The notes under the pieces are model-generated. The model worked only from the letters and a program-made list of their open reading frames with translations, was not told the origin of the DNA and searched no databases. A stretch of DNA of 64,000 bases, from the NCBI GenBank assembly GCA_039024555.1, contig JBCCQQ010000034.1:1-64000 (forward strand), read 5' to 3'. The stretch is from Cyanobacteria bacterium P01_D01_bin.156 (GTDB taxonomy: Bacteria > Cyanobacteriota > Cyanobacteriia > Phormidesmidales > Phormidesmidaceae). Positions 1-64,000 of the stretch are shown here, in pieces (the first letter of the stretch is position 1; each line of letters begins with the position of its first letter). The position numbers were made by a program, and so were the translations under genes.

Positions 1-172
1 CTTCCGAGCTCCTGTGAGTTTCTGAGCTGCATCTCGAAGGGTCTCTTTTATGGAGGAGTCAAGCATTCGGGGGCCTCAAAACAAGCAGTTAGTCATACAT
101 GGTCTATCTCTTAAAATACGGGTAATCTATTTTTTGGCAAGTCCCTAACCACTCACTTCTAATTACGAAACT

Positions 173-204
173 ATTTTTAGCATGATTTTTATCATGCTAA
201 AAAT
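173..204. promoter_or_regulatory. Perfect 14-bp inverted repeat (candidate operator) upstream of the RHH gene
   Basis: ATTTTTAGCATGAT-tttt-ATCATGCTAAAAAT. Further CATGAT(A) copies at ~228-246 overlap a TATAAT-like hexamer. Confidence 0.6.
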
Positions 205-280
205 CAAGGCATCTGTCATCAAAACCTCATGATAAATAGCATGATATAATTTAGCGTATTAATCCTCAAGCCTTGCCTAT

Positions 281-463
281 TTGATGCCAAGGAAGCCACT
301 GCCACCAGAAAAGCGTAAGAGTAAGCCTGTTCAAGTCATGCTTACCCAGGAAGAACATTCGGCCTTTGATGCATGGTGTAGCCAGAATGGTGTCACCATG
401 AGTGATTTTATTCGCGAGGCTATCAATCAGCCAATTCAAGACGGGCGTAAACTTTTGGAGTAG
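281..463 (+). CDS. Small ribbon-helix-helix (CopG/MobC-like) DNA-binding protein
   Basis: Basic N-terminus, beta-strand VQVMLT, then helices EEHSAFDAWC / TMSDFIREAI. Confidence 0.7.
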   Translation: MMPRKPLPPEKRKSKPVQVMLTQEEHSAFDAWCSQNGVTMSDFIREAINQPIQDGRKLLE

Positions 464-468
464 ACTTC

Positions 469-978
469 ATGCAGCCCCAACGATACATTCTAGAAAACAA
501 GGTGCCTGTTCCCTGTCAGGATGCTGCTACTTGGCGAGAGTTTATGAGACATGAGAAGAATGTTCTTATAGCCCAAGATGTTATTGGTCAGTTCCGAGTA
601 ATGACGGTATTTCTCGGTTTCAATCACGGCGATTCCGAGAAACCTATGTTTTTCCAAACTACTTGCTTTGGTACCAATAGCTCAAGGCCAAAATACTCGG
701 GAACGTGGCAACGTGCTTGTTTAGAACATCGTGGGAAAATTGCTTGCGCTCAGGGATTAACTAAGTTTGCTGCCGAGAAAGCCGCTGGCATTGACCGCTC
801 CTTTAAAGCTATTGATTGCGCCCTTGATCCCGAAGCCGGTGAAATTCAGTTCATCTTAGAGTCTGAAGCTGAAGCTATTCGCAGTATGCCGACCAATCGC
901 AGACACTGGGAACGACGTGGTCGCATGATCGTATTCCTCGTTTATCCTAGACAATCACTTCGCTTGCATAATCCATGA
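469..978 (+). CDS. Hypothetical protein, paralogue 1 of 3
   Basis: 169-aa ORF sharing YILEN.VP, TVFLGFNHGD, FFQTTCF and WERRGRMIVFL with the next ORF. Confidence 0.8.
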   Translation: MQPQRYILENKVPVPCQDAATWREFMRHEKNVLIAQDVIGQFRVMTVFLGFNHGDSEKPMFFQTTCFGTNSSRPKYSGTWQRACLEHRGKIACAQGLTKFAAEKAAGIDRSFKAIDCALDPEAGEIQFILESEAEAIRSMPTNRRHWERRGRMIVFLVYPRQSLRLHNP

Positions 979-1000
979 CGCATCGGGTTGTAATGTAGGT

Positions 1001-1498
1001 ATGCGCCAACTGTCAGAGGGTTTCCAAGACTCACAGCACTACATTTTAGAAAATCAGGTGCCTGTTATTTGTGATGACGAAGCCATCTGGCGAGCATTTA
1101 TGCGTAATGGAGAGAACCTGATAGTCGCTAAAGATTCAGTGGGTAGGTATACAGTGATAACCGTGTTCTTGGGATTTAATCACGGTGATATAGAAACACC
1201 TAAATTTTTTCAAACCACCTGTTTTGATGCAAGCAGCGAGACTCGATCAAAATATTCAGCGACCTGGGAACGTGCCTGTTTACGTCACCGTGGTACGGTA
1301 GCCTGTGCTGAATCCTTGACAAAGTTTGCGGCAGATCAGGCAGCGGGTGTTGACAAGTCGTTTGATTTTATCGACTGCAAGGTTGTTCCTGGTGAGCTAC
1401 AGTTCATTCTTAAGTCTGAAACTGAAGCAATTGAATTTATGCCAACAAATAGAAAAAATTGGGAACGTCGTGGACGGATGATCGTATTCTTACTTTAG
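1001..1498 (+). CDS. Hypothetical protein, paralogue 2 of 3
   Basis: 165-aa ORF, colinear with 469..978 over its whole length. Confidence 0.8.
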   Translation: MRQLSEGFQDSQHYILENQVPVICDDEAIWRAFMRNGENLIVAKDSVGRYTVITVFLGFNHGDIETPKFFQTTCFDASSETRSKYSATWERACLRHRGTVACAESLTKFAADQAAGVDKSFDFIDCKVVPGELQFILKSETEAIEFMPTNRKNWERRGRMIVFLL

Positions 1499-1529
1499 TT
1501 GTTATCTCTCCAGCTGGATTCAACTGATT

Positions 1530-1688
1530 ATGGCTGCATTGTCAGACAAGCCCAAAGATTTACAGCGATATATCTTGCAAGCTCAGCAGCCTGTCATCTG
1601 TAATGCCGATGCTTTAAAAGCAATGCCTCAAGACAAAAAACACTGGAAGCGTCGTGGACGGATGCTCGTGTTTTGCTTTGATGTTTAA
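1530..1688 (+). CDS. 52-aa internally deleted third paralogue (mini-protein or pseudogene; below the ORF-track cutoff)
   Basis: Manual translation MAALSDKPKDLQRYILQAQQPVICNADALKAMPQDKKHWKRRGRMLVFCFDV*. It joins the N-terminal (QRYIL..PVIC) and C-terminal (MP...HW.RRGRM.VF) motifs of the paralogues. Confidence 0.65.
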   Translation: MAALSDKPKDLQRYILQAQQPVICNADALKAMPQDKKHWKRRGRMLVFCFDV

Positions 1689-1704
1689 TCCAGTCAGGTA
1701 CTCT

Positions 1705-2694
1705 ATGCTGAATATGCGTTCTCCACCGGACCCAGTTCTGAACAATGCATGGCATGTGGTAGCCCTAGCAAAAAGTTTAGACACCAAGAACCCTTTGCAG
1801 GTTAATTTGTTGGGCGAGGCAATTGTACTTTGGCGAGATGGAACCCGGATTATTGCCTGTCAGGATCGCTGTCCCCATCGGGGGGTGTCGCTCTCCATGG
1901 GGGAGGTGAGTGAAAACCATACTCTCGTGTGTCCATATCACGCCATGGAGTTTGACTTACAGGGTCACTGTACAAAGGTTCCGGCTGATTTAAAAATGAC
2001 GACATTTCCCCAAGGGGCAAACCTTAAAACCTATGCCGTTCAGGAAAAATATGGTTTAGTTTGGGTGGCGTTGGGAGAGCCTGCCCAAGACATTCCAACG
2101 TTTTTGGATTGGGAACAACCTGATACCATAGCCTTTCAGTGTGGTCCCTATGCCATTAATAGCAGTGCACCACGGGTGATTGAAAACTTTGTGGATGTTG
2201 CCCACTTGCCATTCATCCACAAAGGACTGTTAGGAGATCCCAATTTTCCCGAGGTTTCAGACTACAGTTTGGTGGTGAAGAAGGATGAAATTATTGCCAG
2301 CGATATTCATTTTTATCAGCCCAACCCTGAGGGCACGGGTAAGGCTAAGTCTGTCACCTATACTTACAAGGTTGTGCGCCCCATGGTTGCTTGGTTTAGA
2401 AAAGGGGATGACAGTCAGTGGCTTTCCATCTTTATGGCAGTAACCCCCGTTGAAGAAACCCGTAGTATTGTCTGGGTCGGTGTTGCCCGAAATTATTCGC
2501 CGGATGTGTCAAATGACCAACTGCGAGCCTTTCAGGACGAGGTTATGGCTCAAGATATACCGATGGTAGAGTCCCAGCGACCGCAGCGACTACCACTTGA
2601 TTTGCAACAGGAGTTTCACTTTCCCTGCGATAAGATGTCGATTGCCTATCGAAAGTGGCTAAAGAAGCTTGGGCTTCAATTTGGAACCTGTTGA
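1705..2694 (+). CDS. Rieske non-heme iron oxygenase alpha subunit (VanA/N-demethylase-like)
   Basis: Rieske CPHRG...CPYH and mononuclear Fe motif ENFVDVAHLPFIH. Start moved from GTG 1654 to ATG 1705 (1714 also possible) because 1654 lies inside the mini-paralogue. Confidence 0.9.
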   Translation: MLNMRSPPDPVLNNAWHVVALAKSLDTKNPLQVNLLGEAIVLWRDGTRIIACQDRCPHRGVSLSMGEVSENHTLVCPYHAMEFDLQGHCTKVPADLKMTTFPQGANLKTYAVQEKYGLVWVALGEPAQDIPTFLDWEQPDTIAFQCGPYAINSSAPRVIENFVDVAHLPFIHKGLLGDPNFPEVSDYSLVVKKDEIIASDIHFYQPNPEGTGKAKSVTYTYKVVRPMVAWFRKGDDSQWLSIFMAVTPVEETRSIVWVGVARNYSPDVSNDQLRAFQDEVMAQDIPMVESQRPQRLPLDLQQEFHFPCDKMSIAYRKWLKKLGLQFGTC

Positions 2695-2790
2695 TTCGGT
2701 GAGTGGGTATATCGGCTGTTAGAGATAATCATAAACAAATGCCTGGGTTATATTGTTGTCAAAACTAATTAGCGCAAGAGATTTTTCCTT

Positions 2791-3213
2791 ATGACTGAAA
2801 CCGAAAGAATTGTACGCATCTTCCATGAATCCTGGGATATGCGCGATCCCGATCGCGGTGCAGCTGTCATTGCTGATGATTGTCAATTTGAAGATATTGC
2901 GCGGGGTGAATTACAAATTGGACCAGACGCTTATAAGCACGATTATTATCGATGGCGAGAAGCTTTCCCAGATGGTGAATGCAAGATAGTCAATATAATC
3001 GTCCAGGGCAATTGGGCTGTGGTTGAGTATGTTAACCGTGGCACCCATACTGGTATCCTACGGTCCAGCCTTGGCACCTTTGAACCAACAGGGCGCAGTG
3101 TTGAGGTTCGTTATTGCAGTGTAATGCGTGTTGAAAATGGCAAAGTTGTTGAAGGTCGGGATTTTTATGATTCTGCAACCATAGCCAGACAGCTAGGTGT
3201 TCTGGATACATGA
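2791..3213 (+). CDS. SnoaL-like/NTF2 ester cyclase family protein
   Basis: AFPD...GTHTG...PTGRSV...GKVVEGRDFYD pattern. Confidence 0.85.
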   Translation: MTETERIVRIFHESWDMRDPDRGAAVIADDCQFEDIARGELQIGPDAYKHDYYRWREAFPDGECKIVNIIVQGNWAVVEYVNRGTHTGILRSSLGTFEPTGRSVEVRYCSVMRVENGKVVEGRDFYDSATIARQLGVLDT

Positions 3214-3257
3214 GTAGTAGCGCGGCTCTCTGCCCTGGCATTAACCTTGTAACCGCA

Positions 3258-4313
3258 TTAAGGCTCGCGAGATATTCGACTAATCACCGCAATAGGGCCA
3301 CCTCCTGCTGGTCCCTGGTGCTCACTGCCACCTGAGATGTAAACCATCGGGTCCTGTACTGCTGCGGCCACAACCGAACCAACAACGGCTCGGGCCATAC
3401 GGGTATGGTTAATATCAGAATCATCCAACATGGTATGACGATGACCCAAAATCTCCCCAGAGGGTGAGGCTTCCGCCTTGGCCAGCACAGTTACAATTGA
3501 GTCACCCTGGGCACTTTCTACGGCTCGGGTCACTGCATCAATATCTAGGGCATGCTCCATGACACTATGGCCAATGCGATAGTGACTATGGGACTGAGGA
3601 GAGTTACCCAGCACCAAAATCTCACAGTTCTTGAGTTCTACCCCTGCCGATGTAGACGCCACGGATGAATAAAGACCATAGTTGGTGCAAATATCTGCTG
3701 CAGTGAGTTGCTCGGGTTGAATTTCTCCCAATGCTAAAGCCACTCCCAAGGCAGATGCCCCACGGGAGTAGGCCATGGATTTATAGCTGTCTTGGGTGAT
3801 GGTTTGACTGCTTTGGGAATTTCGGGCTGCGGTTAGAAGAGGGCATTTGATTTGAACAAAGTGAACATCCTCGGGGGAGATTTGGGCGGTTTTAAGCGCA
3901 GTCTTTACCCCTTCTGCTACCACATTTACCATGGCTAATGTGCCAATCTCCTCTACCGAGAAATCTCGCGTATGAAACACTCCCAATGCTAGTCCTAAAT
4001 GGGTCGGTCCCTCAAGATTTTCTACCTGGCGGGTAAACACGGTCATATGGGGACTCAGTACCCCTTCTGTTCCTCCAGACATGACATAGACAATTTGGTT
4101 GGCTAACGTCTGGCCGATTAGTGGGGTGAAGTATCCCTTTAACGTTGCCACTGCAAACCCTCGGGTAAAATCATTCACACAGCCATTACCTTCGGTTTTA
4201 CCCATAATGGCTACAATATTTTTAGGGTCAAGCTGTTGCTGCTTTACCAGAGAGATTAACCTTGTCAGATCGTCGGGGCTGCTTTGTGGGATTTTGAAAA
4301 CGTCGACTTTCAT
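3258..4313 (-). CDS. atzD: Cyanuric acid amidohydrolase (AtzD/TrzD, ring-opening amidohydrolase family)
   Basis: [36 protein letters not shown] and [14 protein letters not shown]. The Arg-containing [12 protein letters not shown] and RMARAVVG segments look like cyanuric-acid hydrolase rather than barbiturase. Confidence 0.88.
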
Positions 4314-4454
4314 AGCACCTAAAAGACTAGAACATTTTTTGCTTGGTATGGGGCGTTTAATTCTGTCAAACCTATTTTTGATAGGTTGTTGTACTAACAG
4401 TTCTAGATTGGATGCTCCTGTACATCACGACTGGAGAAGAACACGCTTCATCGT

Positions 4455-5717
4455 TTACATTGCCAGCTTTAACAATACCTGCAATAACACATTGGCACCA
4501 TTTTCCAAATCTTCAGGTGCTGTGTATTCTTTCACATTGTGACTAATGCCGTTAACGCTAGGAACAAAAATCATGGCAGTGGGAGCCATAGGGGCAATTA
4601 ATCCGGCGTCATGACCTGCGCCACTGGGCATGGGTTTAACCGATAGTCCCAATTCCTGGGCTGTTTTTGTAACTAATTCAATCATGTCAGGGGCAAATAC
4701 AACCGGCTCAAAGCGCGCTAGGGAACGGCTGGTAATCTCTAAACCTTCTGCCTTTGCAATGGCGTCAATGTTAGCACTCATGAGAGCTTCGGCCTGTTGT
4801 AGACAAGTTTCGTCGGTGTTGCGCAAATCCACCGTGAGGCGGGCTTCTTTAGCAATGACATTCACCAGACCGGGGGTGAGTTGAATGGAACCGACAGTCG
4901 CCACCTGGTTGCCGCCCATATCCAAGGCAAGTTGGCGAGCAGTAGTTGCGATCGCACTGGCTCCATACCCTGCATCCTGGCGTAAATGCATCGGTGTAGT
5001 CCCCGCATGGTTCGACACTCCTTTGATGGTGTATTCTTTCCACGACATGCCCTGTACGCCGGTCACCGCACCAATTTGAAATCCTTCCAGTTCTAGTACC
5101 GGCCCCTGCTCAATGTGCAATTCGACAAAGGCTTTGACCGGCTGACTGCCACAGGGAACCGTGCCAGCATAGCCAATGCGCTCCAGATTCTCCCCTACGG
5201 TGCTACCATCAATGCCCACTGAAGCTAGAGCTTCTTCTACTGGAAAGTCACCACTAAAGACCCAGCTACCCATCATATCGGGGTGAAATCGAGCCCCTTC
5301 TTCGTTGGTAAAAAAAGCAACAGCTAGGGGATAACGGGTTTGAATATTGTTGTCATTTAGGGTGGCGATAATTTCTAGCCCTGCCAACACTCCTAAATTG
5401 CCATCATACCGGCCTCCAGTGGCGACAGTGTCAATGTGAGAGCCCGTCATCACCGGAGGGCCAGATTCTTGACCTGGGCGGGTGGCAACAACATTTCCAA
5501 GCTGGTCAATGGTAATGGTTAAACCCAGTTCTCTCATCCAGCTGACTACTAGGTCTCGACCGGCTTTATCTTCGTCGGTTAGGGCTAGACGACAGACTCC
5601 ACTGCCTGCGATCGCACCAATTTGGGCCAGCTGATCTAACCGTTGAAGCAGGCGTTTGTGGTTAACGCGCAACTTAGCAAGAGAGCACAGACTAGGAAAA
5701 GAGAGCTGAGAAACCAT
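4455..5717 (-). CDS. M20 Zn-dependent amidohydrolase (allantoate amidohydrolase / N-carbamoyl-amino-acid hydrolase), copy 1
   Basis: GSHIDTV, GRYDG, NEEG, ELHIEQG, NHAGTTPM, SGAGHDA, SHN.KE. ATG 5717 preferred over TTG 5756. Confidence 0.92.
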   Translation of the reverse strand: MVSQLSFPSLCSLAKLRVNHKRLLQRLDQLAQIGAIAGSGVCRLALTDEDKAGRDLVVSWMRELGLTITIDQLGNVVATRPGQESGPPVMTGSHIDTVATGGRYDGNLGVLAGLEIIATLNDNNIQTRYPLAVAFFTNEEGARFHPDMMGSWVFSGDFPVEEALASVGIDGSTVGENLERIGYAGTVPCGSQPVKAFVELHIEQGPVLELEGFQIGAVTGVQGMSWKEYTIKGVSNHAGTTPMHLRQDAGYGASAIATTARQLALDMGGNQVATVGSIQLTPGLVNVIAKEARLTVDLRNTDETCLQQAEALMSANIDAIAKAEGLEITSRSLARFEPVVFAPDMIELVTKTAQELGLSVKPMPSGAGHDAGLIAPMAPTAMIFVPSVNGISHNVKEYTAPEDLENGANVLLQVLLKLAM

Positions 5718-5875
5718 TGCAGATATCGATCCTGAAAGATAAACAGCATGAGTCAAGCTGCCTAAATCTTATCGAAGGATTATGGTCATTTAACGTCAAA
5801 GCAGTCTTAGGTGCTCTGGTTTCGTAACAATTGAAATATAAAAACAGCCTTTAATAACGTGAAGTGTGACTGGGA

Positions 5876-6134
5876 ATATAACTGCTATATCTACCCAGAT
5901 ATGAGCTATTGCATGGGACTGCCTCCCAGCTGGTGGTGTCAGAAGAATGCTTTATCCATTGGATTTAAGCGGTAGCTATACTGATTTTTGCTATATAGCT
6001 ACCCGATATGGGGGTGCTATATGGACAACTCGCAGTATAGTACGCTGATTTGGGTGGATGAACTGTAAGTTTGCAGTATAGTATGCCGATAAGGGGAGAT
6101 AGACTGAAAAAGTCGATCTAATAAGTAGTTATGC
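5876..6134 (+). repeat. Long degenerate attC-like element at the left boundary of the cassette array
   Basis: ATATAACTGCTATAT ... AATAAGTAGTTATGC imperfect terminal inverted repeat, with internal direct repeats GCAGTATAGTA.GC.GAT x2 and TGCTATAT..CTACCC.GATATG x2. GTTATGC (6128-6134) is the exact reverse complement of the next site's GCATAAC. Confidence 0.45.
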
Positions 6135-6295
6135 TCCTCAATACTTATCCCCTTTGGGTTGTTTTTTTAACTTGAATAACACTGGAAATCCGCAACATTT
6201 CTATTTGACAGCAGGAGCGCTCTTTGACGAAGCATGCAAGAAATTAATTAGTCCTAAATACGGGGTATAAATAAGGTGATGCATTGAATACATAA

Positions 6296-6724
6296 ATGCC
6301 CATTCCTCAAATCGTAATTGACACAAATGTAATTGTCGCTGGATTACGATCTAGAAATGGAGCAGCCTTCAAACTATTAGGGCTCGTGGGCTCAGAAAGC
6401 TTTAATATCCATCTTTCTGTCCCATTAGTCTTGGAATATGAAGAGGTATTGCTACGGCAACTCCCGAACCTAACCATAAATGCTTCAGATATTCAGGATT
6501 TCATTGATTTCCATTGCACTATTGCAGCCCATCATCAAATTTTCTTTCTTTGGCGTCCTTATCTGCGTGATCCAAAGGACGATATGGTCCTGGAGCTGGC
6601 AGTTAAAGCTGAGTGTGATAGCGTAGTGACATATAACACTCGTGATTTTGCTGGCATTGAGCAGTTTGGAATAAGTGCCATTACACCAGCAGAATTTTTA
6701 GATTCGATTGGAGCGTTCTTATGA
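6296..6724 (+). CDS. PIN-domain (VapC-like) toxin
   Basis: IVIDTNV, EYEEVL, LRDPKDDMVLELA, VTYNTRDF. ATGA overlap with the antitoxin. Confidence 0.9.
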   Translation: MPIPQIVIDTNVIVAGLRSRNGAAFKLLGLVGSESFNIHLSVPLVLEYEEVLLRQLPNLTINASDIQDFIDFHCTIAAHHQIFFLWRPYLRDPKDDMVLELAVKAECDSVVTYNTRDFAGIEQFGISAITPAEFLDSIGAFL

Positions 6725-7506
6725 GTCCTCTGAACATTCAGCTACCTGACTCTTTATATAAGAGCTTGCAAAAGCTTGCTCAGCAAGATGGTGTTTCATT
6801 AGACCAGTTTGTTGTACTGGCAATAGCTGAAAAAATCTCTGCATTGATTACTGAGGGGTATTTAACGGAACGAGCTAACCGGGGTAACCGATCAAAATAC
6901 GAAGATATTTTAGCTAAGGTTCCTGATATTGAGCCAGACTCATACGATCAATTACCGCCAGTAAACATGGAATATCCTCAAGGAAATGACAGCAAATTTA
7001 TTGTGGAAAAGTCTGAGATATCTTTCAGAACTTTGCTCGCAAAGCCATATATTTCTGAAGGGCTTCGTAAAGAGTTATTAAAGTCAGATATTTTACTCTT
7101 ACCTCAAGAAAATTTTCGTGAGGGAGTTGAGACTGTTTTTCCAACTGGAACAGATGAAATCTTTAGCTACATTAGAGAAAATACACCAGAAGAGATTTGC
7201 ACCGATATTCTTATTGAAGATGAGGACTACAAAGAAATTGCCCTTTTTAGTGATCTTATTGTCATGTTGGGTAGTTTTATGGTGACGTCTATAGCAGCTC
7301 CACTTCTCGTTAATTTGCTGTCAGACTATTTAAACAAGAAAAGACTTCCAGAAAAAGCAGCTGATCAAATAAAAATAGAAATCTTAATTGCAAATGATAA
7401 AGAAACTAAGCGACTATCGTATGAGGGCTCTGTGTCAAATTTCCGTAAAACTGTATACCCTGTAGCTGAGTCACTCAGTTTAGAGTCTAACGAATTGGAA
7501 AATTAA
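6721..7506 (+). CDS. RHH/HicB-like antitoxin (first ~80 aa) fused in frame to an unknown ~179-aa single-TM domain
   Basis: N-terminus LNIQLPDSLYKSLQKLAQQDGVSLDQF...AEKISAL...KVPDIEPDSYDQL is antitoxin-like. Internal ATG at 6967 (MEYPQG) begins an unrelated domain with hydrophobic LIVMLGSFMVTSIAAPLLVNLL. Confidence 0.75.
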   Translation: MSPLNIQLPDSLYKSLQKLAQQDGVSLDQFVVLAIAEKISALITEGYLTERANRGNRSKYEDILAKVPDIEPDSYDQLPPVNMEYPQGNDSKFIVEKSEISFRTLLAKPYISEGLRKELLKSDILLLPQENFREGVETVFPTGTDEIFSYIRENTPEEICTDILIEDEDYKEIALFSDLIVMLGSFMVTSIAAPLLVNLLSDYLNKKRLPEKAADQIKIEILIANDKETKRLSYEGSVSNFRKTVYPVAESLSLESNELEN

Positions 7507-7512
7507 TCCCAA

Positions 7513-8502
7513 ATGCAAACAGCCGAGATTAAAAAATTAGTAGAAATTAGAAATGATATAAGAGATCTCTTGCCAAGTTTTGATGAGAAGGTGCTAAATG
7601 AAAGATTAGCTATCTTGGCAAATCTAAAAAAATATTTTATTTCTCAAGATATTCAAGAAGCTTCAAAAGAAATTTGGTGCCTTGAGAAGATTATTGCTAT
7701 TCAGAAAATGTATGTTTTTGCGTTCAATCAATTGAAATTGGAGAAATATTATGAAGCTTGGTGTTGCTTTGAAAATATAGAGATCGCTTTGAGTCAGCTT
7801 TTTAGACATTTGGATGAAAAGGACGATTTTTTTCCTTTAGTTTCTTTTATTAAGCAACATAGTTTCCGATATCAATCTTTATTTCCATATAAAACTTTTA
7901 TAAGCCCGGAGTTTACGGTAAAATCCAGAACTTGTAGTGTTTGCAACAAAAACAGTTCAATTCGTCATCCTTGTGAACACAAAAACGGGGAAATTTATGA
8001 CGGGGAGATGTGTTACCAAATATGGAGTGGAATTGAGTATGTTTTACTTGCTTTAGTCAACTCTCCCGTGCAGAAGTTTTGTGTGACTTTTTTAACCGAT
8101 TCTGAAACTGAGGAAAAAATCGATCAATACAATTATAGTATTCTCGAATATCTCATGTCTTGTTTACAATCACCTTTTCACTCTTGGGATGTTCATTGGA
8201 CGAAAATAAGGCATCCTCATTCTAACTATTCTCATCTTGACACTGATGATGATTGCCCCTGCGAGTCGGGTGAAAGCTACAGGAATTGTTGTCTGCAAAA
8301 ATCAGGAGTTCTCCGACCCCATTGTCAATTTAATTTATCGGTACCTCCTCCTGAATCTATAGCGGCAGTCAGATATCCAAAATCTACTTCTAAAAAAAAG
8401 GTTGAGGTATCAGGCCCTACAAAATTCCATACATCAATTGCCAAAATTTCAGAGTATTTAGTTCAAACTGCCAAAGGTGACTTTGTTAAAATTCAATTAT
8501 GA
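7513..8502 (+). CDS. SEC-C motif, Zn-binding hypothetical protein
   Basis: CPCESGESYRNCC (SEC-C) and CSVC..CEH..G..YDG..C cluster. Very AT-rich. Confidence 0.8.
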   Translation: MQTAEIKKLVEIRNDIRDLLPSFDEKVLNERLAILANLKKYFISQDIQEASKEIWCLEKIIAIQKMYVFAFNQLKLEKYYEAWCCFENIEIALSQLFRHLDEKDDFFPLVSFIKQHSFRYQSLFPYKTFISPEFTVKSRTCSVCNKNSSIRHPCEHKNGEIYDGEMCYQIWSGIEYVLLALVNSPVQKFCVTFLTDSETEEKIDQYNYSILEYLMSCLQSPFHSWDVHWTKIRHPHSNYSHLDTDDDCPCESGESYRNCCLQKSGVLRPHCQFNLSVPPPESIAAVRYPKSTSKKKVEVSGPTKFHTSIAKISEYLVQTAKGDFVKIQL

Positions 8503-8521
8503 ATTAAGTTGAATCGCAATA

Positions 8522-8607
8522 GCATAACAATTCAAATGCAGTGGACAGTTACAAACTTTTGATATGGGTTTACAGTTATCTGCTGCCACTGATTTGAGAC
8601 GTTAACT
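8522..8607 (+). mobile_element. Integron attC recombination site
   Basis: R'' GCATAAC (8522); arm TCAAAT[G]CAGTGG[A]CAG pairs with CTGCCACTGATTTGA leaving two extrahelical bases; R' GTTAACT (8601). 86 bp, starting 20 bp after a stop codon. Confidence 0.8.
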
Positions 8608-8734
8608 GGCATATACGTCCACTCGATATTTTCATAGCTTGATAAGCTTTTGAGCAAATACTAAGGGGAACGCTTTATCAGTTAATTTAATAAAGCTTAC
8701 GCCAAGCAGATCGTAAACAAAAGATTATATGCTG

Positions 8735-9205
8735 TTAGAGATAATTTCCTGTGATTGACATATTAACGATAAAGCCGATCCAAGCCGACAGCAAAAGTTC
8801 CCAGGCTAAGATTGTTCCTAAAAATAGACGAGTGCCTTTCGGTACGTAAATAGGGAGCAGTAAGCTTATGAAAAATTGCGTGCAAAATAAACAAACAACA
8901 CTGTTGTTTGTTATTGCTTGAACTGTTTGTGTGAAATATTGATGACTTTGCAAAGAGAAGTAAGCCGCATAACAGACAAACATACCAACTGGAAATCCTA
9001 AGCACCCAAGACTAACTTTTATAGATAATACAGGTCTTGGGTGCTTCTTCCACCATCTCCAACAGGCAAAGATTGTTAGACCGGCTAATGGAAATGTTAC
9101 AGGGGCAGCAAAAATTAGAAAACTTAGAATGCCAAAAGCAATTGCCGAAAATATAGCAATGACAGCTAGTGCAATGACAATCCATTTTTTAGAGAAGTTA
9201 AGCAT
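8735..9205 (-). CDS. Hypothetical multi-pass membrane protein (inverted cassette gene)
   Basis: 156 aa with about five hydrophobic segments. Its stop codon sits in CTCTAAC on the minus strand. Confidence 0.65.
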   Translation of the reverse strand: MLNFSKKWIVIALAVIAIFSAIAFGILSFLIFAAPVTFPLAGLTIFACWRWWKKHPRPVLSIKVSLGCLGFPVGMFVCYAAYFSLQSHQYFTQTVQAITNNSVVCLFCTQFFISLLLPIYVPKGTRLFLGTILAWELLLSAWIGFIVNMSITGNYL

Positions 9206-9494
9206 TGATTATGAAACTCAAGTCAAAAAACATTAAAATCAAATCTTATATGATGGATTTCTATGGGTTCTTAATAATGGAATATATACTATTAGTCTAA
9301 GGAGAAAAAGTCTTTGATTATTACACTTTTCATAACTGTCTACTTCGCTTGATGAAGATAATCACATCTGTTGTTCAATATCATTTCAGCCCGTAAAGCC
9401 ACCCGAAAGAAACGTGAATACTATGAAAACTCATGTACCTTAAAAAGTGGTTAGACGGAAATCGCCCGATGACAACAATCACAATGGCTGAGTC

Positions 9495-9578
9495 GCCTAA
9501 CAATCCTGTTGGAGTGGATTATTGGAAGATTACGGTGTAATAAGGTCTACTAATAACCGCTCAACAAAAACGTTATGA
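9495..9578 (+). mobile_element. Integron attC recombination site
   Basis: R'' GCCTAAC (9495); TGTTG[G]AGTGG[A]TTATTGG pairs with CTAATAACCGCTCAACA leaving two extrahelical bases; R' GTTATGA (9572). The next ATG is 13 nt after the R' G. Confidence 0.8.
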
Positions 9579-9584
9579 GCCCAC

Positions 9585-10076
9585 ATGTTGTCCAAAATCC
9601 GTAATATAACCCACCGCGATACGGACGTAATCTTTCAGATCAACTCAGAATCTATTCCAGGAGTATCTGCATTTGATTCTGAGTACTACAACCTACTGGT
9701 TAGAGAGTGTGGGCTGTTTCGATTGATTGAGGTTGATAGTCGGGTGGCAGGCTATGTTTGCGCCATGAACCGTTTCGCGACTTACGATGGAGATGAATTT
9801 CACTGGTTCCAGAGCCACTTTCGTGAGAACTTTCTCTATGTCGACCAAATTGCGGTATCACAATTGCACAGAGGAAAAGGCTTCGGTCGAGCTCTGTATG
9901 AGAATTTGGAAACATACGCAATTCAGAAGAAAATCGCTCATCTGACGTGTGAGGTAAACTACAAACCGATAAATGCCGCATCGCGAGCATTTCACGCGCA
10001 CCTTGGATTCAAGGAATTAGGAAGACTAACAACACGGGGTATAGTAGTTTCACTCTTAGCGAAGAATATTGGCTGA
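9585..10076 (+). CDS. GNAT-family acetyltransferase (promoterless cassette-like gene)
   Basis: YVDQIAVSQLHRGKGFG acetyl-CoA motif and CEVN..P.N.AS..FH...GF. Confidence 0.9.
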   Translation: MLSKIRNITHRDTDVIFQINSESIPGVSAFDSEYYNLLVRECGLFRLIEVDSRVAGYVCAMNRFATYDGDEFHWFQSHFRENFLYVDQIAVSQLHRGKGFGRALYENLETYAIQKKIAHLTCEVNYKPINAASRAFHAHLGFKELGRLTTRGIVVSLLAKNIG

Positions 10077-10115
10077 TGAGCGAATGTATGTACGGTTAAC
10101 TTATTAGTCAGAGGC

Positions 10116-11369
10116 TCAATGGCACGCACAATAGAAGTTCAAACCTTGTTCATCAAGCTGCAGTAGCGTACGCAATAACACATCAGCTCCCTGACCACAT
10201 TGCTCTGGAGACGTATATTCATCTTCTGCATGGCTTACCCCGGACTGGCTAGGGACAAAAATCATGCCCATTTGGGTAAACCGACCAATTTCCTGGGCAT
10301 CGTGAATGGCACGACTCGGCATGGAATAATGGCTCAGCTTTAGGGAGTCACAGACAGTCGCAATAGTCTCTTGAATCTTAGGACTGGCCAAGGTGGGTTC
10401 TACCGCATGTTGTCGTTCTAACTGGATTTGAGTCCCTGTCGCTGTTTCAATTTCCTGTACCCGTTGTTGTAAACCATTGATCATAGCCTCAATGTTCTCC
10501 AGAGATAAATCTCGCATATCAATGGTCAGGTCCACCTGCCCTGGCACAATGTTGGCTGCATTGGGAGTCACATTTAGATACCCTACAGTGGCCACCTGAT
10601 CTCCGGGAACCGCTACATCATGTACTGCCGCTATTAGCAACGCAGCCGCATAGAGAGCATCCTGACGCATATCCATGGGGGTGGTGCCCGCATGGTTGGG
10701 ACGCCCCGTAATGGTCACTAGGTAACGCTGCAGGCTAACGATGCCCTGAACTACACCAATCTGACAGTCTCTCGCTTCTAGCACGCCTCCTTGTTCCACG
10801 TGCAATTCTAGATAAGCGGCTACATCCTGGAGTGTTCTTTGGGCATTAGCCAGATTATTCCAATCTCCACCAATGCGCTTTAAACAAGTTTGAATCGAGG
10901 TGCCATCCAAGCGTTGATAGAACTCTGCATCACTGTAATGAGCCGTTCCAGCCATGGCTTTACTGCCAATCATCTCTCCTTCTTCATCGGTGAATACAAT
11001 CACTTCAATGGGGTGTTTAAGGCGTTGCCCAGCCTCGTGGAGGGTGGCAACAACTTCGATGCCAGCCAGCACCCCTAGGGCTCCGTCATAGCGACCACCG
11101 GCAGGTACCGTATCAATGTGGGAACCTGTGGCCAGAGCTGGCAGATCTTGGGTCCCGTCATAGCGACCAATAATGTTACCCGCGGCATCTATGGTGATGA
11201 CCATGCCTACCTGTTCCATGGCGACAATTACCTGCTGGCGAGCGGCTAAGTCTTCTGGGCTGTAGGCCGTACGACGCACACCGCCACAGGAGAGTTGGCC
11301 AATGGTAGCCAGATCGCTTAATCTCCGTTGGAGTCGAGCGTGATTGGTTTGTAAAGCGACGGTAACCAT
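10116..11369 (-). CDS. M20 Zn-dependent amidohydrolase, copy 2
   Basis: GSHIDTV, GRYDG, DEEG, ELHVEQG, NHAGTTPM, SRAIHDA, SHAEDE. Confidence 0.92.
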   Translation of the reverse strand: MVTVALQTNHARLQRRLSDLATIGQLSCGGVRRTAYSPEDLAARQQVIVAMEQVGMVITIDAAGNIIGRYDGTQDLPALATGSHIDTVPAGGRYDGALGVLAGIEVVATLHEAGQRLKHPIEVIVFTDEEGEMIGSKAMAGTAHYSDAEFYQRLDGTSIQTCLKRIGGDWNNLANAQRTLQDVAAYLELHVEQGGVLEARDCQIGVVQGIVSLQRYLVTITGRPNHAGTTPMDMRQDALYAAALLIAAVHDVAVPGDQVATVGYLNVTPNAANIVPGQVDLTIDMRDLSLENIEAMINGLQQRVQEIETATGTQIQLERQHAVEPTLASPKIQETIATVCDSLKLSHYSMPSRAIHDAQEIGRFTQMGMIFVPSQSGVSHAEDEYTSPEQCGQGADVLLRTLLQLDEQGLNFYCACH

Positions 11370-11456
11370 AGAAGGATCCTAAAAGCTATGAATCTATCCT
11401 TATCGGAAAGGGTTTAGACTGTTGTTATTAAAATCACTGGAAAGTATTACGATTGG

Positions 11457-13037
11457 TTAAAGATCGCTTACTTTGTCTTTACTTAATACTGTTATGGAGA
11501 AAGGGGGTAACGTGTACTCACCATTAGAAACCTGTTGACTCAGAGTTTTAACTGTATCTGTTGTATCTGTTGGTGCACCATACACAGTGTATTGATATAG
11601 TTTGTCATTGTGCTCCATAAATGAAAGACCAATCTCATGGGCATCACCTGTGTAATTGACAAAAAGTACATTGGTCTTAACATCTCTGTTTTTACTAAAA
11701 GCCCATCCAACAATTCCCTTTTGCTGACTCTTCAGTAAAGGAGTGTTGGGAATCTCAAGGGACGTAGCTGTGTTCATGCCTTTACTAGCTTTAGCCCATA
11801 GCGAGATGGCTTTTGCATTTACCTTTACATCGTCTCTAGATTCCAGAATAGATGTCTTCCACTGATGTAAATTACTCATCTTAATATTTGTCTCATTGAG
11901 CCAGTGATCCAGTTTGTTGGACAGATACAGCCCATATGCCCACTGTGTTCTTCTGGGATCTGTTATGAAGGCACCATATTCGGTATACCATACATCCCAT
12001 TGATGCGATCGCGAAATAGGCATAGTTGATACATTTTGGCTGCCTCTCTGCGTTACTTTCCATGTATCGTTCCATTCTTTAAGAATATCGGATATGACAT
12101 CAGGGTCACTCATATTGATGCCCTCTGGTGGCGAATGGTAATAGTGTACCGATAATGCATCAATCACACTGCGATCATAGAGAGAGACTACTACATCATT
12201 CCACTTACGACGTCTCTTAGAGTGTCTTTCTGTAGCATCAGCTGCAATTGCTGCAACTCTCACGTTAGGAAAAGCATCCTTGATTTTTTTCGCGGCAATA
12301 TTCGCTGCGATCGCATAATGTCTCCCATCACCCGGAAAAACACCTGGACACTTTCTAAAGCACTGTATTTTAGATAGCCCTGATATATAAGGCTCAGTGC
12401 CCTTACCAAAATAGTACTCGTTACCTAACTCCACATAACGAATGGCTGCACCACTGTTTTCAGCACGTTTTAATGCTTCAATAAAAACATTGATTCGCTG
12501 ATCAAGTTCATTATGCCAGGTAGATGAGAGCGGTTTCGGTGCAGGAATGCTTTGGTCTGTTGTTAAGTTAGCAACAAAGACGATGCCGAAATCATTGCCC
12601 ATCCTGCTTTGCAACATTCCCATTTCTTCAATAGGATTGAGGGCTTGCTTCTTGATAGGATGACGTACCCATTGCAAAACAAAATGTTCCTTCAGCGTAT
12701 TAAAAAAACGATCATTCGCGTAATCCCAGTACGTGCTGACTGTTCCGCCAGGATAGCGTATGTTCGCTGGAGACACTGACTGGAACAGCCGATTATTGTA
12801 AGGTCGAGACCATGGTCTGTTAATAGCTGTCTGGTTGTTATTAAACCCGACCATGTGCGGATATATTGAGTATGATTCACTACTTTTATCTGCCACCAAT
12901 GCAGGGCAAGATATAGCAACATCCGACATTGCAATCGAAAGCGCACTGGCAAGCATTAAGCAACGAAATGATACTCTCCTAATATTTAAATAATATTGTT
13001 TGCACGTATGATTGCGAATAAAAATAGATGATGGCAT
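11457..13037 (-). CDS. Putative secreted clan GH-A glycoside hydrolase (GH51/GH79-like)
   Basis: IRYPGGT, VELGNE (acid/base), SVHYY, WYTEYG (nucleophile) and C-terminal TLPPFSITVL. The true start is probably downstream of 13037, near a signal-peptide-like segment. Confidence 0.65.
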   Translation of the reverse strand: MPSSIFIRNHTCKQYYLNIRRVSFRCLMLASALSIAMSDVAISCPALVADKSSESYSIYPHMVGFNNNQTAINRPWSRPYNNRLFQSVSPANIRYPGGTVSTYWDYANDRFFNTLKEHFVLQWVRHPIKKQALNPIEEMGMLQSRMGNDFGIVFVANLTTDQSIPAPKPLSSTWHNELDQRINVFIEALKRAENSGAAIRYVELGNEYYFGKGTEPYISGLSKIQCFRKCPGVFPGDGRHYAIAANIAAKKIKDAFPNVRVAAIAADATERHSKRRRKWNDVVVSLYDRSVIDALSVHYYHSPPEGINMSDPDVISDILKEWNDTWKVTQRGSQNVSTMPISRSHQWDVWYTEYGAFITDPRRTQWAYGLYLSNKLDHWLNETNIKMSNLHQWKTSILESRDDVKVNAKAISLWAKASKGMNTATSLEIPNTPLLKSQQKGIVGWAFSKNRDVKTNVLFVNYTGDAHEIGLSFMEHNDKLYQYTVYGAPTDTTDTVKTLSQQVSNGEYTLPPFSITVLSKDKVSDL

Positions 13038-13314
13038 AAAAAGCTCTTTCTGATAATTGATACGTTAGTTTCGATAAAAAGCTCATTGAGCACATGTTTA
13101 TATTTTACGTTTTCTGCCTCAAGTTGCCGAGAGGATAATCTTGCAACACCATTGAAATTGTAAAATAGGCATAAATCTAAATTTGGCAAGTCTATTGTTT
13201 ACTATGAATTGTTACAGCATGGTATGAAGCCATGCGGAAAAGTGCAGTCTGAACAGCTAGTCAATGTCCACTTTTCTAATATATTGATTATCAATTTGAA
13301 AGTAAGATTCCGGC

Positions 13315-15429
13315 ATGAAACTCATCGGCGTAGACATTGGCGGCACGTTTACTGATTTGATCCTGGCGGATGTTGCTCAACAGCAGACCTGGATTCATAA
13401 GGTGCCAACGACGGTGGATGATCCCTCCGTTGCCATGATTCAGGGAATTGAGACTCTATGTCAGATGGCTCAGGCGGACTACGGCGACATTGAGCATGTA
13501 CTCCACGGCACGACCATTGCTACCAATACGCTGTTGACCCATGATGGTGCCCGCACAGGCATGGTGACGACCAAAGGCTATCGCGATATTGTTCATATTG
13601 GTCGTCACCAAAGACCCCAGCATTATTCCATCATGCAGGATATTCCCTGGCAGGCAAGACCATTGGTGAAAAGGCGCGATCGCAAAGTTGTCTCCGAACG
13701 TCTCGACCCTAAAGGTGGCACACTTACCCCCCTAAATGAAGCCGAAGCCAAAACCGCCATTCTTGAGCTCAAAGAAGCTGGTGTTGAATCCATTGCCATT
13801 TGTTTCCTCAACTCCTACTTTGATGCCCGTCACGAAGAACGGGTGGCTGCCATCGCTAAAGAACTTTATCCAGAGGCATTTATCACCACCAGTGCCAGTA
13901 TCTTTCCCCAGTTTCGAGAATTTGAACGGTTCACCACCGCCTGTATTAACGCCTTTGTCGGTCCTAAGGTTAAACGCTACATCAACAACCTCAGCCAGAG
14001 TCTGAAACAACAATCCGTGCGGGGTGAACTACACATCATGCGTTCCAATGGCGGAGTGGCCACTGCCGATGTGGCCGGAGAACAGCCCGTTACGTTGTTG
14101 TTGTCTGGGTTAGCTGCAGGCGTACTGGGCGGGGCCGCTGCGGGGGCTGGGTCCGATCGCCTGATCACCTTTGACATGGGTGGCACCAGTACTGACATTG
14201 GCATTGTTACCGAGCGCGGCTTTGCCGAGGCTACCGCCAGAGATACTTGGATTGCTGGCTACCCTGTGATGGTACCCATGATCGACGTGCATACTATTGG
14301 GGCTGGTGGCGGCAGCATTGCCTATGTTGATGCAGGCGGTGCGTTTCGCGTCGGTCCCCGCAGTGCCGGAGCCGAGCCCGGTCCTGTCTGTTACGACAAG
14401 GGTGGCACCGAAGTTACCGTAACCGATGCCAACGTTGTTCTCAATCGGTTAGACCCGGAGTACTTTCTCGGGGGTGAAATGACCATCTACCCAGAGAAGG
14501 CCTTTGCCGCAGTGCAGGCTCTAGCGGATCGTATGGGTCTGGACCTCTATGAAACCGCAGCAGGAATTCTCACTATTGTGAATAACAATATGGCCAATGC
14601 CATTCGCTCTCGCACCATTCAAAAAGGACAAGATCCTCGTAAGTTTGCTCTGGTGGCCCAGGGAGGGGCGGGACCACTCCACGCTGCTGAAGTTGCCCTA
14701 TCCCTGGGTATTCCCGAAGTGATTGTTCCCCGCTATCCCGGTATTACCTCCGCCATGGGGCTGCTCACCACCGACCTGAAGCATGATCTCATTCAAAACG
14801 AATTTACCCTCAGCACCGAGCCCAATTTGCCTAAGCTAAATGCTGACCTGCAAGCGTTAGAAACCCAGGTCAAAGAACAACTACGGGCCGATGGCTTTAG
14901 TGAAACAGAAATGACCTTACAGCGGTTTGCCGACTGTCGCTATGTGGGCCAGGGCTACGAACTGCGGGCTCAGGTCCCCGGTGGCATTCTAGATGAGACC
15001 GCCCTGCAAACAGTGTGGCAACAGTTCCACGATCTCCACACTGGCGAATATGGCCACGCCTTTCCAGAAAACCCTGTCGAATTGGTAACCCTTAGGGTGA
15101 CTGGCACCGGCCCCATGCCCAAACTCTCCGATTTCCCCGCCCCCACCCAAGGAGACTTAAAAGACGCCTGGCTAAAAACAGCCGTTACCTATTTTCGAGT
15201 TGATGGCCAGCTAGAAGAATACTCCACCCAGTTCTTTGATCGAGACCGCTTACCTATGGGTGCTCAAATTGAAGGCCCTGCCGTTATCTTCCAAAAAGAC
15301 TCTACGATTCTGTTGCCTCCCCACAGTCACACTGTCGTAGAACCCAACGGCAATCTGGTCATTCGCGTAACCAATGATTCCATGATGGATAAAGCGCTGG
15401 AAATGGCCACCGCTCAAAGTCCAGCCTAA
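13315..15429 (+). CDS. hyuA: Hydantoinase A / 5-oxoprolinase ATP-binding subunit
   Basis: GVDIGGTFTD, HGTTIATN, FDMGGTSTD, IGAGGGSI, GPRSAGA.PGP. Confidence 0.92.
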   Translation: MKLIGVDIGGTFTDLILADVAQQQTWIHKVPTTVDDPSVAMIQGIETLCQMAQADYGDIEHVLHGTTIATNTLLTHDGARTGMVTTKGYRDIVHIGRHQRPQHYSIMQDIPWQARPLVKRRDRKVVSERLDPKGGTLTPLNEAEAKTAILELKEAGVESIAICFLNSYFDARHEERVAAIAKELYPEAFITTSASIFPQFREFERFTTACINAFVGPKVKRYINNLSQSLKQQSVRGELHIMRSNGGVATADVAGEQPVTLLLSGLAAGVLGGAAAGAGSDRLITFDMGGTSTDIGIVTERGFAEATARDTWIAGYPVMVPMIDVHTIGAGGGSIAYVDAGGAFRVGPRSAGAEPGPVCYDKGGTEVTVTDANVVLNRLDPEYFLGGEMTIYPEKAFAAVQALADRMGLDLYETAAGILTIVNNNMANAIRSRTIQKGQDPRKFALVAQGGAGPLHAAEVALSLGIPEVIVPRYPGITSAMGLLTTDLKHDLIQNEFTLSTEPNLPKLNADLQALETQVKEQLRADGFSETEMTLQRFADCRYVGQGYELRAQVPGGILDETALQTVWQQFHDLHTGEYGHAFPENPVELVTLRVTGTGPMPKLSDFPAPTQGDLKDAWLKTAVTYFRVDGQLEEYSTQFFDRDRLPMGAQIEGPAVIFQKDSTILLPPHSHTVVEPNGNLVIRVTNDSMMDKALEMATAQSPA

Positions 15430-15528
15430 TTATGTTCCTACTTTTCCCTTGCCCCTGCGGTGTATACATAGGTTAGAGAGAATGGCTAAATCCTTTGGAC
15501 TTAAATGGCTTCAGAATTATCTAACAAG

Positions 15529-15627
15529 GGTTCCCCTTACGAAGGGGAACCGTCAGGGAGGGGTTTGGCTAACTTGCGCTAACGACCGAAGACCCCTCCG
15601 GCGGTTCCCCTTGCCAAGGGGAACCGC
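15529..15627. repeat. Inverted pair of short palindromic dispersed repeats
   Basis: GGTTCCCCTT-ACG-AAGGGGAACC...GGAGGGGT and ACCCCTCC-GGCGGTTCCCCTT-GCC-AAGGGGAACC. Confidence 0.75.
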
Positions 15628-15703
15628 TGCTAGTCATGCTCAATGCCAATAGTCTTCCAAATTACGACAACCCCTCTCCCTTTCCCTTTCCCCCTGTCTC
15701 CCC

Positions 15704-17491
15704 ATGACTATTTCCCCCTTAAAACCTCGCCAGCTCCCCAAAATCGACCCCGTCACTGCCCAGGTTCTTGCCGGAGCCCTCAACGGGATTGCCCTAGAGA
15801 TGGGCCACAAGCTTGCCCGCATGTCCTATTCCAGCATCATTCGTGAATCTGAGGACTTTGGTGCCGCTATTCTTGATGCCGACTGTCAGCAGCTGGCCGA
15901 ATGCGCCTACAGTACTCCTCTGCAGCTAGGCCCTATTCCTGGCTATATGCGGGGCGTGCTCAAGGCCATGGAAGAAGATGGAGAAGAGTTTTACCCCGGT
16001 GATGTGATTCTCCACAACCATGCCTACTACGGTGCTTCCCATGGACCGGATATTGGTATTGGCATTCCCATTTTTCAAGGAGAAGAACTGATTGGGTATT
16101 CCTTTACCACCGCCCACCATCTGGATATTGGCTCCTCATCCCCTGGTAGCTGTGGCATTGTGGACGCGGTGGATGCCTTTGCCGAAGGTCTCCAGTTTAA
16201 GGCGGTCAAAATCTATGAGAAAGGGGTTAAAAATCGTCAGGTGTGGCGCATGCTGCGACAAAATATTCGCAGTGCTCAGGTGGTCGTCGGCGATATTGAA
16301 GCTCAGGTAGCGGCTTGTCGGGTGGGGGAACAACGGTTTTTAGAGTTGGTGGATCAGTACGGGCTGGGTACGGTGTTGGCGGCCAGTGAAGTGCTGATGA
16401 ATTATTCCGAACGGATGATTCGTCAGGCTGTTGAAAAGCTGCCGGATGGCACCTACTCTGCCGAAGGGTTTATCGATGGGTTTTTAGATGATCCAGACCC
16501 CAGCAAAAAAGACTTAAAAATTGCGGTTACGGTCACCATCGACGGTAGCGATATGACCATCGACCTGACTGGCACAGCGCCCCAGGTGGACGATCGCCCC
16601 ATCAATATGCCCTTTGTCGGCACTGTGGATATTGCTATTTTTGTCACCCTGCGGTCTGTTTTACTGGATACGGCCCTGATGGAATATGTCCCTCAGAATT
16701 CTGGCCTGACCCGCCCTATCCACATTGTTGCTCCCAAGGGCTGTCTAGCAAATCCCATTTATCCAGCTCCAGTGATTGCCCGCTGTTGTCCAGGTAATAT
16801 TGTTGCTGACACTCTCATGAAAGCTCTAGCTCAGGTAGCTCCGCAGAATGTCAGTGGCGGTATCGGTAATATTAAAGTGGTGTCCTACAGTGGTGCGGTG
16901 GATGAAGACTACTGGGTCTACATGGATATCACCGAAGGCAGCTACGGCGGTCGCTATGGCAAGGACGGTATGGACGGTGTAGATACGCTGTATGCCAACA
17001 CCCGCAACAATCCCATTGAAGATATTGAGGCCCATTTACCTTTGAGGGTTACCCGATATGAGCTGATTGAAGATGCTAGCGGTGCGGGTAAATGGCGCGG
17101 TGGACTAGGTTCGATTCGAGATATTCAGTTTCTTTCACCGGGGCAAATGTCCTTAGAAGGAGAAGGTAATAAGTACGCACCCTGGGGCATCTTTGGCGGC
17201 GAAGATGGTACCCCTGGCGGCGTGCAAATTCTCAATCCAGAGGAGGAGGAGGTGCAGATTTTGCCGTCTAAGTTTCCCTGCCGTAAGACCAAACCTGGTG
17301 ACACGCTACGCACGATCAGCCCCTGCGGCGGTGGCTATGGTAATCCCTTAGAACGCGATCCGGTCCTAATTTTAGAAGATGTCTTAGATGGATTTTTGAC
17401 TGTTGAGTCTGCGCGACGAGACTATCGTGTAGTGGTCGATCCGGTCACATTGACCATCGACCAAACAGCAACAGCCTCACTGCGGCAATAG
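15704..17491 (+). CDS. hyuB: Hydantoinase B / oxoprolinase catalytic subunit
   Basis: SYSSIIRESEDF, HHLDIG, EGLQ, NNPIEDIE, SGAGKWRGGLG, GGGYGNP. Confidence 0.92.
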   Translation: MTISPLKPRQLPKIDPVTAQVLAGALNGIALEMGHKLARMSYSSIIRESEDFGAAILDADCQQLAECAYSTPLQLGPIPGYMRGVLKAMEEDGEEFYPGDVILHNHAYYGASHGPDIGIGIPIFQGEELIGYSFTTAHHLDIGSSSPGSCGIVDAVDAFAEGLQFKAVKIYEKGVKNRQVWRMLRQNIRSAQVVVGDIEAQVAACRVGEQRFLELVDQYGLGTVLAASEVLMNYSERMIRQAVEKLPDGTYSAEGFIDGFLDDPDPSKKDLKIAVTVTIDGSDMTIDLTGTAPQVDDRPINMPFVGTVDIAIFVTLRSVLLDTALMEYVPQNSGLTRPIHIVAPKGCLANPIYPAPVIARCCPGNIVADTLMKALAQVAPQNVSGGIGNIKVVSYSGAVDEDYWVYMDITEGSYGGRYGKDGMDGVDTLYANTRNNPIEDIEAHLPLRVTRYELIEDASGAGKWRGGLGSIRDIQFLSPGQMSLEGEGNKYAPWGIFGGEDGTPGGVQILNPEEEEVQILPSKFPCRKTKPGDTLRTISPCGGGYGNPLERDPVLILEDVLDGFLTVESARRDYRVVVDPVTLTIDQTATASLRQ

Positions 17492-17536
17492 TGGGGTAAA
17501 TTAGCGACATAACGCTGCATCAACTTCTTTAGGTAA

Positions 17537-17935
17537 ATGTCGAAGATTATCGATAAGGTTGGCTGGATATTGATCCAAGACCAGAAGCTTCTGTGTGTTC
17601 GTTCCTATGGTAAAACCTTGTTCTACATTCCCGGTGGTAAGCGCGAATCTGGAGAGAGCGATCGCAAAACCCTGAGTCGGGAAATACAAGAAGAACTATC
17701 GGTGACGATTGCCTCAGAAATCAGTTACTTGGACACATTTTCAGCCCCAGCTGACGGGAAGAACGCCGATGTAATCGTCACGGTGAAATGCTACCAGGCC
17801 GACTTTTTAGGCAAGTTGCAACCCAGTGCTGAAATCGAAGAAATGAAATGGCTCGGGTCTGGTGACCTAGCCCTATGTTCAAAAGCAACAATCGCGATCC
17901 TCAACAACATGATTGATAAAGGATTAGTAATGTAA
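17537..17935 (+). CDS. NUDIX hydrolase
   Basis: Nudix box GGKRESGESDRKTLSREIQEEL. Confidence 0.9.
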   Translation: MSKIIDKVGWILIQDQKLLCVRSYGKTLFYIPGGKRESGESDRKTLSREIQEELSVTIASEISYLDTFSAPADGKNADVIVTVKCYQADFLGKLQPSAEIEEMKWLGSGDLALCSKATIAILNNMIDKGLVM

Positions 17936-17997
17936 CTCGAATAACTGTTATTAAAACATTGCTAAAGAAGCCAAGTCAGCGTGATAAAAGAGCATAT

Positions 17998-18639
17998 TTA
18001 GGCGTTAAGTGTTTTGCGAAACGCGTTAACAGCCTGGGTTTGGCTAGGATAGTCAACAAATTTTGCTAAGACTGACAGGTCTAATCCAGGTAGAAGGCGG
18101 CTTAATGATATCGCTTCATAACCCATTTCGGGGTTGATTAAGCTGTACAAACTAAACGTTTGATTTTCCCAAAACCAAACTTCCTGAACACCCAGGCCTT
18201 TATAAACGGACAGTTTGTCAAGTCCACCACTGGTTAAGACAATTTCAATGGCAATGTCTGGTGCCTCCTCCAGTTCCCCAAGGCTGTAACATTCGTCAGG
18301 TTCTAAACCACGGGCAGCTGCTTCTTGGCGAAAGGTGGCAGAACCGTAGCCATTTAGGTCAATATCCGCTTCCTCCGCAAAAGCTTCTATGAGCCGAGCA
18401 ATGATTTTTTTAAGACGCTCATGTTCGGGGGAGGTGGTTATAAGTTCTAGGATGCCCTCCAAGTAGGTCATCCGTAAGGCTGGGAATTGGTCGATAAACA
18501 GCGTTATCAAAGCATCGTACTGCTGCCAAGTCACTCCTTCAAGGGTGAGATATTGCTCAGCAGCAGGGGGATTTTCCTTAAGGTTGATTAAGGAAGCGGT
18601 CATCGATATGCGGTCATCTTGAGCAAGGGAGTATGCCAT
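17998..18639 (-). CDS. Uma2-family (PD-(D/E)XK) endonuclease
   Basis: EPDECY, PDIAIEI, LGVQEVWFW. Start may be ATG 18603. Confidence 0.9.
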   Translation of the reverse strand: MAYSLAQDDRISMTASLINLKENPPAAEQYLTLEGVTWQQYDALITLFIDQFPALRMTYLEGILELITTSPEHERLKKIIARLIEAFAEEADIDLNGYGSATFRQEAAARGLEPDECYSLGELEEAPDIAIEIVLTSGGLDKLSVYKGLGVQEVWFWENQTFSLYSLINPEMGYEAISLSRLLPGLDLSVLAKFVDYPSQTQAVNAFRKTLNA

Positions 18640-18774
18640 GAATTGAGCAACCTGCCTTTCATTCTAATAGCACTGTCTAATACGAGACCTTAAGGATTAT
18701 TGCTCGTCTGTTCCATGGCAGTCATTGGTTAAGGCTGTCAGGTACGATGCCACCAAAGACGACTCCCTTCAATT

Positions 18775-20373
18775 ATGCAACCATTCGACTTGACCGCCTA
18801 TCCCTATTCTTCCTCACGCCCTGTCATGTTGGGAAAACGGGGTGCTGTAGCCACGTCTCAACCCTTGGCAGCGGCGGCGGGGGCAGAAATTTTGCAGGCA
18901 GGGGGCAATGCGGTGGATGCTGCGATCGCAATGGCCATTGCTCTCACCATTGTTGAACCCACATCCAACGGGTTAGGCTCAGACGCCTTTGCCCTAGTAT
19001 GGGATGGCAAACTCCACGGGCTCAATGCATCGGGCAAAAGCCCCCAGGCCCTGTCAACCGACATGTGGGCAAACATCGAAAATCTGCCTCTGCATGGCTG
19101 GCTATCAACCACCGTACCCGGAGCTGTTTCCGCCTGGCAAACCCTATGGCGACGCTGGGGTAAGCTGCCATTTGAGCGCCTATTTGAACCCGCCATTCGC
19201 CATGCAGAAGATGGATTTCCCGTCTCCCCAGTCACGGCCCGTAACTGGCAGCAGCAAGCCAATAACTATGCGGCATTAACAGGTGCGGCCCATCAACCTT
19301 TTCTAGCAACATTTTTTCCAGGCAATCAGGCCCCTCGCCCTGGCGACATCTGGCGCTGCCCAGACCAAGCCGCCACATTACGAGAGTTGGCCACAACAGA
19401 AGGAGAGAGTTTTTATCGGGGAAAATTGGCACAACAGCTAGTGGCTTTTTCCGAGGCAACTGGTGGTGTGTTTTCATTAGACGATTTACACCACCACCAG
19501 GCAGAGTGGGTAACCCCTATTTCAACCACCTATCGAGGACTGACGGTTTCAGAAATACCGCCCAATGGTCAAGGAATCGCGGCATTAATAGCGCTCAATA
19601 TTGTTGAAGGATTTGACCTAAAAGCTGTACCACGGGAATCGGTAGCCAATTATCATCAACAGATCGAGGCGATGAAGCTGGCCTTTGCCGATGTCCATCG
19701 GTATGTGGCCGATGCAAACACAATGGATGTGACAACAGCCGCGTTGTTGGATAAAACCTATGCGGCCCAGCGTCGTCAACTCATTAGCGATCGCGCCATC
19801 CCCCTGGCTGAACCTGGCTTACCTAAGGGGGGCACGGTGTATTTAGCAGCGGCAGACGAGGAGTTAATGGTGTCGTTTATTCAGTCAAACTTTATGGGGT
19901 TTGGCAGTGGCATTGCGATTCCGGGGACCGGCATTGCATTACAAAACCGGGGGGCGGGGTTTGTATTAGATGCGGATCATCCAAATGCGATCGCGCCTGG
20001 AAAGCGGCCATTTCATACCATTATTCCTGGCTTTCTGAGTCGAGATGGGCAACCGTTAGGTCCCTTTGGCGTAATGGGAGCATCGATGCAGCCCCAGGGG
20101 CATTTGCAGGTAGTTTCAAATTTAATAGATCGGGGGTTAAATCCACAGGCGGCCCTGGATGCACCACGCTGGCGGTTTGATCGAGGGAATCGAGTGTTTT
20201 TGGAACAGACGGTATCGCGCCATATAGCGTTGGGGTTAAGTGATTTAGGTCATGATGTGCAGGTGACTGCAGAACCCGGAACCTTTGGTAAAGGACAAAT
20301 GATTTTGCGGTTGGGCGACGTGCTGATGGCAGGCTCAGAACCCCGAGCCGATGGCGTGGCAATTGTGTTGTAG
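18775..20373 (+). CDS. Gamma-glutamyltransferase family Ntn-hydrolase (YwrD/HpxW-like subgroup)
   Basis: GGNAVDAAIA, PPNGQG, autocleavage G-TVYL, SFIQSN, GKRPFHTIIPG, GVMG..MQPQGH. Confidence 0.88.
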   Translation: MQPFDLTAYPYSSSRPVMLGKRGAVATSQPLAAAAGAEILQAGGNAVDAAIAMAIALTIVEPTSNGLGSDAFALVWDGKLHGLNASGKSPQALSTDMWANIENLPLHGWLSTTVPGAVSAWQTLWRRWGKLPFERLFEPAIRHAEDGFPVSPVTARNWQQQANNYAALTGAAHQPFLATFFPGNQAPRPGDIWRCPDQAATLRELATTEGESFYRGKLAQQLVAFSEATGGVFSLDDLHHHQAEWVTPISTTYRGLTVSEIPPNGQGIAALIALNIVEGFDLKAVPRESVANYHQQIEAMKLAFADVHRYVADANTMDVTTAALLDKTYAAQRRQLISDRAIPLAEPGLPKGGTVYLAAADEELMVSFIQSNFMGFGSGIAIPGTGIALQNRGAGFVLDADHPNAIAPGKRPFHTIIPGFLSRDGQPLGPFGVMGASMQPQGHLQVVSNLIDRGLNPQAALDAPRWRFDRGNRVFLEQTVSRHIALGLSDLGHDVQVTAEPGTFGKGQMILRLGDVLMAGSEPRADGVAIVL

Positions 20374-20775
20374 TGGTTTACAGCCTAAATTCACCAATTC
20401 ACCCAACCCATCATTGGCGCTGCTGATTGAAAGTGTGAACATCTGACAATGATGCAGCGTGTCAGTGTTGCTCATATGAACTTATGCCAAGGCGCTGCAG
20501 CACCAACTATCAATTAAACAGAGAATTACCGGATGCTAAATGTCAGCTCCAGCAAATAAGATACAGCATTGAAGCAACGTGCACACCTCCAGACAACCTA
20601 ATGAAAGTTCTGACTTCAGGGAAATTGCAGCAGCAGGATCGTCCTCAAAAGCTATCCTGGCAAGAAACGGTCACCCTAACAAAGGGCCGTAGCCGTGACC
20701 ACATAGCGCTGTATGCGCCTCCGGTTCACCATTTTTCTGAACTAGCTGTGTAGATGTCCTTAGGAGAATTCATTC

Positions 20776-22764
20776 ATGTGGGCTAAAGGACATGTATTGC
20801 AAGCTGGAAAATATCAGATTCAAACAAAACTTGGGCAACGAGGATTTGAACTGACGTACCTTGCTAGGGATCTTTATCTTAGCCAGTACGTTGTTATCAA
20901 AACACCCGACACAGAACTCAAAGCTGATCCAGAATACTCAGAATTCGTTCGTTGCTTTCAGCATAAAGGCCAAGTCCTTTCTAAAATCAGCCATCCGAGT
21001 ATGGTCAAATGCCATGAATATTTCGAAGAAGCTAGAATCCTCTGCTTAGTGGTGGCCTATGTGAATGGAGAAACCCTGAACGAACGTATCCAGAATAAAG
21101 GTCGATTGTCTCCAGAAATTGCTGTTGAGTGTTTCCAAAAATTAGGCCGTGCCCTAGATACGCTGCATCAAAATGGCTTAATTCACTGCGATATCCATCC
21201 TGACAACATTATTCTGCAACCAAATAGTGAACCCATCATTATTGATATTGGCTCAGCAAAGCTGTTGCAGCCGACTACATTGGCTGCAACAACTACAGTA
21301 AAGAATAATTTTATTCCCTATGAACAAGAAGACAAAAAGAACACTCCTCAACCTACCCTTGATATCTATGGGTTAGCTGCAACATTATATTTTGCAGTCA
21401 CTGGACAAATCCCTCAGGCATCTATGAGCCGAAAACTGTTTGGAGATAGGTTGCCATCACCCAAACAACTTTGTGGAGATATTGAAGACTGGCTCAACAT
21501 ATCTATTTTGAACGGAATGGCATTGGAAGCAGATGCTCGTCCTGCTTCAATGCAAGCTTGGATAAACTCATTACATCCGCCACAAACAACAAACCAACCT
21601 GAGTTGGCTCCATCAACATCATTCAAACAACTAGAAAATCACACCGACGATCACCTACATGCATTATCAAATCACCAGCCCCTTAAGTGGATACTTGGGG
21701 TGATTGGGCTGGGATTAGCTGCCGCCCTTGGTGTCATCGTTAAACAGTTAAACGCTCCTGTCGATACGATGACTACGGTGGCAGACAGTGGGGCTGACGT
21801 TTCGGCCACTAGCGTCAGCCACTTAAAGACTGTGCTGAACCGTGGCACCCTACACTGCGGTATTGATGGCGATATTCCTGGATTTAGCTTTGTGGATGAA
21901 AGGGGTACTTACTCAGGTCTAGATGTCGATATTTGTAAGGCTGTGGCAGCGGCTCTATTTGATGATCCCAATGAGGTTGAATATCACCATTTGAATGCTA
22001 TTGAGCGCTTTAAATCACTCCAGGATAGGGATATAGATATGCTCTCCCGTAACACCACCTGGACTACCAGTCGCGATACAGTCGTTGATATGGAGTTTGC
22101 GCCTACAACGTTCTTTGATGGTCAGGGCATGATGGTGCGAGCCGACAGCGGCATTGAAACCCTGGAAGATATGGCAGGATTATCCATCTGTGTGAAAACC
22201 GGGACCACCAATGAGTTGAACCTGATTGATCAGTTCCGTCAGCGTGGGATTGAGTTTAATCCTATCGTTTTCCAGAATGCTGATGCTGCTTATACTGCCT
22301 ACGATGAAGGCTACTGTGAAGGGTACACGACTGATAAGTCCCAGTTAATTGGTCGACGTAGTACCCTGCGTAATCCTGAGGAGCATATCTTGCTGAACGT
22401 CACCATGTCTAAAGAGCCTCTAGGCCCTTTGACCATGAACAACGATTCCGACTGGTTTGATACGGTTAAGTGGATTACCTACGGTCTGATTCAAGCGGAA
22501 GAATTTGGGCTCACCTCTGAGAACATCGAAGCTGCGATTAGCAGTAACGATCCCAAAATTCTGCGTTTTGTAGGTGCTCAAGGTGAGCTAGGCAATGCTA
22601 TGGGGTTGTCTAATGATTTTATGCTGCGGGCGATCAAACATGTGGGCAACTATGGTGAGATCTTTGATCGCAATCTTGGTAAGGACTCACCGTTTCAACT
22701 GGAGCGCGGCCAAAATGCACTTTGGACTGAAGGTGGATTAATGTATTCTCCCCCATGGAGGTAA
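20776..22764 (+). CDS. Ser/Thr kinase-like domain + TM + AapJ/BztA/NatF-type amino-acid-binding domain fusion
   Basis: Kinase: GQRGF, VVIK, HCDIHPDN, IDIG, DIYGLAATLY. TM: WILGVIGLGLAAALGVIV. Binding domain: GLDVDICKAVAAA, LSRNTTWT, SKEPLGP, VGNYGEIF, GGLMYSPP. Confidence 0.88.
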   Translation: MWAKGHVLQAGKYQIQTKLGQRGFELTYLARDLYLSQYVVIKTPDTELKADPEYSEFVRCFQHKGQVLSKISHPSMVKCHEYFEEARILCLVVAYVNGETLNERIQNKGRLSPEIAVECFQKLGRALDTLHQNGLIHCDIHPDNIILQPNSEPIIIDIGSAKLLQPTTLAATTTVKNNFIPYEQEDKKNTPQPTLDIYGLAATLYFAVTGQIPQASMSRKLFGDRLPSPKQLCGDIEDWLNISILNGMALEADARPASMQAWINSLHPPQTTNQPELAPSTSFKQLENHTDDHLHALSNHQPLKWILGVIGLGLAAALGVIVKQLNAPVDTMTTVADSGADVSATSVSHLKTVLNRGTLHCGIDGDIPGFSFVDERGTYSGLDVDICKAVAAALFDDPNEVEYHHLNAIERFKSLQDRDIDMLSRNTTWTTSRDTVVDMEFAPTTFFDGQGMMVRADSGIETLEDMAGLSICVKTGTTNELNLIDQFRQRGIEFNPIVFQNADAAYTAYDEGYCEGYTTDKSQLIGRRSTLRNPEEHILLNVTMSKEPLGPLTMNNDSDWFDTVKWITYGLIQAEEFGLTSENIEAAISSNDPKILRFVGAQGELGNAMGLSNDFMLRAIKHVGNYGEIFDRNLGKDSPFQLERGQNALWTEGGLMYSPPWR

Positions 22765-22788
22765 CTGGCTTTATTTTGTTACCCTAAT

Positions 22789-23946
22789 TTGAAGATAAAC
22801 ATGCATTTTAGTAAGATGCCTGACGCCATTCAGCGTATTCGCGGTAATGGCTTTGTAGACTATACGATTACCCAACGTCTACCCAAGATTTTGGCAACTA
22901 TTGAAAGCCAGCTAGAAGGGCAGACTGCTCAAGCCATGCTGCAAGCCATTATTGACGGCAGCTCCATTGACACCACTATTTTTGCTCGCCCTACAGCCTC
23001 TTGGGAGCAATACCTTGACCAGTTAACCAACGTAACCTGGGATGATTTATCATTCTTCGATTTAGAATTTCTCTTTTACCATGGGTTAAATTCCATCGCT
23101 GGATACTTTAAATCTAGGACAGACGTTTTTCGTCAGATTCGTCAAAACGCTTTGGCAGAAGCAGTTCCCGACCTGGCTACTAGCTTAGAACAACTCTCAG
23201 AACTAGCTGGGATGGACTTACTCAGTGCAACAATTCGATGCGCATTATTTGCCAATGAGGCGGACTACAGTCAGCTAATTACTTCACGTAGTAATGCTGA
23301 TTTATGGAATGATCGTGTGCTGCTTGACGAAAGCGATAGGTTTATCTCCTATTTAGAACAAAATTCTGATAAAGGAGACATTCACATCATCGCTGACAAT
23401 GCTGGCCATGAGCTCTGCTGGGATTTGATCATGGTGGATGCCCTGCTTCGACTATTCAATAATATCCGGGTAACTATCCATGTAAAACCATGGCCCATGT
23501 TTGTTTCTGACGCGCTCGTTGTTGATGTTAAAGAAACACTAAATCATTTTGTTGATGAGAGTCTCCCTTCCCATATTCGTACTGTGGGCCATCGATTGAA
23601 GGCTGCCATTGATTGCGATCGCTTGCTCATTCAAGCTGAAGTGGACTGGGGTGAACCCAGACACTTCAATGCATTGGATGAAAATCTTGGTAATAGCCTA
23701 AATAACTCTATCGGTGTCATTTCCAAAGGCGACCTAAACTATCGTCGATTTGTGCAGGATCGTCAATGGCCTATGGACACACCTGTTGAAGTCGCCACCT
23801 CTGGTGTGCCATTTAGGGCATTAGCATTGAGAGTGCTCAAATCTGATGCACTGGTGGGGATTGAACCATTGGTTGCCCAAAAAGCCGCTAAAAAATTTGA
23901 CGACTGGCGCACCTGCGGTCATTTTGCTGTGATGCAGCTAATGTGA
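22789..23946 (+). CDS. ARMT1/DUF89 damage-control phosphatase
   Basis: DNAGHEL..D, HVKPWPMFVSD, KGDLNYR, RVLKSD. Start may be ATG 22801 or 22816. Confidence 0.85.
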   Translation: MKINMHFSKMPDAIQRIRGNGFVDYTITQRLPKILATIESQLEGQTAQAMLQAIIDGSSIDTTIFARPTASWEQYLDQLTNVTWDDLSFFDLEFLFYHGLNSIAGYFKSRTDVFRQIRQNALAEAVPDLATSLEQLSELAGMDLLSATIRCALFANEADYSQLITSRSNADLWNDRVLLDESDRFISYLEQNSDKGDIHIIADNAGHELCWDLIMVDALLRLFNNIRVTIHVKPWPMFVSDALVVDVKETLNHFVDESLPSHIRTVGHRLKAAIDCDRLLIQAEVDWGEPRHFNALDENLGNSLNNSIGVISKGDLNYRRFVQDRQWPMDTPVEVATSGVPFRALALRVLKSDALVGIEPLVAQKAAKKFDDWRTCGHFAVMQLM

Positions 23947-24945
23947 ATGATAGCCGAGTCTCATTAACTGCTCTCCAGCAATCTCGTTGCACATGGCAAT
24001 CTCTGCCTCAGATAGATGCTGCTGCCAATCTCCTACCGAGCCAGATCTTACATACTGTCCTTCACCTTTTTGCTCAATTCGACTAATATCTCCTGCGGCC
24101 ACAATCGCCTCGACCTGTTGTTCATCAAGAGGTAAATTTGCAAACTCAAAGATCTGTTGCAAACACCGTTTGGGATCTGCTTTGAGTGATTCATAGCGAA
24201 CCCTATGGACTCGGTTTCGTAAACTAGGCCGTTCCCGCAGAATATCGCCCCATTCAATACATTGTTTCCACTGGCGAATTGCGCCAGCTGTACCGATGCT
24301 GGCCCAGCGCTCCTGCTTTGCCAGGGCATTATATGATACACAAACATCGCGACCATCACGGACGACTTCAACAATTTTTGCTTCTGGAAATCGCCATAAA
24401 ATCTGTTCTCCGTAGCGAAGATGCATCGGCGTTTTTTCTAAAATGGTTTGGCCAGGGCGACCAAACTGTTCAAAAAATCGCTCAAACATCGCTGCGATGA
24501 GTTCTTCCGCTTGGGTTAACCCACGATTGGTATCGGGAACTTCTAATCGGATCGCATTCATTAACAAATGCAGATCACCATAGTCCACTAAACCATGCAA
24601 GCCATGGCTATCGGGCCGATCTAAAATCTTGTGCTGTCGCAGAATACCGGGCCAAATATCCTCAGGTCGAAAACCAAATAACAGCGAACGTAGACCGTAG
24701 CGTCGTAAAATCCCCTTCCACGACTGGAGTCGTCGTTTCCAATTCCAGGTGGGTAATTCTATAAATGGTTCATACACTAGGCGATATACGTGGGTTTCTC
24801 TGGGCACAGCCGCCACATCAGGATGTTTCGCAATGAGTGATGTGACCCATGATGTACCAGAGCGTGGGCAACCTACCACAAATAGTTTTGGACAGGATGC
24901 TAATTGCCCCATATCGATATCGTTTTCAACAGCCTGGGTATGCAT
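23938..24945 (-). CDS. PAPS-dependent sulfotransferase
   Basis: GCPRSGTSW (5'-PSB loop), EKTP, RDGRDVCVS, RYESL, RSGSVGDW. Confidence 0.9.
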   Translation of the reverse strand: MHTQAVENDIDMGQLASCPKLFVVGCPRSGTSWVTSLIAKHPDVAAVPRETHVYRLVYEPFIELPTWNWKRRLQSWKGILRRYGLRSLLFGFRPEDIWPGILRQHKILDRPDSHGLHGLVDYGDLHLLMNAIRLEVPDTNRGLTQAEELIAAMFERFFEQFGRPGQTILEKTPMHLRYGEQILWRFPEAKIVEVVRDGRDVCVSYNALAKQERWASIGTAGAIRQWKQCIEWGDILRERPSLRNRVHRVRYESLKADPKRCLQQIFEFANLPLDEQQVEAIVAAGDISRIEQKGEGQYVRSGSVGDWQQHLSEAEIAMCNEIAGEQLMRLGYHSH

Positions 24946-25002
24946 AATCGATAAAAACTAGGGTTGGCATGATAACTTGCCCCCTATCTCTTAAGTATCT
25001 TC

Positions 25003-26193
25003 CTAAGGGGAAGACTTCTGGGCTTGAGGTGGACTTGCTTTGGATAAAAGAGACCAGGGCAACGATGTTTTTTGAGGATAAACAGCTGACAACGTACTTT
25101 TGATAGCTGGAACAGTTTCAACTGGATGAATGAGGTCTGCAAATTTTGCAGCACTTCGAGCTAGGGTGCGGTTTTTGTAATGGGCATAGGCATTACTGGC
25201 AATAGCTTGTAGGGCTGTGGGTTGAGAAATTATTGGTAGTGCTGATGTTGTTACATAGTGATGATTTGCGGCAATATCATCCTGAGTCGTTAGCCCATTT
25301 CCATTACAAATGGGCAACACCCCATGGGACGCATAGGCGGCATACACGGTAGATTTGGCTAGATTCTGTGGGAAACGACGATAGTCGAATATCCCAGCTA
25401 AAGACTCAGCCAGTAATTGACTGACTTCAGGCGCGGTTAAAAAACCGGTCTTTATAATGTCTACGTTTAGCCCCTGACCATCCCAATTTACGGGGCGACC
25501 TACGTCGTAAAGGGTGTTAATGTTTAAGACTTTGCAAATATGATTCAGGGTGTTGATATTGTTTCGATAAACACGGGTGCGATCGCTACTGCCAAACACA
25601 ATTAGAGATCGCTTACGCTGCGATAGCGGCTTCACTGTCTGTAATTCCCCGATGGTGGAATAGTTGGGAATACAGTGCACGGGTGTTTGCGTCCATCCAG
25701 ATAGCGTTTGCTGAAATGCAGCATTATTGGTGATTGCCACATCCGCCACCTGGGCTAACCCACGGGATACTCGCCGCTGCACAAAATTTGGACAGCGAAT
25801 CTGCTTGTATCTCAATGTCGGTAGCTCATGGAACATCACTAGAATCCTCACCCCCCTTTGCTTCAACGCTCTCAGTGCATTTACGAGCCACATAGGCGCA
25901 TCTAGTTTTCCCCGCAAATAGGGATAATTACTATACTGAAGCAAAATAGTTGATATGTTGCTTGGCACTTTGTCCAGAAAGCCTTGCACCGTATGGCTAT
26001 CCAAATCATGTACCGGAAACTGATCCAGTTGAGGCTGGAGTTTAGGGTTGGGCCGAAAGACTAAAAAATCTGACAAGATCTGATGTTGGTCATAGAGCTG
26101 GTGGGCCAACTGCAACGAATAATCTCCCACACCGTCCACATCGGGTGAAATGCGAGGAACAATCTGTAGAACTCGATTGGATTGGACGGTCAT
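25003..26193 (-). CDS. Glycosyltransferase (GT-B, GT4-like)
   Basis: DGVGDYS, VMFHE, IPNYSTIGE, KSTVYAAYASHG. Confidence 0.8.
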   Translation of the reverse strand: MTVQSNRVLQIVPRISPDVDGVGDYSLQLAHQLYDQHQILSDFLVFRPNPKLQPQLDQFPVHDLDSHTVQGFLDKVPSNISTILLQYSNYPYLRGKLDAPMWLVNALRALKQRGVRILVMFHELPTLRYKQIRCPNFVQRRVSRGLAQVADVAITNNAAFQQTLSGWTQTPVHCIPNYSTIGELQTVKPLSQRKRSLIVFGSSDRTRVYRNNINTLNHICKVLNINTLYDVGRPVNWDGQGLNVDIIKTGFLTAPEVSQLLAESLAGIFDYRRFPQNLAKSTVYAAYASHGVLPICNGNGLTTQDDIAANHHYVTTSALPIISQPTALQAIASNAYAHYKNRTLARSAAKFADLIHPVETVPAIKSTLSAVYPQKTSLPWSLLSKASPPQAQKSSP

Positions 26194-26252
26194 AGGTTTA
26201 TCAGGTTAGGACTAGTCGGATGTGGGATGAGGAGCATTTTTTAAATTGGAGC

Positions 26253-28820
26253 TCATGGCAGTTTGGACAGGGATGTTTTTAACTGGTCCACCAATAACGG
26301 TGTGGATTGCTGATTAAATAAATTGCCAAAGAAGCCCGGTACTGTGGCTATCTCCACACCATCCTTGGCGACTATCTGCCAGCCCAGTTCGCGGCCAAAA
26401 TACCAATCTAGGATTTGATTTTTGGCACGAAAGAGTTTTACGTTACCCGCATAGGGTCGAGGGACATAGCTGGCCGCCGCTTGTTCATTGGCTTTTTGGG
26501 CGCGGGCGTAGCGGTATTCATAGGAAACGTTAGGCTCCGATGTTTCTGCCACATCTTCACCGATAGATGACGACGACAAGTTTTCGGAGCTGGCAGAAGA
26601 ACGGGCAGGTCTAATCTTCTGCAAAATTTTCCCTGGCAGGCGGGTCATATTCTCCCATCTCCCATGGTAGTAATAGTTTTTACGGAGCCAAAATACGCCC
26701 AACTGTAAGCGGCTTTGTAGCTTCGTTAGCGGTGTCTCAGGCAGTTCACCAGGACGATAAGAGTCAATTAAAATAACACTCTCCACATCTTCACCCTCCG
26801 CCTGGAGCTGTTGAGCTATCTCAAACGCTATAGCGCCCCCTAGACAATGTCCTCCCACCAAATAGGGACCTGTGGGCTGCACCATCCGCATTTCTCTAAT
26901 GCAGTCTGTTGCTAAAGCTTCCACAGTGGTATAGGTGACTTCACTGCCGTCAAGGTCAGGCCGCTGTAGGGCATAGAAGGGCCGTTCTGTTCCTAGTAAA
27001 TGGGAAAATCTAGCCCAGGTGAGGGCATCGGCGGAACCACCATGGAAAAATAGGGGCAGCCGCTGACCACTGGTTTGGATAGGAACCAAACTAGACCATT
27101 GAGAGACTGGCTGTTCTTGGCTTAGGAGTGCGGCAAATTGGCGAATATTGGGAGCCTGAAATAATGTGGCCAATGGCAGACTGCAGTCTAACTGCCGCTG
27201 CATCTCATTAAATAGCTGTACGGCTAAAAGCGAATTACCACCTACGTCAAAGAAGCTATCTTGCACACTGAGGGGAGCCACGCCTAAAACAGCTTCCCAA
27301 ATTTGAGTTAGCTTTAGTTCCAGGGGATTGTTGGGGGCAAAAAAGCGGCCTTCTAAGCGATCGCGACTCAGATTTGATGGGTCTAGGGCATTCTCTTCTG
27401 TAGCAGATGTCATCACAGCTGGTGACGGAATAAGTTCACCTACACTTGCCTCCGTAGACTGCAGAATTGTTTCCAACACCGCTTTGAACTGACTCACCAG
27501 AGTGGATAAAATTGCGTTCGATAGCGCTTCACTCTGTAACAAAATTGTCAGCTCCTGCCCTGGCTTGACCACCACGGTTAACCCGTAGGTGCTTACCAGA
27601 CCCGATTGCACATCTTTCACCTGAAAACCATGGTCTACTGAGGTCTGTATAGGGTAGTTTTCAATAACTAACAGACTGTTAAACAACTGGCCTGATACCT
27701 CACTCCAGGACTGAATTTGGTCCGGTGAGGCATAGCCGTAGCGGCTGGCTGTGGCTTGATGGGTTTGCAAATCCTGCAGCCAGGCTAATACGGGTTGTTC
27801 ACGAGAAACGTTGACCCGCACAGGCAATACATTGATCAGCAGCCCCACAATTGATTCGATTCCAGGTAAATCTCCTTGACGACCTGAAACCGTAGCACCA
27901 AAGAGAATATCTGATTTGCCGCTGTAGCGATGCAACAACAGTGCCCAGATGCCCTGCATCAGAGTATTGAGGGTGAGGCGGTGCGATCGCAAAAATGTCT
28001 GCATCTCAGCTGTGGTCTCAGAAGAAAGCACAACAATAGGCGAGGCTTTATTATTATCAACGCCATCAGGCATACTGGGGTTTTCCAAATTCTGGGGGGG
28101 AGCAGGTTCAAAGTCCCCCAGGATTGGGGGATTTAGGGGGCCTCGATGACCGGTAGCTTCTTTCCCGAAAATGTCCTTATCAGTCAGCCTCGGCAAGGCT
28201 GTAGCTTCTAAAAATCCGGCCAGTTCCCGTCGCCAAAACTCTGCAGCAGCGGCCTCATCCTGTTGTTTGAGCCAACGTACATAGTTTTGATAGGTGGGCA
28301 CAGCTTTTGAAGAGGGCAATTGGCCTTGCTGTAGTGCACCATAGGCATCAAACACTTGATGAAAGACTAATGCCCCTGACCAGCCATCTAGCATCAGGTG
28401 ATGGCAGCTCCACACCAGCTTGTAAATATGCTCGTCTAGCTGTATCAGTGCCAAACGGGAGATGGGGGCCTGGGTTAGCTCAAACCCTGCGGCCCTATCC
28501 TCTGCTAGAAAATTTTCCAGGGCAATTTGTTGATCTGTCTGATCTCGCCAGTCCAGTTCAGTCCAGGGCATTGTCACCTGTTTAGCCACCACCTGCAGGG
28601 GTTGTTTTACCCCTTCCCAGTGAACCGAGGTTCTTAGTACAGGGTGCTGTTTTATGACCCATTGCCATGCCTGCTGGAGTAAGGCGCTATCCACATCACC
28701 TTTTAGGGTGCAGCGCATGTGGATCAGGCCATCCTCAGTAGATGTTTGCAGACTGTGCCACAAAAACGCTTGCTGCAGTAGGGCCAGGGGATAGATTGTC
28801 TCAATGTTTTTCTTATCCAT
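26253..28820 (-). CDS. NRPS C-PCP-TE protein lacking an A domain
   Basis: C domain (NIETIYPL, HHLMLDGWS; post-epimerisation DCL type), PCP FFDVGGNSL, TE-like GHCLGG. No A-domain motifs. Confidence 0.88.
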   Translation of the reverse strand: MDKKNIETIYPLALLQQAFLWHSLQTSTEDGLIHMRCTLKGDVDSALLQQAWQWVIKQHPVLRTSVHWEGVKQPLQVVAKQVTMPWTELDWRDQTDQQIALENFLAEDRAAGFELTQAPISRLALIQLDEHIYKLVWSCHHLMLDGWSGALVFHQVFDAYGALQQGQLPSSKAVPTYQNYVRWLKQQDEAAAAEFWRRELAGFLEATALPRLTDKDIFGKEATGHRGPLNPPILGDFEPAPPQNLENPSMPDGVDNNKASPIVVLSSETTAEMQTFLRSHRLTLNTLMQGIWALLLHRYSGKSDILFGATVSGRQGDLPGIESIVGLLINVLPVRVNVSREQPVLAWLQDLQTHQATASRYGYASPDQIQSWSEVSGQLFNSLLVIENYPIQTSVDHGFQVKDVQSGLVSTYGLTVVVKPGQELTILLQSEALSNAILSTLVSQFKAVLETILQSTEASVGELIPSPAVMTSATEENALDPSNLSRDRLEGRFFAPNNPLELKLTQIWEAVLGVAPLSVQDSFFDVGGNSLLAVQLFNEMQRQLDCSLPLATLFQAPNIRQFAALLSQEQPVSQWSSLVPIQTSGQRLPLFFHGGSADALTWARFSHLLGTERPFYALQRPDLDGSEVTYTTVEALATDCIREMRMVQPTGPYLVGGHCLGGAIAFEIAQQLQAEGEDVESVILIDSYRPGELPETPLTKLQSRLQLGVFWLRKNYYYHGRWENMTRLPGKILQKIRPARSSASSENLSSSSIGEDVAETSEPNVSYEYRYARAQKANEQAAASYVPRPYAGNVKLFRAKNQILDWYFGRELGWQIVAKDGVEIATVPGFFGNLFNQQSTPLLVDQLKTSLSKLP
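28085..28142. repeat. Cyanobacterial palindromic dispersed repeat inserted in frame in the NRPS C domain
   Basis: AAAGTCCCCCAGGATTGGGGGATTTAGGGGGC plus a partial inverted copy. Encodes GPLNPPILGDFEPAPPQNL. Confidence 0.7.
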
Positions 28821-28856
28821 CGTTCGATTGTTTCTAAACTCCTATCGGCCTACCCC

Positions 28857-30770
28857 TTAACCAGTCAATTGACTAATAAAGTCATCCAGCTCCGTTTGGC
28901 CTAGCTCCACATCTGGAAAGTCAGACGGTGTGAAGCCCCCACTCTCTGCTGTACAGTCAGCGATCAAAGTTTTTAGAGCAACCAGATAGTGATTAGCCAG
29001 GGACTGTACCGTATCTGCTCGATACATTTGGGCGTCATACCGCCAGTTAATGTGCAGCTGTTTATCGGTGACCCAGGCGTTAATCTCTAATAGGTAGCTG
29101 CGCTGATTGCGAGAATCCCTGAGGACACCCACATCAGCATTTGGAATACGTGTTAAGTCTGAAACAGGATTGTTTTGCTGGCCCAGATAGTTAAACAACA
29201 CCTCAGAAGACTGAGCCAGTCGCTGACGGGTTTCGGCATCACCTAAATAGCGCAGCATACCGTAACCAATACCCCGATTGGGCACCTGGCGGAGCTGTTC
29301 TTTAACAGATTTCAAGTTGTCCACATCGCTATTAGCAGCATCGACGTACAGACTGACTGGATAAGTAGTCGTAAACCATCCCACTGTGCGAGATAGATCA
29401 AGTCCATCTACGATTTGTTCTCGGCCATGGGCTTCTATCTCTACTCGCACATGCCCTGTGGATGTCCCCGTCCACTGCAGCAGGGTTTGGGCCAGGGCCG
29501 TTAGTAGGGCATCGTTAATCTGGGTGTTATATACCGCTGGCACCGTTTGTAACAGCAGTTGAGTATCTTCTGAGCTGAGGGTAACCGTAGTGTTTTCAGT
29601 GGCTGCTTCCGTAAGCAATTTTATGTTTGGATAATCTCGGGGCAGCTGAACGGTGGGCTGCTCAACCTGGGAGTACCAGAAGCTAGCTTCAGACTGCCGG
29701 ATAGTAGTCTGAGCAGTCAGGGTTTCGGCCCAGGCTTTAAAGGATGTTGTTTTGTCAGGTAACGGTAAATCTGTCGTTAGTAGTTTGGCCAAATCTTCTA
29801 GAAGGATCTGCCAGGAAACCGCATCGACCACTAAATGGTGGGCACTGAGTAACAGCCAGTCTGGCTGGTGGTTGCCGCGCCTAAACAGTATGGCTCCGAA
29901 TAAGCTGCCATTCTTCAAATTCATGCTGGAGTGGAGATAACTTCCCTGGTCGGCAATGGTCTGACTCTGTTCTGTCGGAGTAAGTTGGGACAGATCCACC
30001 TGAATAACTTCAGGTGGATTGCTGTCATCAGCATTTATCTGCTGAGAGTTTTCAAACCGCATTCTCAAGGCATCGTGATGAGTCCAGAGCGTTGTAATGG
30101 CATCCTGTACTCTCTCGCTATCGACCATGGGCAACTCTACCAACATGGCCTGGTGCCAGTGGTGAGGGGCCATCATCTTTTGCTCAAAAAACCAGTGCTG
30201 AATGGGGGTGAGGGGAACTTCCCCTGTGACGACTTCCTGGGTTGCAGCTACTTGAGATGCACCGGTCGCCACCGCTGCCAGCTCTGCTACTGTGGGTTGT
30301 TCAAACAGCTGATTAGGCGCTAGCCCCAAACCAGCCTCCCGCGCCCGTGAAACAATTTGAATACTTAAGATAGAATCGCCACCTAGCTCAAAAAAGTTGT
30401 CGTGGATGCCAATGTTGTCTAATTTCAACACGGCCTGCCAAATGCCGAGCAGTGTGGCCTCAGTCTTTGTTCGTGGAGCGTTTGTGATGATATTCGAGGA
30501 AGAAAACTGTGGCTCTGGCAGGGCATTAATATCAATCTTGCCATTGGCGGTACGGGGTAGCGCGTCCAGGGAGACAATTGCGGCAGGCACCATGTAGTTG
30601 GGCAGCTTGGATTTGAGTAAATCCTTTAGCTCATGGTTGCTCAGGACATCTTTAGTCGGTTTAGGCACCACATAGGCCACCAACCGTTGGGAGTTAGATA
30701 ACTTCTGGGCCAACGCTACTCGTTGACTGGGTGAAAGCGCCATTACCCGTTGTTTAAAGTTCATGGTCAT
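28857..30770 (-). CDS. NRPS: C-terminal half of a split A domain (A9-A10) + PCP + epimerisation domain + COM tail
   Basis: RLVAYVVP...LPNYMVP...LPRTANGKID; FFELGGDSI; E motifs HHLVVDAVSW, EAHGRE, RTVGWFTT, PNRGIGYG, FNYLGQ; TPSDFP tail. ATG 30770 overlaps the upstream TGA and has a GGAGG RBS. Confidence 0.9.
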   Translation of the reverse strand: MTMNFKQRVMALSPSQRVALAQKLSNSQRLVAYVVPKPTKDVLSNHELKDLLKSKLPNYMVPAAIVSLDALPRTANGKIDINALPEPQFSSSNIITNAPRTKTEATLLGIWQAVLKLDNIGIHDNFFELGGDSILSIQIVSRAREAGLGLAPNQLFEQPTVAELAAVATGASQVAATQEVVTGEVPLTPIQHWFFEQKMMAPHHWHQAMLVELPMVDSERVQDAITTLWTHHDALRMRFENSQQINADDSNPPEVIQVDLSQLTPTEQSQTIADQGSYLHSSMNLKNGSLFGAILFRRGNHQPDWLLLSAHHLVVDAVSWQILLEDLAKLLTTDLPLPDKTTSFKAWAETLTAQTTIRQSEASFWYSQVEQPTVQLPRDYPNIKLLTEAATENTTVTLSSEDTQLLLQTVPAVYNTQINDALLTALAQTLLQWTGTSTGHVRVEIEAHGREQIVDGLDLSRTVGWFTTTYPVSLYVDAANSDVDNLKSVKEQLRQVPNRGIGYGMLRYLGDAETRQRLAQSSEVLFNYLGQQNNPVSDLTRIPNADVGVLRDSRNQRSYLLEINAWVTDKQLHINWRYDAQMYRADTVQSLANHYLVALKTLIADCTAESGGFTPSDFPDVELGQTELDDFISQLTG

Positions 30771-31540
30771 ACCCCTCCTCCATTCTGGGTTACCCGGCAA
30801 TAAAGCTGGAAAAGAGTGCTGAGCAGTGACTTTGGCATCAGCCGATAGTAGGTGGAAAAGCGTCGATTAACCCTATTAGACTGTCGCTGTGTGGGCATGG
30901 TTAGCGGAGTTGATGGAGGATTTTGTTGCCCGTCGATATGGCTAATGACCTGAGCAACGTTTTCTGTAAAAGACTCCACAAGGTCTTCATAGGTAATCGC
31001 GTAATAGTCCAATTGGTTGGTTTGAAAAAACGTCTGCCAGCAGTGATTTTGTTCTTTAAGGCTCTGCTCCCATTCGTAAATCTTCCAAGGTTGAAATTTT
31101 ACGGGGCGTAATTTGTTAGATGTGTTGTGCATGCTTTTTTCCCATTGTCCTGTTTGGGATGCGATCGCAGCGGATACCGCCTGAGAGGTAACATCACGGC
31201 GCCACAGGTAAATAAATCTCAGATTTGGAAAAATACCATTGAGAATGTCCAAATCGCTTTTATCTCTAAACTGCGGCAGCTCTCGCCCTAGGGCAAGAAA
31301 CTCCATCAGCTGCCACCAGTGCATCTTGATGCCAAATCTATCCGGGGTATCCTGGGTAAAAATAGAGTGGCAGTACTGCAAAAAGTCGTCGGGAGAATTC
31401 TCCAGATTTAACGCTTCTAACCTGTGACGATGAAAATATTCCTCCGGCTGGCCAAATCCATCTAAGGTTTCTAGGGTTCGACAGAGCAGGGTGCTACCGG
31501 AACGCACCGTGGAACAGACAATGTAGTTATTCTTTGTCAT
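30767..31540 (-). CDS. Stf0-family sulfotransferase
   Basis: RSGSTLLC, PEEYF, FGIKMHW, RRD...QAVS, ITYEDL. Confidence 0.88.
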   Translation of the reverse strand: MTKNNYIVCSTVRSGSTLLCRTLETLDGFGQPEEYFHRHRLEALNLENSPDDFLQYCHSIFTQDTPDRFGIKMHWWQLMEFLALGRELPQFRDKSDLDILNGIFPNLRFIYLWRRDVTSQAVSAAIASQTGQWEKSMHNTSNKLRPVKFQPWKIYEWEQSLKEQNHCWQTFFQTNQLDYYAITYEDLVESFTENVAQVISHIDGQQNPPSTPLTMPTQRQSNRVNRRFSTYYRLMPKSLLSTLFQLYCRVTQNGGGV

Positions 31541-32904
31541 GACACAATCCCTCCCAGTTCTGCAGCGTGGGAAACGGGCAACGACCTTACAAGAGATTCC
31601 ACCACTTGAGCCACACGATTTTCACTACGATATCGCTGGCAACAGGCGCGTATAGATTCCACCGAGGTTTTATACCGTTTTTCCTGTAGCAGAGATGTGA
31701 GATAGTCGCGTATCTGCTGTGATGAATCTCGGAGAATGTCTCCTGCAATTCCTACACCGTGGTAGGCAACCCGCGCAGCATCCCCATCCTGGTCAAACTG
31801 GTGGAGAGAATACACCAGCATGGGTACACCAAAATAAAGACATTCGTTAATGCTGTTGATACCACCATTGTTAATGGCGCAGTCCGCCTGCTTTAGTACC
31901 TTTAGCTGCGGCACCCAGGTAAAGGTGTGAACGTTCTGGGGCAGTTTTGGCAGGTCGTTAACACTCAGCTGCCCTCCCAGCCCCAAAATCAACTCCCAGT
32001 CAGAGTCAATAGCCGCGATCAACCTTTGCAAAAACTGCTGATTGTTTTTTGCAAAGGTACTGCAAGAACAATAAAGCAAGGAACGTCCTGTAGCTCGGCA
32101 CCGCTCGAAAATGGTTTCTAAAGCCACTTCTGTAGATATATCAACTCGTGACTCGGGCCGATTTTCTAGCACCATAGGCCCCACATAGTGCATTAGTGGG
32201 TGAGGCTCGTGCGGAAAATCCAGCTCTAGGGCATTAAAACACAGGATTGGCAGCTGACCATGGGTGTAGGGCAACAGCCACTGATCCCATGGCCACACAT
32301 GCTGCCAGGGATAGCCAATCTGTTGTGCATAGCAGCGTAGAACAGAAATCCAATCAAGTCCCATACGTCGCCAGCGCTCTCGCTGAAATGCTAACCACTT
32401 GCGCCAGCAGTGATACCACCAGTGACCAACAATACTCCAGGCGCTACCTGACCAGCCCTGGCCAGGAACAATATTTGTGTGAATCGGGGGGAGATGGGGC
32501 CGTTGCCAAATAGAGAGAAACTGACACAGCAGGGCCACCGGCAGTCCTGCCATAACAGCCGCCATCACATGGGGCTGCATTTCCATATCGATGAGCAGGA
32601 GATCGGGGTTTAGCGATCGCAACGTGCTGACAAAGTTTTGCACCCCCAGGGCCTCCACCGCCCGCTGCTGTCGTGACCGTAATGTGCGCCACTGTTGCCA
32701 GCGCCCCATGGGTGGGTCCCCGGATTGCATCACCCAGCGGTCCAGCTGAATGTAGGGAATACCTTGGGCGCTCACCGCCTCACCAAGATTGGCTGGGCTG
32801 GCATAGCTAACTTGGTGACCTGCTCGTCGCAAAGACTCTACCAACGCCAAACTGGCGTTAAACATGCCCGTTAGGCCCCCGGTGATGCAAATAATGTGGG
32901 CCAT
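31537..32904 (-). CDS. GT1 (MGT/UGT-like) glycosyltransferase
   Basis: PSPG-like box WVPQLKVL..ADCAINNGGINSINECLYFGVPML...FDQ; GHQVSY; YVGP. Confidence 0.88.
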   Translation of the reverse strand: MAHIICITGGLTGMFNASLALVESLRRAGHQVSYASPANLGEAVSAQGIPYIQLDRWVMQSGDPPMGRWQQWRTLRSRQQRAVEALGVQNFVSTLRSLNPDLLLIDMEMQPHVMAAVMAGLPVALLCQFLSIWQRPHLPPIHTNIVPGQGWSGSAWSIVGHWWYHCWRKWLAFQRERWRRMGLDWISVLRCYAQQIGYPWQHVWPWDQWLLPYTHGQLPILCFNALELDFPHEPHPLMHYVGPMVLENRPESRVDISTEVALETIFERCRATGRSLLYCSCSTFAKNNQQFLQRLIAAIDSDWELILGLGGQLSVNDLPKLPQNVHTFTWVPQLKVLKQADCAINNGGINSINECLYFGVPMLVYSLHQFDQDGDAARVAYHGVGIAGDILRDSSQQIRDYLTSLLQEKRYKTSVESIRACCQRYRSENRVAQVVESLVRSLPVSHAAELGGIVS

Positions 32905-32905
32905 G

Positions 32906-35668
32906 CTAACTACCCCCCTCCACTGCCGCCAACAGGTCCTCTGCCTGCTGGGGTTCTAGCTCAGACAATGCCTCTACCAAGTCTTCAATACGGGTATTCG
33001 CCGGGCGGGCCACCACAGTTGTTTCTTGGACAGCAGAGTGCGCTCTCAACACATCCTCAATCTCCCCCAGTTCGATCCGATAGCCCCGAATCTTTACCTG
33101 TCGGTCACATCGCCCTAGCCATTCCAAGGCACCATCTGCTCGATATCGGCCTAGGTCTCCTGTCTTATATAAACGCTCTGCAGGTAGGCCATGTCCACCA
33201 TCTGGCACCACAAATGCTGCAGCTGTTTTATCAGGCTGATTTAGATACCCTTGGGTAACCCCCGCCCCACCCACATAAATCTCGCCGACGGCCCCCGTCG
33301 GTACGGGCTGTAACTCCTCATCTAAAAGATAAATCTGTGCGTTGGGAATTACCTGACCAATGGGTACCGGTCCGGGTGCTGGCGTTGCTGGGATGCGATG
33401 AACCGTACACCACACCGTTGCTTCGGTGGGGCCATACTCGTTATATAAATCTGTTGTAGACAACTTGTCATAGTGCTGTTTCACCAAGTTAGGAGAACAC
33501 GCTTCTCCCGCCACAATCACCGTCTGCAGCGTTGATAGCTGTTCCGGGACTACAGCATCGAGCAGCAGCGAATAGAGGGTGGGCACACACAGGGTGTGGG
33601 TAATGCTCTGGGTGTCAATTAAGTTGGCTAGCTGTTGTAAATCCTGTTCAATCCTTTCTGGAGGAAGTACTAGGGTGCCCCCCTGACAGAGAGTCCAGAA
33701 AATGCCTGCCACTGAGCTATCAAAAGCAATGGACGAGAGCAACAGAAAACGTCCGACAGGGTTTGGATAAACCTGGGTGCGAGCTAGGGTAGAATGCACC
33801 AAATTACCCTGACTCACCATCACCCCTTTAGGTTTACCTGTAGACCCAGAAGTGTAAATAATATAGGCGAGATCCTCATGTTGGGGCAGGTCTCGTGCCT
33901 GCCATCGGTCTTGTCCCTGGTCTTCTACCTGTTCTAGATCATCCAAATAAACACAGTTCACCGATATTTCAGGCAAGGTTACCGACCGCTGGGTAATGAG
34001 AAATTTTGGTGCCGTGTCTTCTAAGCAATAGATAATCCGCTCCGCAGGATAACTCGGGTCCAAAGGCACATAAGCTCCACCTGCCTTTAACACCGCTAGG
34101 ATGGCAACAATCCGATCTAGCGAAGGCTTTAAACACAGGGCCACTCGGTCATTTACTCCAACACCATGGCCCTGTAGCCAATAGGCTAATGTCTCAGCCT
34201 GTTGAGCTAGTTCACCATAGGTCAGTGTCTGCCCTTCAAAAACAACAGCGGGGGCTTCCGGCGTTTTCCTTACCTGGTCGGCAATCAGCTGCTGAATGGT
34301 TAACTCTTTTGGATAATCTAGGATTTCCCAATCGGTAAGCTGTTGCTGTTCCGCTGCTGTCAATCGTGGTAAATCAGCCAGCTGGCGATCTGATTTTTCA
34401 ACAAAGGCCGTTAGCAATAGTTCTAGGTGAGTGTGTAGACGTGAGATTGCCCCCGATTCAAACCGGGCTGGGTCGTAGAGCAGAAACAGCTCTAGTGCAT
34501 TCCCTGGCAACACCAGCAACGCTAGGGGATAATTACTCTGTTCCAGGTAGCGAATATCCTGAATATCTAGATCCAGATCATTGTTCTTCGCCGTTGGATA
34601 ATTTTCAAATACCACAATACTTTCAAACAGCGGACTGCCCTGGGGGATATCGCTCCATCGCTGTACATCGCTAAGGGGCGTGGTCTCGTACTGCCGCAAA
34701 TCCAACAGTTTCTGTTGAAGCCCCTGTAGCCAGAAAACAAGATCTTGATCTGTTGCCACTGCCACCCTCACCGGTAGCGTGTTGATAAATAGCCCCACCA
34801 TGGTCTCTATGCCCTTTAGCTCTGCCGGACGCCCTGAAACCACGGAACCGTAAACAATATCGTTCTGAGAACTGTAGTGATGGAGTAGGAGCGCCCAAGC
34901 CCCTTGGAGTACGGTATTTAACGTTAACCGATGCTGACGGCAGAATGATTGCAGCTGGGCGTACAGGTCTGGTGATAGGGTAAGGGTTTGCTGTTGATAG
35001 GGCTGTTTTCCAAGACTAGCGCGCCCAGCAGGTAGGGGTGTGGGTTCGGTAAATCCTTTAAGGTGCGATCGCCAAAATGTTTCAGCATTCGATAGATCCT
35101 GTTCCGTTAACCAGGCGATGTAGTCGCGGTAAGGGTATAGAGGTGAGAGAACTGGTGTCTGTTGATGACAGTTGGCAGCGTAGCAGCTAAGAACCTCCTG
35201 CCAAATAATGGGAATGGACCATCCATCTGCCAGAATATGGTGAAAACTCCAGATAAACTGATGACTGTTGTCCCGCAGATGAATCAGCCTAAATCGTGAG
35301 ATTGGGGCCTGCAGCAGGTCAAAATCCTGGGTGCGGTCCCAAGCAAGCAGTTCAGCTAGCGCTTGTTCCTGTTCCACAGAAGACTGTCCTTGCCAGTCAT
35401 CCATCGTCCAGCTAACATCCACCTGCTGACGCACCACCTGCAGCGGCTCATCCAACCCTTCCCACAGAAATGCGGTTCTCAGTACCGGCTGTCGTGCAAT
35501 CACCTGTTGCCAAGCCTGCTGAAACTCGTTAATTTTTAGCGTTCCTTGCAGTTTGCAGGCATATTGCTCAATGTATACGCCCGACTTGGGTGCATTGAGT
35601 GCGTGGAAGAGCATACCCTCCTGTACAGGAGATAGGGGATAAATATCGGCGACGTTTTCCAGCGACAT
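32906..35668 (-). CDS. NRPS: C domain + N-terminal part of a split A domain (A1-A8)
   Basis: HHILADGWS; YIIYTSGSTGKPKG, YGPTE, YKTGDL, GRCDRQVKIRGYRIELGEIE. Ends after QETTVVAR with an acidic helix; no A10 Lys and no PCP. ATG 35668 overlaps the upstream TAA. Confidence 0.9.
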   Translation of the reverse strand: MSLENVADIYPLSPVQEGMLFHALNAPKSGVYIEQYACKLQGTLKINEFQQAWQQVIARQPVLRTAFLWEGLDEPLQVVRQQVDVSWTMDDWQGQSSVEQEQALAELLAWDRTQDFDLLQAPISRFRLIHLRDNSHQFIWSFHHILADGWSIPIIWQEVLSCYAANCHQQTPVLSPLYPYRDYIAWLTEQDLSNAETFWRSHLKGFTEPTPLPAGRASLGKQPYQQQTLTLSPDLYAQLQSFCRQHRLTLNTVLQGAWALLLHHYSSQNDIVYGSVVSGRPAELKGIETMVGLFINTLPVRVAVATDQDLVFWLQGLQQKLLDLRQYETTPLSDVQRWSDIPQGSPLFESIVVFENYPTAKNNDLDLDIQDIRYLEQSNYPLALLVLPGNALELFLLYDPARFESGAISRLHTHLELLLTAFVEKSDRQLADLPRLTAAEQQQLTDWEILDYPKELTIQQLIADQVRKTPEAPAVVFEGQTLTYGELAQQAETLAYWLQGHGVGVNDRVALCLKPSLDRIVAILAVLKAGGAYVPLDPSYPAERIIYCLEDTAPKFLITQRSVTLPEISVNCVYLDDLEQVEDQGQDRWQARDLPQHEDLAYIIYTSGSTGKPKGVMVSQGNLVHSTLARTQVYPNPVGRFLLLSSIAFDSSVAGIFWTLCQGGTLVLPPERIEQDLQQLANLIDTQSITHTLCVPTLYSLLLDAVVPEQLSTLQTVIVAGEACSPNLVKQHYDKLSTTDLYNEYGPTEATVWCTVHRIPATPAPGPVPIGQVIPNAQIYLLDEELQPVPTGAVGEIYVGGAGVTQGYLNQPDKTAAAFVVPDGGHGLPAERLYKTGDLGRYRADGALEWLGRCDRQVKIRGYRIELGEIEDVLRAHSAVQETTVVARPANTRIEDLVEALSELEPQQAEDLLAAVEGGS
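33883..33903. repeat. REP-like palindrome embedded in frame in the NRPS A domain
   Basis: GGGGCAGGTCTCGTGCCTGCC is 21/21 identical to the reverse complement of 59343-59363. Confidence 0.75.
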
Positions 35669-36513
35669 TACCCATGCCCCCCTGACAAAATACAAAAGTC
35701 AAAAAGACCGTTGGCAGATTTCTGTTGCTCTAAAATCTGCAGACCTGCAGCACCTATTTCGGTTTCCAGCTCCCCAGGGACAAAAAAGTGATGGAAAATG
35801 CCCACATAAAACCGATCGCCAAATCTAGGCTGCCAGTCGCTACCGGACACTATTGCTGCCGTTGTCGATAGCCTGTGACGAATCTTCTCCCAGAGGCGAT
35901 CTGGCCGGGTTAGCTGCACATAGGAAATCACCACTACACCCCCTGGAGAGAGCATTTTTGAACAGTGCTGCAACAGCTGGATGCGGTCCCTAGGATCAGG
36001 AAATGTGTCGTACATCCAGGGGGAAAGATATACGACATCGTAGGGAGTTTGCGGAGCATAGTCTAAAAAGTTTGCCAGTTCAAACCGAGCGGTAAACCCA
36101 GCCTTTTGCGCATAGGCTACGGCTCCGTCAATCATGGATTGGTTGTCGTCAATCCCTATTACTTCAAACCCTTGGTCGGCAAAGAATTTAGCTTCGCGTC
36201 CTTGGCCACAGAAAGCACTAAGCAACCTGCCATGGCTGTGATGCTTGGCCAAATGGGGCATGATTTTCTCTTCACAATCCAGCTGATACTGGCTGGGGTT
36301 GTAGACCGCCGAGTGAGCTTCATACACCTGGCTCATGTACTCATTCAGGGCGGATTTACCCAGCACACCCACAGCGATTGCCTGGCTCACTTGCCGTAGC
36401 TTACCGGCCATCTCCCCATTACCCATGAGAACGTTTTGAGCCAGCTTAACTCGCCACGAATTGGTTGTTTCCTGGTGTGGCATTAGTTTGTTAAGAGGTT
36501 CATTGACGACCAT
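35668..36513 (-). CDS. Class I SAM-dependent methyltransferase
   Basis: Degenerate motif I LSAFCGQGRE, VIGID, YDVVYL, LSPGGVVVI. Confidence 0.8.
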   Translation of the reverse strand: MVVNEPLNKLMPHQETTNSWRVKLAQNVLMGNGEMAGKLRQVSQAIAVGVLGKSALNEYMSQVYEAHSAVYNPSQYQLDCEEKIMPHLAKHHSHGRLLSAFCGQGREAKFFADQGFEVIGIDDNQSMIDGAVAYAQKAGFTARFELANFLDYAPQTPYDVVYLSPWMYDTFPDPRDRIQLLQHCSKMLSPGGVVVISYVQLTRPDRLWEKIRHRLSTTAAIVSGSDWQPRFGDRFYVGIFHHFFVPGELETEIGAAGLQILEQQKSANGLFDFCILSGGHG

Positions 36514-36573
36514 GGGAAGAATCCTTTCGCTACAAGTTACTGGCTTAGAAACTGGTTGATAAACAGAAAATGG

Positions 36574-39500
36574 TTATCCTCCCCTGTCCACCTTATTCAA
36601 TAAGGCGGCAATTTTGCCTAGCTTTTGATTGTTCAGATTAGCCAGAGGGAAATCGACCACGGTAGCCGCCTGGGAAGCATTGGGCGAGAGGTAATGGGCT
36701 ATTTGCGATCGCACCCCCTCCATTACTTCATCTGCCCATGTCTGCACCGTCGCCTGTCGATGTATCCCACAGCTGTAGCAGCATTCCATCTGCAGCTGTC
36801 CCTTTACAACCGCCGCATTAATCTCCAGCACGTAGCGTCTTTCCCCTTTAGCACTACGGGATAACTGCAGCTCACGCACCATTTGGAACATTGATCCTGC
36901 AGGTACTAGAGCGGCCAAATCCCCCAGATAGTTAAAAAGAATTTCTGCCTGGGGGACTGCTTCCAGCTGTTGTTTAACATCAGGGTCATCACTCACATAT
37001 CGCAATACCCCATAGCCCATACCGCGATTAGGCACCGCCCGCAGCTGTTCTTTTACAGCCTGCAGCTGTTCTCTAATGTCTGATTGGGGCAGCGTTAACA
37101 GCAGCGGATATACCGTTGTAAACCAGCCCACAGTGCGGACTAAATTTACTCCAGGAACAACGCTTTCCTCTCGTCCGTGGCCTTCTAGATCCACCAGTAG
37201 CCTGCCGCCCAATGTTCTAGTCAAGGCAGTCAACAAAATTTCATTCACCTGGGCACGGGATGCTTTAGGCAGATCTTTAAGCAGTCTAGATGTGTTCTCC
37301 TTGTCTAAGGTTGTTGTAATCGTTTGTACCGATGCAACCGTATTATTGTGTGCAACCTCAGCATCTTTAGGAAGAGGGTAAATCACCGTCTGAGTAAGCT
37401 TTAACCAATGGGAAAGCTCTGGAGTAAATTTCTCAGCTGTTTTAGCTAATGCCGTTGCCCAAGCTGGAAAAGCTGTAGTTGGCAAGGGAGGCACAGGCGT
37501 TTCTCCCTTGGCCTGTTTATAGAAGCTTTCTAAATCATTTAGGAGTGTCAGCCACGACAGGGCATCAACGGCCAGATGGTGGATGATCAATACTAAACGG
37601 CTGGGTTGATTGTTTCCCAGATTGAACAGTGCAGCCTGTAACAGTCTCCCAGTGGCCAGCTCTAGGCTATTTTGCAGCTGGACTTCTGTTTCAACCATCA
37701 ACCTTGCTTGATCCGCCGCTGTCTTTTTCGAGAGATCAACATAATGCAATAATGGCCCCGGCTCTGTGGTCAATAGCTGTTGACACCAGCCTGATTCTTC
37801 TAGGGTAAATGCATATCTTAGAATGGCGTGGTGCCTCACCAACTGCTGCAGCGCAGTTTCCAACATTGCTGGGTCTATGGGCTGTTTGCTCTCTAAAATC
37901 AGGCTCTGGTTCCAATGATGAGGTTCAACAGTTACCTGTTCAAAGAAGCTCTTTTGAACAGGCGTTAATGGAACGGGTTCCGTAGATTGGAGTGGGTCTG
38001 CCACCAAATTTTGAACAGTTTCCACCTGGCTTAATACATTGGCAACTGTTGGATGTTGCAAAATCTGTTGCGGAGATAGGGCAATACCTTTCTCTGTAGC
38101 TTGAGCTGCAATCTGAATCGCTGTGATCGAGTCTCCGCCCAAATCGAAGAAATTATCGTGAATACCGATACTGTCTACTCGTAAACAGGTAGCCCACAGG
38201 TTTGTCATATAGGTCTCCCATGCACTGGTTGGAGCCGTATGGTCAATACCTCCTCCTAGGTGCTTTAGGGGTTCGTAGGCTGGGGAAGCCAGCTGACGAC
38301 GATCCACTTTTCCATTGGGGGTGATCGGAAAGTCATCCAGTACAACAAATGCACTAGGAACCATATAATCCGGCAGCTTCTGTTGTAGGAATGCACGGAT
38401 ACGTACACTATCGCGAATTGGATTTTTAACCGTGAGGTAGGCTATGAGAGACAGGCGGTCTTGCTGTATTTTTTTAGCCAGGACCACCGCCTGCTGAATG
38501 TCAGGATGTTGGCCGAAGACAGTTTCTACTTCACTTAGCTCTACTCGGAACCCGCGAATTTTTACCTGAGCATCCAGACGGCCTAAAAACTCTAGGTTCC
38601 CATCCAGTAAGTATCGAGCCTGATCCCCTGTTTTGTAGAGCTTGCCAGGACCAAATGGATTATCAACAAAACGCTGCGCCATCAAGTCTGGACGGTTAAC
38701 GTAGCCACGGCTAAGACCGGCACCACCAATAACAATTTCGCCTTTGACACCCACAGGCACCTGCTGACCTTGAGGATTGACAAGATAAACCTCATAGCCC
38801 GGTAATGCCCTGCCAATGGGAGTAATACCCTCAGGCTTGGTTATAGTGTCAAAGGAATAAAATGTGGCGCAAATGGTGGTTTCTGTGGGGCCATAGCCAT
38901 TGACAATGCGCAACTGGGGCATCCGTTGACGATAGCGCTGTAGAAGCTGTTGCTGGATGGGTTCCACACCTACCAAAATGCGATCTAAGGGAATGTCACC
39001 CTCGTATTTTTCTAAAGTCTGAATTACCAGAGGCAACAATGCTGGAGGGATATAGGCGCTTGTGATTTCGTGGGTCGTCAGATATTCTCCTAGGCCACTA
39101 GTCACTACATCTGCCGGTAAGAGGTGCAACGTTCCCCCAAAACACAGATTTGAAAAAACCTCCCACACCGATACATCAAACCCATAGGAGCACAACGCTG
39201 TTCCTGTGAGAGTATCCCGAGTGGAGGCAGTCTGTTCAAAACCTCGGACCATGGCCAGCACGTTCCGATGCTCGACCATGACCCCTTTAGGTTTTCCTGT
39301 AGACCCTGACGTAAACAGAATATAGGCCAAATCCTCAGGGGTAAGATCGACCGCAGGTGAATCCGTAGACTGCTGCTTGATGTGTGAATAATGCTCTTCC
39401 CAGATCAGGATATGTTTAGCGGTAGGACCTTGTTTCACCAGCGAACGCTGAGTCAGTAGGGTGAAGATTTGCCCATCCTCTACCATAAACTGAGTGCGTT

Positions 39501-41274
39501 CCACCGGATAGGCAGGATCAATGGGGACGTAGGCGGTACCGGTTTTTAGCACCCCTAAAATGGCCACCAACATTGCCATGGACCGTTCCATAAACAGCCC
39601 TACGGTTGACCCTTTTGTGACACCTTGCTGAATCAGATAGTGGGCCAGCTGATTTGTTTGGTGGTCCAACTCACCATAGGTTAAAGTTTCGTTTCCAAAG
39701 ACAACGGCAATCTTGCCAGCGCAACAGTCTACCTGTCGCTGAAATTCTGTTATCAGAGTTGGCGCATGGGCACTCTCTGAATTCTGGAAGGTATTAACAT
39801 CTAAAGTCTTTAGTCTCAGAGGTGGGTGGGTCGGAATAACTGAGAGATTTTTGATTGAAGCTGCTTTAGAGCCTGGATCAAGAGGCTCTTGGTTCTCCCT
39901 CTGTTTGTAAGATAATAATGAGCTCTCCTCTTCCGCCAGGATATTGACTGCACCAATCAGCTGCTGGCCATCCTGCAACCACGCATCCAACAGCTTACAA
40001 AAGTGCTCTGTGGCCCACTGTCTTTGATTATCAGAAATCAAATCGCAGTTAAAATCAAACTGCAGCGTGAAATTGCCTGTGGCATCAAAATCTTGTACTT
40101 CTAGCCGCAAATGGTGCTGGCTGTCCCCATAGCCCGAGTGAATCCAATCCGTATGGACTGGCCTGCCAGCAAAATCTGGAAATGTGACGTTGATATAGCT
40201 CAGGACCACATTCACATTGCGAGCCATGCCATGGTGACTCACACCAGATTGGGCGTAGCGTAGGAATGCCATGGATTCTTGCGCCACTTTTTTTAAGAGA
40301 GACGTAAACGTTTCTTTTGGTGAAATCTCCACCTGGAGTGGAAACAGCTCCATAAAAACACCTGGTGTATTTTTTAGCACCGGAGTGGGGCGGTTGTGGG
40401 CAGGGGCCGCTATGGCTAGCTCTGTGTTGCCGCTAATGCGATATAGGTAGGCAAACACCAGGGTTAAAAACAAATTAAACTGAGACTGATGAATTGATAG
40501 CGTTTGTGCCTCTGGAGTCTGGGCTAATGAGCGTAGCGCCTGGGAGCGCTCTGGCCCCAGCTCAAAACAGGTTCGCTCTGTTCGAGTGGTCGCTGTTTCA
40601 GTTGACTGACCATACAAAGGAATGGCTAAGGGCAAGGTCTTTTGCTTTTGTTGCCAATGGCTGATGCTTTGTTGTTGCCAGGTCGGTTGCTGTTCTTTGA
40701 CTGAAGTGGCGTACTTTGCGTAGGCAGGTAGTTCTGCCACGTCGGCCAAGTGATTGCTAAGAGATTTAGCATAGTACTCCTGTAATCGTCGGTAAAGCAG
40801 CGAAACCGACCAGTTATCTGTAATTAAGTGATGCTGATTGAAATGCCAAATAAATCGATCCGATGCCAGTTGCAACAGCGCCGAATCAAATAAGCATGTT
40901 TGTAAATTTAAGAGCTTGGTGGATTGTTCCCGCATCCACTGTTTTGATGCAGCAGAGGGATTTGCTTGTTTAGAAAAATCTATAAAAGGAAGCGTATATT
41001 CCAGGTGTGGAGCCACCTGCTGCTGTGGGATGCCATCGGATTCAACAATGGTTAACCGCAAAATATCGCAGTGGTTCACTAACTGCTGAAACGCTCTTTG
41101 AAAGTGAACGGGCTCAATTTCTCCCTGAATGGTGAAGCTAAACACCATGTTATACAGGGGACTGTCTGGATTGAGCTTTTGGCCCAACCACAATAGAATT
41201 TGTCCTGTTGTTAGGTTGGACTGGGCTGCGATCTCATCTACCTGTTGGCTCAAATTAGTGGCGTTATCACTCAC
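36574..41274 (-). CDS. NRPS module C-A-PCP-E
   Basis: HHLITDNWS; YILFTSGSTGKPKG, YGPTE, YKTGD, TPNGKVD; FFDLGGDSI; HHLAVDALSW, EGHGRE, RTVGWFTT, PNRGMGYG. Confidence 0.92.
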   Translation of the reverse strand: MSDNATNLSQQVDEIAAQSNLTTGQILLWLGQKLNPDSPLYNMVFSFTIQGEIEPVHFQRAFQQLVNHCDILRLTIVESDGIPQQQVAPHLEYTLPFIDFSKQANPSAASKQWMREQSTKLLNLQTCLFDSALLQLASDRFIWHFNQHHLITDNWSVSLLYRRLQEYYAKSLSNHLADVAELPAYAKYATSVKEQQPTWQQQSISHWQQKQKTLPLAIPLYGQSTETATTRTERTCFELGPERSQALRSLAQTPEAQTLSIHQSQFNLFLTLVFAYLYRISGNTELAIAAPAHNRPTPVLKNTPGVFMELFPLQVEISPKETFTSLLKKVAQESMAFLRYAQSGVSHHGMARNVNVVLSYINVTFPDFAGRPVHTDWIHSGYGDSQHHLRLEVQDFDATGNFTLQFDFNCDLISDNQRQWATEHFCKLLDAWLQDGQQLIGAVNILAEEESSLLSYKQRENQEPLDPGSKAASIKNLSVIPTHPPLRLKTLDVNTFQNSESAHAPTLITEFQRQVDCCAGKIAVVFGNETLTYGELDHQTNQLAHYLIQQGVTKGSTVGLFMERSMAMLVAILGVLKTGTAYVPIDPAYPVERTQFMVEDGQIFTLLTQRSLVKQGPTAKHILIWEEHYSHIKQQSTDSPAVDLTPEDLAYILFTSGSTGKPKGVMVEHRNVLAMVRGFEQTASTRDTLTGTALCSYGFDVSVWEVFSNLCFGGTLHLLPADVVTSGLGEYLTTHEITSAYIPPALLPLVIQTLEKYEGDIPLDRILVGVEPIQQQLLQRYRQRMPQLRIVNGYGPTETTICATFYSFDTITKPEGITPIGRALPGYEVYLVNPQGQQVPVGVKGEIVIGGAGLSRGYVNRPDLMAQRFVDNPFGPGKLYKTGDQARYLLDGNLEFLGRLDAQVKIRGFRVELSEVETVFGQHPDIQQAVVLAKKIQQDRLSLIAYLTVKNPIRDSVRIRAFLQQKLPDYMVPSAFVVLDDFPITPNGKVDRRQLASPAYEPLKHLGGGIDHTAPTSAWETYMTNLWATCLRVDSIGIHDNFFDLGGDSITAIQIAAQATEKGIALSPQQILQHPTVANVLSQVETVQNLVADPLQSTEPVPLTPVQKSFFEQVTVEPHHWNQSLILESKQPIDPAMLETALQQLVRHHAILRYAFTLEESGWCQQLLTTEPGPLLHYVDLSKKTAADQARLMVETEVQLQNSLELATGRLLQAALFNLGNNQPSRLVLIIHHLAVDALSWLTLLNDLESFYKQAKGETPVPPLPTTAFPAWATALAKTAEKFTPELSHWLKLTQTVIYPLPKDAEVAHNNTVASVQTITTTLDKENTSRLLKDLPKASRAQVNEILLTALTRTLGGRLLVDLEGHGREESVVPGVNLVRTVGWFTTVYPLLLTLPQSDIREQLQAVKEQLRAVPNRGMGYGVLRYVSDDPDVKQQLEAVPQAEILFNYLGDLAALVPAGSMFQMVRELQLSRSAKGERRYVLEINAAVVKGQLQMECCYSCGIHRQATVQTWADEVMEGVRSQIAHYLSPNASQAATVVDFPLANLNNQKLGKIAALLNKVDRGG

Positions 41275-41542
41275 AGCCCAACCTCCGTGTTAGATACCCA
41301 TCGATGGTTTCGATCGAGCGAAAATTTTGGATGGTAATGTCTCCCAAAGGCACCTTGAACTTAAAGGTCTCTTCAATAAAGGCCACCAGACGCATCATGC
41401 CTAGGGAGTCAATAATTTCCCCCACCAGCAAGTCATCATCAGGTTCCACCTGCATATGACCGTTGAGCAACACATCGCTGATGTAGGTTTGTACAATTTG
41501 TTGCTGGTTAATGTCTTGTGGGTTTGTTTGAGTTGTTGTCAT
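41267..41542 (-). CDS. Stand-alone acyl/peptidyl carrier protein (PltL/AnaD-like)
   Basis: IIDSLGMM phosphopantetheine motif; NFRSI..I. Confidence 0.9.
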   Translation of the reverse strand: MTTTQTNPQDINQQQIVQTYISDVLLNGHMQVEPDDDLLVGEIIDSLGMMRLVAFIEETFKFKVPLGDITIQNFRSIETIDGYLTRRLGCE

Positions 41543-41552
41543 GGCCTTACTC

Positions 41553-43199
41553 CTAAACAGCTATGGTTTCTTTAGTACCCTGCAATCTGGCAACCGCCTG
41601 ATTTTGCAGCGTACGACGGTCTATTTTGCCACTGGTGGTGCGGGGGAATGTGGCCGCAATTGAAATTCTTTCGGGCACCGCGTAGCTGGGCAGTTTTGCC
41701 GTCGCCTGTTGCTTCAGGTCAGCTTCTACCAGGGCGCTATCCGGTTTCAAAATCACCGCTGCTTCAATGTGGTGACTACCACCCTCTAGGGGCACCCCAT
41801 AGGCCGCCGCTTCTTCTACCTGGGGATGGCTCACTAGGGCCGCTTCTACCTCATCTAGCTCCACCCGGTAGCCCCGAGTTTTAATTTGTCGATCTTTACG
41901 GCCTACAAACTGGTAGTTACCATCTGGCTGCTGCTGGACTAAATCTCCTGTGCGATAGAATACGGCGGTTTGGTGGGCCACTGCAGTTTTGTAAAACGCG
42001 ATCTCATTGAGATCCGGGCGTTGCCAATACCCCGTCATCATGGTGGGGGTTCTCACCAACAGTTCACCCACTTCTCCAGAGTTGACTGGCTCGTCTTCAC
42101 CATCTATCACCAACTCTTCTGCATTAGCCCAAATCTTACCAATGGGAGCCACATCATCGGGGATGGATTGTCCTTTTTCTAAAGGAGGCACATGGTAGTA
42201 GCTACACTGGTTAATCTCCGCCGGACCGTATACGTTACTAAACCGTGCCTGGGGCAGACGCTCCATTAGGCCATACATATATTTTGCCGGGTAGGGTTCC
42301 CCACCAAACATTACCCACCGCAGGGGACTGAGATCTCGCTCTTCTAGCACACCCCGCAACAGTAACTGAATCAGGGCAAAGGGCACAGAGTACCAAATGG
42401 TTAATCTCTCATCCTGGGCTAGCTGCGAGAGACTGGCAGGCATTTTGGTGTACGCCTCCGGAATAATCACCGTTGTTGCCCCCACCAGCGGTCCGGAAAA
42501 ATAATCCAGGGTAGACATATCAAAATGCAGTGGGGAGTGATTGCCTAGGCGATCTTTGTGGGTTAAACCGTAGGTATCTGCCGCCATCCGCGCATAGTTT
42601 AGACCACTGCGGTGGGTGTGCATAATCCCCTTGGGAGTGCCCGTAGACCCAGAGGTATACATAATGTAGGCCAGATCCTGCTCCATAATTTGGACAACAG
42701 GAGACATGTCACTGGGGGCAATATCTGACCAGTTACAGTGGTCCACGCCGTGGGGAGCGTTAAAACTCTCGGGCAGTCCAACAATATGACGCAAGGGTTG
42801 GGTGCGCTGCGGTCCAATATCTGTTGCCAGAATGGCATCCAACAGCGCCGGGATTTTCATCCGCTTCGATTTTTGAGTAATCAAGTGGTGAATGTCGCAA
42901 TGACGGATGGCATAGGCGGTACGGGTGACGGGTGCTGCTGGGTCTAGGGGCACATAGGCAGCCCCAGCTTTCCAAATGCCATAGATTGCGATCGCGCTTT
43001 CTAAACCCTTACTGAGATAAATCCCTACCCGATCTCCCCGCTTTACCCCCGCTGCCATCAGGGAGTGGGCTAACCCATTGGCCTGCTTCCACAGATCCCG
43101 GTAGGTCAGTCCTTTACCTTCACAGCGAAACGCCTCCCGGTCAGGGAACTGTTCAGCAGAGCGGTCTAAAATTTGAGACAACAGATACATCATAGTCAC
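41553..43199 (-). CDS. Stand-alone adenylation enzyme (PltF/RedM/AnaC-like imino-acid ligase)
   Basis: YIMYTSGSTGTPKG, PLHFDMS, WYSVP, YGPAE, YRTGDL, GRKDRQIKTRGYRVEL, TSGKIDR. Confidence 0.9.
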   Translation of the reverse strand: MTMMYLLSQILDRSAEQFPDREAFRCEGKGLTYRDLWKQANGLAHSLMAAGVKRGDRVGIYLSKGLESAIAIYGIWKAGAAYVPLDPAAPVTRTAYAIRHCDIHHLITQKSKRMKIPALLDAILATDIGPQRTQPLRHIVGLPESFNAPHGVDHCNWSDIAPSDMSPVVQIMEQDLAYIMYTSGSTGTPKGIMHTHRSGLNYARMAADTYGLTHKDRLGNHSPLHFDMSTLDYFSGPLVGATTVIIPEAYTKMPASLSQLAQDERLTIWYSVPFALIQLLLRGVLEERDLSPLRWVMFGGEPYPAKYMYGLMERLPQARFSNVYGPAEINQCSYYHVPPLEKGQSIPDDVAPIGKIWANAEELVIDGEDEPVNSGEVGELLVRTPTMMTGYWQRPDLNEIAFYKTAVAHQTAVFYRTGDLVQQQPDGNYQFVGRKDRQIKTRGYRVELDEVEAALVSHPQVEEAAAYGVPLEGGSHHIEAAVILKPDSALVEADLKQQATAKLPSYAVPERISIAATFPRTTSGKIDRRTLQNQAVARLQGTKETIAV

Positions 43200-43202
43200 C
43201 CC

Positions 43203-44351
43203 CTACAGCCCCAGAGAACGCGCAATAATGTTGCGCTGAATATCCGATGTACCGGCGTAAATCACCCCGCCAATGGCATCCCGCAGATCCCGCTCCACTT
43301 CGTATTCGGTCAAATAGCCATTGCCCCCATGGATTCGCACCGCATCTAAACCAGAGGCCACAAAACACTCACTTAAATAGAGCTTTAAGAGAGCCGCCTC
43401 TAACATGGCCGGTTCTCCCCGTTCCTTGAGCCAAGCGACTTTGTAGAGCAACAGCCGTGCCGTTTCCAGCCGCAGTTTCATATCAGCCACCCGGTTCGAC
43501 ACCGACTGAAACTTGCCAATGGGCTGACCATACTGTTCCCGCGACTTTGCATAGTCGATGGTTTTCTCCAGCTGGCGCTCCATGGTCCCCAGCTCACTGG
43601 CCAGATTAAAACAGCGATCGTATTCCAACGAATTGTGGGAGAAACTAAACCCGGCCCCTTCTGGCCCCAGACGATTCTCCTCAGGAACAAAACAATCTTC
43701 AAAAAAGATTTCCCCAAAGGGTACGGTACGTAGCCCCATTTTGTCTTTGACCGGCCCCGTGGAAAAACCAGAAGATGTACGCTCCACTAAAAAGGCCGTA
43801 ACCCCCCACTTACCCAAAGCTGGATCTACCGTGGCAAATACCAGGGCCAAATCGCAAATGGGGGCACAGGTTACAAACTTTTTACTGCCGTTAAGCACAT
43901 AGCCCCCCTCACACTTTTTGGCATGGGTTTTGAGGCTGTACACATCAGACCCCGCATTGGGTTCCGATAGGGCATGTACTCCAATCCATTCACCGTTGCA
44001 CAGTTTGGGTAAGTATTTCTGTTTTTGTGCGTCAGTCCCAAACTGCAATAACAAAATCTGTACCGTCCACATCTGGGCATTTAGTCCCAGTGTTAGGCCA
44101 TTATCTTCACAACCGTATCCTAGGGCCTCCATGGCCAGTACCGCCGTCATAATATCCAGCGCTGGCGAATCGCTGTAGTCTTCTGGCATGCACATACCCT
44201 GGATGCCAAACTCGGCACATTTTTTCCAGTTCTCCCAGGAAAATTTTCCATGGTAGTCTCGCTCCACCATGTCTCCATTCAGATTCTCTTGCGCAAACTG
44301 AATGACGCGATTCTTAAAAGCAAGTTGTTCATCGGACCAAGAGAAATCCAT
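43203..44351 (-). CDS. Acyl-CoA dehydrogenase family, aminoacyl-carrier dehydrogenase (PltE/RedW/AnaB-like)
   Basis: EALGYGCEDNGL, SEPNAGSD, KMGLRT, R.QYGQPIGKFQSV, IYAGTSDIQRNII. Confidence 0.9.
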   Translation of the reverse strand: MDFSWSDEQLAFKNRVIQFAQENLNGDMVERDYHGKFSWENWKKCAEFGIQGMCMPEDYSDSPALDIMTAVLAMEALGYGCEDNGLTLGLNAQMWTVQILLLQFGTDAQKQKYLPKLCNGEWIGVHALSEPNAGSDVYSLKTHAKKCEGGYVLNGSKKFVTCAPICDLALVFATVDPALGKWGVTAFLVERTSSGFSTGPVKDKMGLRTVPFGEIFFEDCFVPEENRLGPEGAGFSFSHNSLEYDRCFNLASELGTMERQLEKTIDYAKSREQYGQPIGKFQSVSNRVADMKLRLETARLLLYKVAWLKERGEPAMLEAALLKLYLSECFVASGLDAVRIHGGNGYLTEYEVERDLRDAIGGVIYAGTSDIQRNIIARSLGL

Positions 44352-44382
44352 GGGTAGTTAACAGTAAAATTAATAAACAGAA

Positions 44383-45486
44383 CTATAGAACAAAGCTATA
44401 GGGGTTTTTAACCTCAGCGGTTGCACTTTCTAACTCAGTCGGGGTGCCAACGTTTAGCTCAGCGGCATAGTCCAGCAGAATATTCATAGCCACCTGATCC
44501 TCCAAGGCAAAGCCAGTGGAGTCAAACACCGTACGCTGTTGCTGATAGTGACGATATTGCCCAGGATGCTGAACCACATGGAATAGTTCAGCACCAATTT
44601 TTTGTTGATCCGTCAGCTGCTGACATTCCCCTTCGCGAATCGCCTGGTCTCGAAAGTCAGGACAGACAAAACTACGCTCTAACAGCGCAAGGGGGACTTC
44701 AACCTTACCCGGAAAATCAGCGCCAACGGCGTTAACATGCAGCCAAGGTTTGATTTTTTGAGCTGTGAACACTGGTCCCTTTCCTACATCTACCGATGTG
44801 GCGGTACAGAGAATATCGGCAGTGGCAACAATCTCTGAAATATTCGCAGTGACGATTTCTAAATGTCCTAGACCCAGGCAAGCAATGCGCTCGGAAAATG
44901 ACTCACTCGCCGCTGGGTCCGTATCAAAAACGAATATCTTTTTTAGGTCAAAACAACGAGAGAGACCATGCAGCTGAGTAACAGCCTGGGCACCAGCACC
45001 AATCAGCCCCAAGACTTGACTATCGGGGGATGCCAGATATTGACTTGCGATCGCAGATGCCGCTCCCGTACGTAGAGCCGTTAAAAACGTTCCATCCATC
45101 ACTGCAGACAGATGTCCTGAGGCAGGATCATACGCCGACACCGTAGACAACACCGTTGGCAAATGATGCAGACTAGGATTCTGAGGATGATAGCCCACCG
45201 CCTTCACCACAATTTGCCGGTACCGTTCAAACAGAGGCATCCATTCCACTAATCCCGTTTGCGGATAGTCATAGCTAAACCCCGTACGCACAGGGACTAC
45301 GGTTTCCTTCGGATCAAAGCTTTGAAAGGCTTGAATCAGTCGAGTAATTGTTTCATCCATCAGGGTATCTAACCCAACAGAGTTAACAATTTGTCGAATA
45401 TTGTCCACAGAAAGGACCAAGGTCTCCAACGGTGGTCTTAATGTCGCATGAGTCTTTGCCACTCTAGTTTGCGCTAAAGAAACCAT
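44383..45486 (-). CDS. Cyclodeaminase (mu-crystallin family), lysine cyclodeaminase RapL/PipA-like
   Basis: EWMP, K.VGYHP.NP, LTALRTGAASA, GAGAQAVTQLH, TATSV.VG.GPV, NAVGAD..GK, REGECQQL, FDSTGFALED. Confidence 0.85.
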   Translation of the reverse strand: MVSLAQTRVAKTHATLRPPLETLVLSVDNIRQIVNSVGLDTLMDETITRLIQAFQSFDPKETVVPVRTGFSYDYPQTGLVEWMPLFERYRQIVVKAVGYHPQNPSLHHLPTVLSTVSAYDPASGHLSAVMDGTFLTALRTGAASAIASQYLASPDSQVLGLIGAGAQAVTQLHGLSRCFDLKKIFVFDTDPAASESFSERIACLGLGHLEIVTANISEIVATADILCTATSVDVGKGPVFTAQKIKPWLHVNAVGADFPGKVEVPLALLERSFVCPDFRDQAIREGECQQLTDQQKIGAELFHVVQHPGQYRHYQQQRTVFDSTGFALEDQVAMNILLDYAAELNVGTPTELESATAEVKNPYSFVL

Positions 45487-45544
45487 AAAAGCTGTTTACT
45501 TAATCAGTGTTGATAAATTGACTAACTAGCCAGACCAGACCTGC

Positions 45545-46771
45545 TCAAAACAGGCCCTGTAACAGTGGCAAAACTCGAATATTGACATCAAATGCTCGCT
45601 CAATAAACCAGTAAAGCGATATCATCCCCAGCAACAAGGCACCGGCTTTCATAACAAAACTGGCATAGAACCGCTGTGTCCGCAGCACATAGAGCAGAGG
45701 AAAAATCACTGCAATAATTGCCAGTTGACCAATTTCCACACCGAGATTAAACCCGAATAAGGACAACGCCGCATGGCGACTGGTTACCCCCAGTTGGTCT
45801 AATACATCGGCAAATCCAAATCCATGGAACAAACCAAAGAGAAAAACCAGTAACCAGGAACGACCACGAAAAATAGGATAAAAAATATCAACAGCCGCCA
45901 GACCAATGGATGCCGCAATTACAGATTCCACAATGCGAGATGGCACTTGGACAATCTGGAATGTAGCCAAGCACAGAGTAATGCTATGGGCCACTGTAAA
46001 AGCCGTTGCCACCTTAACGATATACACAAAAGCTGTCGAAAGTTTGCCTACGGGTTGCCATGCATCCTGCTGCTGTCGCCATAGTGCCGATGGTAGCAGC
46101 AGCGCCACCAAAAAGAGAACATGGTCTATACCCTTTAATATGTGAGTGATGCCTAGAGAGACAATGGCAGAAAAACCTTGCCAGAGACTGCCCGACGTTA
46201 AGTCTAACGTTTGCGTTTGCCCTGGTTTTCTAAAAATCATTAACGGCTGAGACTCGTTCTGGAAGGTGCCCGTCATCCAGTTCTCTTCTATCAACAGCAT
46301 ATTAGTATGCTGTGGTCGCTGCTCTAAAATAACGTCGTAGGTGGCATCAATGGACGTGGGCATCGTTTGAAACCCTGCCAAATCGTATTCAAGGAGCAAA
46401 AACTGAGCAAATGTTGTGTTCAGAAAGCGATAATCTTGAAACGCTAGACTACAGGCCTCAGGAGAACAGTCAAGGGTTAAATGCTCGTCAACATAGTTTC
46501 TAATCTTATCTAGGTGGGGCCGTATGTCATCTCTTCGAACTCTCTTGTCAGTTGGAAAACCCAACTCAAGCACCTCATTAAGTTCCTTCAGGGGTAGCTC
46601 TACTCGAGCATCAATAGTCTCTTCACCAATTCCCAAGTACACATAGCTTTGGCCTAAGTTGTGAGCAACCCCCTTTAACATCAAAGATGAGCCAAGAAAA
46701 ACACATAGGAAACATGCCAACGTTGCAAGTAAGACCCTGGCTATAGTGGAACGTATCGACCTTAAAAGCAT
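45545..46771 (-). CDS. HupE/UreJ-family membrane protein with N-terminal extracytoplasmic domain
   Basis: GITHILKGIDHVLFL, TAFTVAHSITL, FGLFHGFGFA, FNLGVEIGQ; signal-like N-terminus ending VAH. Confidence 0.88.
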   Translation of the reverse strand: MLLRSIRSTIARVLLATLACFLCVFLGSSLMLKGVAHNLGQSYVYLGIGEETIDARVELPLKELNEVLELGFPTDKRVRRDDIRPHLDKIRNYVDEHLTLDCSPEACSLAFQDYRFLNTTFAQFLLLEYDLAGFQTMPTSIDATYDVILEQRPQHTNMLLIEENWMTGTFQNESQPLMIFRKPGQTQTLDLTSGSLWQGFSAIVSLGITHILKGIDHVLFLVALLLPSALWRQQQDAWQPVGKLSTAFVYIVKVATAFTVAHSITLCLATFQIVQVPSRIVESVIAASIGLAAVDIFYPIFRGRSWLLVFLFGLFHGFGFADVLDQLGVTSRHAALSLFGFNLGVEIGQLAIIAVIFPLLYVLRTQRFYASFVMKAGALLLGMISLYWFIERAFDVNIRVLPLLQGLF

Positions 46772-47549
46772 GATTCTTCCTAGGCACACAAGTGCCACCC
46801 TAGGCTCCCAATGAACTGTGATCTATAAAAAATGAATGTAAGCTGAGGACCAAATTAAATCTTCCTCAAAATTTTGAACTTACTAAAACAACCATGAGCG
46901 TACTGACTTTGGCACGTATGCAAAAACTATACATTAGATTCTCTATGCTCAATACACTTTAAAAACAATCGACGTCTGACACAATAAATGTGATCTACGA
47001 ATGTCTATACGTTTAGTACGGTAACCTCAAAAGCATGGTTTTAAATACTAGATAAACCTTTTTTGAAGAGGAGATGAAGATATCTCTTTTAAAAGATAAA
47101 AGTATCGACAACTGACCTAAATCAGGCTTCTAACGGCAGTCTTATCATTAAATCATCGATCTTTGTAGAGCAGGCAACAGACAAACACACTTAGTTATGC
47201 ATTAATGCAGTTCTCTAAAGAATCTGTTGAACCCCTAAAGACCTCTATCAAAAATGGGTTTTGACTCGTACTGTGAAAAAAGAACAGTGTTGATAACGGT
47301 TTAAAGTGACTTCCTAGTGAATACAGTCTGTTGTGTAAACCACATTCACCAATTCCTTTTTTTCTTAAGCTCAGAAAAATCTCTTTTGTAGTGATAATTC
47401 TCTCAAGAGTTTTCTCTCAATGGGGCTACGAAGATTCTAGACATAGTGAAATGCAGTTTGCACCGTATGTTTAACACTTCCATTGCCCATAACCATCAAA
47501 ATGGTCTGTAAGACCTTTCAAGGTAGGGGAATCACCTTGAGGGGTGGCG

Positions 47550-47697
47550 ATGCGACGCTCTATGTACGCAAAGCGATAAATGCAACATCTGTTGGTTTAG
47601 TGTACGGAAGCGACCTGGTGTAAGTTGCTATGGAGTATAAAGTTAAGCCGGGAAACCTCGATTAGGACTGAATGCGGAAGTCTGAAAGGGTGGGCAT
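47550..47697 (+). mobile_element. Possible truncated 5' fragment of a group II intron
   Basis: Starts (A)TGCGACG, close to the GUGYG 5' consensus. Resembles from memory cyanobacterial group II intron domain I (GTGTACGGAAGCGAC, GGACTGAATGCGGAAGTCTGAAAGG). No RT ORF or domain V follows. Confidence 0.4.
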
Positions 47698-47727
47698 TCC
47701 AAATTCCTAACTCCAAATTCCTAACTC
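47698..47727. repeat. Short tandem repeat (STRR-like)
   Basis: TCCAAATTCCTAAC x2. Confidence 0.7.
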
Positions 47728-48224
47728 TAGTTTTCTGGGAAAATCATTTTGCTTTATGTTAATACCCTTGCTATGGCATAGAACCCAGCGTAAACATATT
47801 CTAAATGCTGAGCTACGAACATAAATCAATATTCAGACTCACGCGCTGACTCGTTTCTCAATTGCAGACCTGGTAGGATGGGCGGATCAATCGGAAATCA
47901 CTGAAATTTATTGATTTGCTCCATAATTGACCGGTTAGGCAACCACGATGATGAATTCATTATTATCCGTAAAAAGCGATAATGCTACGGACAAGACTTA
48001 ATTAGCCCCATCAAGTTTTCCCCATCTGTAAATTCAGTGAGCTAGAGTATAGGGATACATAGATTTTTCTGGCGTTGCTTGCCTGAACTATGCTTTCCCA
48101 CTAGGGATGCTGAGCCGCAGCAAGCCTTGAAAATCAGTTCATCTTCTCAACCAGCAACGGTGATTTTTATATCCCGCAACTTCCTTGTAGACATGCCCCA
48201 ATCTGCCATCAAGTTTCAATCGAG

Positions 48225-49136
48225 GTGACAGTGCAATATTCTGCAACGACTATGAAGCAAGCTTGTGTAAATCAGCTGCACGAGAAATATATTCAGATGC
48301 TGGGCAAGCCCTTGGGTTACTTGACGGCAAACCCTAATCAATCGTTCCAGCCAGATTATGGCCTTTTATTAGCTGCATTTGCGGCCCAAGTATTAGATAA
48401 GCTGAGTACCTGCACAGCTCAGTATCATAATGTCGAGCACACTATCCTAGTCTGTTTGGTAGGACAGGAAATTTTGCATGGCAAGCACCAGATAGAGGGT
48501 AATGTTACCTGCGAAGACTGGCTTAATTTTATGGTGTCCCTGCTATGCCACGATATCGGCTATGTAGGGGGTATTTGCAAACAGGATAATGTGTTGCAAC
48601 GACGCTATGTTGAAGGGTATGCCTCCACCAGCCAGTCATCGGTTAAAAACTGGGTCACATTGGCCCCTGGTTCAACGGATGCAAGTTTGGCCCCTTATCA
48701 CGTAGAACGCAGTCAGCTGTTTGTGCTAGAGAACTTCAGTCAATACGATGTGCTAGACCTAGACACAATTCTCCGTAATATTGCCTTTACTAAGTTTCCA
48801 ATACCTAAAGCACCTGCTTATCAGATTACAAACCATTATCCTGGCTTAGCTCGGGCAGCGGATCTAATCGGTCAGCTAAGTGATCCACACTATTTACAAA
48901 AAACCGCAGCGCTGTTCTATGAATTTGAAGAAGTTGGTACTAACCAAAAGCTTGGCTATCGTTCTCCTGATGATCTAAAACTAAGCTTCCCCGATTTTTA
49001 CCATTCGCAGGTGTTGCCCTATATTCAACCGGCATTAGCCTATTTACGCGAAACTCCTCTAGGACAGCACTATATTGATCACCTAGAAGCCAATGTAAAA
49101 ACGGTGAGGGATAACACACCTACATTGTTGCTGTAA
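48225..49136 (+). CDS. HD-domain metal-dependent phosphohydrolase (cyanobacterial Npun_R2479-like)
   Basis: YHNVEHT, LCHDIGY, YHVERS, RAADLIGQLSDP. Confidence 0.85.
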   Translation: MTVQYSATTMKQACVNQLHEKYIQMLGKPLGYLTANPNQSFQPDYGLLLAAFAAQVLDKLSTCTAQYHNVEHTILVCLVGQEILHGKHQIEGNVTCEDWLNFMVSLLCHDIGYVGGICKQDNVLQRRYVEGYASTSQSSVKNWVTLAPGSTDASLAPYHVERSQLFVLENFSQYDVLDLDTILRNIAFTKFPIPKAPAYQITNHYPGLARAADLIGQLSDPHYLQKTAALFYEFEEVGTNQKLGYRSPDDLKLSFPDFYHSQVLPYIQPALAYLRETPLGQHYIDHLEANVKTVRDNTPTLLL

Positions 49137-49332
49137 TAGACTTCATCAGACATAAGGGTATTTACTATCCAGTTTTCTCATTTGTTACGATTACGTTCGG
49201 AAAATTCAGTGTGCCGGAGAATGTGGGCAGAATTCACTTTCTCTAGGTTATTCAAGTTATGTTGATATCAAGGATGTTGCGGGCATTTTAAGGGCAGTTT
49301 TCTCAGCGCCCCACCCCTAGCAGGTCGATCCT

Positions 49333-50751
49333 ATGTCAGCTAAATCTACGAGTTTTTCAACAAGCACCGGGTTTAATAAACGCCGCCGATTGATCTCGAT
49401 TCGTTGGACCTTACCCCTCTGTGTGGTGACGCCATTAGTGTCAGGGATTTTGTTAAGTAGTTGGTTAGCCTTTCGCAGTGGTCAAAAGGCTGTGGATGAA
49501 CTGGTGGGTAAAATCAGCGCTGAGGTTGCTGGCAACATTGAAAAACAGGTTGATAGTTATCTAACTAAGCCCTCACTGATCTCAGACGTTATTGAAGCCG
49601 AAGTGACTAACGGTAATCTCAATATTCAAAACATTCGTACATTAGCCACATCTTTACAGGGGCTAACTCGGTCAGAACAGCTGACAAATAATCTTTTCTA
49701 CGGCAACGAAGCTGGGGAATTTGTTTATAACGAGTATCAAAATGGTGTAGGTCGCGTTGACTTTGTGGATCAGACTACGAATTTCCGCCGTATTGCCTAT
49801 CAAACCAACGATGTGACCGATCTCTCAAATCAAATTAAAGAGAGTGACTATGATCCTCGCATTAGAACTTGGTACAAAGAAGCGGCCTTTAATAAGGAAC
49901 CAGTTTGGAGCCAAGTTTATATTGCGAACTCTCGAAATGCCCTAACCCTGACTCGGGCTACACCGATCTTTAATGCATTGGGACAGCTACAGGGAGTTTT
50001 TGGGACAGATGTTTATTTGGTTGAACTCAGTGAGTTTCTTAGAAATCTCGCGGTTAGCCCCAATGGTAATGCTTTCATTATTGAGGCATCTGGTGATCTT
50101 ATTGCCCAATCGGACAATGAACAACCTTTTATAGAGGTGGATGGAAAAAAATTACGATTGCAGGCTAGCAATAGTCAAAATGTATCCGTGCGGGAGACTG
50201 TTAACCATCTGTTAGACAATATTAGTGATTTTCAGCAAACAAAGGACGAATATTCGTTTACCTTCAAATTGGATGGTGAAAAACAGCTTGTTCATATTTA
50301 TCACCTCCAAGCGTTGGGTCTTAAGTGGATTGTGGGTGTTGTTATCCCGCAAAGTGATTATATGGGCACTATTCGAGCTACCATGCGTCAGAATCTGATG
50401 TTTGGGGTGGCTATTACGGTGGTAACATCTATTTTGGCCTTGGGAGCTGCACTGTCTATTATTCGGCCTATTAACAAGCTTAACCAGGCTGCTGATGAGA
50501 TTAAACGCAACAGATTTAATCCTCGCACTCTGGCCCATGTGATGGCTCGTCCAGATGAGTTTAGTAAGCTTGCTAGGTTATTTAATGATATGGCTATCGT
50601 GGTGATGAGCCGCCAGGCTACTTTATCGGAACAGGTTAAGTCTTTGAAGAGTGAGATTAACCAGAATGGTGGTGCTAGTGATGAGCGACAAAAGCTAGAA
50701 ACTTTGTTGAGGCAGGCTCAGCAGGTAAGAAAGGCTTTTGGTAAACAGTAA
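49333..50751 (+). CDS. Membrane sensor: TM-dCache-TM-HAMP, no output domain
   Basis: YDPRIRTWY, PVWSQVY, GVFGTD; HAMP IIRPINKL...DEFSKLARLFNDM; short coiled-coil tail. Confidence 0.85.
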   Translation: MSAKSTSFSTSTGFNKRRRLISIRWTLPLCVVTPLVSGILLSSWLAFRSGQKAVDELVGKISAEVAGNIEKQVDSYLTKPSLISDVIEAEVTNGNLNIQNIRTLATSLQGLTRSEQLTNNLFYGNEAGEFVYNEYQNGVGRVDFVDQTTNFRRIAYQTNDVTDLSNQIKESDYDPRIRTWYKEAAFNKEPVWSQVYIANSRNALTLTRATPIFNALGQLQGVFGTDVYLVELSEFLRNLAVSPNGNAFIIEASGDLIAQSDNEQPFIEVDGKKLRLQASNSQNVSVRETVNHLLDNISDFQQTKDEYSFTFKLDGEKQLVHIYHLQALGLKWIVGVVIPQSDYMGTIRATMRQNLMFGVAITVVTSILALGAALSIIRPINKLNQAADEIKRNRFNPRTLAHVMARPDEFSKLARLFNDMAIVVMSRQATLSEQVKSLKSEINQNGGASDERQKLETLLRQAQQVRKAFGKQ

Positions 50752-50805
50752 CTGTGTGCAATATCTTGGTGCCAAGGTGCCATTTTTGAATCCATTGAGG
50801 CACTA

Positions 50806-51012
50806 AGCCACTTGATAGCTCAACCCTCCACCAAGACTGGATTATCGTCGTGACCACGATTATCGATGCCGTCTATGAGAGCGGACGTAAAGCTACCGAT
50901 GTGTTTAAGGCTCAGATGCCCATTCGCTTTGATGACTATCTTCCTCAATGGAATTATGTCGCGCAACCGCAACAAATATAAAATTGGAAGTTATTAAATT
51001 CTTGCTTCCTTA
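50806..51012 (+). mobile_element. ISAzo13-family transposase 3' remnant with right end
   Basis: Frameshifted STKTGL / VVTTIIDAVYESGRKATDVFKAQMPIRFDDYLPQWNYVAQP..* (stop 50979-50981), followed by GAAGTTATTAAATTCTTGCTTCCTTA. Confidence 0.7.
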
Positions 51013-51173
51013 CTTGGCAACATTGTATTTCAGGAACATTAATGATTGGAATGGGTGTTTATGTAGCGACCCCAAAAGCTTAATCTTTTGTGTTCTTGCT
51101 ATACCTTCTTAGTAGAAGGGGGCTAAATAATAGGAAAACAATGGGAGAGGTAAATATCCCTCCCATTGCTCAA

Positions 51174-51515
51174 TTAATGGCCGATGAGTCCTTCAAATTC
51201 TGATCGCAACTTTTTAAAGTTTGCTACCCGACCCACAATCAAGCTCGTCTCCTCTGCTTGGGCCAGTTCCTTTTTCCACTGCCCCATGTGCTCTCCGGCA
51301 TTTAGCCAAAAGTCAACGATTTCGCTGACTACCGTATCCCATTCCCAGTCAGGCTTTTGATGAATCAGCGAAGTTGCCTCAATAAATCCATCTAGGGTGC
51401 ACTCATAGCTTCCTAAGTAGGCACAGCTACGGTTGGGGGACTGCTCTACATATTGCTGATGTTTAAAGAAATTCCAAACTGGTGAGACACCAACAATTTC
51501 AAAGTTGTAACTCAT
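51174..51515 (-). CDS. Conserved cyanobacterial hypothetical protein
   Basis: 113-aa ORF with FEIVGVSP, AYLGSYECTLDGFI and SLIVGRVAN motifs. Confidence 0.8.
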   Translation of the reverse strand: MSYNFEIVGVSPVWNFFKHQQYVEQSPNRSCAYLGSYECTLDGFIEATSLIHQKPDWEWDTVVSEIVDFWLNAGEHMGQWKKELAQAEETSLIVGRVANFKKLRSEFEGLIGH

Positions 51516-51572
51516 AGTTTATCTAGTCGAGAGATATCAAAAGACGGTTAGCCGCAGCAGTGTCCAGATACT

Positions 51573-51599
51573 AAAAAGGCACAGGAAATTTCCTGTGCC
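51573..51599 (-). terminator. Rho-independent terminator
   Basis: GGCACAGGA-AATT-TCCTGTGCC followed by T5 on the minus strand. Confidence 0.75.
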
Positions 51600-51700
51600 C
51601 AACCTGTACCTATGGAACTGACGCAATTTACCATTTGAAAATGACCTTCCTTAAGGGATAGTATTCCTCAGCAATTTGCTTGTGCTGCTAGCCATTAAAA
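51573..51700 (-). ncRNA. Candidate sRNA, PsrR1/SyR1-like
   Basis: ORF-free segment with a 5' hairpin (CAGCA...TGCTG), a central GTAAA...AGTTCCATAGG resembling my recollection of the PsrR1 core, its own terminator and an AT-rich upstream region. 5' end approximate. Confidence 0.45.
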
Positions 51701-51880
51701 CCTCAATTACTATTAAATTTTAACTAAGATTTTCTATGAAAAGTGTTCCCTGTTAACCTCTGTGACAATCAAGCGTTGGGAATGTTGCGTAAACGCTTTG
51801 TATTGTGTGAGGTTCCGGATGGTCATCTAATACTCACAATGACTATGCACTACAGCGGTGATTCATTCGTGAAAATTGCC

Positions 51881-51909
51881 AAAAAAAAGGAGAGCAAACA
51901 AGGCTCTCC
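51881..51909 (-). terminator. Rho-independent terminator downstream of gatB
   Basis: GGAGAGC-7 nt-GCTCTCC followed by T8 on the minus strand. Confidence 0.75.
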
Positions 51910-52106
51910 AACCATCAGGGTGCATCTACTTAGCACAGTATGCCACAGATGGGGTGTGGGGTGTAACCCCCTTTTAGGTTTTTCTTAGAATTTTGTGGGC
52001 TACTCACAAACATCAAGTTAAGTTGAAGCGTTTGAAGCTCCACTGAGCAAGCATTATGGTGCCGCGATGCAGAATAGCATACCTACAGTTGAAATCCAAG
52101 GTTGGG

Positions 52107-53597
52107 TTATCCATTTAACTTCTTGCCCAATAACTGATTGGTTAGTTTAGGGTCGGCCCGTCCGCTAGAGCGTTTCATCACCTGACCGACGAAAAAGCCC
52201 TGCAGCTTTTTCTTGCCAGCTCGATACTTGGCAAGTTCGTCGGGGTTATCGGCCATAACTTCATCAATGATGGCTTCGATGGCCGCTGGATCAGAAATCT
52301 GAACTAATCCTTTTTCTTCAACGATTTTTTTGGGTGAGCCGCCCTCTTTTAGTAGTGTGGGCAGTAGGTCCTTACCAATTTTGTTGCTGATGGTGCCAGA
52401 GGTAATCAGGGTTACCATTTCGCTCAAACCCTCTGGGGTTAGTGCAATATCGTCAATGGAGAGCTTTTCAGCATTGAGATATCCGGCAATATCTCCCATG
52501 ACCCAGTTGGCAGACACTTTAGCATCGGCTCCGGTGGCAATAGTGCGCTCAAAATAGTTAGCAATGGAGCGGTCGTCGGTGAGCACGCGAGTGTCGTAGG
52601 CCGATAACCCGAGTTCTGTTTCGTAGCGATGGCGCTTTTGAGTTGGTAGCTCAGGTAATTCGGACTTCCAGGTCTCTAGCTGCTTTTTAGAAACTTCGAT
52701 GGGGGGTAGGTCAGGCTCGGGGAAGTAGCGATAGTCGCTAGAGCCTTCCTTGGAACGCATGCTCTTGGTGACCTGTTTACCTTCGTCCCACAGACGGGTT
52801 TCTTGAACGATCTCTTCGTCGCCACTTTCCACGGCTTCTATCTGCCGTTCGATTTCGTATTCGATGGCTTTTTGAATAGCGCTAAAGGAGTTCATATTTT
52901 TAATTTCCACCTTGGTGCCAAAGGTTTCTTGCCCTTTAGGACGGATGGAAATGTTGACATCGCAGCGTAGGGAACCCTCTTGCATATTGCCATCGCCAAC
53001 GCCTAAGTAACGGACGATGCGGCGAACTTCCTGGGCGTATTCAGCGGCTTCTTTGCCAGTGCGTAAATCAGGCTCGGAGACGATCTCTACTAGGGGGACC
53101 CCAGCCCGGTTGTAGTCCACCAGTGAATAGGCGGAACCGGCTAAGCGATCGCTACCGGCGTGCACTAATTTACCAGCGTCTTCTTCCATGTGTAGACGGG
53201 TGATGCCGATTTTCTTTTTCTCGACGCTGCCGCTCTTTTTGTCCACGAGCTCAATGTCAATCCAACCATGCTCAGCAATGGGTAAGTCGTACTGAGAGAT
53301 TTGATAGTTTTTGGGCAGGTCAGGATAGAAGTATTGCTTACGATCAAATTTGCTGTAGGGGGCAATTTTGCAATTGAGGGCCAGACCAGCTTTGACCGCA
53401 TATTCGAGGACCTTTTCGTTTAGCACCGGCAATACTCCTGGCATGCCCAATGTGATGGGGTCGATGTGGGTATTAGGATCTGCCCCAAACTCGGCGGAAC
53501 TGGGGGTAAAGATTTTGGTGTTGGTGCTGAGCTGGCAGTGGATTTCTAGGCCAATGACGGCTTCGTACTCGGTCTTTGCTGGTGCCGCAGCGGTCAT
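52107..53597 (-). CDS. gatB: Asp-tRNA(Asn)/Glu-tRNA(Gln) amidotransferase subunit B
   Basis: [57 protein letters not shown]. Confidence 0.98.
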
Positions 53598-53681
53598 AGT
53601 GGACGATGGGTGAAATGAACGTGTCCTATTGTAGCGGCTTGCTGTGGGAAGGGACGTAACGATTGAAAAACTGATGACATC

Positions 53682-56600
53682 CTAGCCAGCCGCCATCTCT
53701 CCTTCGCCCAGTTCGATCAGAAATTGCATGGCTTTGGTGATGTACTTGGCGCAGCTGTGGGGAGAGGCATGGTAAAAGGACCGCCAGGCTTTTCCTTTAT
53801 CTTGAATGTAGCGGTGGGCTCGGTGGTCGCCACCATCTAGCCAGGCGAGACGAACAGCGTGGCCTACCAGTACATCGAGAACAATGTAGTCTTCTAGCTG
53901 CCAGTTGGAGTTTGTATCAAAAAGTTCTGAGAGCTCCATCAGGGCTTCCACATTGACCTGACGATATTCTGGGGCCTGAATTTTGTTGAACAGGTGTTCG
54001 ATGCGCAGGGCAAAGTCTTTTTCTTCTGGGGTGGTGTCTGAAAGGATCAGGTCGCTGACTAAACGATTACGACGTTCTAATTTGTCACCGATCACAATCC
54101 CTTTGCATTGTTTTAGCAGTCGCCATACCCGTGGGTAAAAGTCTTCGGGTACTCGGTTAAGGCTGCCCTCCCGCTGGCGTCGGTGCAGCCAGTCTTCTTC
54201 TGCGGAGTCTGTTTCTTCTACCTGGGGTAGGACGACCCAGTTAACGGATGGGGGCTTTCGGGACTGGATCGATTCTTGACGGAATAGGCTGTTGTCTAGT
54301 CCTTCGTAACCTGCCAGTACCTGCCGCAGACGCATCTTGATTTCAAACGGACTCATGGCCATGAGGGTTTCATAGGCTTCGTCCTGGGTGCAGCGCTGTT
54401 CGCGACAGATTTCACTATTAATCAGCAGGATTAGATAGCTAACGCGTAGGGTGAGGAGGCCACCAAATAGGTCGGGCTCTGATTTAATCAGAACGCTGAG
54501 GTAGAGTAGAATTTCTTGGGTGAGGGTGCGATCGCGAATGTCCTCCCCACAAAATTCATTAATTTTAGCAATCAAATCCTTGGGGGCTAAGGGATCTGTA
54601 ATGAGCGACCCTTCACTGTAGGCTTTACCAACAGCAATTTGCTTTTGCCGTACCAACAGTTCAGTCGCTGCATCGGCCAGACCAATGGCTGTCTTATTCA
54701 GTAGCCCTGCTGCTCGGCGGACAATGGCCCACAGCTCTAGGCGTCCAGCCTTGATATAAATCTCATTGAGCACCTGGGCCAGGGTCACCGACTGTCCCGT
54801 ATTGGCTCCCCAGCCTGTGTCATGGTCCAGATGGTGCAACCGACATAGATTACTGAGTAGTTCAATTTGCTCGTATAAATTATCCGACGCCTTGAGGGCT
54901 TCCAACAAACGCCAACTATCCGTTTCCCGCTCCATATCCAACTCTTGAATTTGGCTGAGGGGTTTGGTATTACCCTCGGAGAGCGGCAAATAGGCCGAAA
55001 TTGGCATGGTGTAGGAAGATAGCTTTTCGCCAGGAGACCCTAGGGGCACATCTTCTATTCTTTCCGTTGCTGCTGTTAGCATTAGCTGAAACAAAGAACC
55101 CACCTTAATGGGAACTCCGCTACATTCTCCATCCTTCAATTCAAAAATCAATTGGAGCAAAGGAGACTCTTCAATGGACTTATGACCTAGCTCAAACATC
55201 CGATGGGTTAGCAGCAACGTTACCGTAGGCCGCCCTGGCTCATTCCAATGCTCGTGAATGTAGGCCAGTTCACCCCGAATTTGGGCCACCAGAAACTGGT
55301 AGTCCAGGGTAATGTAAAACTGACTAGGATCGAGAAACGCCGGGACAAACACCACTGTTTCCCGTTGAATCCGAAAAATTCTGGATGTGGTAAGGCTGCG
55401 CAAACGTCGGTCAGGTCGGCCTGTGGTTTTAAGCTTGTTGTTATTTCCAACTTGAGCGTAGAGATCGGCTAAATCCGTAGACGTGCGCACCTGCACCGGA
55501 TCAATCTGTTCAAGTACCTGGGTCTCAACCCCGTAGTTGGCTAGCTGCTGCTGCAGTTCACTATCTTCCGATAGTAGAGACACCTGAACAATGGGTTGGC
55601 GATTTTGCCCTATCTTCAAATGACGAGCCAGCGGATCAATATCCCCAAGGGTAATCAGACCGTCCAATAACATCTGCCCCAAATAGTAAAGACTTTGGGC
55701 CCACACCAAAGGAACATTCTCATTGGGTTCTCGAATTTGGCTGTGGGGACTTTCCCGCTCAGCTTCAATCAGATTTTTAGGAACATAGTAAAGCTCGGGC
55801 AGGAGGTCCATTCCATCCTTATGAATGGCTAAAGCCTCTAGCCGTTCACGATAGAACGCCGCCTGGTCACCATTGTTAGAGAACAAACTGTTGAGCAACA
55901 GATAACAGAAAAATAAGGGCCATTCACACTCAATATGCTCAAATGCCCTAAGTTCTCCTGGTTCATAATGCAATCGTTCCTCATCCTCCACCACCGACTG
56001 GTGACCATCCCGCAGAAAACGCTTACAGCCGTACTGCCCCTGCAATTTTTCCACAATGGCAGCGTGAGTCGCCTGCAGCAGTTCTGGCTCGTCCACCGCA
56101 AAAGCCGGGAAGCCAATCACACTCAGCAGGGCCGCATCAATTTCCTTGGAGCCCGATTCCCTAGGTAGCAGCGACTCCAGGGTAATGCGGGTACGGGCAA
56201 TCTCATCCGGTAGCACATGAATCACAGACCCATGGCCGCCCCGCACCCCGAACAGGTTTAGCCCATTCATCGCTTCTAGGGCTGCCTTGGCCATACCCAC
56301 AGAACTACCATTGAGCTCAGGCTTCCCGTGGTTTTGCTTATTACCCCGTTCCCAAATACCATAGTCTGCCGTGCGGTAGGCGCGACCGATGTAATAAACC
56401 AGATTTTGAACAAAATCCACCTCATCACGGGTATAGATAATTTGCAAACCGGAACTGGTCATTTGAGCCAGCATCAGCAAATAAACCGATGTGGCATCCA
56501 GTTGCAAATGCCCCCATTCGCCATCTCCTACCACCGTGGAGCCTGTGGGCGTATCGTACTTCGCATGGAGTGCATCCAGCGGGTCTTGGGTGCGCTTAAA

Positions 56601-56912
56601 TTTCTCTACCTTCTCGGTTTGCTGCATCATGGCAAACAGCAACCCGCGCATCAGCTTAGTGACGCTTTGCTCTAGCTCATAGGTGCGCCCCAGATTCTCA
56701 TCAATTTTGCGATAAGCCAGCGCCAGCCCCCACACCGCCATAATGCTGTAAACATTGTCCCGTACCCAGGCATCGGTGTAGTCCCCGTGGGCATTTACCG
56801 CCGTGCTCGCAGGCAGCAGTCCCGTGACCGGATTTTGCCGCGATAAAATCACAGTCTGAACCTGCTGATAGTAATAATCGAGGTGTTCTTGACGGGAAGC
56901 GAAACGAGCCAT
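53682..56912 (-). CDS. Glycoside hydrolase family 15 / phosphorylase kinase alpha-beta-like protein
   Basis: TGLLPAS, AWVRDNVYS, WGHLQLDATS, DYGIWERG, LPRES.SKE.DA, YGCKRFLRDGHQ, ECEWPLF. Confidence 0.92.
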   Translation of the reverse strand: MARFASRQEHLDYYYQQVQTVILSRQNPVTGLLPASTAVNAHGDYTDAWVRDNVYSIMAVWGLALAYRKIDENLGRTYELEQSVTKLMRGLLFAMMQQTEKVEKFKRTQDPLDALHAKYDTPTGSTVVGDGEWGHLQLDATSVYLLMLAQMTSSGLQIIYTRDEVDFVQNLVYYIGRAYRTADYGIWERGNKQNHGKPELNGSSVGMAKAALEAMNGLNLFGVRGGHGSVIHVLPDEIARTRITLESLLPRESGSKEIDAALLSVIGFPAFAVDEPELLQATHAAIVEKLQGQYGCKRFLRDGHQSVVEDEERLHYEPGELRAFEHIECEWPLFFCYLLLNSLFSNNGDQAAFYRERLEALAIHKDGMDLLPELYYVPKNLIEAERESPHSQIREPNENVPLVWAQSLYYLGQMLLDGLITLGDIDPLARHLKIGQNRQPIVQVSLLSEDSELQQQLANYGVETQVLEQIDPVQVRTSTDLADLYAQVGNNNKLKTTGRPDRRLRSLTTSRIFRIQRETVVFVPAFLDPSQFYITLDYQFLVAQIRGELAYIHEHWNEPGRPTVTLLLTHRMFELGHKSIEESPLLQLIFELKDGECSGVPIKVGSLFQLMLTAATERIEDVPLGSPGEKLSSYTMPISAYLPLSEGNTKPLSQIQELDMERETDSWRLLEALKASDNLYEQIELLSNLCRLHHLDHDTGWGANTGQSVTLAQVLNEIYIKAGRLELWAIVRRAAGLLNKTAIGLADAATELLVRQKQIAVGKAYSEGSLITDPLAPKDLIAKINEFCGEDIRDRTLTQEILLYLSVLIKSEPDLFGGLLTLRVSYLILLINSEICREQRCTQDEAYETLMAMSPFEIKMRLRQVLAGYEGLDNSLFRQESIQSRKPPSVNWVVLPQVEETDSAEEDWLHRRQREGSLNRVPEDFYPRVWRLLKQCKGIVIGDKLERRNRLVSDLILSDTTPEEKDFALRIEHLFNKIQAPEYRQVNVEALMELSELFDTNSNWQLEDYIVLDVLVGHAVRLAWLDGGDHRAHRYIQDKGKAWRSFYHASPHSCAKYITKAMQFLIELGEGEMAAG

Positions 56913-57082
56913 GGGATACCAAGAATGACGAGGATTTATCCTCAGATCGGCAAAAAACGAGATGCGTAAAAGTAAAGGAAGTACTAATGAAGACGTTTAT
57001 ATTACCCTAACCAAAGGGGCTATTCCCAGGGAGTAAATGCTCCTCTATGAAACCCGAATGCCATCGGTAGATCGCATTCTGC

Positions 57083-58474
57083 TTAGCAATTTCTAAGCTG
57101 GGCGACGGTCCTAATAATGTCATCAATAGTGCGACGTAAAACACTGCTCCGCTGATCCAAATTATTAACTAGCACACTCACCACCAGCGGCTCATAGCTA
57201 GGCGGCTGCAGATATCCAGATAAGGACGCATTGTGGCTGACGGCTCCGGTTTTGCCAGCAAACTGAAGGCCCCCAAGGCGGTTACGCAGGGTGCCGCTAG
57301 TTCCCGCAACGGCTAGAGAATTCCGGTAGGTAGCCCCGTGGGGAGATCGAGCCATGGCCTGGAGTGTATCTACAAACGCTTGGGGTGTGGCCAAATTATG
57401 GCGCGATAACCCTGAACCATCCACAATTTTATAAAGATCCGGATTGACACCCATCCGCTGCAAAATGGTTTCCACGGCTTCAATCCCGGCTGCAGTGGCA
57501 TTGTCAGGATCTTTGGCCCCGAGGGATTTTAAGATAGCTTCAGCATAGATATTTTTGCTATTGCGATTGGTGCGTACCAGCCACTGAGCCAATGGTGGAG
57601 AGGTAATGGCCGCTAGCTCAGAACCGGCAGGTGCGTTATTGGTCAGTCCTGTCTGGGCGACGGTAATGCCCTGGCGGCTGAGCGCTTGGCGAAAACGACC
57701 AATAAAATATTCAGCTGGATTAGGCACTGCAACGGACGCCGTTTCTGGGGCAGACCCAGCAATCAGCTGACCATAAACACGCAAAACAGGACGGCTTAGA
57801 TCGCGGCCAACGCTAACATATTCAGGCTGACCCGCTCCGACAGAGCGAGAAAAGTTTTCAATTTGCCACCGCTGCGCCGGATCGTCCCATTCCACCCGCA
57901 ATGGTTGACCGACGGCCTGGGGATAGAGGGTAAGGCCAAGTTCATTGGCATTGAGGATCAGGCTATTGGCCGGAGCACCGTAACCGGCTTGGACATCTTC
58001 CCATTCCCAGTTGGGGTTAACGGTGGGTCCGGCAAAGTGGGTGTCATTGCCAAGGAGGTTACTAATGTTGGTAACGCCTTGATTCTTGATTTGGCTGGCT
58101 AGGTTGTTGAGTTGTTGATCGCTAAAGGTGGGGTCGCCCCGGCCAACAACCTGTAGGGAGCCGTCATTAGTATTTCCATAGACGGAGGTGCGGATGGTGA
58201 AATTGGGACCAAGGCTGGATAGGGCAGCAGCGGTGGTAAGGAGTTTGACGTTAGAGGCGGGGACAAAATAGCGATCGGCATCCCGGCTGTAGATGACTTG
58301 ACCGGTTTGGGTTTCTACGAGGACGCCAAGGCGGGCTTTTTTGAGGGTGGGTTGGGCGGCAATGGTATCCAGTGCTTGGCCAAGATCGGCACGACAGTAG
58401 GCATGGGCTGCATGGGACGGAAGTAAAACAGCGAAGCCAGCAATCAGGGTGGCCCAGGATTTGATAGGGTGCAT
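57083..58474 (-). CDS. dacB: D-Ala-D-Ala carboxypeptidase/endopeptidase PBP4
   Basis: PASNVK (SxxK), SKN (SxN), DGSGLSR, KTG; signal peptide. Confidence 0.93.
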   Translation of the reverse strand: MHPIKSWATLIAGFAVLLPSHAAHAYCRADLGQALDTIAAQPTLKKARLGVLVETQTGQVIYSRDADRYFVPASNVKLLTTAAALSSLGPNFTIRTSVYGNTNDGSLQVVGRGDPTFSDQQLNNLASQIKNQGVTNISNLLGNDTHFAGPTVNPNWEWEDVQAGYGAPANSLILNANELGLTLYPQAVGQPLRVEWDDPAQRWQIENFSRSVGAGQPEYVSVGRDLSRPVLRVYGQLIAGSAPETASVAVPNPAEYFIGRFRQALSRQGITVAQTGLTNNAPAGSELAAITSPPLAQWLVRTNRNSKNIYAEAILKSLGAKDPDNATAAGIEAVETILQRMGVNPDLYKIVDGSGLSRHNLATPQAFVDTLQAMARSPHGATYRNSLAVAGTSGTLRNRLGGLQFAGKTGAVSHNASLSGYLQPPSYEPLVVSVLVNNLDQRSSVLRRTIDDIIRTVAQLRNC

Positions 58475-58617
58475 GAGCGATTGACGAAACTTGGCATTTA
58501 GCCGAACAGGGTTATTAAAACACAGTGTTTTGTATAGGATTCTGCAACGTAGTCAGTTCTGTAATCTCACTAAAAACCAATCTTCTATAATTTGAGTCAG
58601 TAACGGGCTACTTAGCG

Positions 58618-59193
58618 ATGACGGCTTTTACCATTACCCTTGATCCCATTGGCACGTTAACAGACGAAGCGTTTTATCAGCTTTGTCGTGCCAACCCAGA
58701 TGTAAAATTTGAGCGCTCGGCCCAGGGAGAGTTGATTATTATGTCCCCGACCGGTGGTGAAAGTGGTCGTCGCAATGCGGATATTACAGTTGATTTAGGC
58801 ATTTGGAATCGACAAGCCAAACTGGGCTATACGTTTGATTCGTCCACTTGTTTTAAGTTACCCAATGGGGCGGAACGGTCGCCCGATGCGTCGTGGATTG
58901 AGCGCAGCCGTTGGGAAGCGTTGAGCGCAACAGATCGGGAAAAGTTTCCTCCCATCGCGCCAGATTTTGTTATCGAGCTACGGTCGGCGACAAATCGGTT
59001 GGTGACTTTGCAGGCGAAAATGGAGGAGTATCGGGAAAATGGCGTGCGGTTGGGGTGGTTGATCGATCCGCAGCATAAAACGGTGGAGATTTATCGTCCG
59101 GGGCAGGTTGTTGAAGTGTTGCAAGCTCCGAAACAGATTGATGGCGGAGATATTTTGCCAGGGTTTGTATTAAACGTGGAGAATATCCTGTAG
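58618..59193 (+). CDS. Uma2-family endonuclease
   Basis: FDSSTCFKLPNGAERSPDASW, PDFVIELRS, LGWLIDP. Confidence 0.92.
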   Translation: MTAFTITLDPIGTLTDEAFYQLCRANPDVKFERSAQGELIIMSPTGGESGRRNADITVDLGIWNRQAKLGYTFDSSTCFKLPNGAERSPDASWIERSRWEALSATDREKFPPIAPDFVIELRSATNRLVTLQAKMEEYRENGVRLGWLIDPQHKTVEIYRPGQVVEVLQAPKQIDGGDILPGFVLNVENIL

Positions 59194-59366
59194 GGGCACG
59201 GCCCACCATCTGGCCGGTTAAGGCTAAATTTTGCATTCGATATATCGGTTTGATATCAATGTTATCCAAGCCCCCAAACCCCCAACCTTGGTGGCTTTGA
59301 ATCCGCAACAATGTGTTGGTCAAGAGGCGTTAAATGTCGAAGGGCAGGCACGAGACCTGCCCCTAC
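59190..59366. repeat. Inverted pair of GTAG-type REP sequences (REPIN-like)
   Basis: GTAGGGGCACGGCCC (its TAG is the Uma2 stop) ... GGGCAGGCACGAGACCTGCCCCTAC. Confidence 0.75.
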
Positions 59367-59379
59367 GGGAATGGTTGTT

Positions 59380-61389
59380 TTAGGGTTTGATGCCTTGGCG
59401 ATAATCTTCTAGGGGCATGGCAGCAAAGTGTTCTTGGAGGGTGCGGTGTAAAAAGCGAAAGCGACCACCGACACGCTGGAGCAGCAGACGCTCGGTGCAG
59501 TAGTTGAGAAAGTTGGCGTAGAGATAGGGGATTTTGCCGGAGCGGGAGAGGACGAAGCGGAGGGCATAGTGGCGCAGGTAGGCTTCACCACCGCCGTAGG
59601 CCCATGTGCTCCAACAAAGAATGGCAACTCCTGCTGCTGTAGTACGGGCAATTTGGTCACTGGTCAATAGGTTGGTGCTGAAAAGGACAGGGGGTAATGC
59701 GAACCAGAGTAAAAAAGCCGTGGGAACAGATATGGCTAACAAAAATAGGGTGTTTTTGCCGGAATTGAGAATGCCCTGGTTGGGCCGTACCTGGGTTTGA
59801 ATGTCGGCTTTAAAACCTTCGACTAGACCCCCAATCAGACCCAAAATCAGACCCCAAATCAGACCCCAAATCAGACCCCAAATCAGACCCACAATCAGAC
59901 CCAAAATCAGACCCCAAATCAGACCCACAATCAGACCCCAAATCAGACCCACAATCAATTTGTTAAAAAATATTTTTCTCGCGTCGCGAGAAAAATTAAT
60001 TTTCAAAACCTCAACAGTATCAATTGCACTCAGACCCCCAATCAGACCCCCAATCAGACCCACAATCAGACCCACAATCAGACCCCCAATCAGACCCCCA
60101 ATCAGACCCACAATCAGACCCCCAATCAGACCCCAAATCAGACCCCAAATCAGACGCATCTGCCACTTTTCACCACGGGTAGTCAACAAACTGGGCTGCA
60201 TCCGCTCAATCAAAAACTCATCCTGTCCCATATTCTGAGCTAGCCACACCAGCCAGCGGCGAGTTTGCTTTACCGTAGGTGCTTTTTCTGGTTTGTAGTA
60301 CTTACAATTTTTCGCTGTCAGCGACTCTGCCAGCCGAGAGATCACATAGGCATCCAACAGCAGCGTCAGCCTTTCCCGCTCTGTGTCTAACCGCGACCAC
60401 TTCTCTAGATCTAGTTCATTCCGCGCTAGGGTCAACACACTTAGCCACAGGGGCACCCGCACTAGATCCAAAACAGTCTTATCCCGGCTAACCACAGTCC
60501 ACAGTTCGGTTTTGCCAGTCTGTTGCAAATACCGTTCTATTTCTGGTTTCTCTAGCGGCTGCAAACAGATTGCCCCGTTTAGATTTAGTACCGTTTTATA
60601 GGTCTCATATTCCTGTATGCGGCTGCAGACGACGACTTTACCCACCCCCAGGTCCGACCCCAGCCAAGTGTTGATGGCCTGCACACAACCTTCCTGTCGC
60701 TGTGCCGCTAGCTCATCTAAACCATCCAGCAGGGGCAACAGCTTTTTTGCTTCCAGTAGCTCCTGGCCTTTTGCCTCTCGTACCTGATACTTTTCTCGCA
60801 GTTCCTTTACCAGCCACTGGGCGATAGTTTGTTTATCATCCTGCCAGCTGGATAGGTTAAACAGCACCGGTATAGGCTGGTTTACATCATGCTGAGCTTG
60901 CTCTACCAGATTGTTCGCCAGGGCCAGCATAGTGGTGGTTTTGCCTGCTCCTGGCTGTCCCAAAATCAGTAGCTTGCCTGCAATGTCTTTGCGGTCAAAA
61001 ACTTGACCAATAGTCTGACCAGAAGGGATAGGTTCAGGGGCTTGTTTACCCACTTTTACTTCCATAGACCAGGGGCAGCTGACTTGCTCTGGAGCCTGTT
61101 CTTTCCCAAGCTCAATAAACACCTGATTGTGGAGCGACTGTGCTTGCCGATAGTCAACTTCTTTGGCAACCTCGTTGAGCAAAGTTTGCTCTAAGCTAGG
61201 ACGTTTTTCGGTGGATGCTGCTTGAACAATGACCGTATGTCCTTGGCCATCTACCAGAACATTGTGGCTGCCAACATTTGCCTTGTTTTGATTGCCCTGG
61301 AGTGTGTGAGCATGATCCCCCTGGGCAATGTTGGTGTCTTGCACAGAGGAATCTTGGATTTCGAATTCATGCTCGGGGGGATTGGGCAT
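59380..61389 (-). CDS. NACHT (STAND) NTPase with C-terminal Gly/Leu-repeat transmembrane region
   Basis: Walker A GQPGAGKTT, Walker B LLDGLDE, VVCSR..EY, P.WL; GLIx repeats; GG.FRFLH..LQEHFA. Confidence 0.92.
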   Translation of the reverse strand: MPNPPEHEFEIQDSSVQDTNIAQGDHAHTLQGNQNKANVGSHNVLVDGQGHTVIVQAASTEKRPSLEQTLLNEVAKEVDYRQAQSLHNQVFIELGKEQAPEQVSCPWSMEVKVGKQAPEPIPSGQTIGQVFDRKDIAGKLLILGQPGAGKTTTMLALANNLVEQAQHDVNQPIPVLFNLSSWQDDKQTIAQWLVKELREKYQVREAKGQELLEAKKLLPLLDGLDELAAQRQEGCVQAINTWLGSDLGVGKVVVCSRIQEYETYKTVLNLNGAICLQPLEKPEIERYLQQTGKTELWTVVSRDKTVLDLVRVPLWLSVLTLARNELDLEKWSRLDTERERLTLLLDAYVISRLAESLTAKNCKYYKPEKAPTVKQTRRWLVWLAQNMGQDEFLIERMQPSLLTTRGEKWQMRLIWGLIWGLIGGLIVGLIGGLIGGLIVGLIVGLIGGLIGGLSAIDTVEVLKINFSRDARKIFFNKLIVGLIWGLIVGLIWGLILGLIVGLIWGLIWGLIWGLILGLIGGLVEGFKADIQTQVRPNQGILNSGKNTLFLLAISVPTAFLLWFALPPVLFSTNLLTSDQIARTTAAGVAILCWSTWAYGGGEAYLRHYALRFVLSRSGKIPYLYANFLNYCTERLLLQRVGGRFRFLHRTLQEHFAAMPLEDYRQGIKP
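59826..60153. repeat. Two blocks of 12-bp coding tandem repeats (about 11 and about 10 units)
   Basis: AATCAGACCC(NN) units at ~59826-59957 and ~60031-60153 encoding GLIW/GLIV/GLIG/GLIL. Confidence 0.95.
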
Positions 61390-61405
61390 GGGGGATGGGA
61401 TTTGT

Positions 61406-61470
61406 TGGGTTTCGCAGGGTGTGGGTGTGGGATTTAAAGATTAGGGTTTGGGTGGCTCAACCCAACCTAC
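61406..61470. repeat. REP-like remnant
   Basis: GTTGGGTTTCG ... CTCAACCCAACCTAC (reverse complement starts GTAGGTTGGGTTGAG). Confidence 0.55.
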
Positions 61471-61500
61471 AGTTTGGGCTATCGAATTTCATGATGGGAA

Positions 61501-61917
61501 TTAAAACAATGCGGCCACACCTAGCCAGGTGCCAATTTTTAGGGCAATGGGTAGAACCGTTTGCCACAATCCTTTAGCCGCATCTACAGTTTTACTCGCT
61601 TCCGTGATGGTTTCACCCATGCTTTGCAGGTTGGTTTTAATGGCATCCTTTTTCGGTTCATCCTTAGCGGCTGACTTTTTTGCAGCCTTGGCATAGGTGG
61701 CAGCTTCGTCTTTGAGCTCCTCTGGTAACTCTGCCTGGGCAATTAGGGTTTCGATCTGGCCGAGCAGGTCTACCACCTCAGTTTGAGTAATAGGTTCAGC
61801 CCCAGCTGCCTGATTTACCTGGTTGTTATTACCTTGAACTGTTTGATTATGGTCTCCCTGGACAATGTTTACACCGGAAACAGTGCTACCGGAAATGGAA
61901 AAGCCTGGTTCTGCCAT
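61501..61917 (-). CDS. Small protein: N-terminal Q/N/G-rich motif + helical domain with hydrophobic C-terminus
   Basis: ATG 61917 preferred. MAEPGFSISGSTVSGVNIVQGDHNQTVQGNNNQVNQ ... GLWQTVLPIALKIGTWLGVAALF. Confidence 0.8.
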   Translation of the reverse strand: MAEPGFSISGSTVSGVNIVQGDHNQTVQGNNNQVNQAAGAEPITQTEVVDLLGQIETLIAQAELPEELKDEAATYAKAAKKSAAKDEPKKDAIKTNLQSMGETITEASKTVDAAKGLWQTVLPIALKIGTWLGVAALF

Positions 61918-61989
61918 GATTTGTGCTGATAAGGACAGCCATAGTATAGCCAAGGGATCTGCTAAAAAATAATAGTTAACCTGAGTTCC

Positions 61990-62450
61990 ATGTCTGACAT
62001 TGTTATTAAGCTAGAGCGTCATCGGGTGGAAGACCTGTTTGCGCCCTACGAATAGATGATTGGTAAAGACTTTCCAGGCTATCGCAACCACGTTTATCGC
62101 ACCATAACCTACGCCATGCATTTTCTGGGTGACGCCACTGCCCATGAACAGCTTGTAGAGACAGCCTTTGTGCATCACGACATTGGTCTTTGGTCAGATC
62201 ATGGGTTGGCATATCTAGAACCATCCGAGGTGTTGGCCCTGGCTGACAATAAAAAATGTGGGTGGGGACTGGACCCAGATGTACTGCGTGGGAAATTCAC
62301 TAGTACCACAAAATATCTCCCTACAAAGGCCCACACCAGGAGGTAATTGAAGCTTGCCGTAAGCCAGACTGGATCGATGCAACCAAGGGGTAACTGCAAA
62401 AGGGTATTAGCAAAGATGAGATCGCAAGGGTAAATGCGGCTATACTACCC
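61990..62450 (+). pseudogene. Disrupted HD-like phosphohydrolase gene
   Basis: MSDIVIKLERHRVEDLFAPYE*MIGKDFPGYRNHVYR...HHDIGLW; frameshift near 62293, then IH*YHKISPYKGPH...ACRKPDWIDATKG*. Confidence 0.75.
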
Positions 62451-62567
62451 GGCCAGAACTGGCCTATGCCCGCATGTTAACGGAGGATAAGCATAACGGT
62501 TGTAGTCTATTAGCAACAATTGGTATAGCCTACTTCTGTTTTTTTTGCAGCGCTAGAGGCTGCCAGA

Positions 62568-63437
62568 TTATAAAAATGAAAGAACAGTTTTAGCTACATC
62601 CTGGCCATATTCTTCAGCCATGCCTAGGGTGCCGGGTAAAGCTACTGACTGAACCTGGGGGAGTGCAGCCACAGCTTCCATTTCTGCCTTTGAGGAAGGA
62701 GGAGCCTGTTCTCCAACAATTACCATAACTGGCATAGTAAGGGACTGAAAATAAGCCAGAAACTCTTCTCGGGTAGAAACCGGATCGAGACCGCCAGTGA
62801 CAAAGGCAGCGGGGGCATAGCGGGCACCGGATTTCTGAGTACCTTGGTAACGCTGGTCAATATAGTCCGGTGTTAGCTGAGTTTCATCCACAAATACGTG
62901 GCGGCGATACATCCACTTGAGAAAACCAGGGCGGGTATTGAGCCAGTAGAGGAAGGAACCAACGACGGGAAATCGCACCAATTCCCTAACGCTACTGCGC
63001 ATCGTTTCAGGAGCGCCCATTACGGCTAGGGGGCCTTTCCAGGTGGGGGCAACTAGGGCAATTTTTGACCAGGCATCTGCCATGGCCAGGACATAGCCTG
63101 CGGCATGACCGGCAGCAATGACCGGAATCGGCTGAGAAAATTGGGCGGCAACAAAGTCTCTTAAAAATTGTTGATAGAGCGATGGCTGATACGCTAATCG
63201 TAGGCGGTCAGAATCTCCAAATCCTGGCCAGTCGAGAACAGTAACTTGATAGTGGGATGCTAGTTGGCTGGCTAATGTGGTGAGTTCGGCTCGACTAGAA
63301 ACGGTGCTAAAGGCGGGTAGTAACAGTATGGGCTGACCAGTACCCAAGGTTTCATAGGTGACCGTGATGGGCTGGCCTTGCCACTGCCAGGAATAGGTGG
63401 CGATAGAACCATTGAGCTGAGTTGCGATCGCTATCAT
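62568..63437 (-). CDS. Alpha/beta-fold hydrolase family protein
   Basis: LLLPAFSTVS, LDWPGFGDS. The elbow AAGHAAG lacks the canonical Ser. Confidence 0.85.
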   Translation of the reverse strand: MIAIATQLNGSIATYSWQWQGQPITVTYETLGTGQPILLLPAFSTVSSRAELTTLASQLASHYQVTVLDWPGFGDSDRLRLAYQPSLYQQFLRDFVAAQFSQPIPVIAAGHAAGYVLAMADAWSKIALVAPTWKGPLAVMGAPETMRSSVRELVRFPVVGSFLYWLNTRPGFLKWMYRRHVFVDETQLTPDYIDQRYQGTQKSGARYAPAAFVTGGLDPVSTREEFLAYFQSLTMPVMVIVGEQAPPSSKAEMEAVAALPQVQSVALPGTLGMAEEYGQDVAKTVLSFL

Positions 63438-63546
63438 ATAAATCTTTACCCACTATCACGCGACTGATAAATATTACCTTATGCCTAAAGTGCGATCGCG
63501 ACAACAAAACTACATCAAACCAAGCCTATAGCAACAACTCGTAGCA

Positions 63547-64000
63547 TTACCTGTCAGCATTGTCACTGCCTCCCACTATCGCTAGCCCAATACCTCCCAA
63601 AATCAGTAACGACGAGAAACTTAATCGCAGGGTCAATGTCTCCTGTAAGAATAAAATTCCACCTATGGAGGCAATCACAGGCACCGCCAGCTGTACTGTC
63701 GCCGCCCTGGTTGCCGTTAGCCCTTGCAAGGCTGCGTACCAAATGGCATAGCCCACACCAGAGGCTAATGCCCCCGATAGCAAGGCTAAAATCACGCCCG
63801 TTTGGGTCAAGTGTACCTGTGACAGACTTACCAAACTTACCCCAACAGCGAGGGGAACTGTCCGTACAAAGTTGGCTGTGGTGTAAGCTACCGGATTTTT
63901 GTTACCACGCCCCAACAATGAATATAGTCCCCAAGCAATGCCAGCCATAACCATCAGGGTAGACCCTACGATGGGTGGAGCCGCCAGCCCAGGGGAAACC
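63547..64000 (-). CDS. DMT/EamA-family transporter (5' part outside the window)
   Basis: AWGLYSLLGR, SGALASGVGYAIWY, AATVQLAVPVIA; the frame stays open to the window edge. Confidence 0.88.
   Translation of the reverse strand, partial: VSPGLAAPPIVGSTLMVMAGIAWGLYSLLGRGNKNPVAYTTANFVRTVPLAVGVSLVSLSQVHLTQTGVILALLSGALASGVGYAIWYAALQGLTATRAATVQLAVPVIASIGGILFLQETLTLRLSFSSLLILGGIGLAIVGGSDNADR

Follow-up and report, generated by a model that had tools for sequence, protein, structure and literature searches.

A functional adenylation (A) domain made of two proteins has been described for Crz1 and Crz2 (corallorazine) of Corallococcus coralloides B035, in which the domain is cut between motifs A8 and A9 and adenylation was obtained only when the two proteins were mixed (PMC11342130, published in 2024). 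The A8-A9 loop is also where A domains accept inserts: in cis-interrupted A domains (A8-M-A9 and other families), this permissive loop hosts a tailoring function (PMC8341866, PMC11355689). The accessible text of the 2020 catalogue of interrupted A domains mentions no glycosyltransferase or sulfotransferase insert, and 'glycosyl' is absent from it (PMC8341866, PMC11355689).

We analyzed a stretch of 64,000 nucleotides (the window) from Cyanobacteria bacterium P01_D01_bin.156 (contig JBCCQQ010000034.1). The original prediction held that an A domain is distributed here over two genes, with genes for a GT1-family glycosyltransferase (GT) and a Stf0-type sulfotransferase in the gap, and both translations and the Pfam scan agree with it (Table 1). 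On the first half, Condensation was matched at residues 7-445 and AMP-binding at residues 463-809; neither AMP-binding_C nor a methyltransferase domain was called by Pfam on this protein. The second half contains AMP-binding_C at residues 28-78, corresponding to profile positions 27-76 of 76 only, followed by PP-binding (residues 106-166) and a second Condensation match in the epimerase-type position (residues 182-609). Because of these domain limits on the two proteins, the cut is placed inside the small C-terminal subdomain, past A8 (RGYRIELGEIE) and ahead of A9 (LPNYMVP) and A10 (NGKID). Together with the available review passages, the same limits substantiate the predicted position of the cut at the A8-A9 loop, the site of inserts in cis-interrupted A domains (PMC8341866, PMC11355689). 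A1-A8 thus reside on one polypeptide and A9-A10 open another, as in a two-protein A domain. In cis-interrupted A domains the auxiliary domain lies within the same polypeptide (PMC8341866, PMC11355689), whereas here stop and start codons at each junction delimit separate genes. AlphaFold2 (AF2) models of the first and second halves had mean pLDDT values of 85.5 and 78.5, respectively.

Table 1. Features of the split A-domain locus and its surroundings
Feature	Position in the window	Strand	Size and basis
Starter cassette: putative 91-aa carrier protein, stand-alone A domain, acyl-CoA dehydrogenase-like and ornithine cyclodeaminase-like proteins	41267..45486	-	Sequence searches
Stand-alone A domain of the starter cassette	41553..43199		
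Upstream module C-A-PCP-E with ordinary unsplit A domain	36574..41274	-	AMP-binding 511-858; complete AMP-binding_C 915-989
Class I methyltransferase upstream of the first half	35668..36513	-	Pfam; same placing in L005 and L011
First half: C, A core (A1-A8) and C-terminal tail	32906..35668	-	920 aa; translation, Pfam
Acidic tail (residues 889-920), proposed C-terminal docking element	32909..33004	-	Predicted helix-turn-helix, conserved motif
GT1-family glycosyltransferase	31537..32904	-	455 aa; EryCIII-like_C, UDPGT (Pfam)
Stf0-type sulfotransferase	30767..31540	-	257 aa; Pfam PF09037
Second half: head, A9-A10, PCP and E	28857..30770	-	637 aa; translation, Pfam
Basic head (residues 1-28), proposed N-terminal docking element	30687..30770	-	Predicted helix-turn-helix, conserved motif
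A9 (LPNYMVP), A10 (NGKID, catalytic Lys78) and strand RLVAYVVP	30531..30686	-	Invariance in alignments
Next module C-PCP-TE without A domain	26253..28820	-	Pfam; kept downstream in related loci
Conserved 396-aa protein, family not assigned	25003..26193	-	Homologues in 13 related loci
Second sulfotransferase (Sulfotransfer_1/3), conserved in the family	23938..24945	-	Pfam; tblastn

The genes follow each other very closely. TAATG at 35670..35666 joins the upstream methyltransferase gene to the first half, a gap of 1 nt at 32905 (TAG-c-ATG) separates the first half from the GT gene, and ATGA overlaps link GT to Stf0 (31540..31537) and Stf0 to the second half (30770..30767). The last three junctions, and the GGAGG-like runs located 3-18 nt 5′ of the three starts, can be read directly in the sequence, just as had been reported. 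All junctions are translationally coupled. The second half begins with the basic helix that had been predicted, but its start is the ATG at 30770, which reads MTMNFKQ, and not MNFKQ, which is a second possible ATG at 30764.

The related set comprised 17 cyanobacterial loci, of which 15 span both halves; L003 contains the GT gene and the second half only and L016 was uninformative. The order C-A(1-8), GT, A(9-10)-PCP-E was found in 15 of 15 spanning loci, and the split is hence not unique to the source assembly. Approximately 63 protein clusters bear the tail and 54 bear the head; of the 119 non-self relatives listed for the second half, 54 open with the head and then A9, as do nine more distant ones. 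Sixty-three cut sequences (62 relatives and the window's own protein) and the single unsplit protein P0228 form one clade (support of 99 SH-like in FastTree and, for 35 rows, of 100 SH-aLRT). Placing P0228 as sister to the split clade or nested within it changed the lnL by 0.31 (p-AU 0.51). The cut was probably a single event near the root of a marine cyanobacterial cluster family, within the insertion-tolerant A8-A9 loop, and the GT gene would have been kept in the gap ever since.

Several candidates were discarded in the course of these searches. An automatic 'split' label on 72 rows proved too wide, with nine of them being contig-truncated or mislabelled ordinary domains. P0126 (1574 aa), taken at first for an unsplit form, is really an upstream A-PCP fused to C-A(1-8) and the tail, and is therefore also split. 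Among loci L020-L036, the 11 inspected contain ordinary unsplit A domains. When a profile of the head plus A9-A10 was run against a sample of 400 genomes, the window's own protein was the only one among the 150 listed of 867 matches to start at profile position 5; the remaining 149 lie within long open reading frames and match the profile from position 18 or beyond.

The original prediction had drawn attention to an acidic end on the first half and a basic start on the second. Both turned out to be conserved, predicted helix-turn-helix elements of opposite charge, with the exception of one neutral head. The motif DSLVxALAxLxPExAEALLAAxE is kept in all 15 tails, whose net charge ranges from -3 to -11, and LxQRVxALSPxQRxALAQQL is found in all 17 heads, whose charges lie between 0 and +5, with 16 of them positive. 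In the AF2 models, residues 883-889 are disordered and lead into two tail helices (894-902 and 906-917), predicted with moderate confidence (pLDDT blocks of 65, 74 and 52), and the head forms helices at residues 5-10 and 14-24 with low pLDDT (41-60). The lengths of the tail and head linkers co-vary (Spearman 0.75, n=15, kinship left uncorrected). Complex prediction with the tail (886-920) and the head (1-35), based on custom alignments and carried out without controls, yielded an ipSAE of 0.23 in both runs, against a mark of 0.32. As inferred from their charges, predicted helices and linkers, the tail and the head most likely dock onto each other.

In cyanobacterial megasynthases, pairs of class 2 docking domains connect entire modules, bridging a carrier domain and a KS or C domain. 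The head appears to resemble such ordinary N-terminal docking domains. Its profile matched the CurH docking part of the CurG/CurH fusion (PDB 4MYY) weakly, at E 0.11, with the LSPxQRAALA motif in common, and its best non-self match among the 12,941 open reading frames of the same genome was the N-terminus of a canonical NRPS subunit that lies downstream of a PKS (E 0.0016). The tail matched no docking domain at E up to 10 in the PDB or in its own genome, and no similarity was detectable to the C-terminal docking end of that genome's PKS. Whereas class 2 pairs link modules, the tail/head pair would link two pieces of one domain, with a tail that has no match among them.

We consider it likely that this is a natural and functional A domain composed of two separate proteins, probably His-activating, that is put together again by its docked helical ends. 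Protein 1 carries the C domain and the large A core and ends with the A8 hairpin, a helix and a strand, which make up the small subdomain's first third, and then the tail. The remainder of that subdomain opens protein 2 after the head: it runs from the strand RLVAYVVP through A9 to A10, where the catalytic lysine sits, and is followed by PCP and E. Each cut end bears a flexible linker and a short predicted helix-turn-helix, acidic on the tail and basic on the head. Docking of tail and head would hold two strands together, upon which the small subdomain could refold and the A domain work as usual.

The GT gene scored above the Pfam cut-offs for EryCIII-like_C (48.7 bits; cut-off 31.7) and UDPGT (36.5 bits; cut-off 19.5) and below that of the NCBIfam MGT subfamily (105 bits; cut-off 260). 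A GT homologue occupies the gap in all 15 loci spanning both halves, and its dN/dS is 0.141-0.199. Half of the 54 head-bearing relatives (27) apparently pair with a close GT homologue, judging from an identical length of their longest contig, including records from Dapis, Crocosphaera and LEGE 11480. In a sample of 400 genomes from the phylum, none matched the GT at E ≤ 1e-30; the sample therefore missed the gene-cluster family. The Stf0 gene matched PF09037 over profile positions 2-242 of 244 (101.6 bits; cut-off 22) and reached 83.3 bits against the trehalose 2-sulfotransferase equivalog NF047724 (cut-off 400), and it has the same fold family as trehalose 2-sulfotransferase, which does not imply a shared substrate. 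No Stf0 homologue was found by tblastn in the 17 related loci; the gap is wholly or partly present in 16 of them. The proposed order C-A(1-8), GT1, Stf0, A(9-10)-PCP-E is thus reproduced in relatives with respect to the GT (15/15) and fails with respect to Stf0 (0/17). In the gap of other loci, a methyltransferase-like gene, not significantly similar to NRPS methyltransferase domains of known structure, or an unknown gene stands beside the GT, and the number of intact tailoring genes between the halves varies from one to three. The gap acts like a slot in which the GT is constant and other tailoring genes come and go.

The GT and Stf0 are most simply viewed as ordinary soluble tailoring enzymes, with Stf0 probably sulfating the sugar added by the GT. 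In an alternative scheme, the locus encodes a non-covalent interrupted A domain: the GT, here together with Stf0, would bind the junction or the rebuilt subdomain and PCP and modify the PCP-tethered residue on-line. The gap position of the translationally coupled GT gene in 15 of 15 loci, the correspondence of the A8-A9 gap to the place where cis-interrupted A domains hold their tailoring domains (PMC8341866, PMC11355689, available passages) and the insertion of further tailoring genes into the same gap are in line with this scheme, which we nevertheless regard as unlikely. Since Stf0 occurs in the gap of the source window only, it is not part of a conserved machine, and gap contents vary. The GT tree conflicts with the second-half tree (p-AU 0.0004 and 0.0008, for groups named after the trees were seen), and such swapping is not what one would expect of a tightly co-adapted partner. 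Of 6583 GT relatives, the best 150 are without exception stand-alone proteins (294-504 aa), and the fused homologues that were sought, of the form A8-GT-A9, were not found among these 150; nor was any terminal extension of the GT seen relative to out-group relatives. Inheritance suffices to explain the gene order: the constant presence of the GT in the gap fits simple inheritance, and a functional link would fit it equally. There is little probability, too, that the docked junction acts as a landing pad at which GT and, in this lineage, Stf0 assemble and glycosylate and sulfate a PCP-bound, possibly His-derived, residue during chain assembly. If this were true, the system would be a non-covalent 'interrupted A domain' of modular build, and a swap of gap genes could exchange its tailoring cassette.

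The split might instead mainly serve exchange or regulation, by allowing PCP-E, C-PCP-TE or the gap cassette to be swapped through recombination or the A core to serve more than one carrier, for instance that of the A-less last module. The history of the GT is at odds with its flanks, fusion states vary (L014 and L018 encode the second half and the next module as one protein, and in P0126 an upstream A-PCP is joined to the first half), and a terminal C-PCP-TE without an A domain is present in every related locus covering it, all of which would suit this explanation. Yet the two halves gave concordant trees for the only pair tested (L013 and L015), a breakpoint at the junction is not supported for the window/L019 pair (p-AU 0.20), and the last module cannot complement the A core likewise because it has no A9-A10 piece of its own. 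We hold exchange or regulation to be improbable.

It is more doubtful still that the split A domain is a dead insertion relic, with PCP2 being loaded in trans, for instance by the stand-alone A domain of the starter cassette. That A domain and the A-less terminal module do occur in the cluster, and trans loading must therefore take place somewhere in it. Against a relic, all core motifs and the A10 lysine are kept in sequences down to ~50% identity, and eight of nine pocket residues of the first half are invariant in 52 of 52 sequences. A8 is invariant among first halves. In the second half, all 17 sequences share L56, P57, M60, V61, P62, N76, G77, K78 and D80; in a set of 45, L56, P57, P62, G77, K78 and D80 remain invariant, with M60, V61 and N76 present in at least 90%. 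There were no frameshifts or internal stops in the 15 loci. The dN/dS ratio was 0.105-0.13 for the first half and 0.127-0.161 for the second, that is, about 0.10-0.16 on both, which answers the earlier concern that the halves might be decaying; values for the tail and the head (30-33 codons each) were 0.12-0.42 and 0.11-0.21, respectively. Collectively, these data support a genuine and ancient split that is subject to purifying selection.

That the split stems from an error of assembly or sequencing, for example a chimeric contig or a spurious stop codon, deserves next to no credence, and nothing was found in its favour: the identical cut is present in 15 independently assembled records, including those of the isolates Leptolyngbya sp. 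PCC 7375 and Heron Island J, and a second assembler gave the same sequence across the three junctions, in a contig build from the probable source run that covers 28857..35449 with 0 differences and 0 gaps and, using the same reads, does not constitute independent data. This DNA run, from a marine metagenome, is the only sequencing run listed as containing the stretch; no RNA run is listed.

Signature positions follow GrsA numbering and were read from the motifs of both proteins. The resulting ten-residue specificity signature is identical to one listed for His-activating domains in the available part of PMC12283262, and by this likeness the A domain probably activates His. Around the split module, the cluster contains the upstream and downstream genes listed in Table 1; the 91-aa open reading frame at its start would encode a carrier protein, judging from its sequence, and the conserved 396-aa protein had no Pfam or NCBIfam match at 0.001 (weak Glyco_transf_4, E 0.042). 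For the uncharacterised cluster family, we predict a His-containing product that is modified by glycosylation and sulfation.

The cyanobacterial A domain resembles Crz1/Crz2 in that it is cut between A8 and A9 and the A9-A10 piece opens the next protein (PMC11342130). Crz1 carries an embedded N-methyltransferase before the cut, whereas the cyanobacterial first half has none; the crz genes are adjacent, whereas the cyanobacterial halves are separated by one to three intact tailoring genes; and the word 'docking' is absent from the accessible text of the crz paper, whereas the cyanobacterial ends bear conserved helix-turn-helix elements (PMC11342130). The Crz system belongs to a different phylum, and its activity needs both proteins (PMC11342130). 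The original statement that no NRPS with this layout had been described consequently needs qualification: the split itself has a precedent in Crz1/Crz2, as far as the accessible text goes (PMC11342130), and the statement stands for tailoring genes between the halves of a split A domain, for which our literature searches returned no example. The principle of a split A domain has been known since 2024; a cut that flanks tailoring genes, without an embedded domain, appears to be new.

Taken together, a cut inside an NRPS A domain is not a one-off and has persisted as a stable design across dozens of cyanobacterial clusters. In engineered split NRPSs, synthetic zippers or transplanted docking domains rejoin the fragments, which are mostly cut between domains. 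The system described here would share short helical adaptors with them and, unlike them, has a natural cut inside a domain. For engineers it offers a split site within an A domain that is natural and tested by evolution, with a putative adaptor pair and no embedded domain. For the biology of these cyanobacteria, it raises the question of whether the position of genes inside a split domain reflects history only, or tailoring enzymes that assemble on the synthetase.

The A domain is encoded by two separate genes and is cut between motifs A8 and A9. In the 920-aa protein that carries C-A(1-8) (the first half), Pfam called AMP-binding at residues 463-809 and did not call AMP-binding_C, which was found at residues 28-78 of the 637-aa A(9-10)-PCP-E protein (the second half), covering profile positions 27-76 of 76 only. 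Translation places A8 (RGYRIELGEIE) and the strand TTVVAR on the first protein, and the strand RLVAYVVP, A9 (LPNYMVP) and A10 (NGKID) on the second. Both genes belong to a minus-strand operon of NRPS and tailoring genes running from 45486 down to 23938, with the junction sequences TAG-c-ATG, ATGA and ATGA, TAATG further upstream, and GGAGG-like runs preceding every start at the junctions. Translations, Pfam matches and junction sequences bore out the genes, motifs and junctions of the original prediction; its start of the second half, the ATG at 30770, also stood, and the N-terminus, which reads MTMNFKQ, was the only correction needed.

Genes of the operon and the gene directly upstream
Feature	Coordinates	Strand	Remark
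HupE/UreJ_2 membrane protein	45545..46798	-	directly upstream of cluster
Ornithine-cyclodeaminase-like protein	44383..45486	-	
Acyl-CoA-dehydrogenase-like protein	43203..44351	-	
Stand-alone A domain	41553..43199	-	
Putative carrier protein, 91 aa	41267..41542	-	sequence reading only, no family scan
C-A-PCP-E	36574..41274	-	
Methyltransferase	35668..36513	-	
C-A(1-8)	32906..35668	-	
GT1 glycosyltransferase (GT)	31537..32904	-	
Stf0 sulfotransferase (ST)	30767..31540	-	
A(9-10)-PCP-E	28857..30770	-	
C-PCP-TE	26253..28820	-	without A domain
396-aa protein of no family	25003..26193	-	no Pfam/NCBIfam match; weak Glyco_transf_4, E 0.042
Second sulfotransferase	23938..24945	-	

The first four genes of the operon (41267..45486) form a starter cassette; by analogy with pyoluteorin and prodigiosin-type pathways, this combination suggests a proline-derived, pyrrole-2-carboxyl-like starter. 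All related loci that extend over the terminal C-PCP-TE module likewise have no A domain in it. The 396-aa protein is conserved, with two copies each in the related loci L013 (14633-15670, 17065-18159) and L018 (14845-15900, 17461-18549).

The split is neither an artefact nor unique to the window. A search with the second half listed 119 non-self proteins, the best of 5359 at E <= 1e-20, of which 54 (50-73% identity) open with the same N-terminal element (the head) and pass straight into A9; a similar head starts nine relatives that are more distant (45-49% identity), and the remainder are ordinary NRPS pieces. Sources include Leptothoe, Adonisia, Leptolyngbya sp. PCC 7375 and Heron Island J, Dapis, Crocosphaera and many marine cyanobacterial MAGs. 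With the A domain portion of the first half as query, 120 proteins were listed, and sequence and tree placed 63 rows with the cut, the window's own included, in one clade (three of them truncated in or before the acidic C-terminal tail). A scan of species genomes yielded 79 loci, 17 of which (L003-L019) belong to the split-A-domain family; L003 holds only the GT and the second half, and L016 only downstream genes. The order C-A(1-8) / GT / A(9-10)-PCP-E / C-PCP-TE was found in all 15 loci spanning both halves. When records were paired by the length of their longest contig, a close GT homologue lay on the same contig for at least 27 of the 54 head-bearing proteins, a lower bound as near-identical proteins are merged in clusters, and for none of the nine distant ones.

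The gap between the halves behaves as a cassette slot. The original prediction had proposed searching genomes for the order with GT1 and Stf0 together between the halves; the GT lies there in every locus spanning both, and Stf0 occupies the gap in the window only, with none in the 17 loci (tblastn, E <= 1e-10, >=30% identity, >=80 aa). The GT is the sole gap gene in ten loci. L007-L010 carry a methyltransferase-like gene of 241-244 aa before it (Methyltransf_23, E 1e-7), and L004 carries a 569-aa no-family protein (6102-7811) together with the same methyltransferase-like gene, both before the GT. In L007 (7892-8617, 241 aa) the Pfam match covers the C-terminal part of the profile only. The second-half alignment rejected a pairing of L013 with L017 (p-AU 0.0004) and the GT alignment rejected L013 with L015 (p-AU 0.0008), values that are optimistic as the groups were named after FastTree trees had been seen; the first half, like the second, pairs L013 with L015. 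The GT tree thus disagrees significantly with the second-half tree: members of the family have exchanged the GT without the halves moving along, and it has stayed in the gap. Fused homologues, also considered in the original prediction, did not emerge: the best 150 of 6583 GT relatives were all 294-504 aa, with no A-GT fusion. Recruitment of GT or ST to the split domain is possible and as yet unsupported.

The cut ends have a recurrent architecture. On the first protein the strand runs into a variable linker and the tail motif DSLVxALAxLxPExAEALLAAxE; the second opens with the head motif LxQRVxALSPxQRxALAQQL, succeeded by a variable linker and QRLVAYVVP. AF2 predicted helices at residues 894-902 and 906-917 of the tail, preceded by disordered residues 883-889, and at 5-10 and 14-24 of the head, with low to moderate confidence, as expected of unpaired docking elements. 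Net charges were -3 to -11 in 15 of 15 tails and 0 to +5 in heads (positive in 16 of 17), and the longer the tail linker, the longer the head linker tends to be (Spearman 0.75, n=15, p 0.0013, kinship ignored). A short tandem peptide repeat, made of three NKEP units and then DKK-like ones, occurs within the tail linker of L014 (8217-8477, +); the linker expands freely.

The head profile matched CurH within the CurG-CurH docking fusion 4MYY (QQIKQLSPLQRAALA; E 0.11, ranking third among 177,635 sequences). Among 12,941 ORFs of the window's own genome, its best non-self match fell at the N-terminal end of a contig C8 NRPS subunit (E 0.0016), which is preceded by a PKS with a typical helical acidic C-terminus. 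As judged from sequence, these matches indicate that the head belongs to an ordinary type of N-terminal docking element. At the C8 junction (48099..58759, +) a 356-aa gene, monooxygenase-like by sequence reading only (no family scan), lies between the acidic PKS end and the NRPS N-terminus with its LSPxQR motif, so that the layout of docking end, tailoring gene and docking start seems to occur at a normal subunit junction too. For the tail, no similarity to known docking domains was detected.

In all 15 tails and all 17 heads, A8, A9 and A10 are invariant. Full-protein alignments (52 and 45 sequences) show most of these positions, including Lys78, unchanged and the others at least 90% conserved. 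For three unsaturated pairs (NG86), dN/dS was 0.105-0.13 for the first half, 0.127-0.161 for the second, 0.141-0.199 for the GT, and 0.12-0.42 for the tail and 0.11-0.21 for the head (only 30-33 codons each). Decay, an outcome that would have counted against the original prediction, is not taking place in either half.

The ten pocket residues were counted from motifs by GrsA numbering; eight of the nine on the first protein show no variation across 52 of 52 sequences, and the tenth is the A10 lysine on the second. Full-text search found the signature in one paper (PMC12283262), which lists it among those of His-activating domains and states that the beta-hydroxy form is accepted. In the operon, no gene stood out as a hydroxylase. 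The gene upstream of the cluster encodes a HupE/UreJ_2 protein, of a family annotated for nickel/cobalt transport; together with the predicted His residue it hints at a metal-binding product.

The nearest unsplit relative and the only close one, P0228 (1542 aa, C-A-PCP-E), shows 60% identity in the A core and 54% over the entire second half, whose C-terminal end it shares. It forms a clade with the split rows, apart from six ordinary A domains (SH-aLRT 100); the tree fits a sister and a nested position alike and so does not reject a single origin of the cut. In P0228 the A8-A9 loop is short (residues ~880-905, PSQ...SQRL) and has a likeness to both ends of the head motif; it gives the impression, no more, of what a deletion would leave of a head, and the protein may be a secondary re-fusion. 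P0126 (Leptolyngbya sp. BC1307) joins an upstream A-PCP to the first half, and in L014 (10001-14656) and L018 (9752-14746) the second half continues as one protein into the next module, C-PCP-TE. As these fusions shift other borders only, the cut inside the A domain is the constant element while other subunit borders move.

Interrupted A domains carry embedded domains at A8-A9 within one polypeptide (PMC8341866, PMC11355689). In a literature search covering few subscription journals, neither this cyanobacterial cluster family nor tailoring genes lying between two halves of an A domain came up in any paper. In this family the two-protein A domain is real and conserved, its halves are probably held together by a docking pair, and a slot for tailoring genes lies within the cut of the A domain itself.

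Follow-up and report, generated by a model that had tools for sequence, protein, structure and literature searches.

Signalling motifs of the BASS and BASS11 groups, some of which form fibrils, relay a signal to a small helical protein (10.1101/2020.01.06.895854; 10.1101/2024.11.07.622273). BASS motifs are approximately 25 residues long, rich in Q, N, G, V and I, and poor in K, P and L (10.1101/2020.01.06.895854). The Bab/Agp pairs (BASS11), whose sensor may or may not be an NLR, give phage defence (10.1101/2024.11.07.622273). A different shared element is found in the effector-associated domains (EADs; Kaur et al. 2020, PMC7159879), which are folded, of helical or mixed type, and occur as fusions with iSTAND, STAND and FGS components. 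The TM-type bacterial NACHTs, which are abundant in cyanobacteria, combine a D[GAS]hDE Walker B motif with a multi-TM C-terminal sensor and are thought to sense membrane signals (Kibby et al., 10.1101/2022.07.19.500537); amyloid motifs are not mentioned in the available text of that study. Published screens for amyloid motifs targeted sensor N-termini and effector C-termini (10.1101/2020.01.06.895854; PMC9815663; PMC12261475), and a 2021 review considered the screens biased to that layout, asking if signalling amyloids exist outside it (PMC7889193). Here and below, statements on these sources refer to their available parts.

In the window (the whole 64,000-nucleotide stretch of DNA that was analysed), two genes on the minus strand, separated by 111 bp and with the smaller one upstream, share an N-terminal motif. 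Their features are:

59380..61389, minus strand: NACHT NTPase gene, 669 aa, with the motif, a NACHT module and a hydrophobic C-terminal region (ORF, Pfam)
60655..60969, minus strand: NACHT core, aa 141-245 (Pfam PF05729, E 5.5e-9)
59590..60156, minus strand: hydrophobic C-terminal region of the NACHT protein, approximately aa 412-600, Gly-Leu-Ile-rich (hydropathy, tandem arrays)
61285..61374, minus strand: shared motif of the NACHT protein, aa 6-35, type A (alignment and held-out profiles)
61501..61917, minus strand: small cassette gene, 138 aa, N-terminal motif and four-helix bundle (ORF, translation)
61822..61911, minus strand: shared motif of the small protein, aa 3-32, type A (8-residue pseudo-repeat)
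61504..61791, minus strand: four-helix bundle, aa 43-138, with an uncharged amphipathic tail at its end (AlphaFold2, conservation)

Comparison with described systems

Like the BASS1-10 Bell/NLR pairs (Dyrka et al., 10.1101/2020.01.06.895854), this locus consists of adjacent collinear cyanobacterial genes with pseudo-repeats, in which a short Q/N/G/V/I-rich motif at the NLR N-terminus is common to a small helical protein, and TIR and CHAT domains are alternative carriers. Unlike in those pairs, the motif stands ahead of the helical domain and never at the effector C-terminal end, the hydrophobic helix comes last here rather than first as in BASS effectors, a membrane region takes the place of TPR or WD repeats in the sensor, and the partners of the wider family include iSTAND, FGS and PDZ proteins and an uncharacterised 290-aa family. 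Bab/Agp shares with it a motif that links a sensor to a small helical effector encoded in an adjacent gene, but the Bab motif is C-terminal and its killing helix N-terminal (10.1101/2024.11.07.622273); no sequence or fold link of the small protein to Bab was found among the matches listed.

EADs (PMC7159879) are similar in that the two copies in adjacent genes are closer to each other than to outside copies, in their fusion to iSTAND, STAND and FGS components, and in that an N-terminal position on both proteins is allowed; they differ in being folded helical or mixed domains, the element found here being a low-complexity stretch of 30 residues for which no monomer fold is predicted. The family is not classed as BASS or EAD, because its motif does not lie at the C-terminal end of the effector and what the two proteins share is no folded domain. 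The window NACHT resembles the TM-type NACHTs (10.1101/2022.07.19.500537) in its intact Walker A, D[GAS]hDE Walker B and membrane-type C-terminus, and is unlike them in having no fused N-terminal effector. As judged from sequence, the best reading is a BASS-like homotypic, probably amyloid, coupling in a putative defence module with reversed topology and a new output domain.

The motif shared by the two genes

Residues 3-32 of the 138-aa protein (a length counted from the ATG at which homologues also start) align without gaps to residues 6-35 of the 669-aa NACHT protein, with 16/30 identities. The earlier note had described this likeness, its N-terminal place on both partners and the unrelatedness of the rest of the two proteins, all of which is borne out: Pfam detects a NACHT module in one and no family in the other. 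The motif-coding DNA is identical at 52/90 positions, codon positions 1, 2 and 3 contributing 21, 19 and 12 of 30. A likeness running on into the flanking DNA, which the same note held to count against its proposal, was looked for, and the flanks (60 bases each) are unrelated, matching at background level (19/60 and 11/60). In a search that covered all of the genome's 66,379 stop-to-stop ORFs, each N-terminus matched its partner (E approximately 1.5e-5) and one other NACHT only, the next match having an E value of 0.026 or worse.

The motif is enriched in Q (3.2-fold), N (2.6-fold) and G (1.9-fold), as well as in S, I and V, and depleted in K, P and L (approximately 0.3-fold), so that its earlier description as rich in Q, N, G and beta-branched residues holds and the composition matches that of BASS-type motifs. 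Its repeat number differs among family members by whole 8-residue units, the motif of the small protein being one unit shorter than in close homologues. Two single-chain models gave it no secondary structure and low confidence (pLDDT <50), and it was left unfolded even with five repeats. A complex prediction with both motif regions in two copies each (score 0.02, mark 0.32) is evidence neither way.

Other copies in the same genome

Three further cassette genes are present in the genome, each upstream of a partner and carrying a different variant of the motif (type B, a VQIGG-AG-D pattern, as compared with the 8-residue QGD-N repeat of type A in the window). With motif profiles built without this genome's sequences (best score of the reversed-sequence control, 9.4 bits), 11/5608 ORFs of the genome were picked at E <1e-5, three of type A and eight of type B; the window NACHT motif scored 33.0 bits on the type A profile and 6.5 bits on that of type B. 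Ten of the eleven, including a NACHT with a broken upstream cassette, sit in cassette-partner clusters, so that the profile search for paired occurrence that the earlier note had proposed speaks for its gene-pair claim, and the motif is not spread without gene-pair correlation, the outcome that the note held to count against it. The one remaining ORF, a NACHT of type A, has no cassette and could be served in trans by the small protein of the window. Thus two NACHTs of this genome have no intact cassette in cis. All four intact cassettes are stand-alone, and the held-out profiles found no TIR or CHAT protein with the motif among the 5608 ORFs.

By eye, the variants resemble sets C01-C03 of the BASS data (PMC8086366 supplement), type B containing the QAGRD word of set C01 and type A the GDHN/GDNN word of set C03, two labels that we take to correspond to BASS1 and BASS3, respectively; GQAGRD, IGGIAG and GDHNQT have 0 occurrences in the searched part of that data file (PMC8086366).

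Matching of the gene pairs across cyanobacteria

The family profile matches 55/173 genomes of the order (weak matches to a wider superfamily included), 24/151 of the class and at least 22/401 of the phylum (10 candidates scored per genome), and 260 cluster representatives reach E 1e-10 with it. The locus scan was run with the narrow rather than the broad family alignment. The first set comprised 65 distinct ORFs, 58 of them with a strong bundle score; five ORFs with less than 80 bits on the bundle profile and one fragment were dropped from the main count, as were three cassettes at contig ends. In this set, 45/54 evaluable cassettes are followed by a gene whose product has a matching motif at its N-terminus, two lie ahead of a broken partner and seven are solitary (five of the seven being fusions); for stand-alone cassettes, the matched partner lies downstream in 40/43 evaluable cases.

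An ORF lies downstream in 49 intact loci; their cognate pairings scored 67.4 and permuted ones 39.5 +/- 2.2, with no value above 49.7 in 100,000 permutations, and 45/49 cognate pairs were significant against composition shuffles. Because the loci are kin, the permutation values overstate independence. The advantage of the cognate pairing was seen in 93-99% of comparisons between distant loci and was small among close relatives (bundles >60% identical; positive in 70-76% of comparisons). In the second set, 7/11 intact new cassettes were matched and four were solitary; among the nine with a downstream ORF, 7/9 were matched, and the observed value was reached by 92/100,000 permutations. Overall, 52/65 evaluable cassettes are matched, 11 have no matched neighbour and two have a broken one. 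The same type label is found on both sides in 38/45 pairs, the other seven being unlabelled on one side; the labels are regular expressions written after viewing the data and are descriptive only.

Identical codons in the cognate motifs amount to 297/676 (0.44), with 0.375 expected and 0.388 in non-cognate pairs, a slight excess over background that leaves room for some gene conversion long ago. Taken together, permutations and silent sites place the sharing of the motif within gene pairs, as first proposed from a single locus, beyond chance or neutral duplication, and make it real and general. At the level of comparative sequence analysis, the motif is shown to be kept matched inside the pairs by selection on the protein.

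Partner families and the portable cassette

The 45 matched partners include 26 NACHT-type P-loop proteins, one nSTAND1-WD40, two iSTAND, three FGE-sulfatase (FGS) and two PDZ-type proteins, six members of an uncharacterised 290-aa family, and five that are other or cut off. For two partners, the N-terminus gives a weak match to a beta-roll family of Pfam. In one cassette clade (nine rows, quick-tree support of 95), the partners are NACHT, FGS and iSTAND proteins, every one of them with a type A motif, which indicates that unrelated partner families acquired the local motif. The pairing set out in the earlier note as that of a NACHT protein with an effector stands as a pairing; partners beyond NACHT, the several motif variants and the portable cassette had all been missed.

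The bundle is C-terminal in 157/158 proteins, and among the full-length matches listed a Q/N/G/S-rich segment is nearly always ahead of it. Of 58 long forms scanned, 22 carry pentapeptide repeats, eight CHAT, four TIR, two AbiTii, and one each TRADD-N, Roc-COR and PMT, 19 being without family; the partner and fusion domains are typical of conflict systems. The unit of motif and bundle is, from these architectures, a portable C-terminal cassette. A Met is found 35-65 residues ahead of the bundle in 45/60 long forms (13 expected), and a ribosome-binding-like site at the best candidate Met in 10/13 fusions as compared with 6/50 other internal Mets (13 of the 15 fetched fusions have such a Met; many are kin, and choosing the best Met favours the result). 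With such internal starts, a fusion gene may yield the long and the short form side by side. Separate translation of the cassette from within fusions is probable, the alternative being that the internal starts are relics of fusion. In several TIR and CHAT fusions the motif is internal and without a Met.

The NACHT protein and the small protein

Walker A (aa 144-152) and Walker B with its DGLDE signature (aa 222-226) are both intact in the NACHT protein, and the core motifs are invariant among eight homologues. Three hydropathy peaks (aa 425, 485 and 547) mark the C-terminal region, part of which is encoded by two 12-bp tandem arrays (59825-59950 and 60030-60155). The intact NACHT module with its hydrophobic C-terminal region agrees with the membrane-anchored sensor that the earlier note had proposed here; the region is probably a membrane-embedded sensor, a role suggested by the TM-type NACHT class (10.1101/2022.07.19.500537). 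A Pfam scan of the 669-aa protein gave no effector domain of its own.

The AlphaFold2 model of the small protein has bundle helices at residues 45-61, 66-83, 90-108 and 112-132; the positions conserved over 157 homologues include P88, K90, L97, P123, W131 and G133, and the last 13 residues are almost uncharged. The hydrophobic C-terminal helix claimed from the sequence is present as a helix, but it is amphipathic and not a clear transmembrane one: its best 19-residue hydropathy is 1.69, and across 49 homologues the median of the best value is 1.31, with 1.6 or more in 4/49. Membrane damage by this helix is a plausible but weak proposal.

No Pfam or NCBIfam family was found for the small protein, including among 30 homologues, and in 30 family members there were no RHIM or PP Pfam matches; neither they nor the window pair gave an EAD Pfam match. 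Two leads from an atlas, DUF4404 (0.91, on 23% of the cluster) and TCAD2 (0.88), were rejected, being without support in the Pfam scan. One weak, unnamed match (E 0.0018) came from a sequence search among solved structures, and comparison of the bundle fold with solved and viral structures yielded generic helical bundles only (best Z 11.0-12.2), with no MLKL, HeLo or Bab chains among the matches listed. The C-terminal half of PDC-M14B, a phage defence candidate (PADLOC; Payne et al., 10.1101/2024.01.29.577857), is weakly matched by the bundle of the window protein (E 4.5e-7) and of a paralogue (1e-10). In contrast to PDC-M14, which would comprise full-length PDC-M14B and a partner gene, this match is half-length only, covering model positions approximately 150-265 of 267. 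The NACHT protein has no PDC-M14 match.

Proposed mechanism and alternative explanations

NACHT proteins oligomerise upon sensing. In the proposed mechanism, the membrane-anchored NACHT would sense a membrane or infection cue and oligomerise, bringing the motifs at its N-termini together as a seed of beta-arch or beta-solenoid type, by which the small protein's disordered N-terminus would be templated into the same fold. Polymerisation would then switch on the four-helix bundle, in the simplest form by freeing the conserved amphipathic C-terminal helix to attack the membrane, so as to stop or kill the cell, and separate motif variants would act as separate circuits within one cell. Homotypic coupling between the motifs of the pair is very probable, a defence role of the module is likely, and the formation of an amyloid-type polymer is somewhat less so while still favoured. 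The chance that the bundle is the killer lies a little below even, and the reading as a whole, in which an amyloid-like motif common to the two genes couples them as a defence or cell-death module whose layout reverses that known so far, has about an even chance of being correct.

TIR and CHAT domains are effectors in their own right, and with the same bundle standing behind them there is room for an adaptor or brake. Motif coupling would then be the same, and the small protein an adaptor, amplifier or brake rather than a killer: the bundle would cap the motif and keep it soluble, the stand-alone form would damp or relay the signal, and the output would be supplied by fusions with TIR or CHAT or by the membrane region of the NACHT itself. 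This explanation, rather unlikely on balance, draws on cassettes fused behind TIR, CHAT, AbiTii and TRADD-N, on the in-frame Met and ribosome-binding-like site before the motif in many fusions, on the occurrence of solitary cassettes and on a C-terminal helix that is amphipathic rather than transmembrane; fusions to TIR and CHAT, solitary copies and moderate hydropathy likewise count against the bundle as killer. The killer bundle is nevertheless favoured because the genome has no motif-bearing TIR or CHAT protein and 40/43 evaluable stand-alone cassettes of the first set precede a matched partner. The stand-alone state of all four intact cassettes here, the bundle's taking of the output position after Roc-COR and the loss of the cassette in cis from two NACHTs also speak against an adaptor or brake.

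It is improbable that the motif is instead a non-amyloid docking tag, an unstructured counterpart of EADs forming a finite beta-strand or beta-roll complex. Its genomic grammar is that of EADs (adjacent copies closest, placement at the N-terminus, partners of the iSTAND and FGS kinds), and both the change of repeat number by 8-residue units and the weak beta-roll matches of two partner N-termini would fit; however, single-chain models yield no stable fold even with five repeats, length and composition fit BASS motifs, some of them fibril-forming, and EADs are described as helical or mixed folded domains. Least credible of all are a shared targeting signal and a gene start copied by neutral duplication or by gene conversion. 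The motif does usually follow directly after the start codon, and silent sites of cognate pairs agree slightly more often (0.44) than the 0.375-0.388 of the background, but in the window pair third positions agree in 12/30 cases against 21/30 for first positions with unrelated flanks, matching persists across many families and unrelated partner proteins, and several TIR and CHAT fusions have the motif in an internal place with no Met. Neutral duplication is thus largely excluded, and a targeting signal would not need pair-specific variants in one genome. A wider extension of the killer reading can be held only tentatively, namely a widespread cyanobacterial amyloid signalling of reversed topology, in which a portable killer cassette, made from its own gene or from an internal start within TIR, CHAT, AbiTii, Roc-COR and pentapeptide fusion genes, would bring a new membrane-attacking domain under NACHT, iSTAND, FGS and nSTAND1 sensors, with several prion-like circuits of one cell insulated by motif variants.

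Novelty and setting of the locus

The coupling family is real and general, and apparently undescribed. It was not found in the literature searched, that is, in the available parts of PMC8195603, PMC9815663, PMC12261475, PMC13506858, PMC7159879, PMC13581612, PMC10907252, PMC12881547, PMC7889193, 10.64898/2026.10.19.760177, 10.1101/2024.01.29.577857, 10.1101/2020.01.06.895854, 10.1101/2024.11.07.622273, 10.1101/2022.07.19.500537 and the PMC8086366 supplement; the journal version of the BASS paper and the bioRxiv supplements may bear on novelty. The family falls in the blind spot of screens for sensor N-termini and effector C-termini, offers a candidate new execution domain, may provide an output to the many cyanobacterial membrane NACHTs that lack an effector, and would link amyloid coupling to the iSTAND/FGS conflict systems of multicellular bacteria. 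Its matched motif variants are a natural set for direct tests of seeding specificity.

Promoter-like sites at the locus are at chance level (three found, 3.5 expected). Except for a Uma2 gene, the neighbours of the pair in the window are not defence genes. The closest named proteins come from Leptolyngbyaceae-type cyanobacteria, which suggests a filamentous habit.

Repeats and flanks of the window's pair

The cassette gene and the NACHT gene of the window, both carrying the type A motif, have the following internal and flanking features:

59825-59950 and 60030-60155, two tandem arrays (12-bp unit, 10.5 copies) inside the NACHT membrane region
62006-62567, apparently broken gene upstream of the pair
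58618-59193, Uma2 gene on the opposite side of the pair

Both arrays code for Gly-Leu-Ile repeats in the membrane region of the NACHT and could shift fast in length. A 96-aa ORF within the apparently broken gene (62056-62346) could not be assigned to a Pfam family.

Other motif-bearing loci

In the same genome (G000), a type A NACHT gene that adjoins a receiver gene is found without a cassette:

C6:86041-88101, cassette-less type A NACHT gene (locus L004)

The equivalent site of another genome, G045 (L007), is occupied by a full pair, which is closer to the window's pair than to the L004 NACHT. The site thus resembles a hot spot for swaps.

Pairs with the type B motif are also present in G000 (L001-L003):

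C1:14000-28000, C12:1-7100 and C124, type B pairs

On C1 a single cassette is followed by two motif-bearing NACHTs, and the C12 NACHT ends at 305 aa, close to a transposase-like ORF. As judged by eye, ParA/ParB-like, relaxase-like and toxin-antitoxin-like ORFs surround these pairs, in a setting that resembles a plasmid or an integrative element.

The matched motif is also borne by an unannotated partner family of about 290 aa (L003:2749-3612, L020, L024, L028, L030, L034), with no match in Pfam or PADLOC and no clear match in the Atlas.

Fusions and related bundles

Long pentapeptide and CHAT fusion genes (L033, L044, L047-L050, L054, L056, L059, L060) have a Met in frame where the motif begins, together with a ribosome-binding-like site, which suggests a gene within the gene starting from this internal Met.

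Similar C-terminal bundles define a wider superfamily:

C117:4688-5083, C61:37093-37737, C31:17268-19388 and C41:31360-32883, G000 ORFs
L082, CHAT fusion

Each of these bundles is preceded by a G/N-rich segment, and that of L082 recurs at the N-terminus of the next gene's product.

In the N-terminus of the published BASS NLR BAZ20405.1 (PMC8086366 supplement), a segment resembling the type A-related motif precedes the assigned motif, a hint that one sensor may be wired to two outputs.
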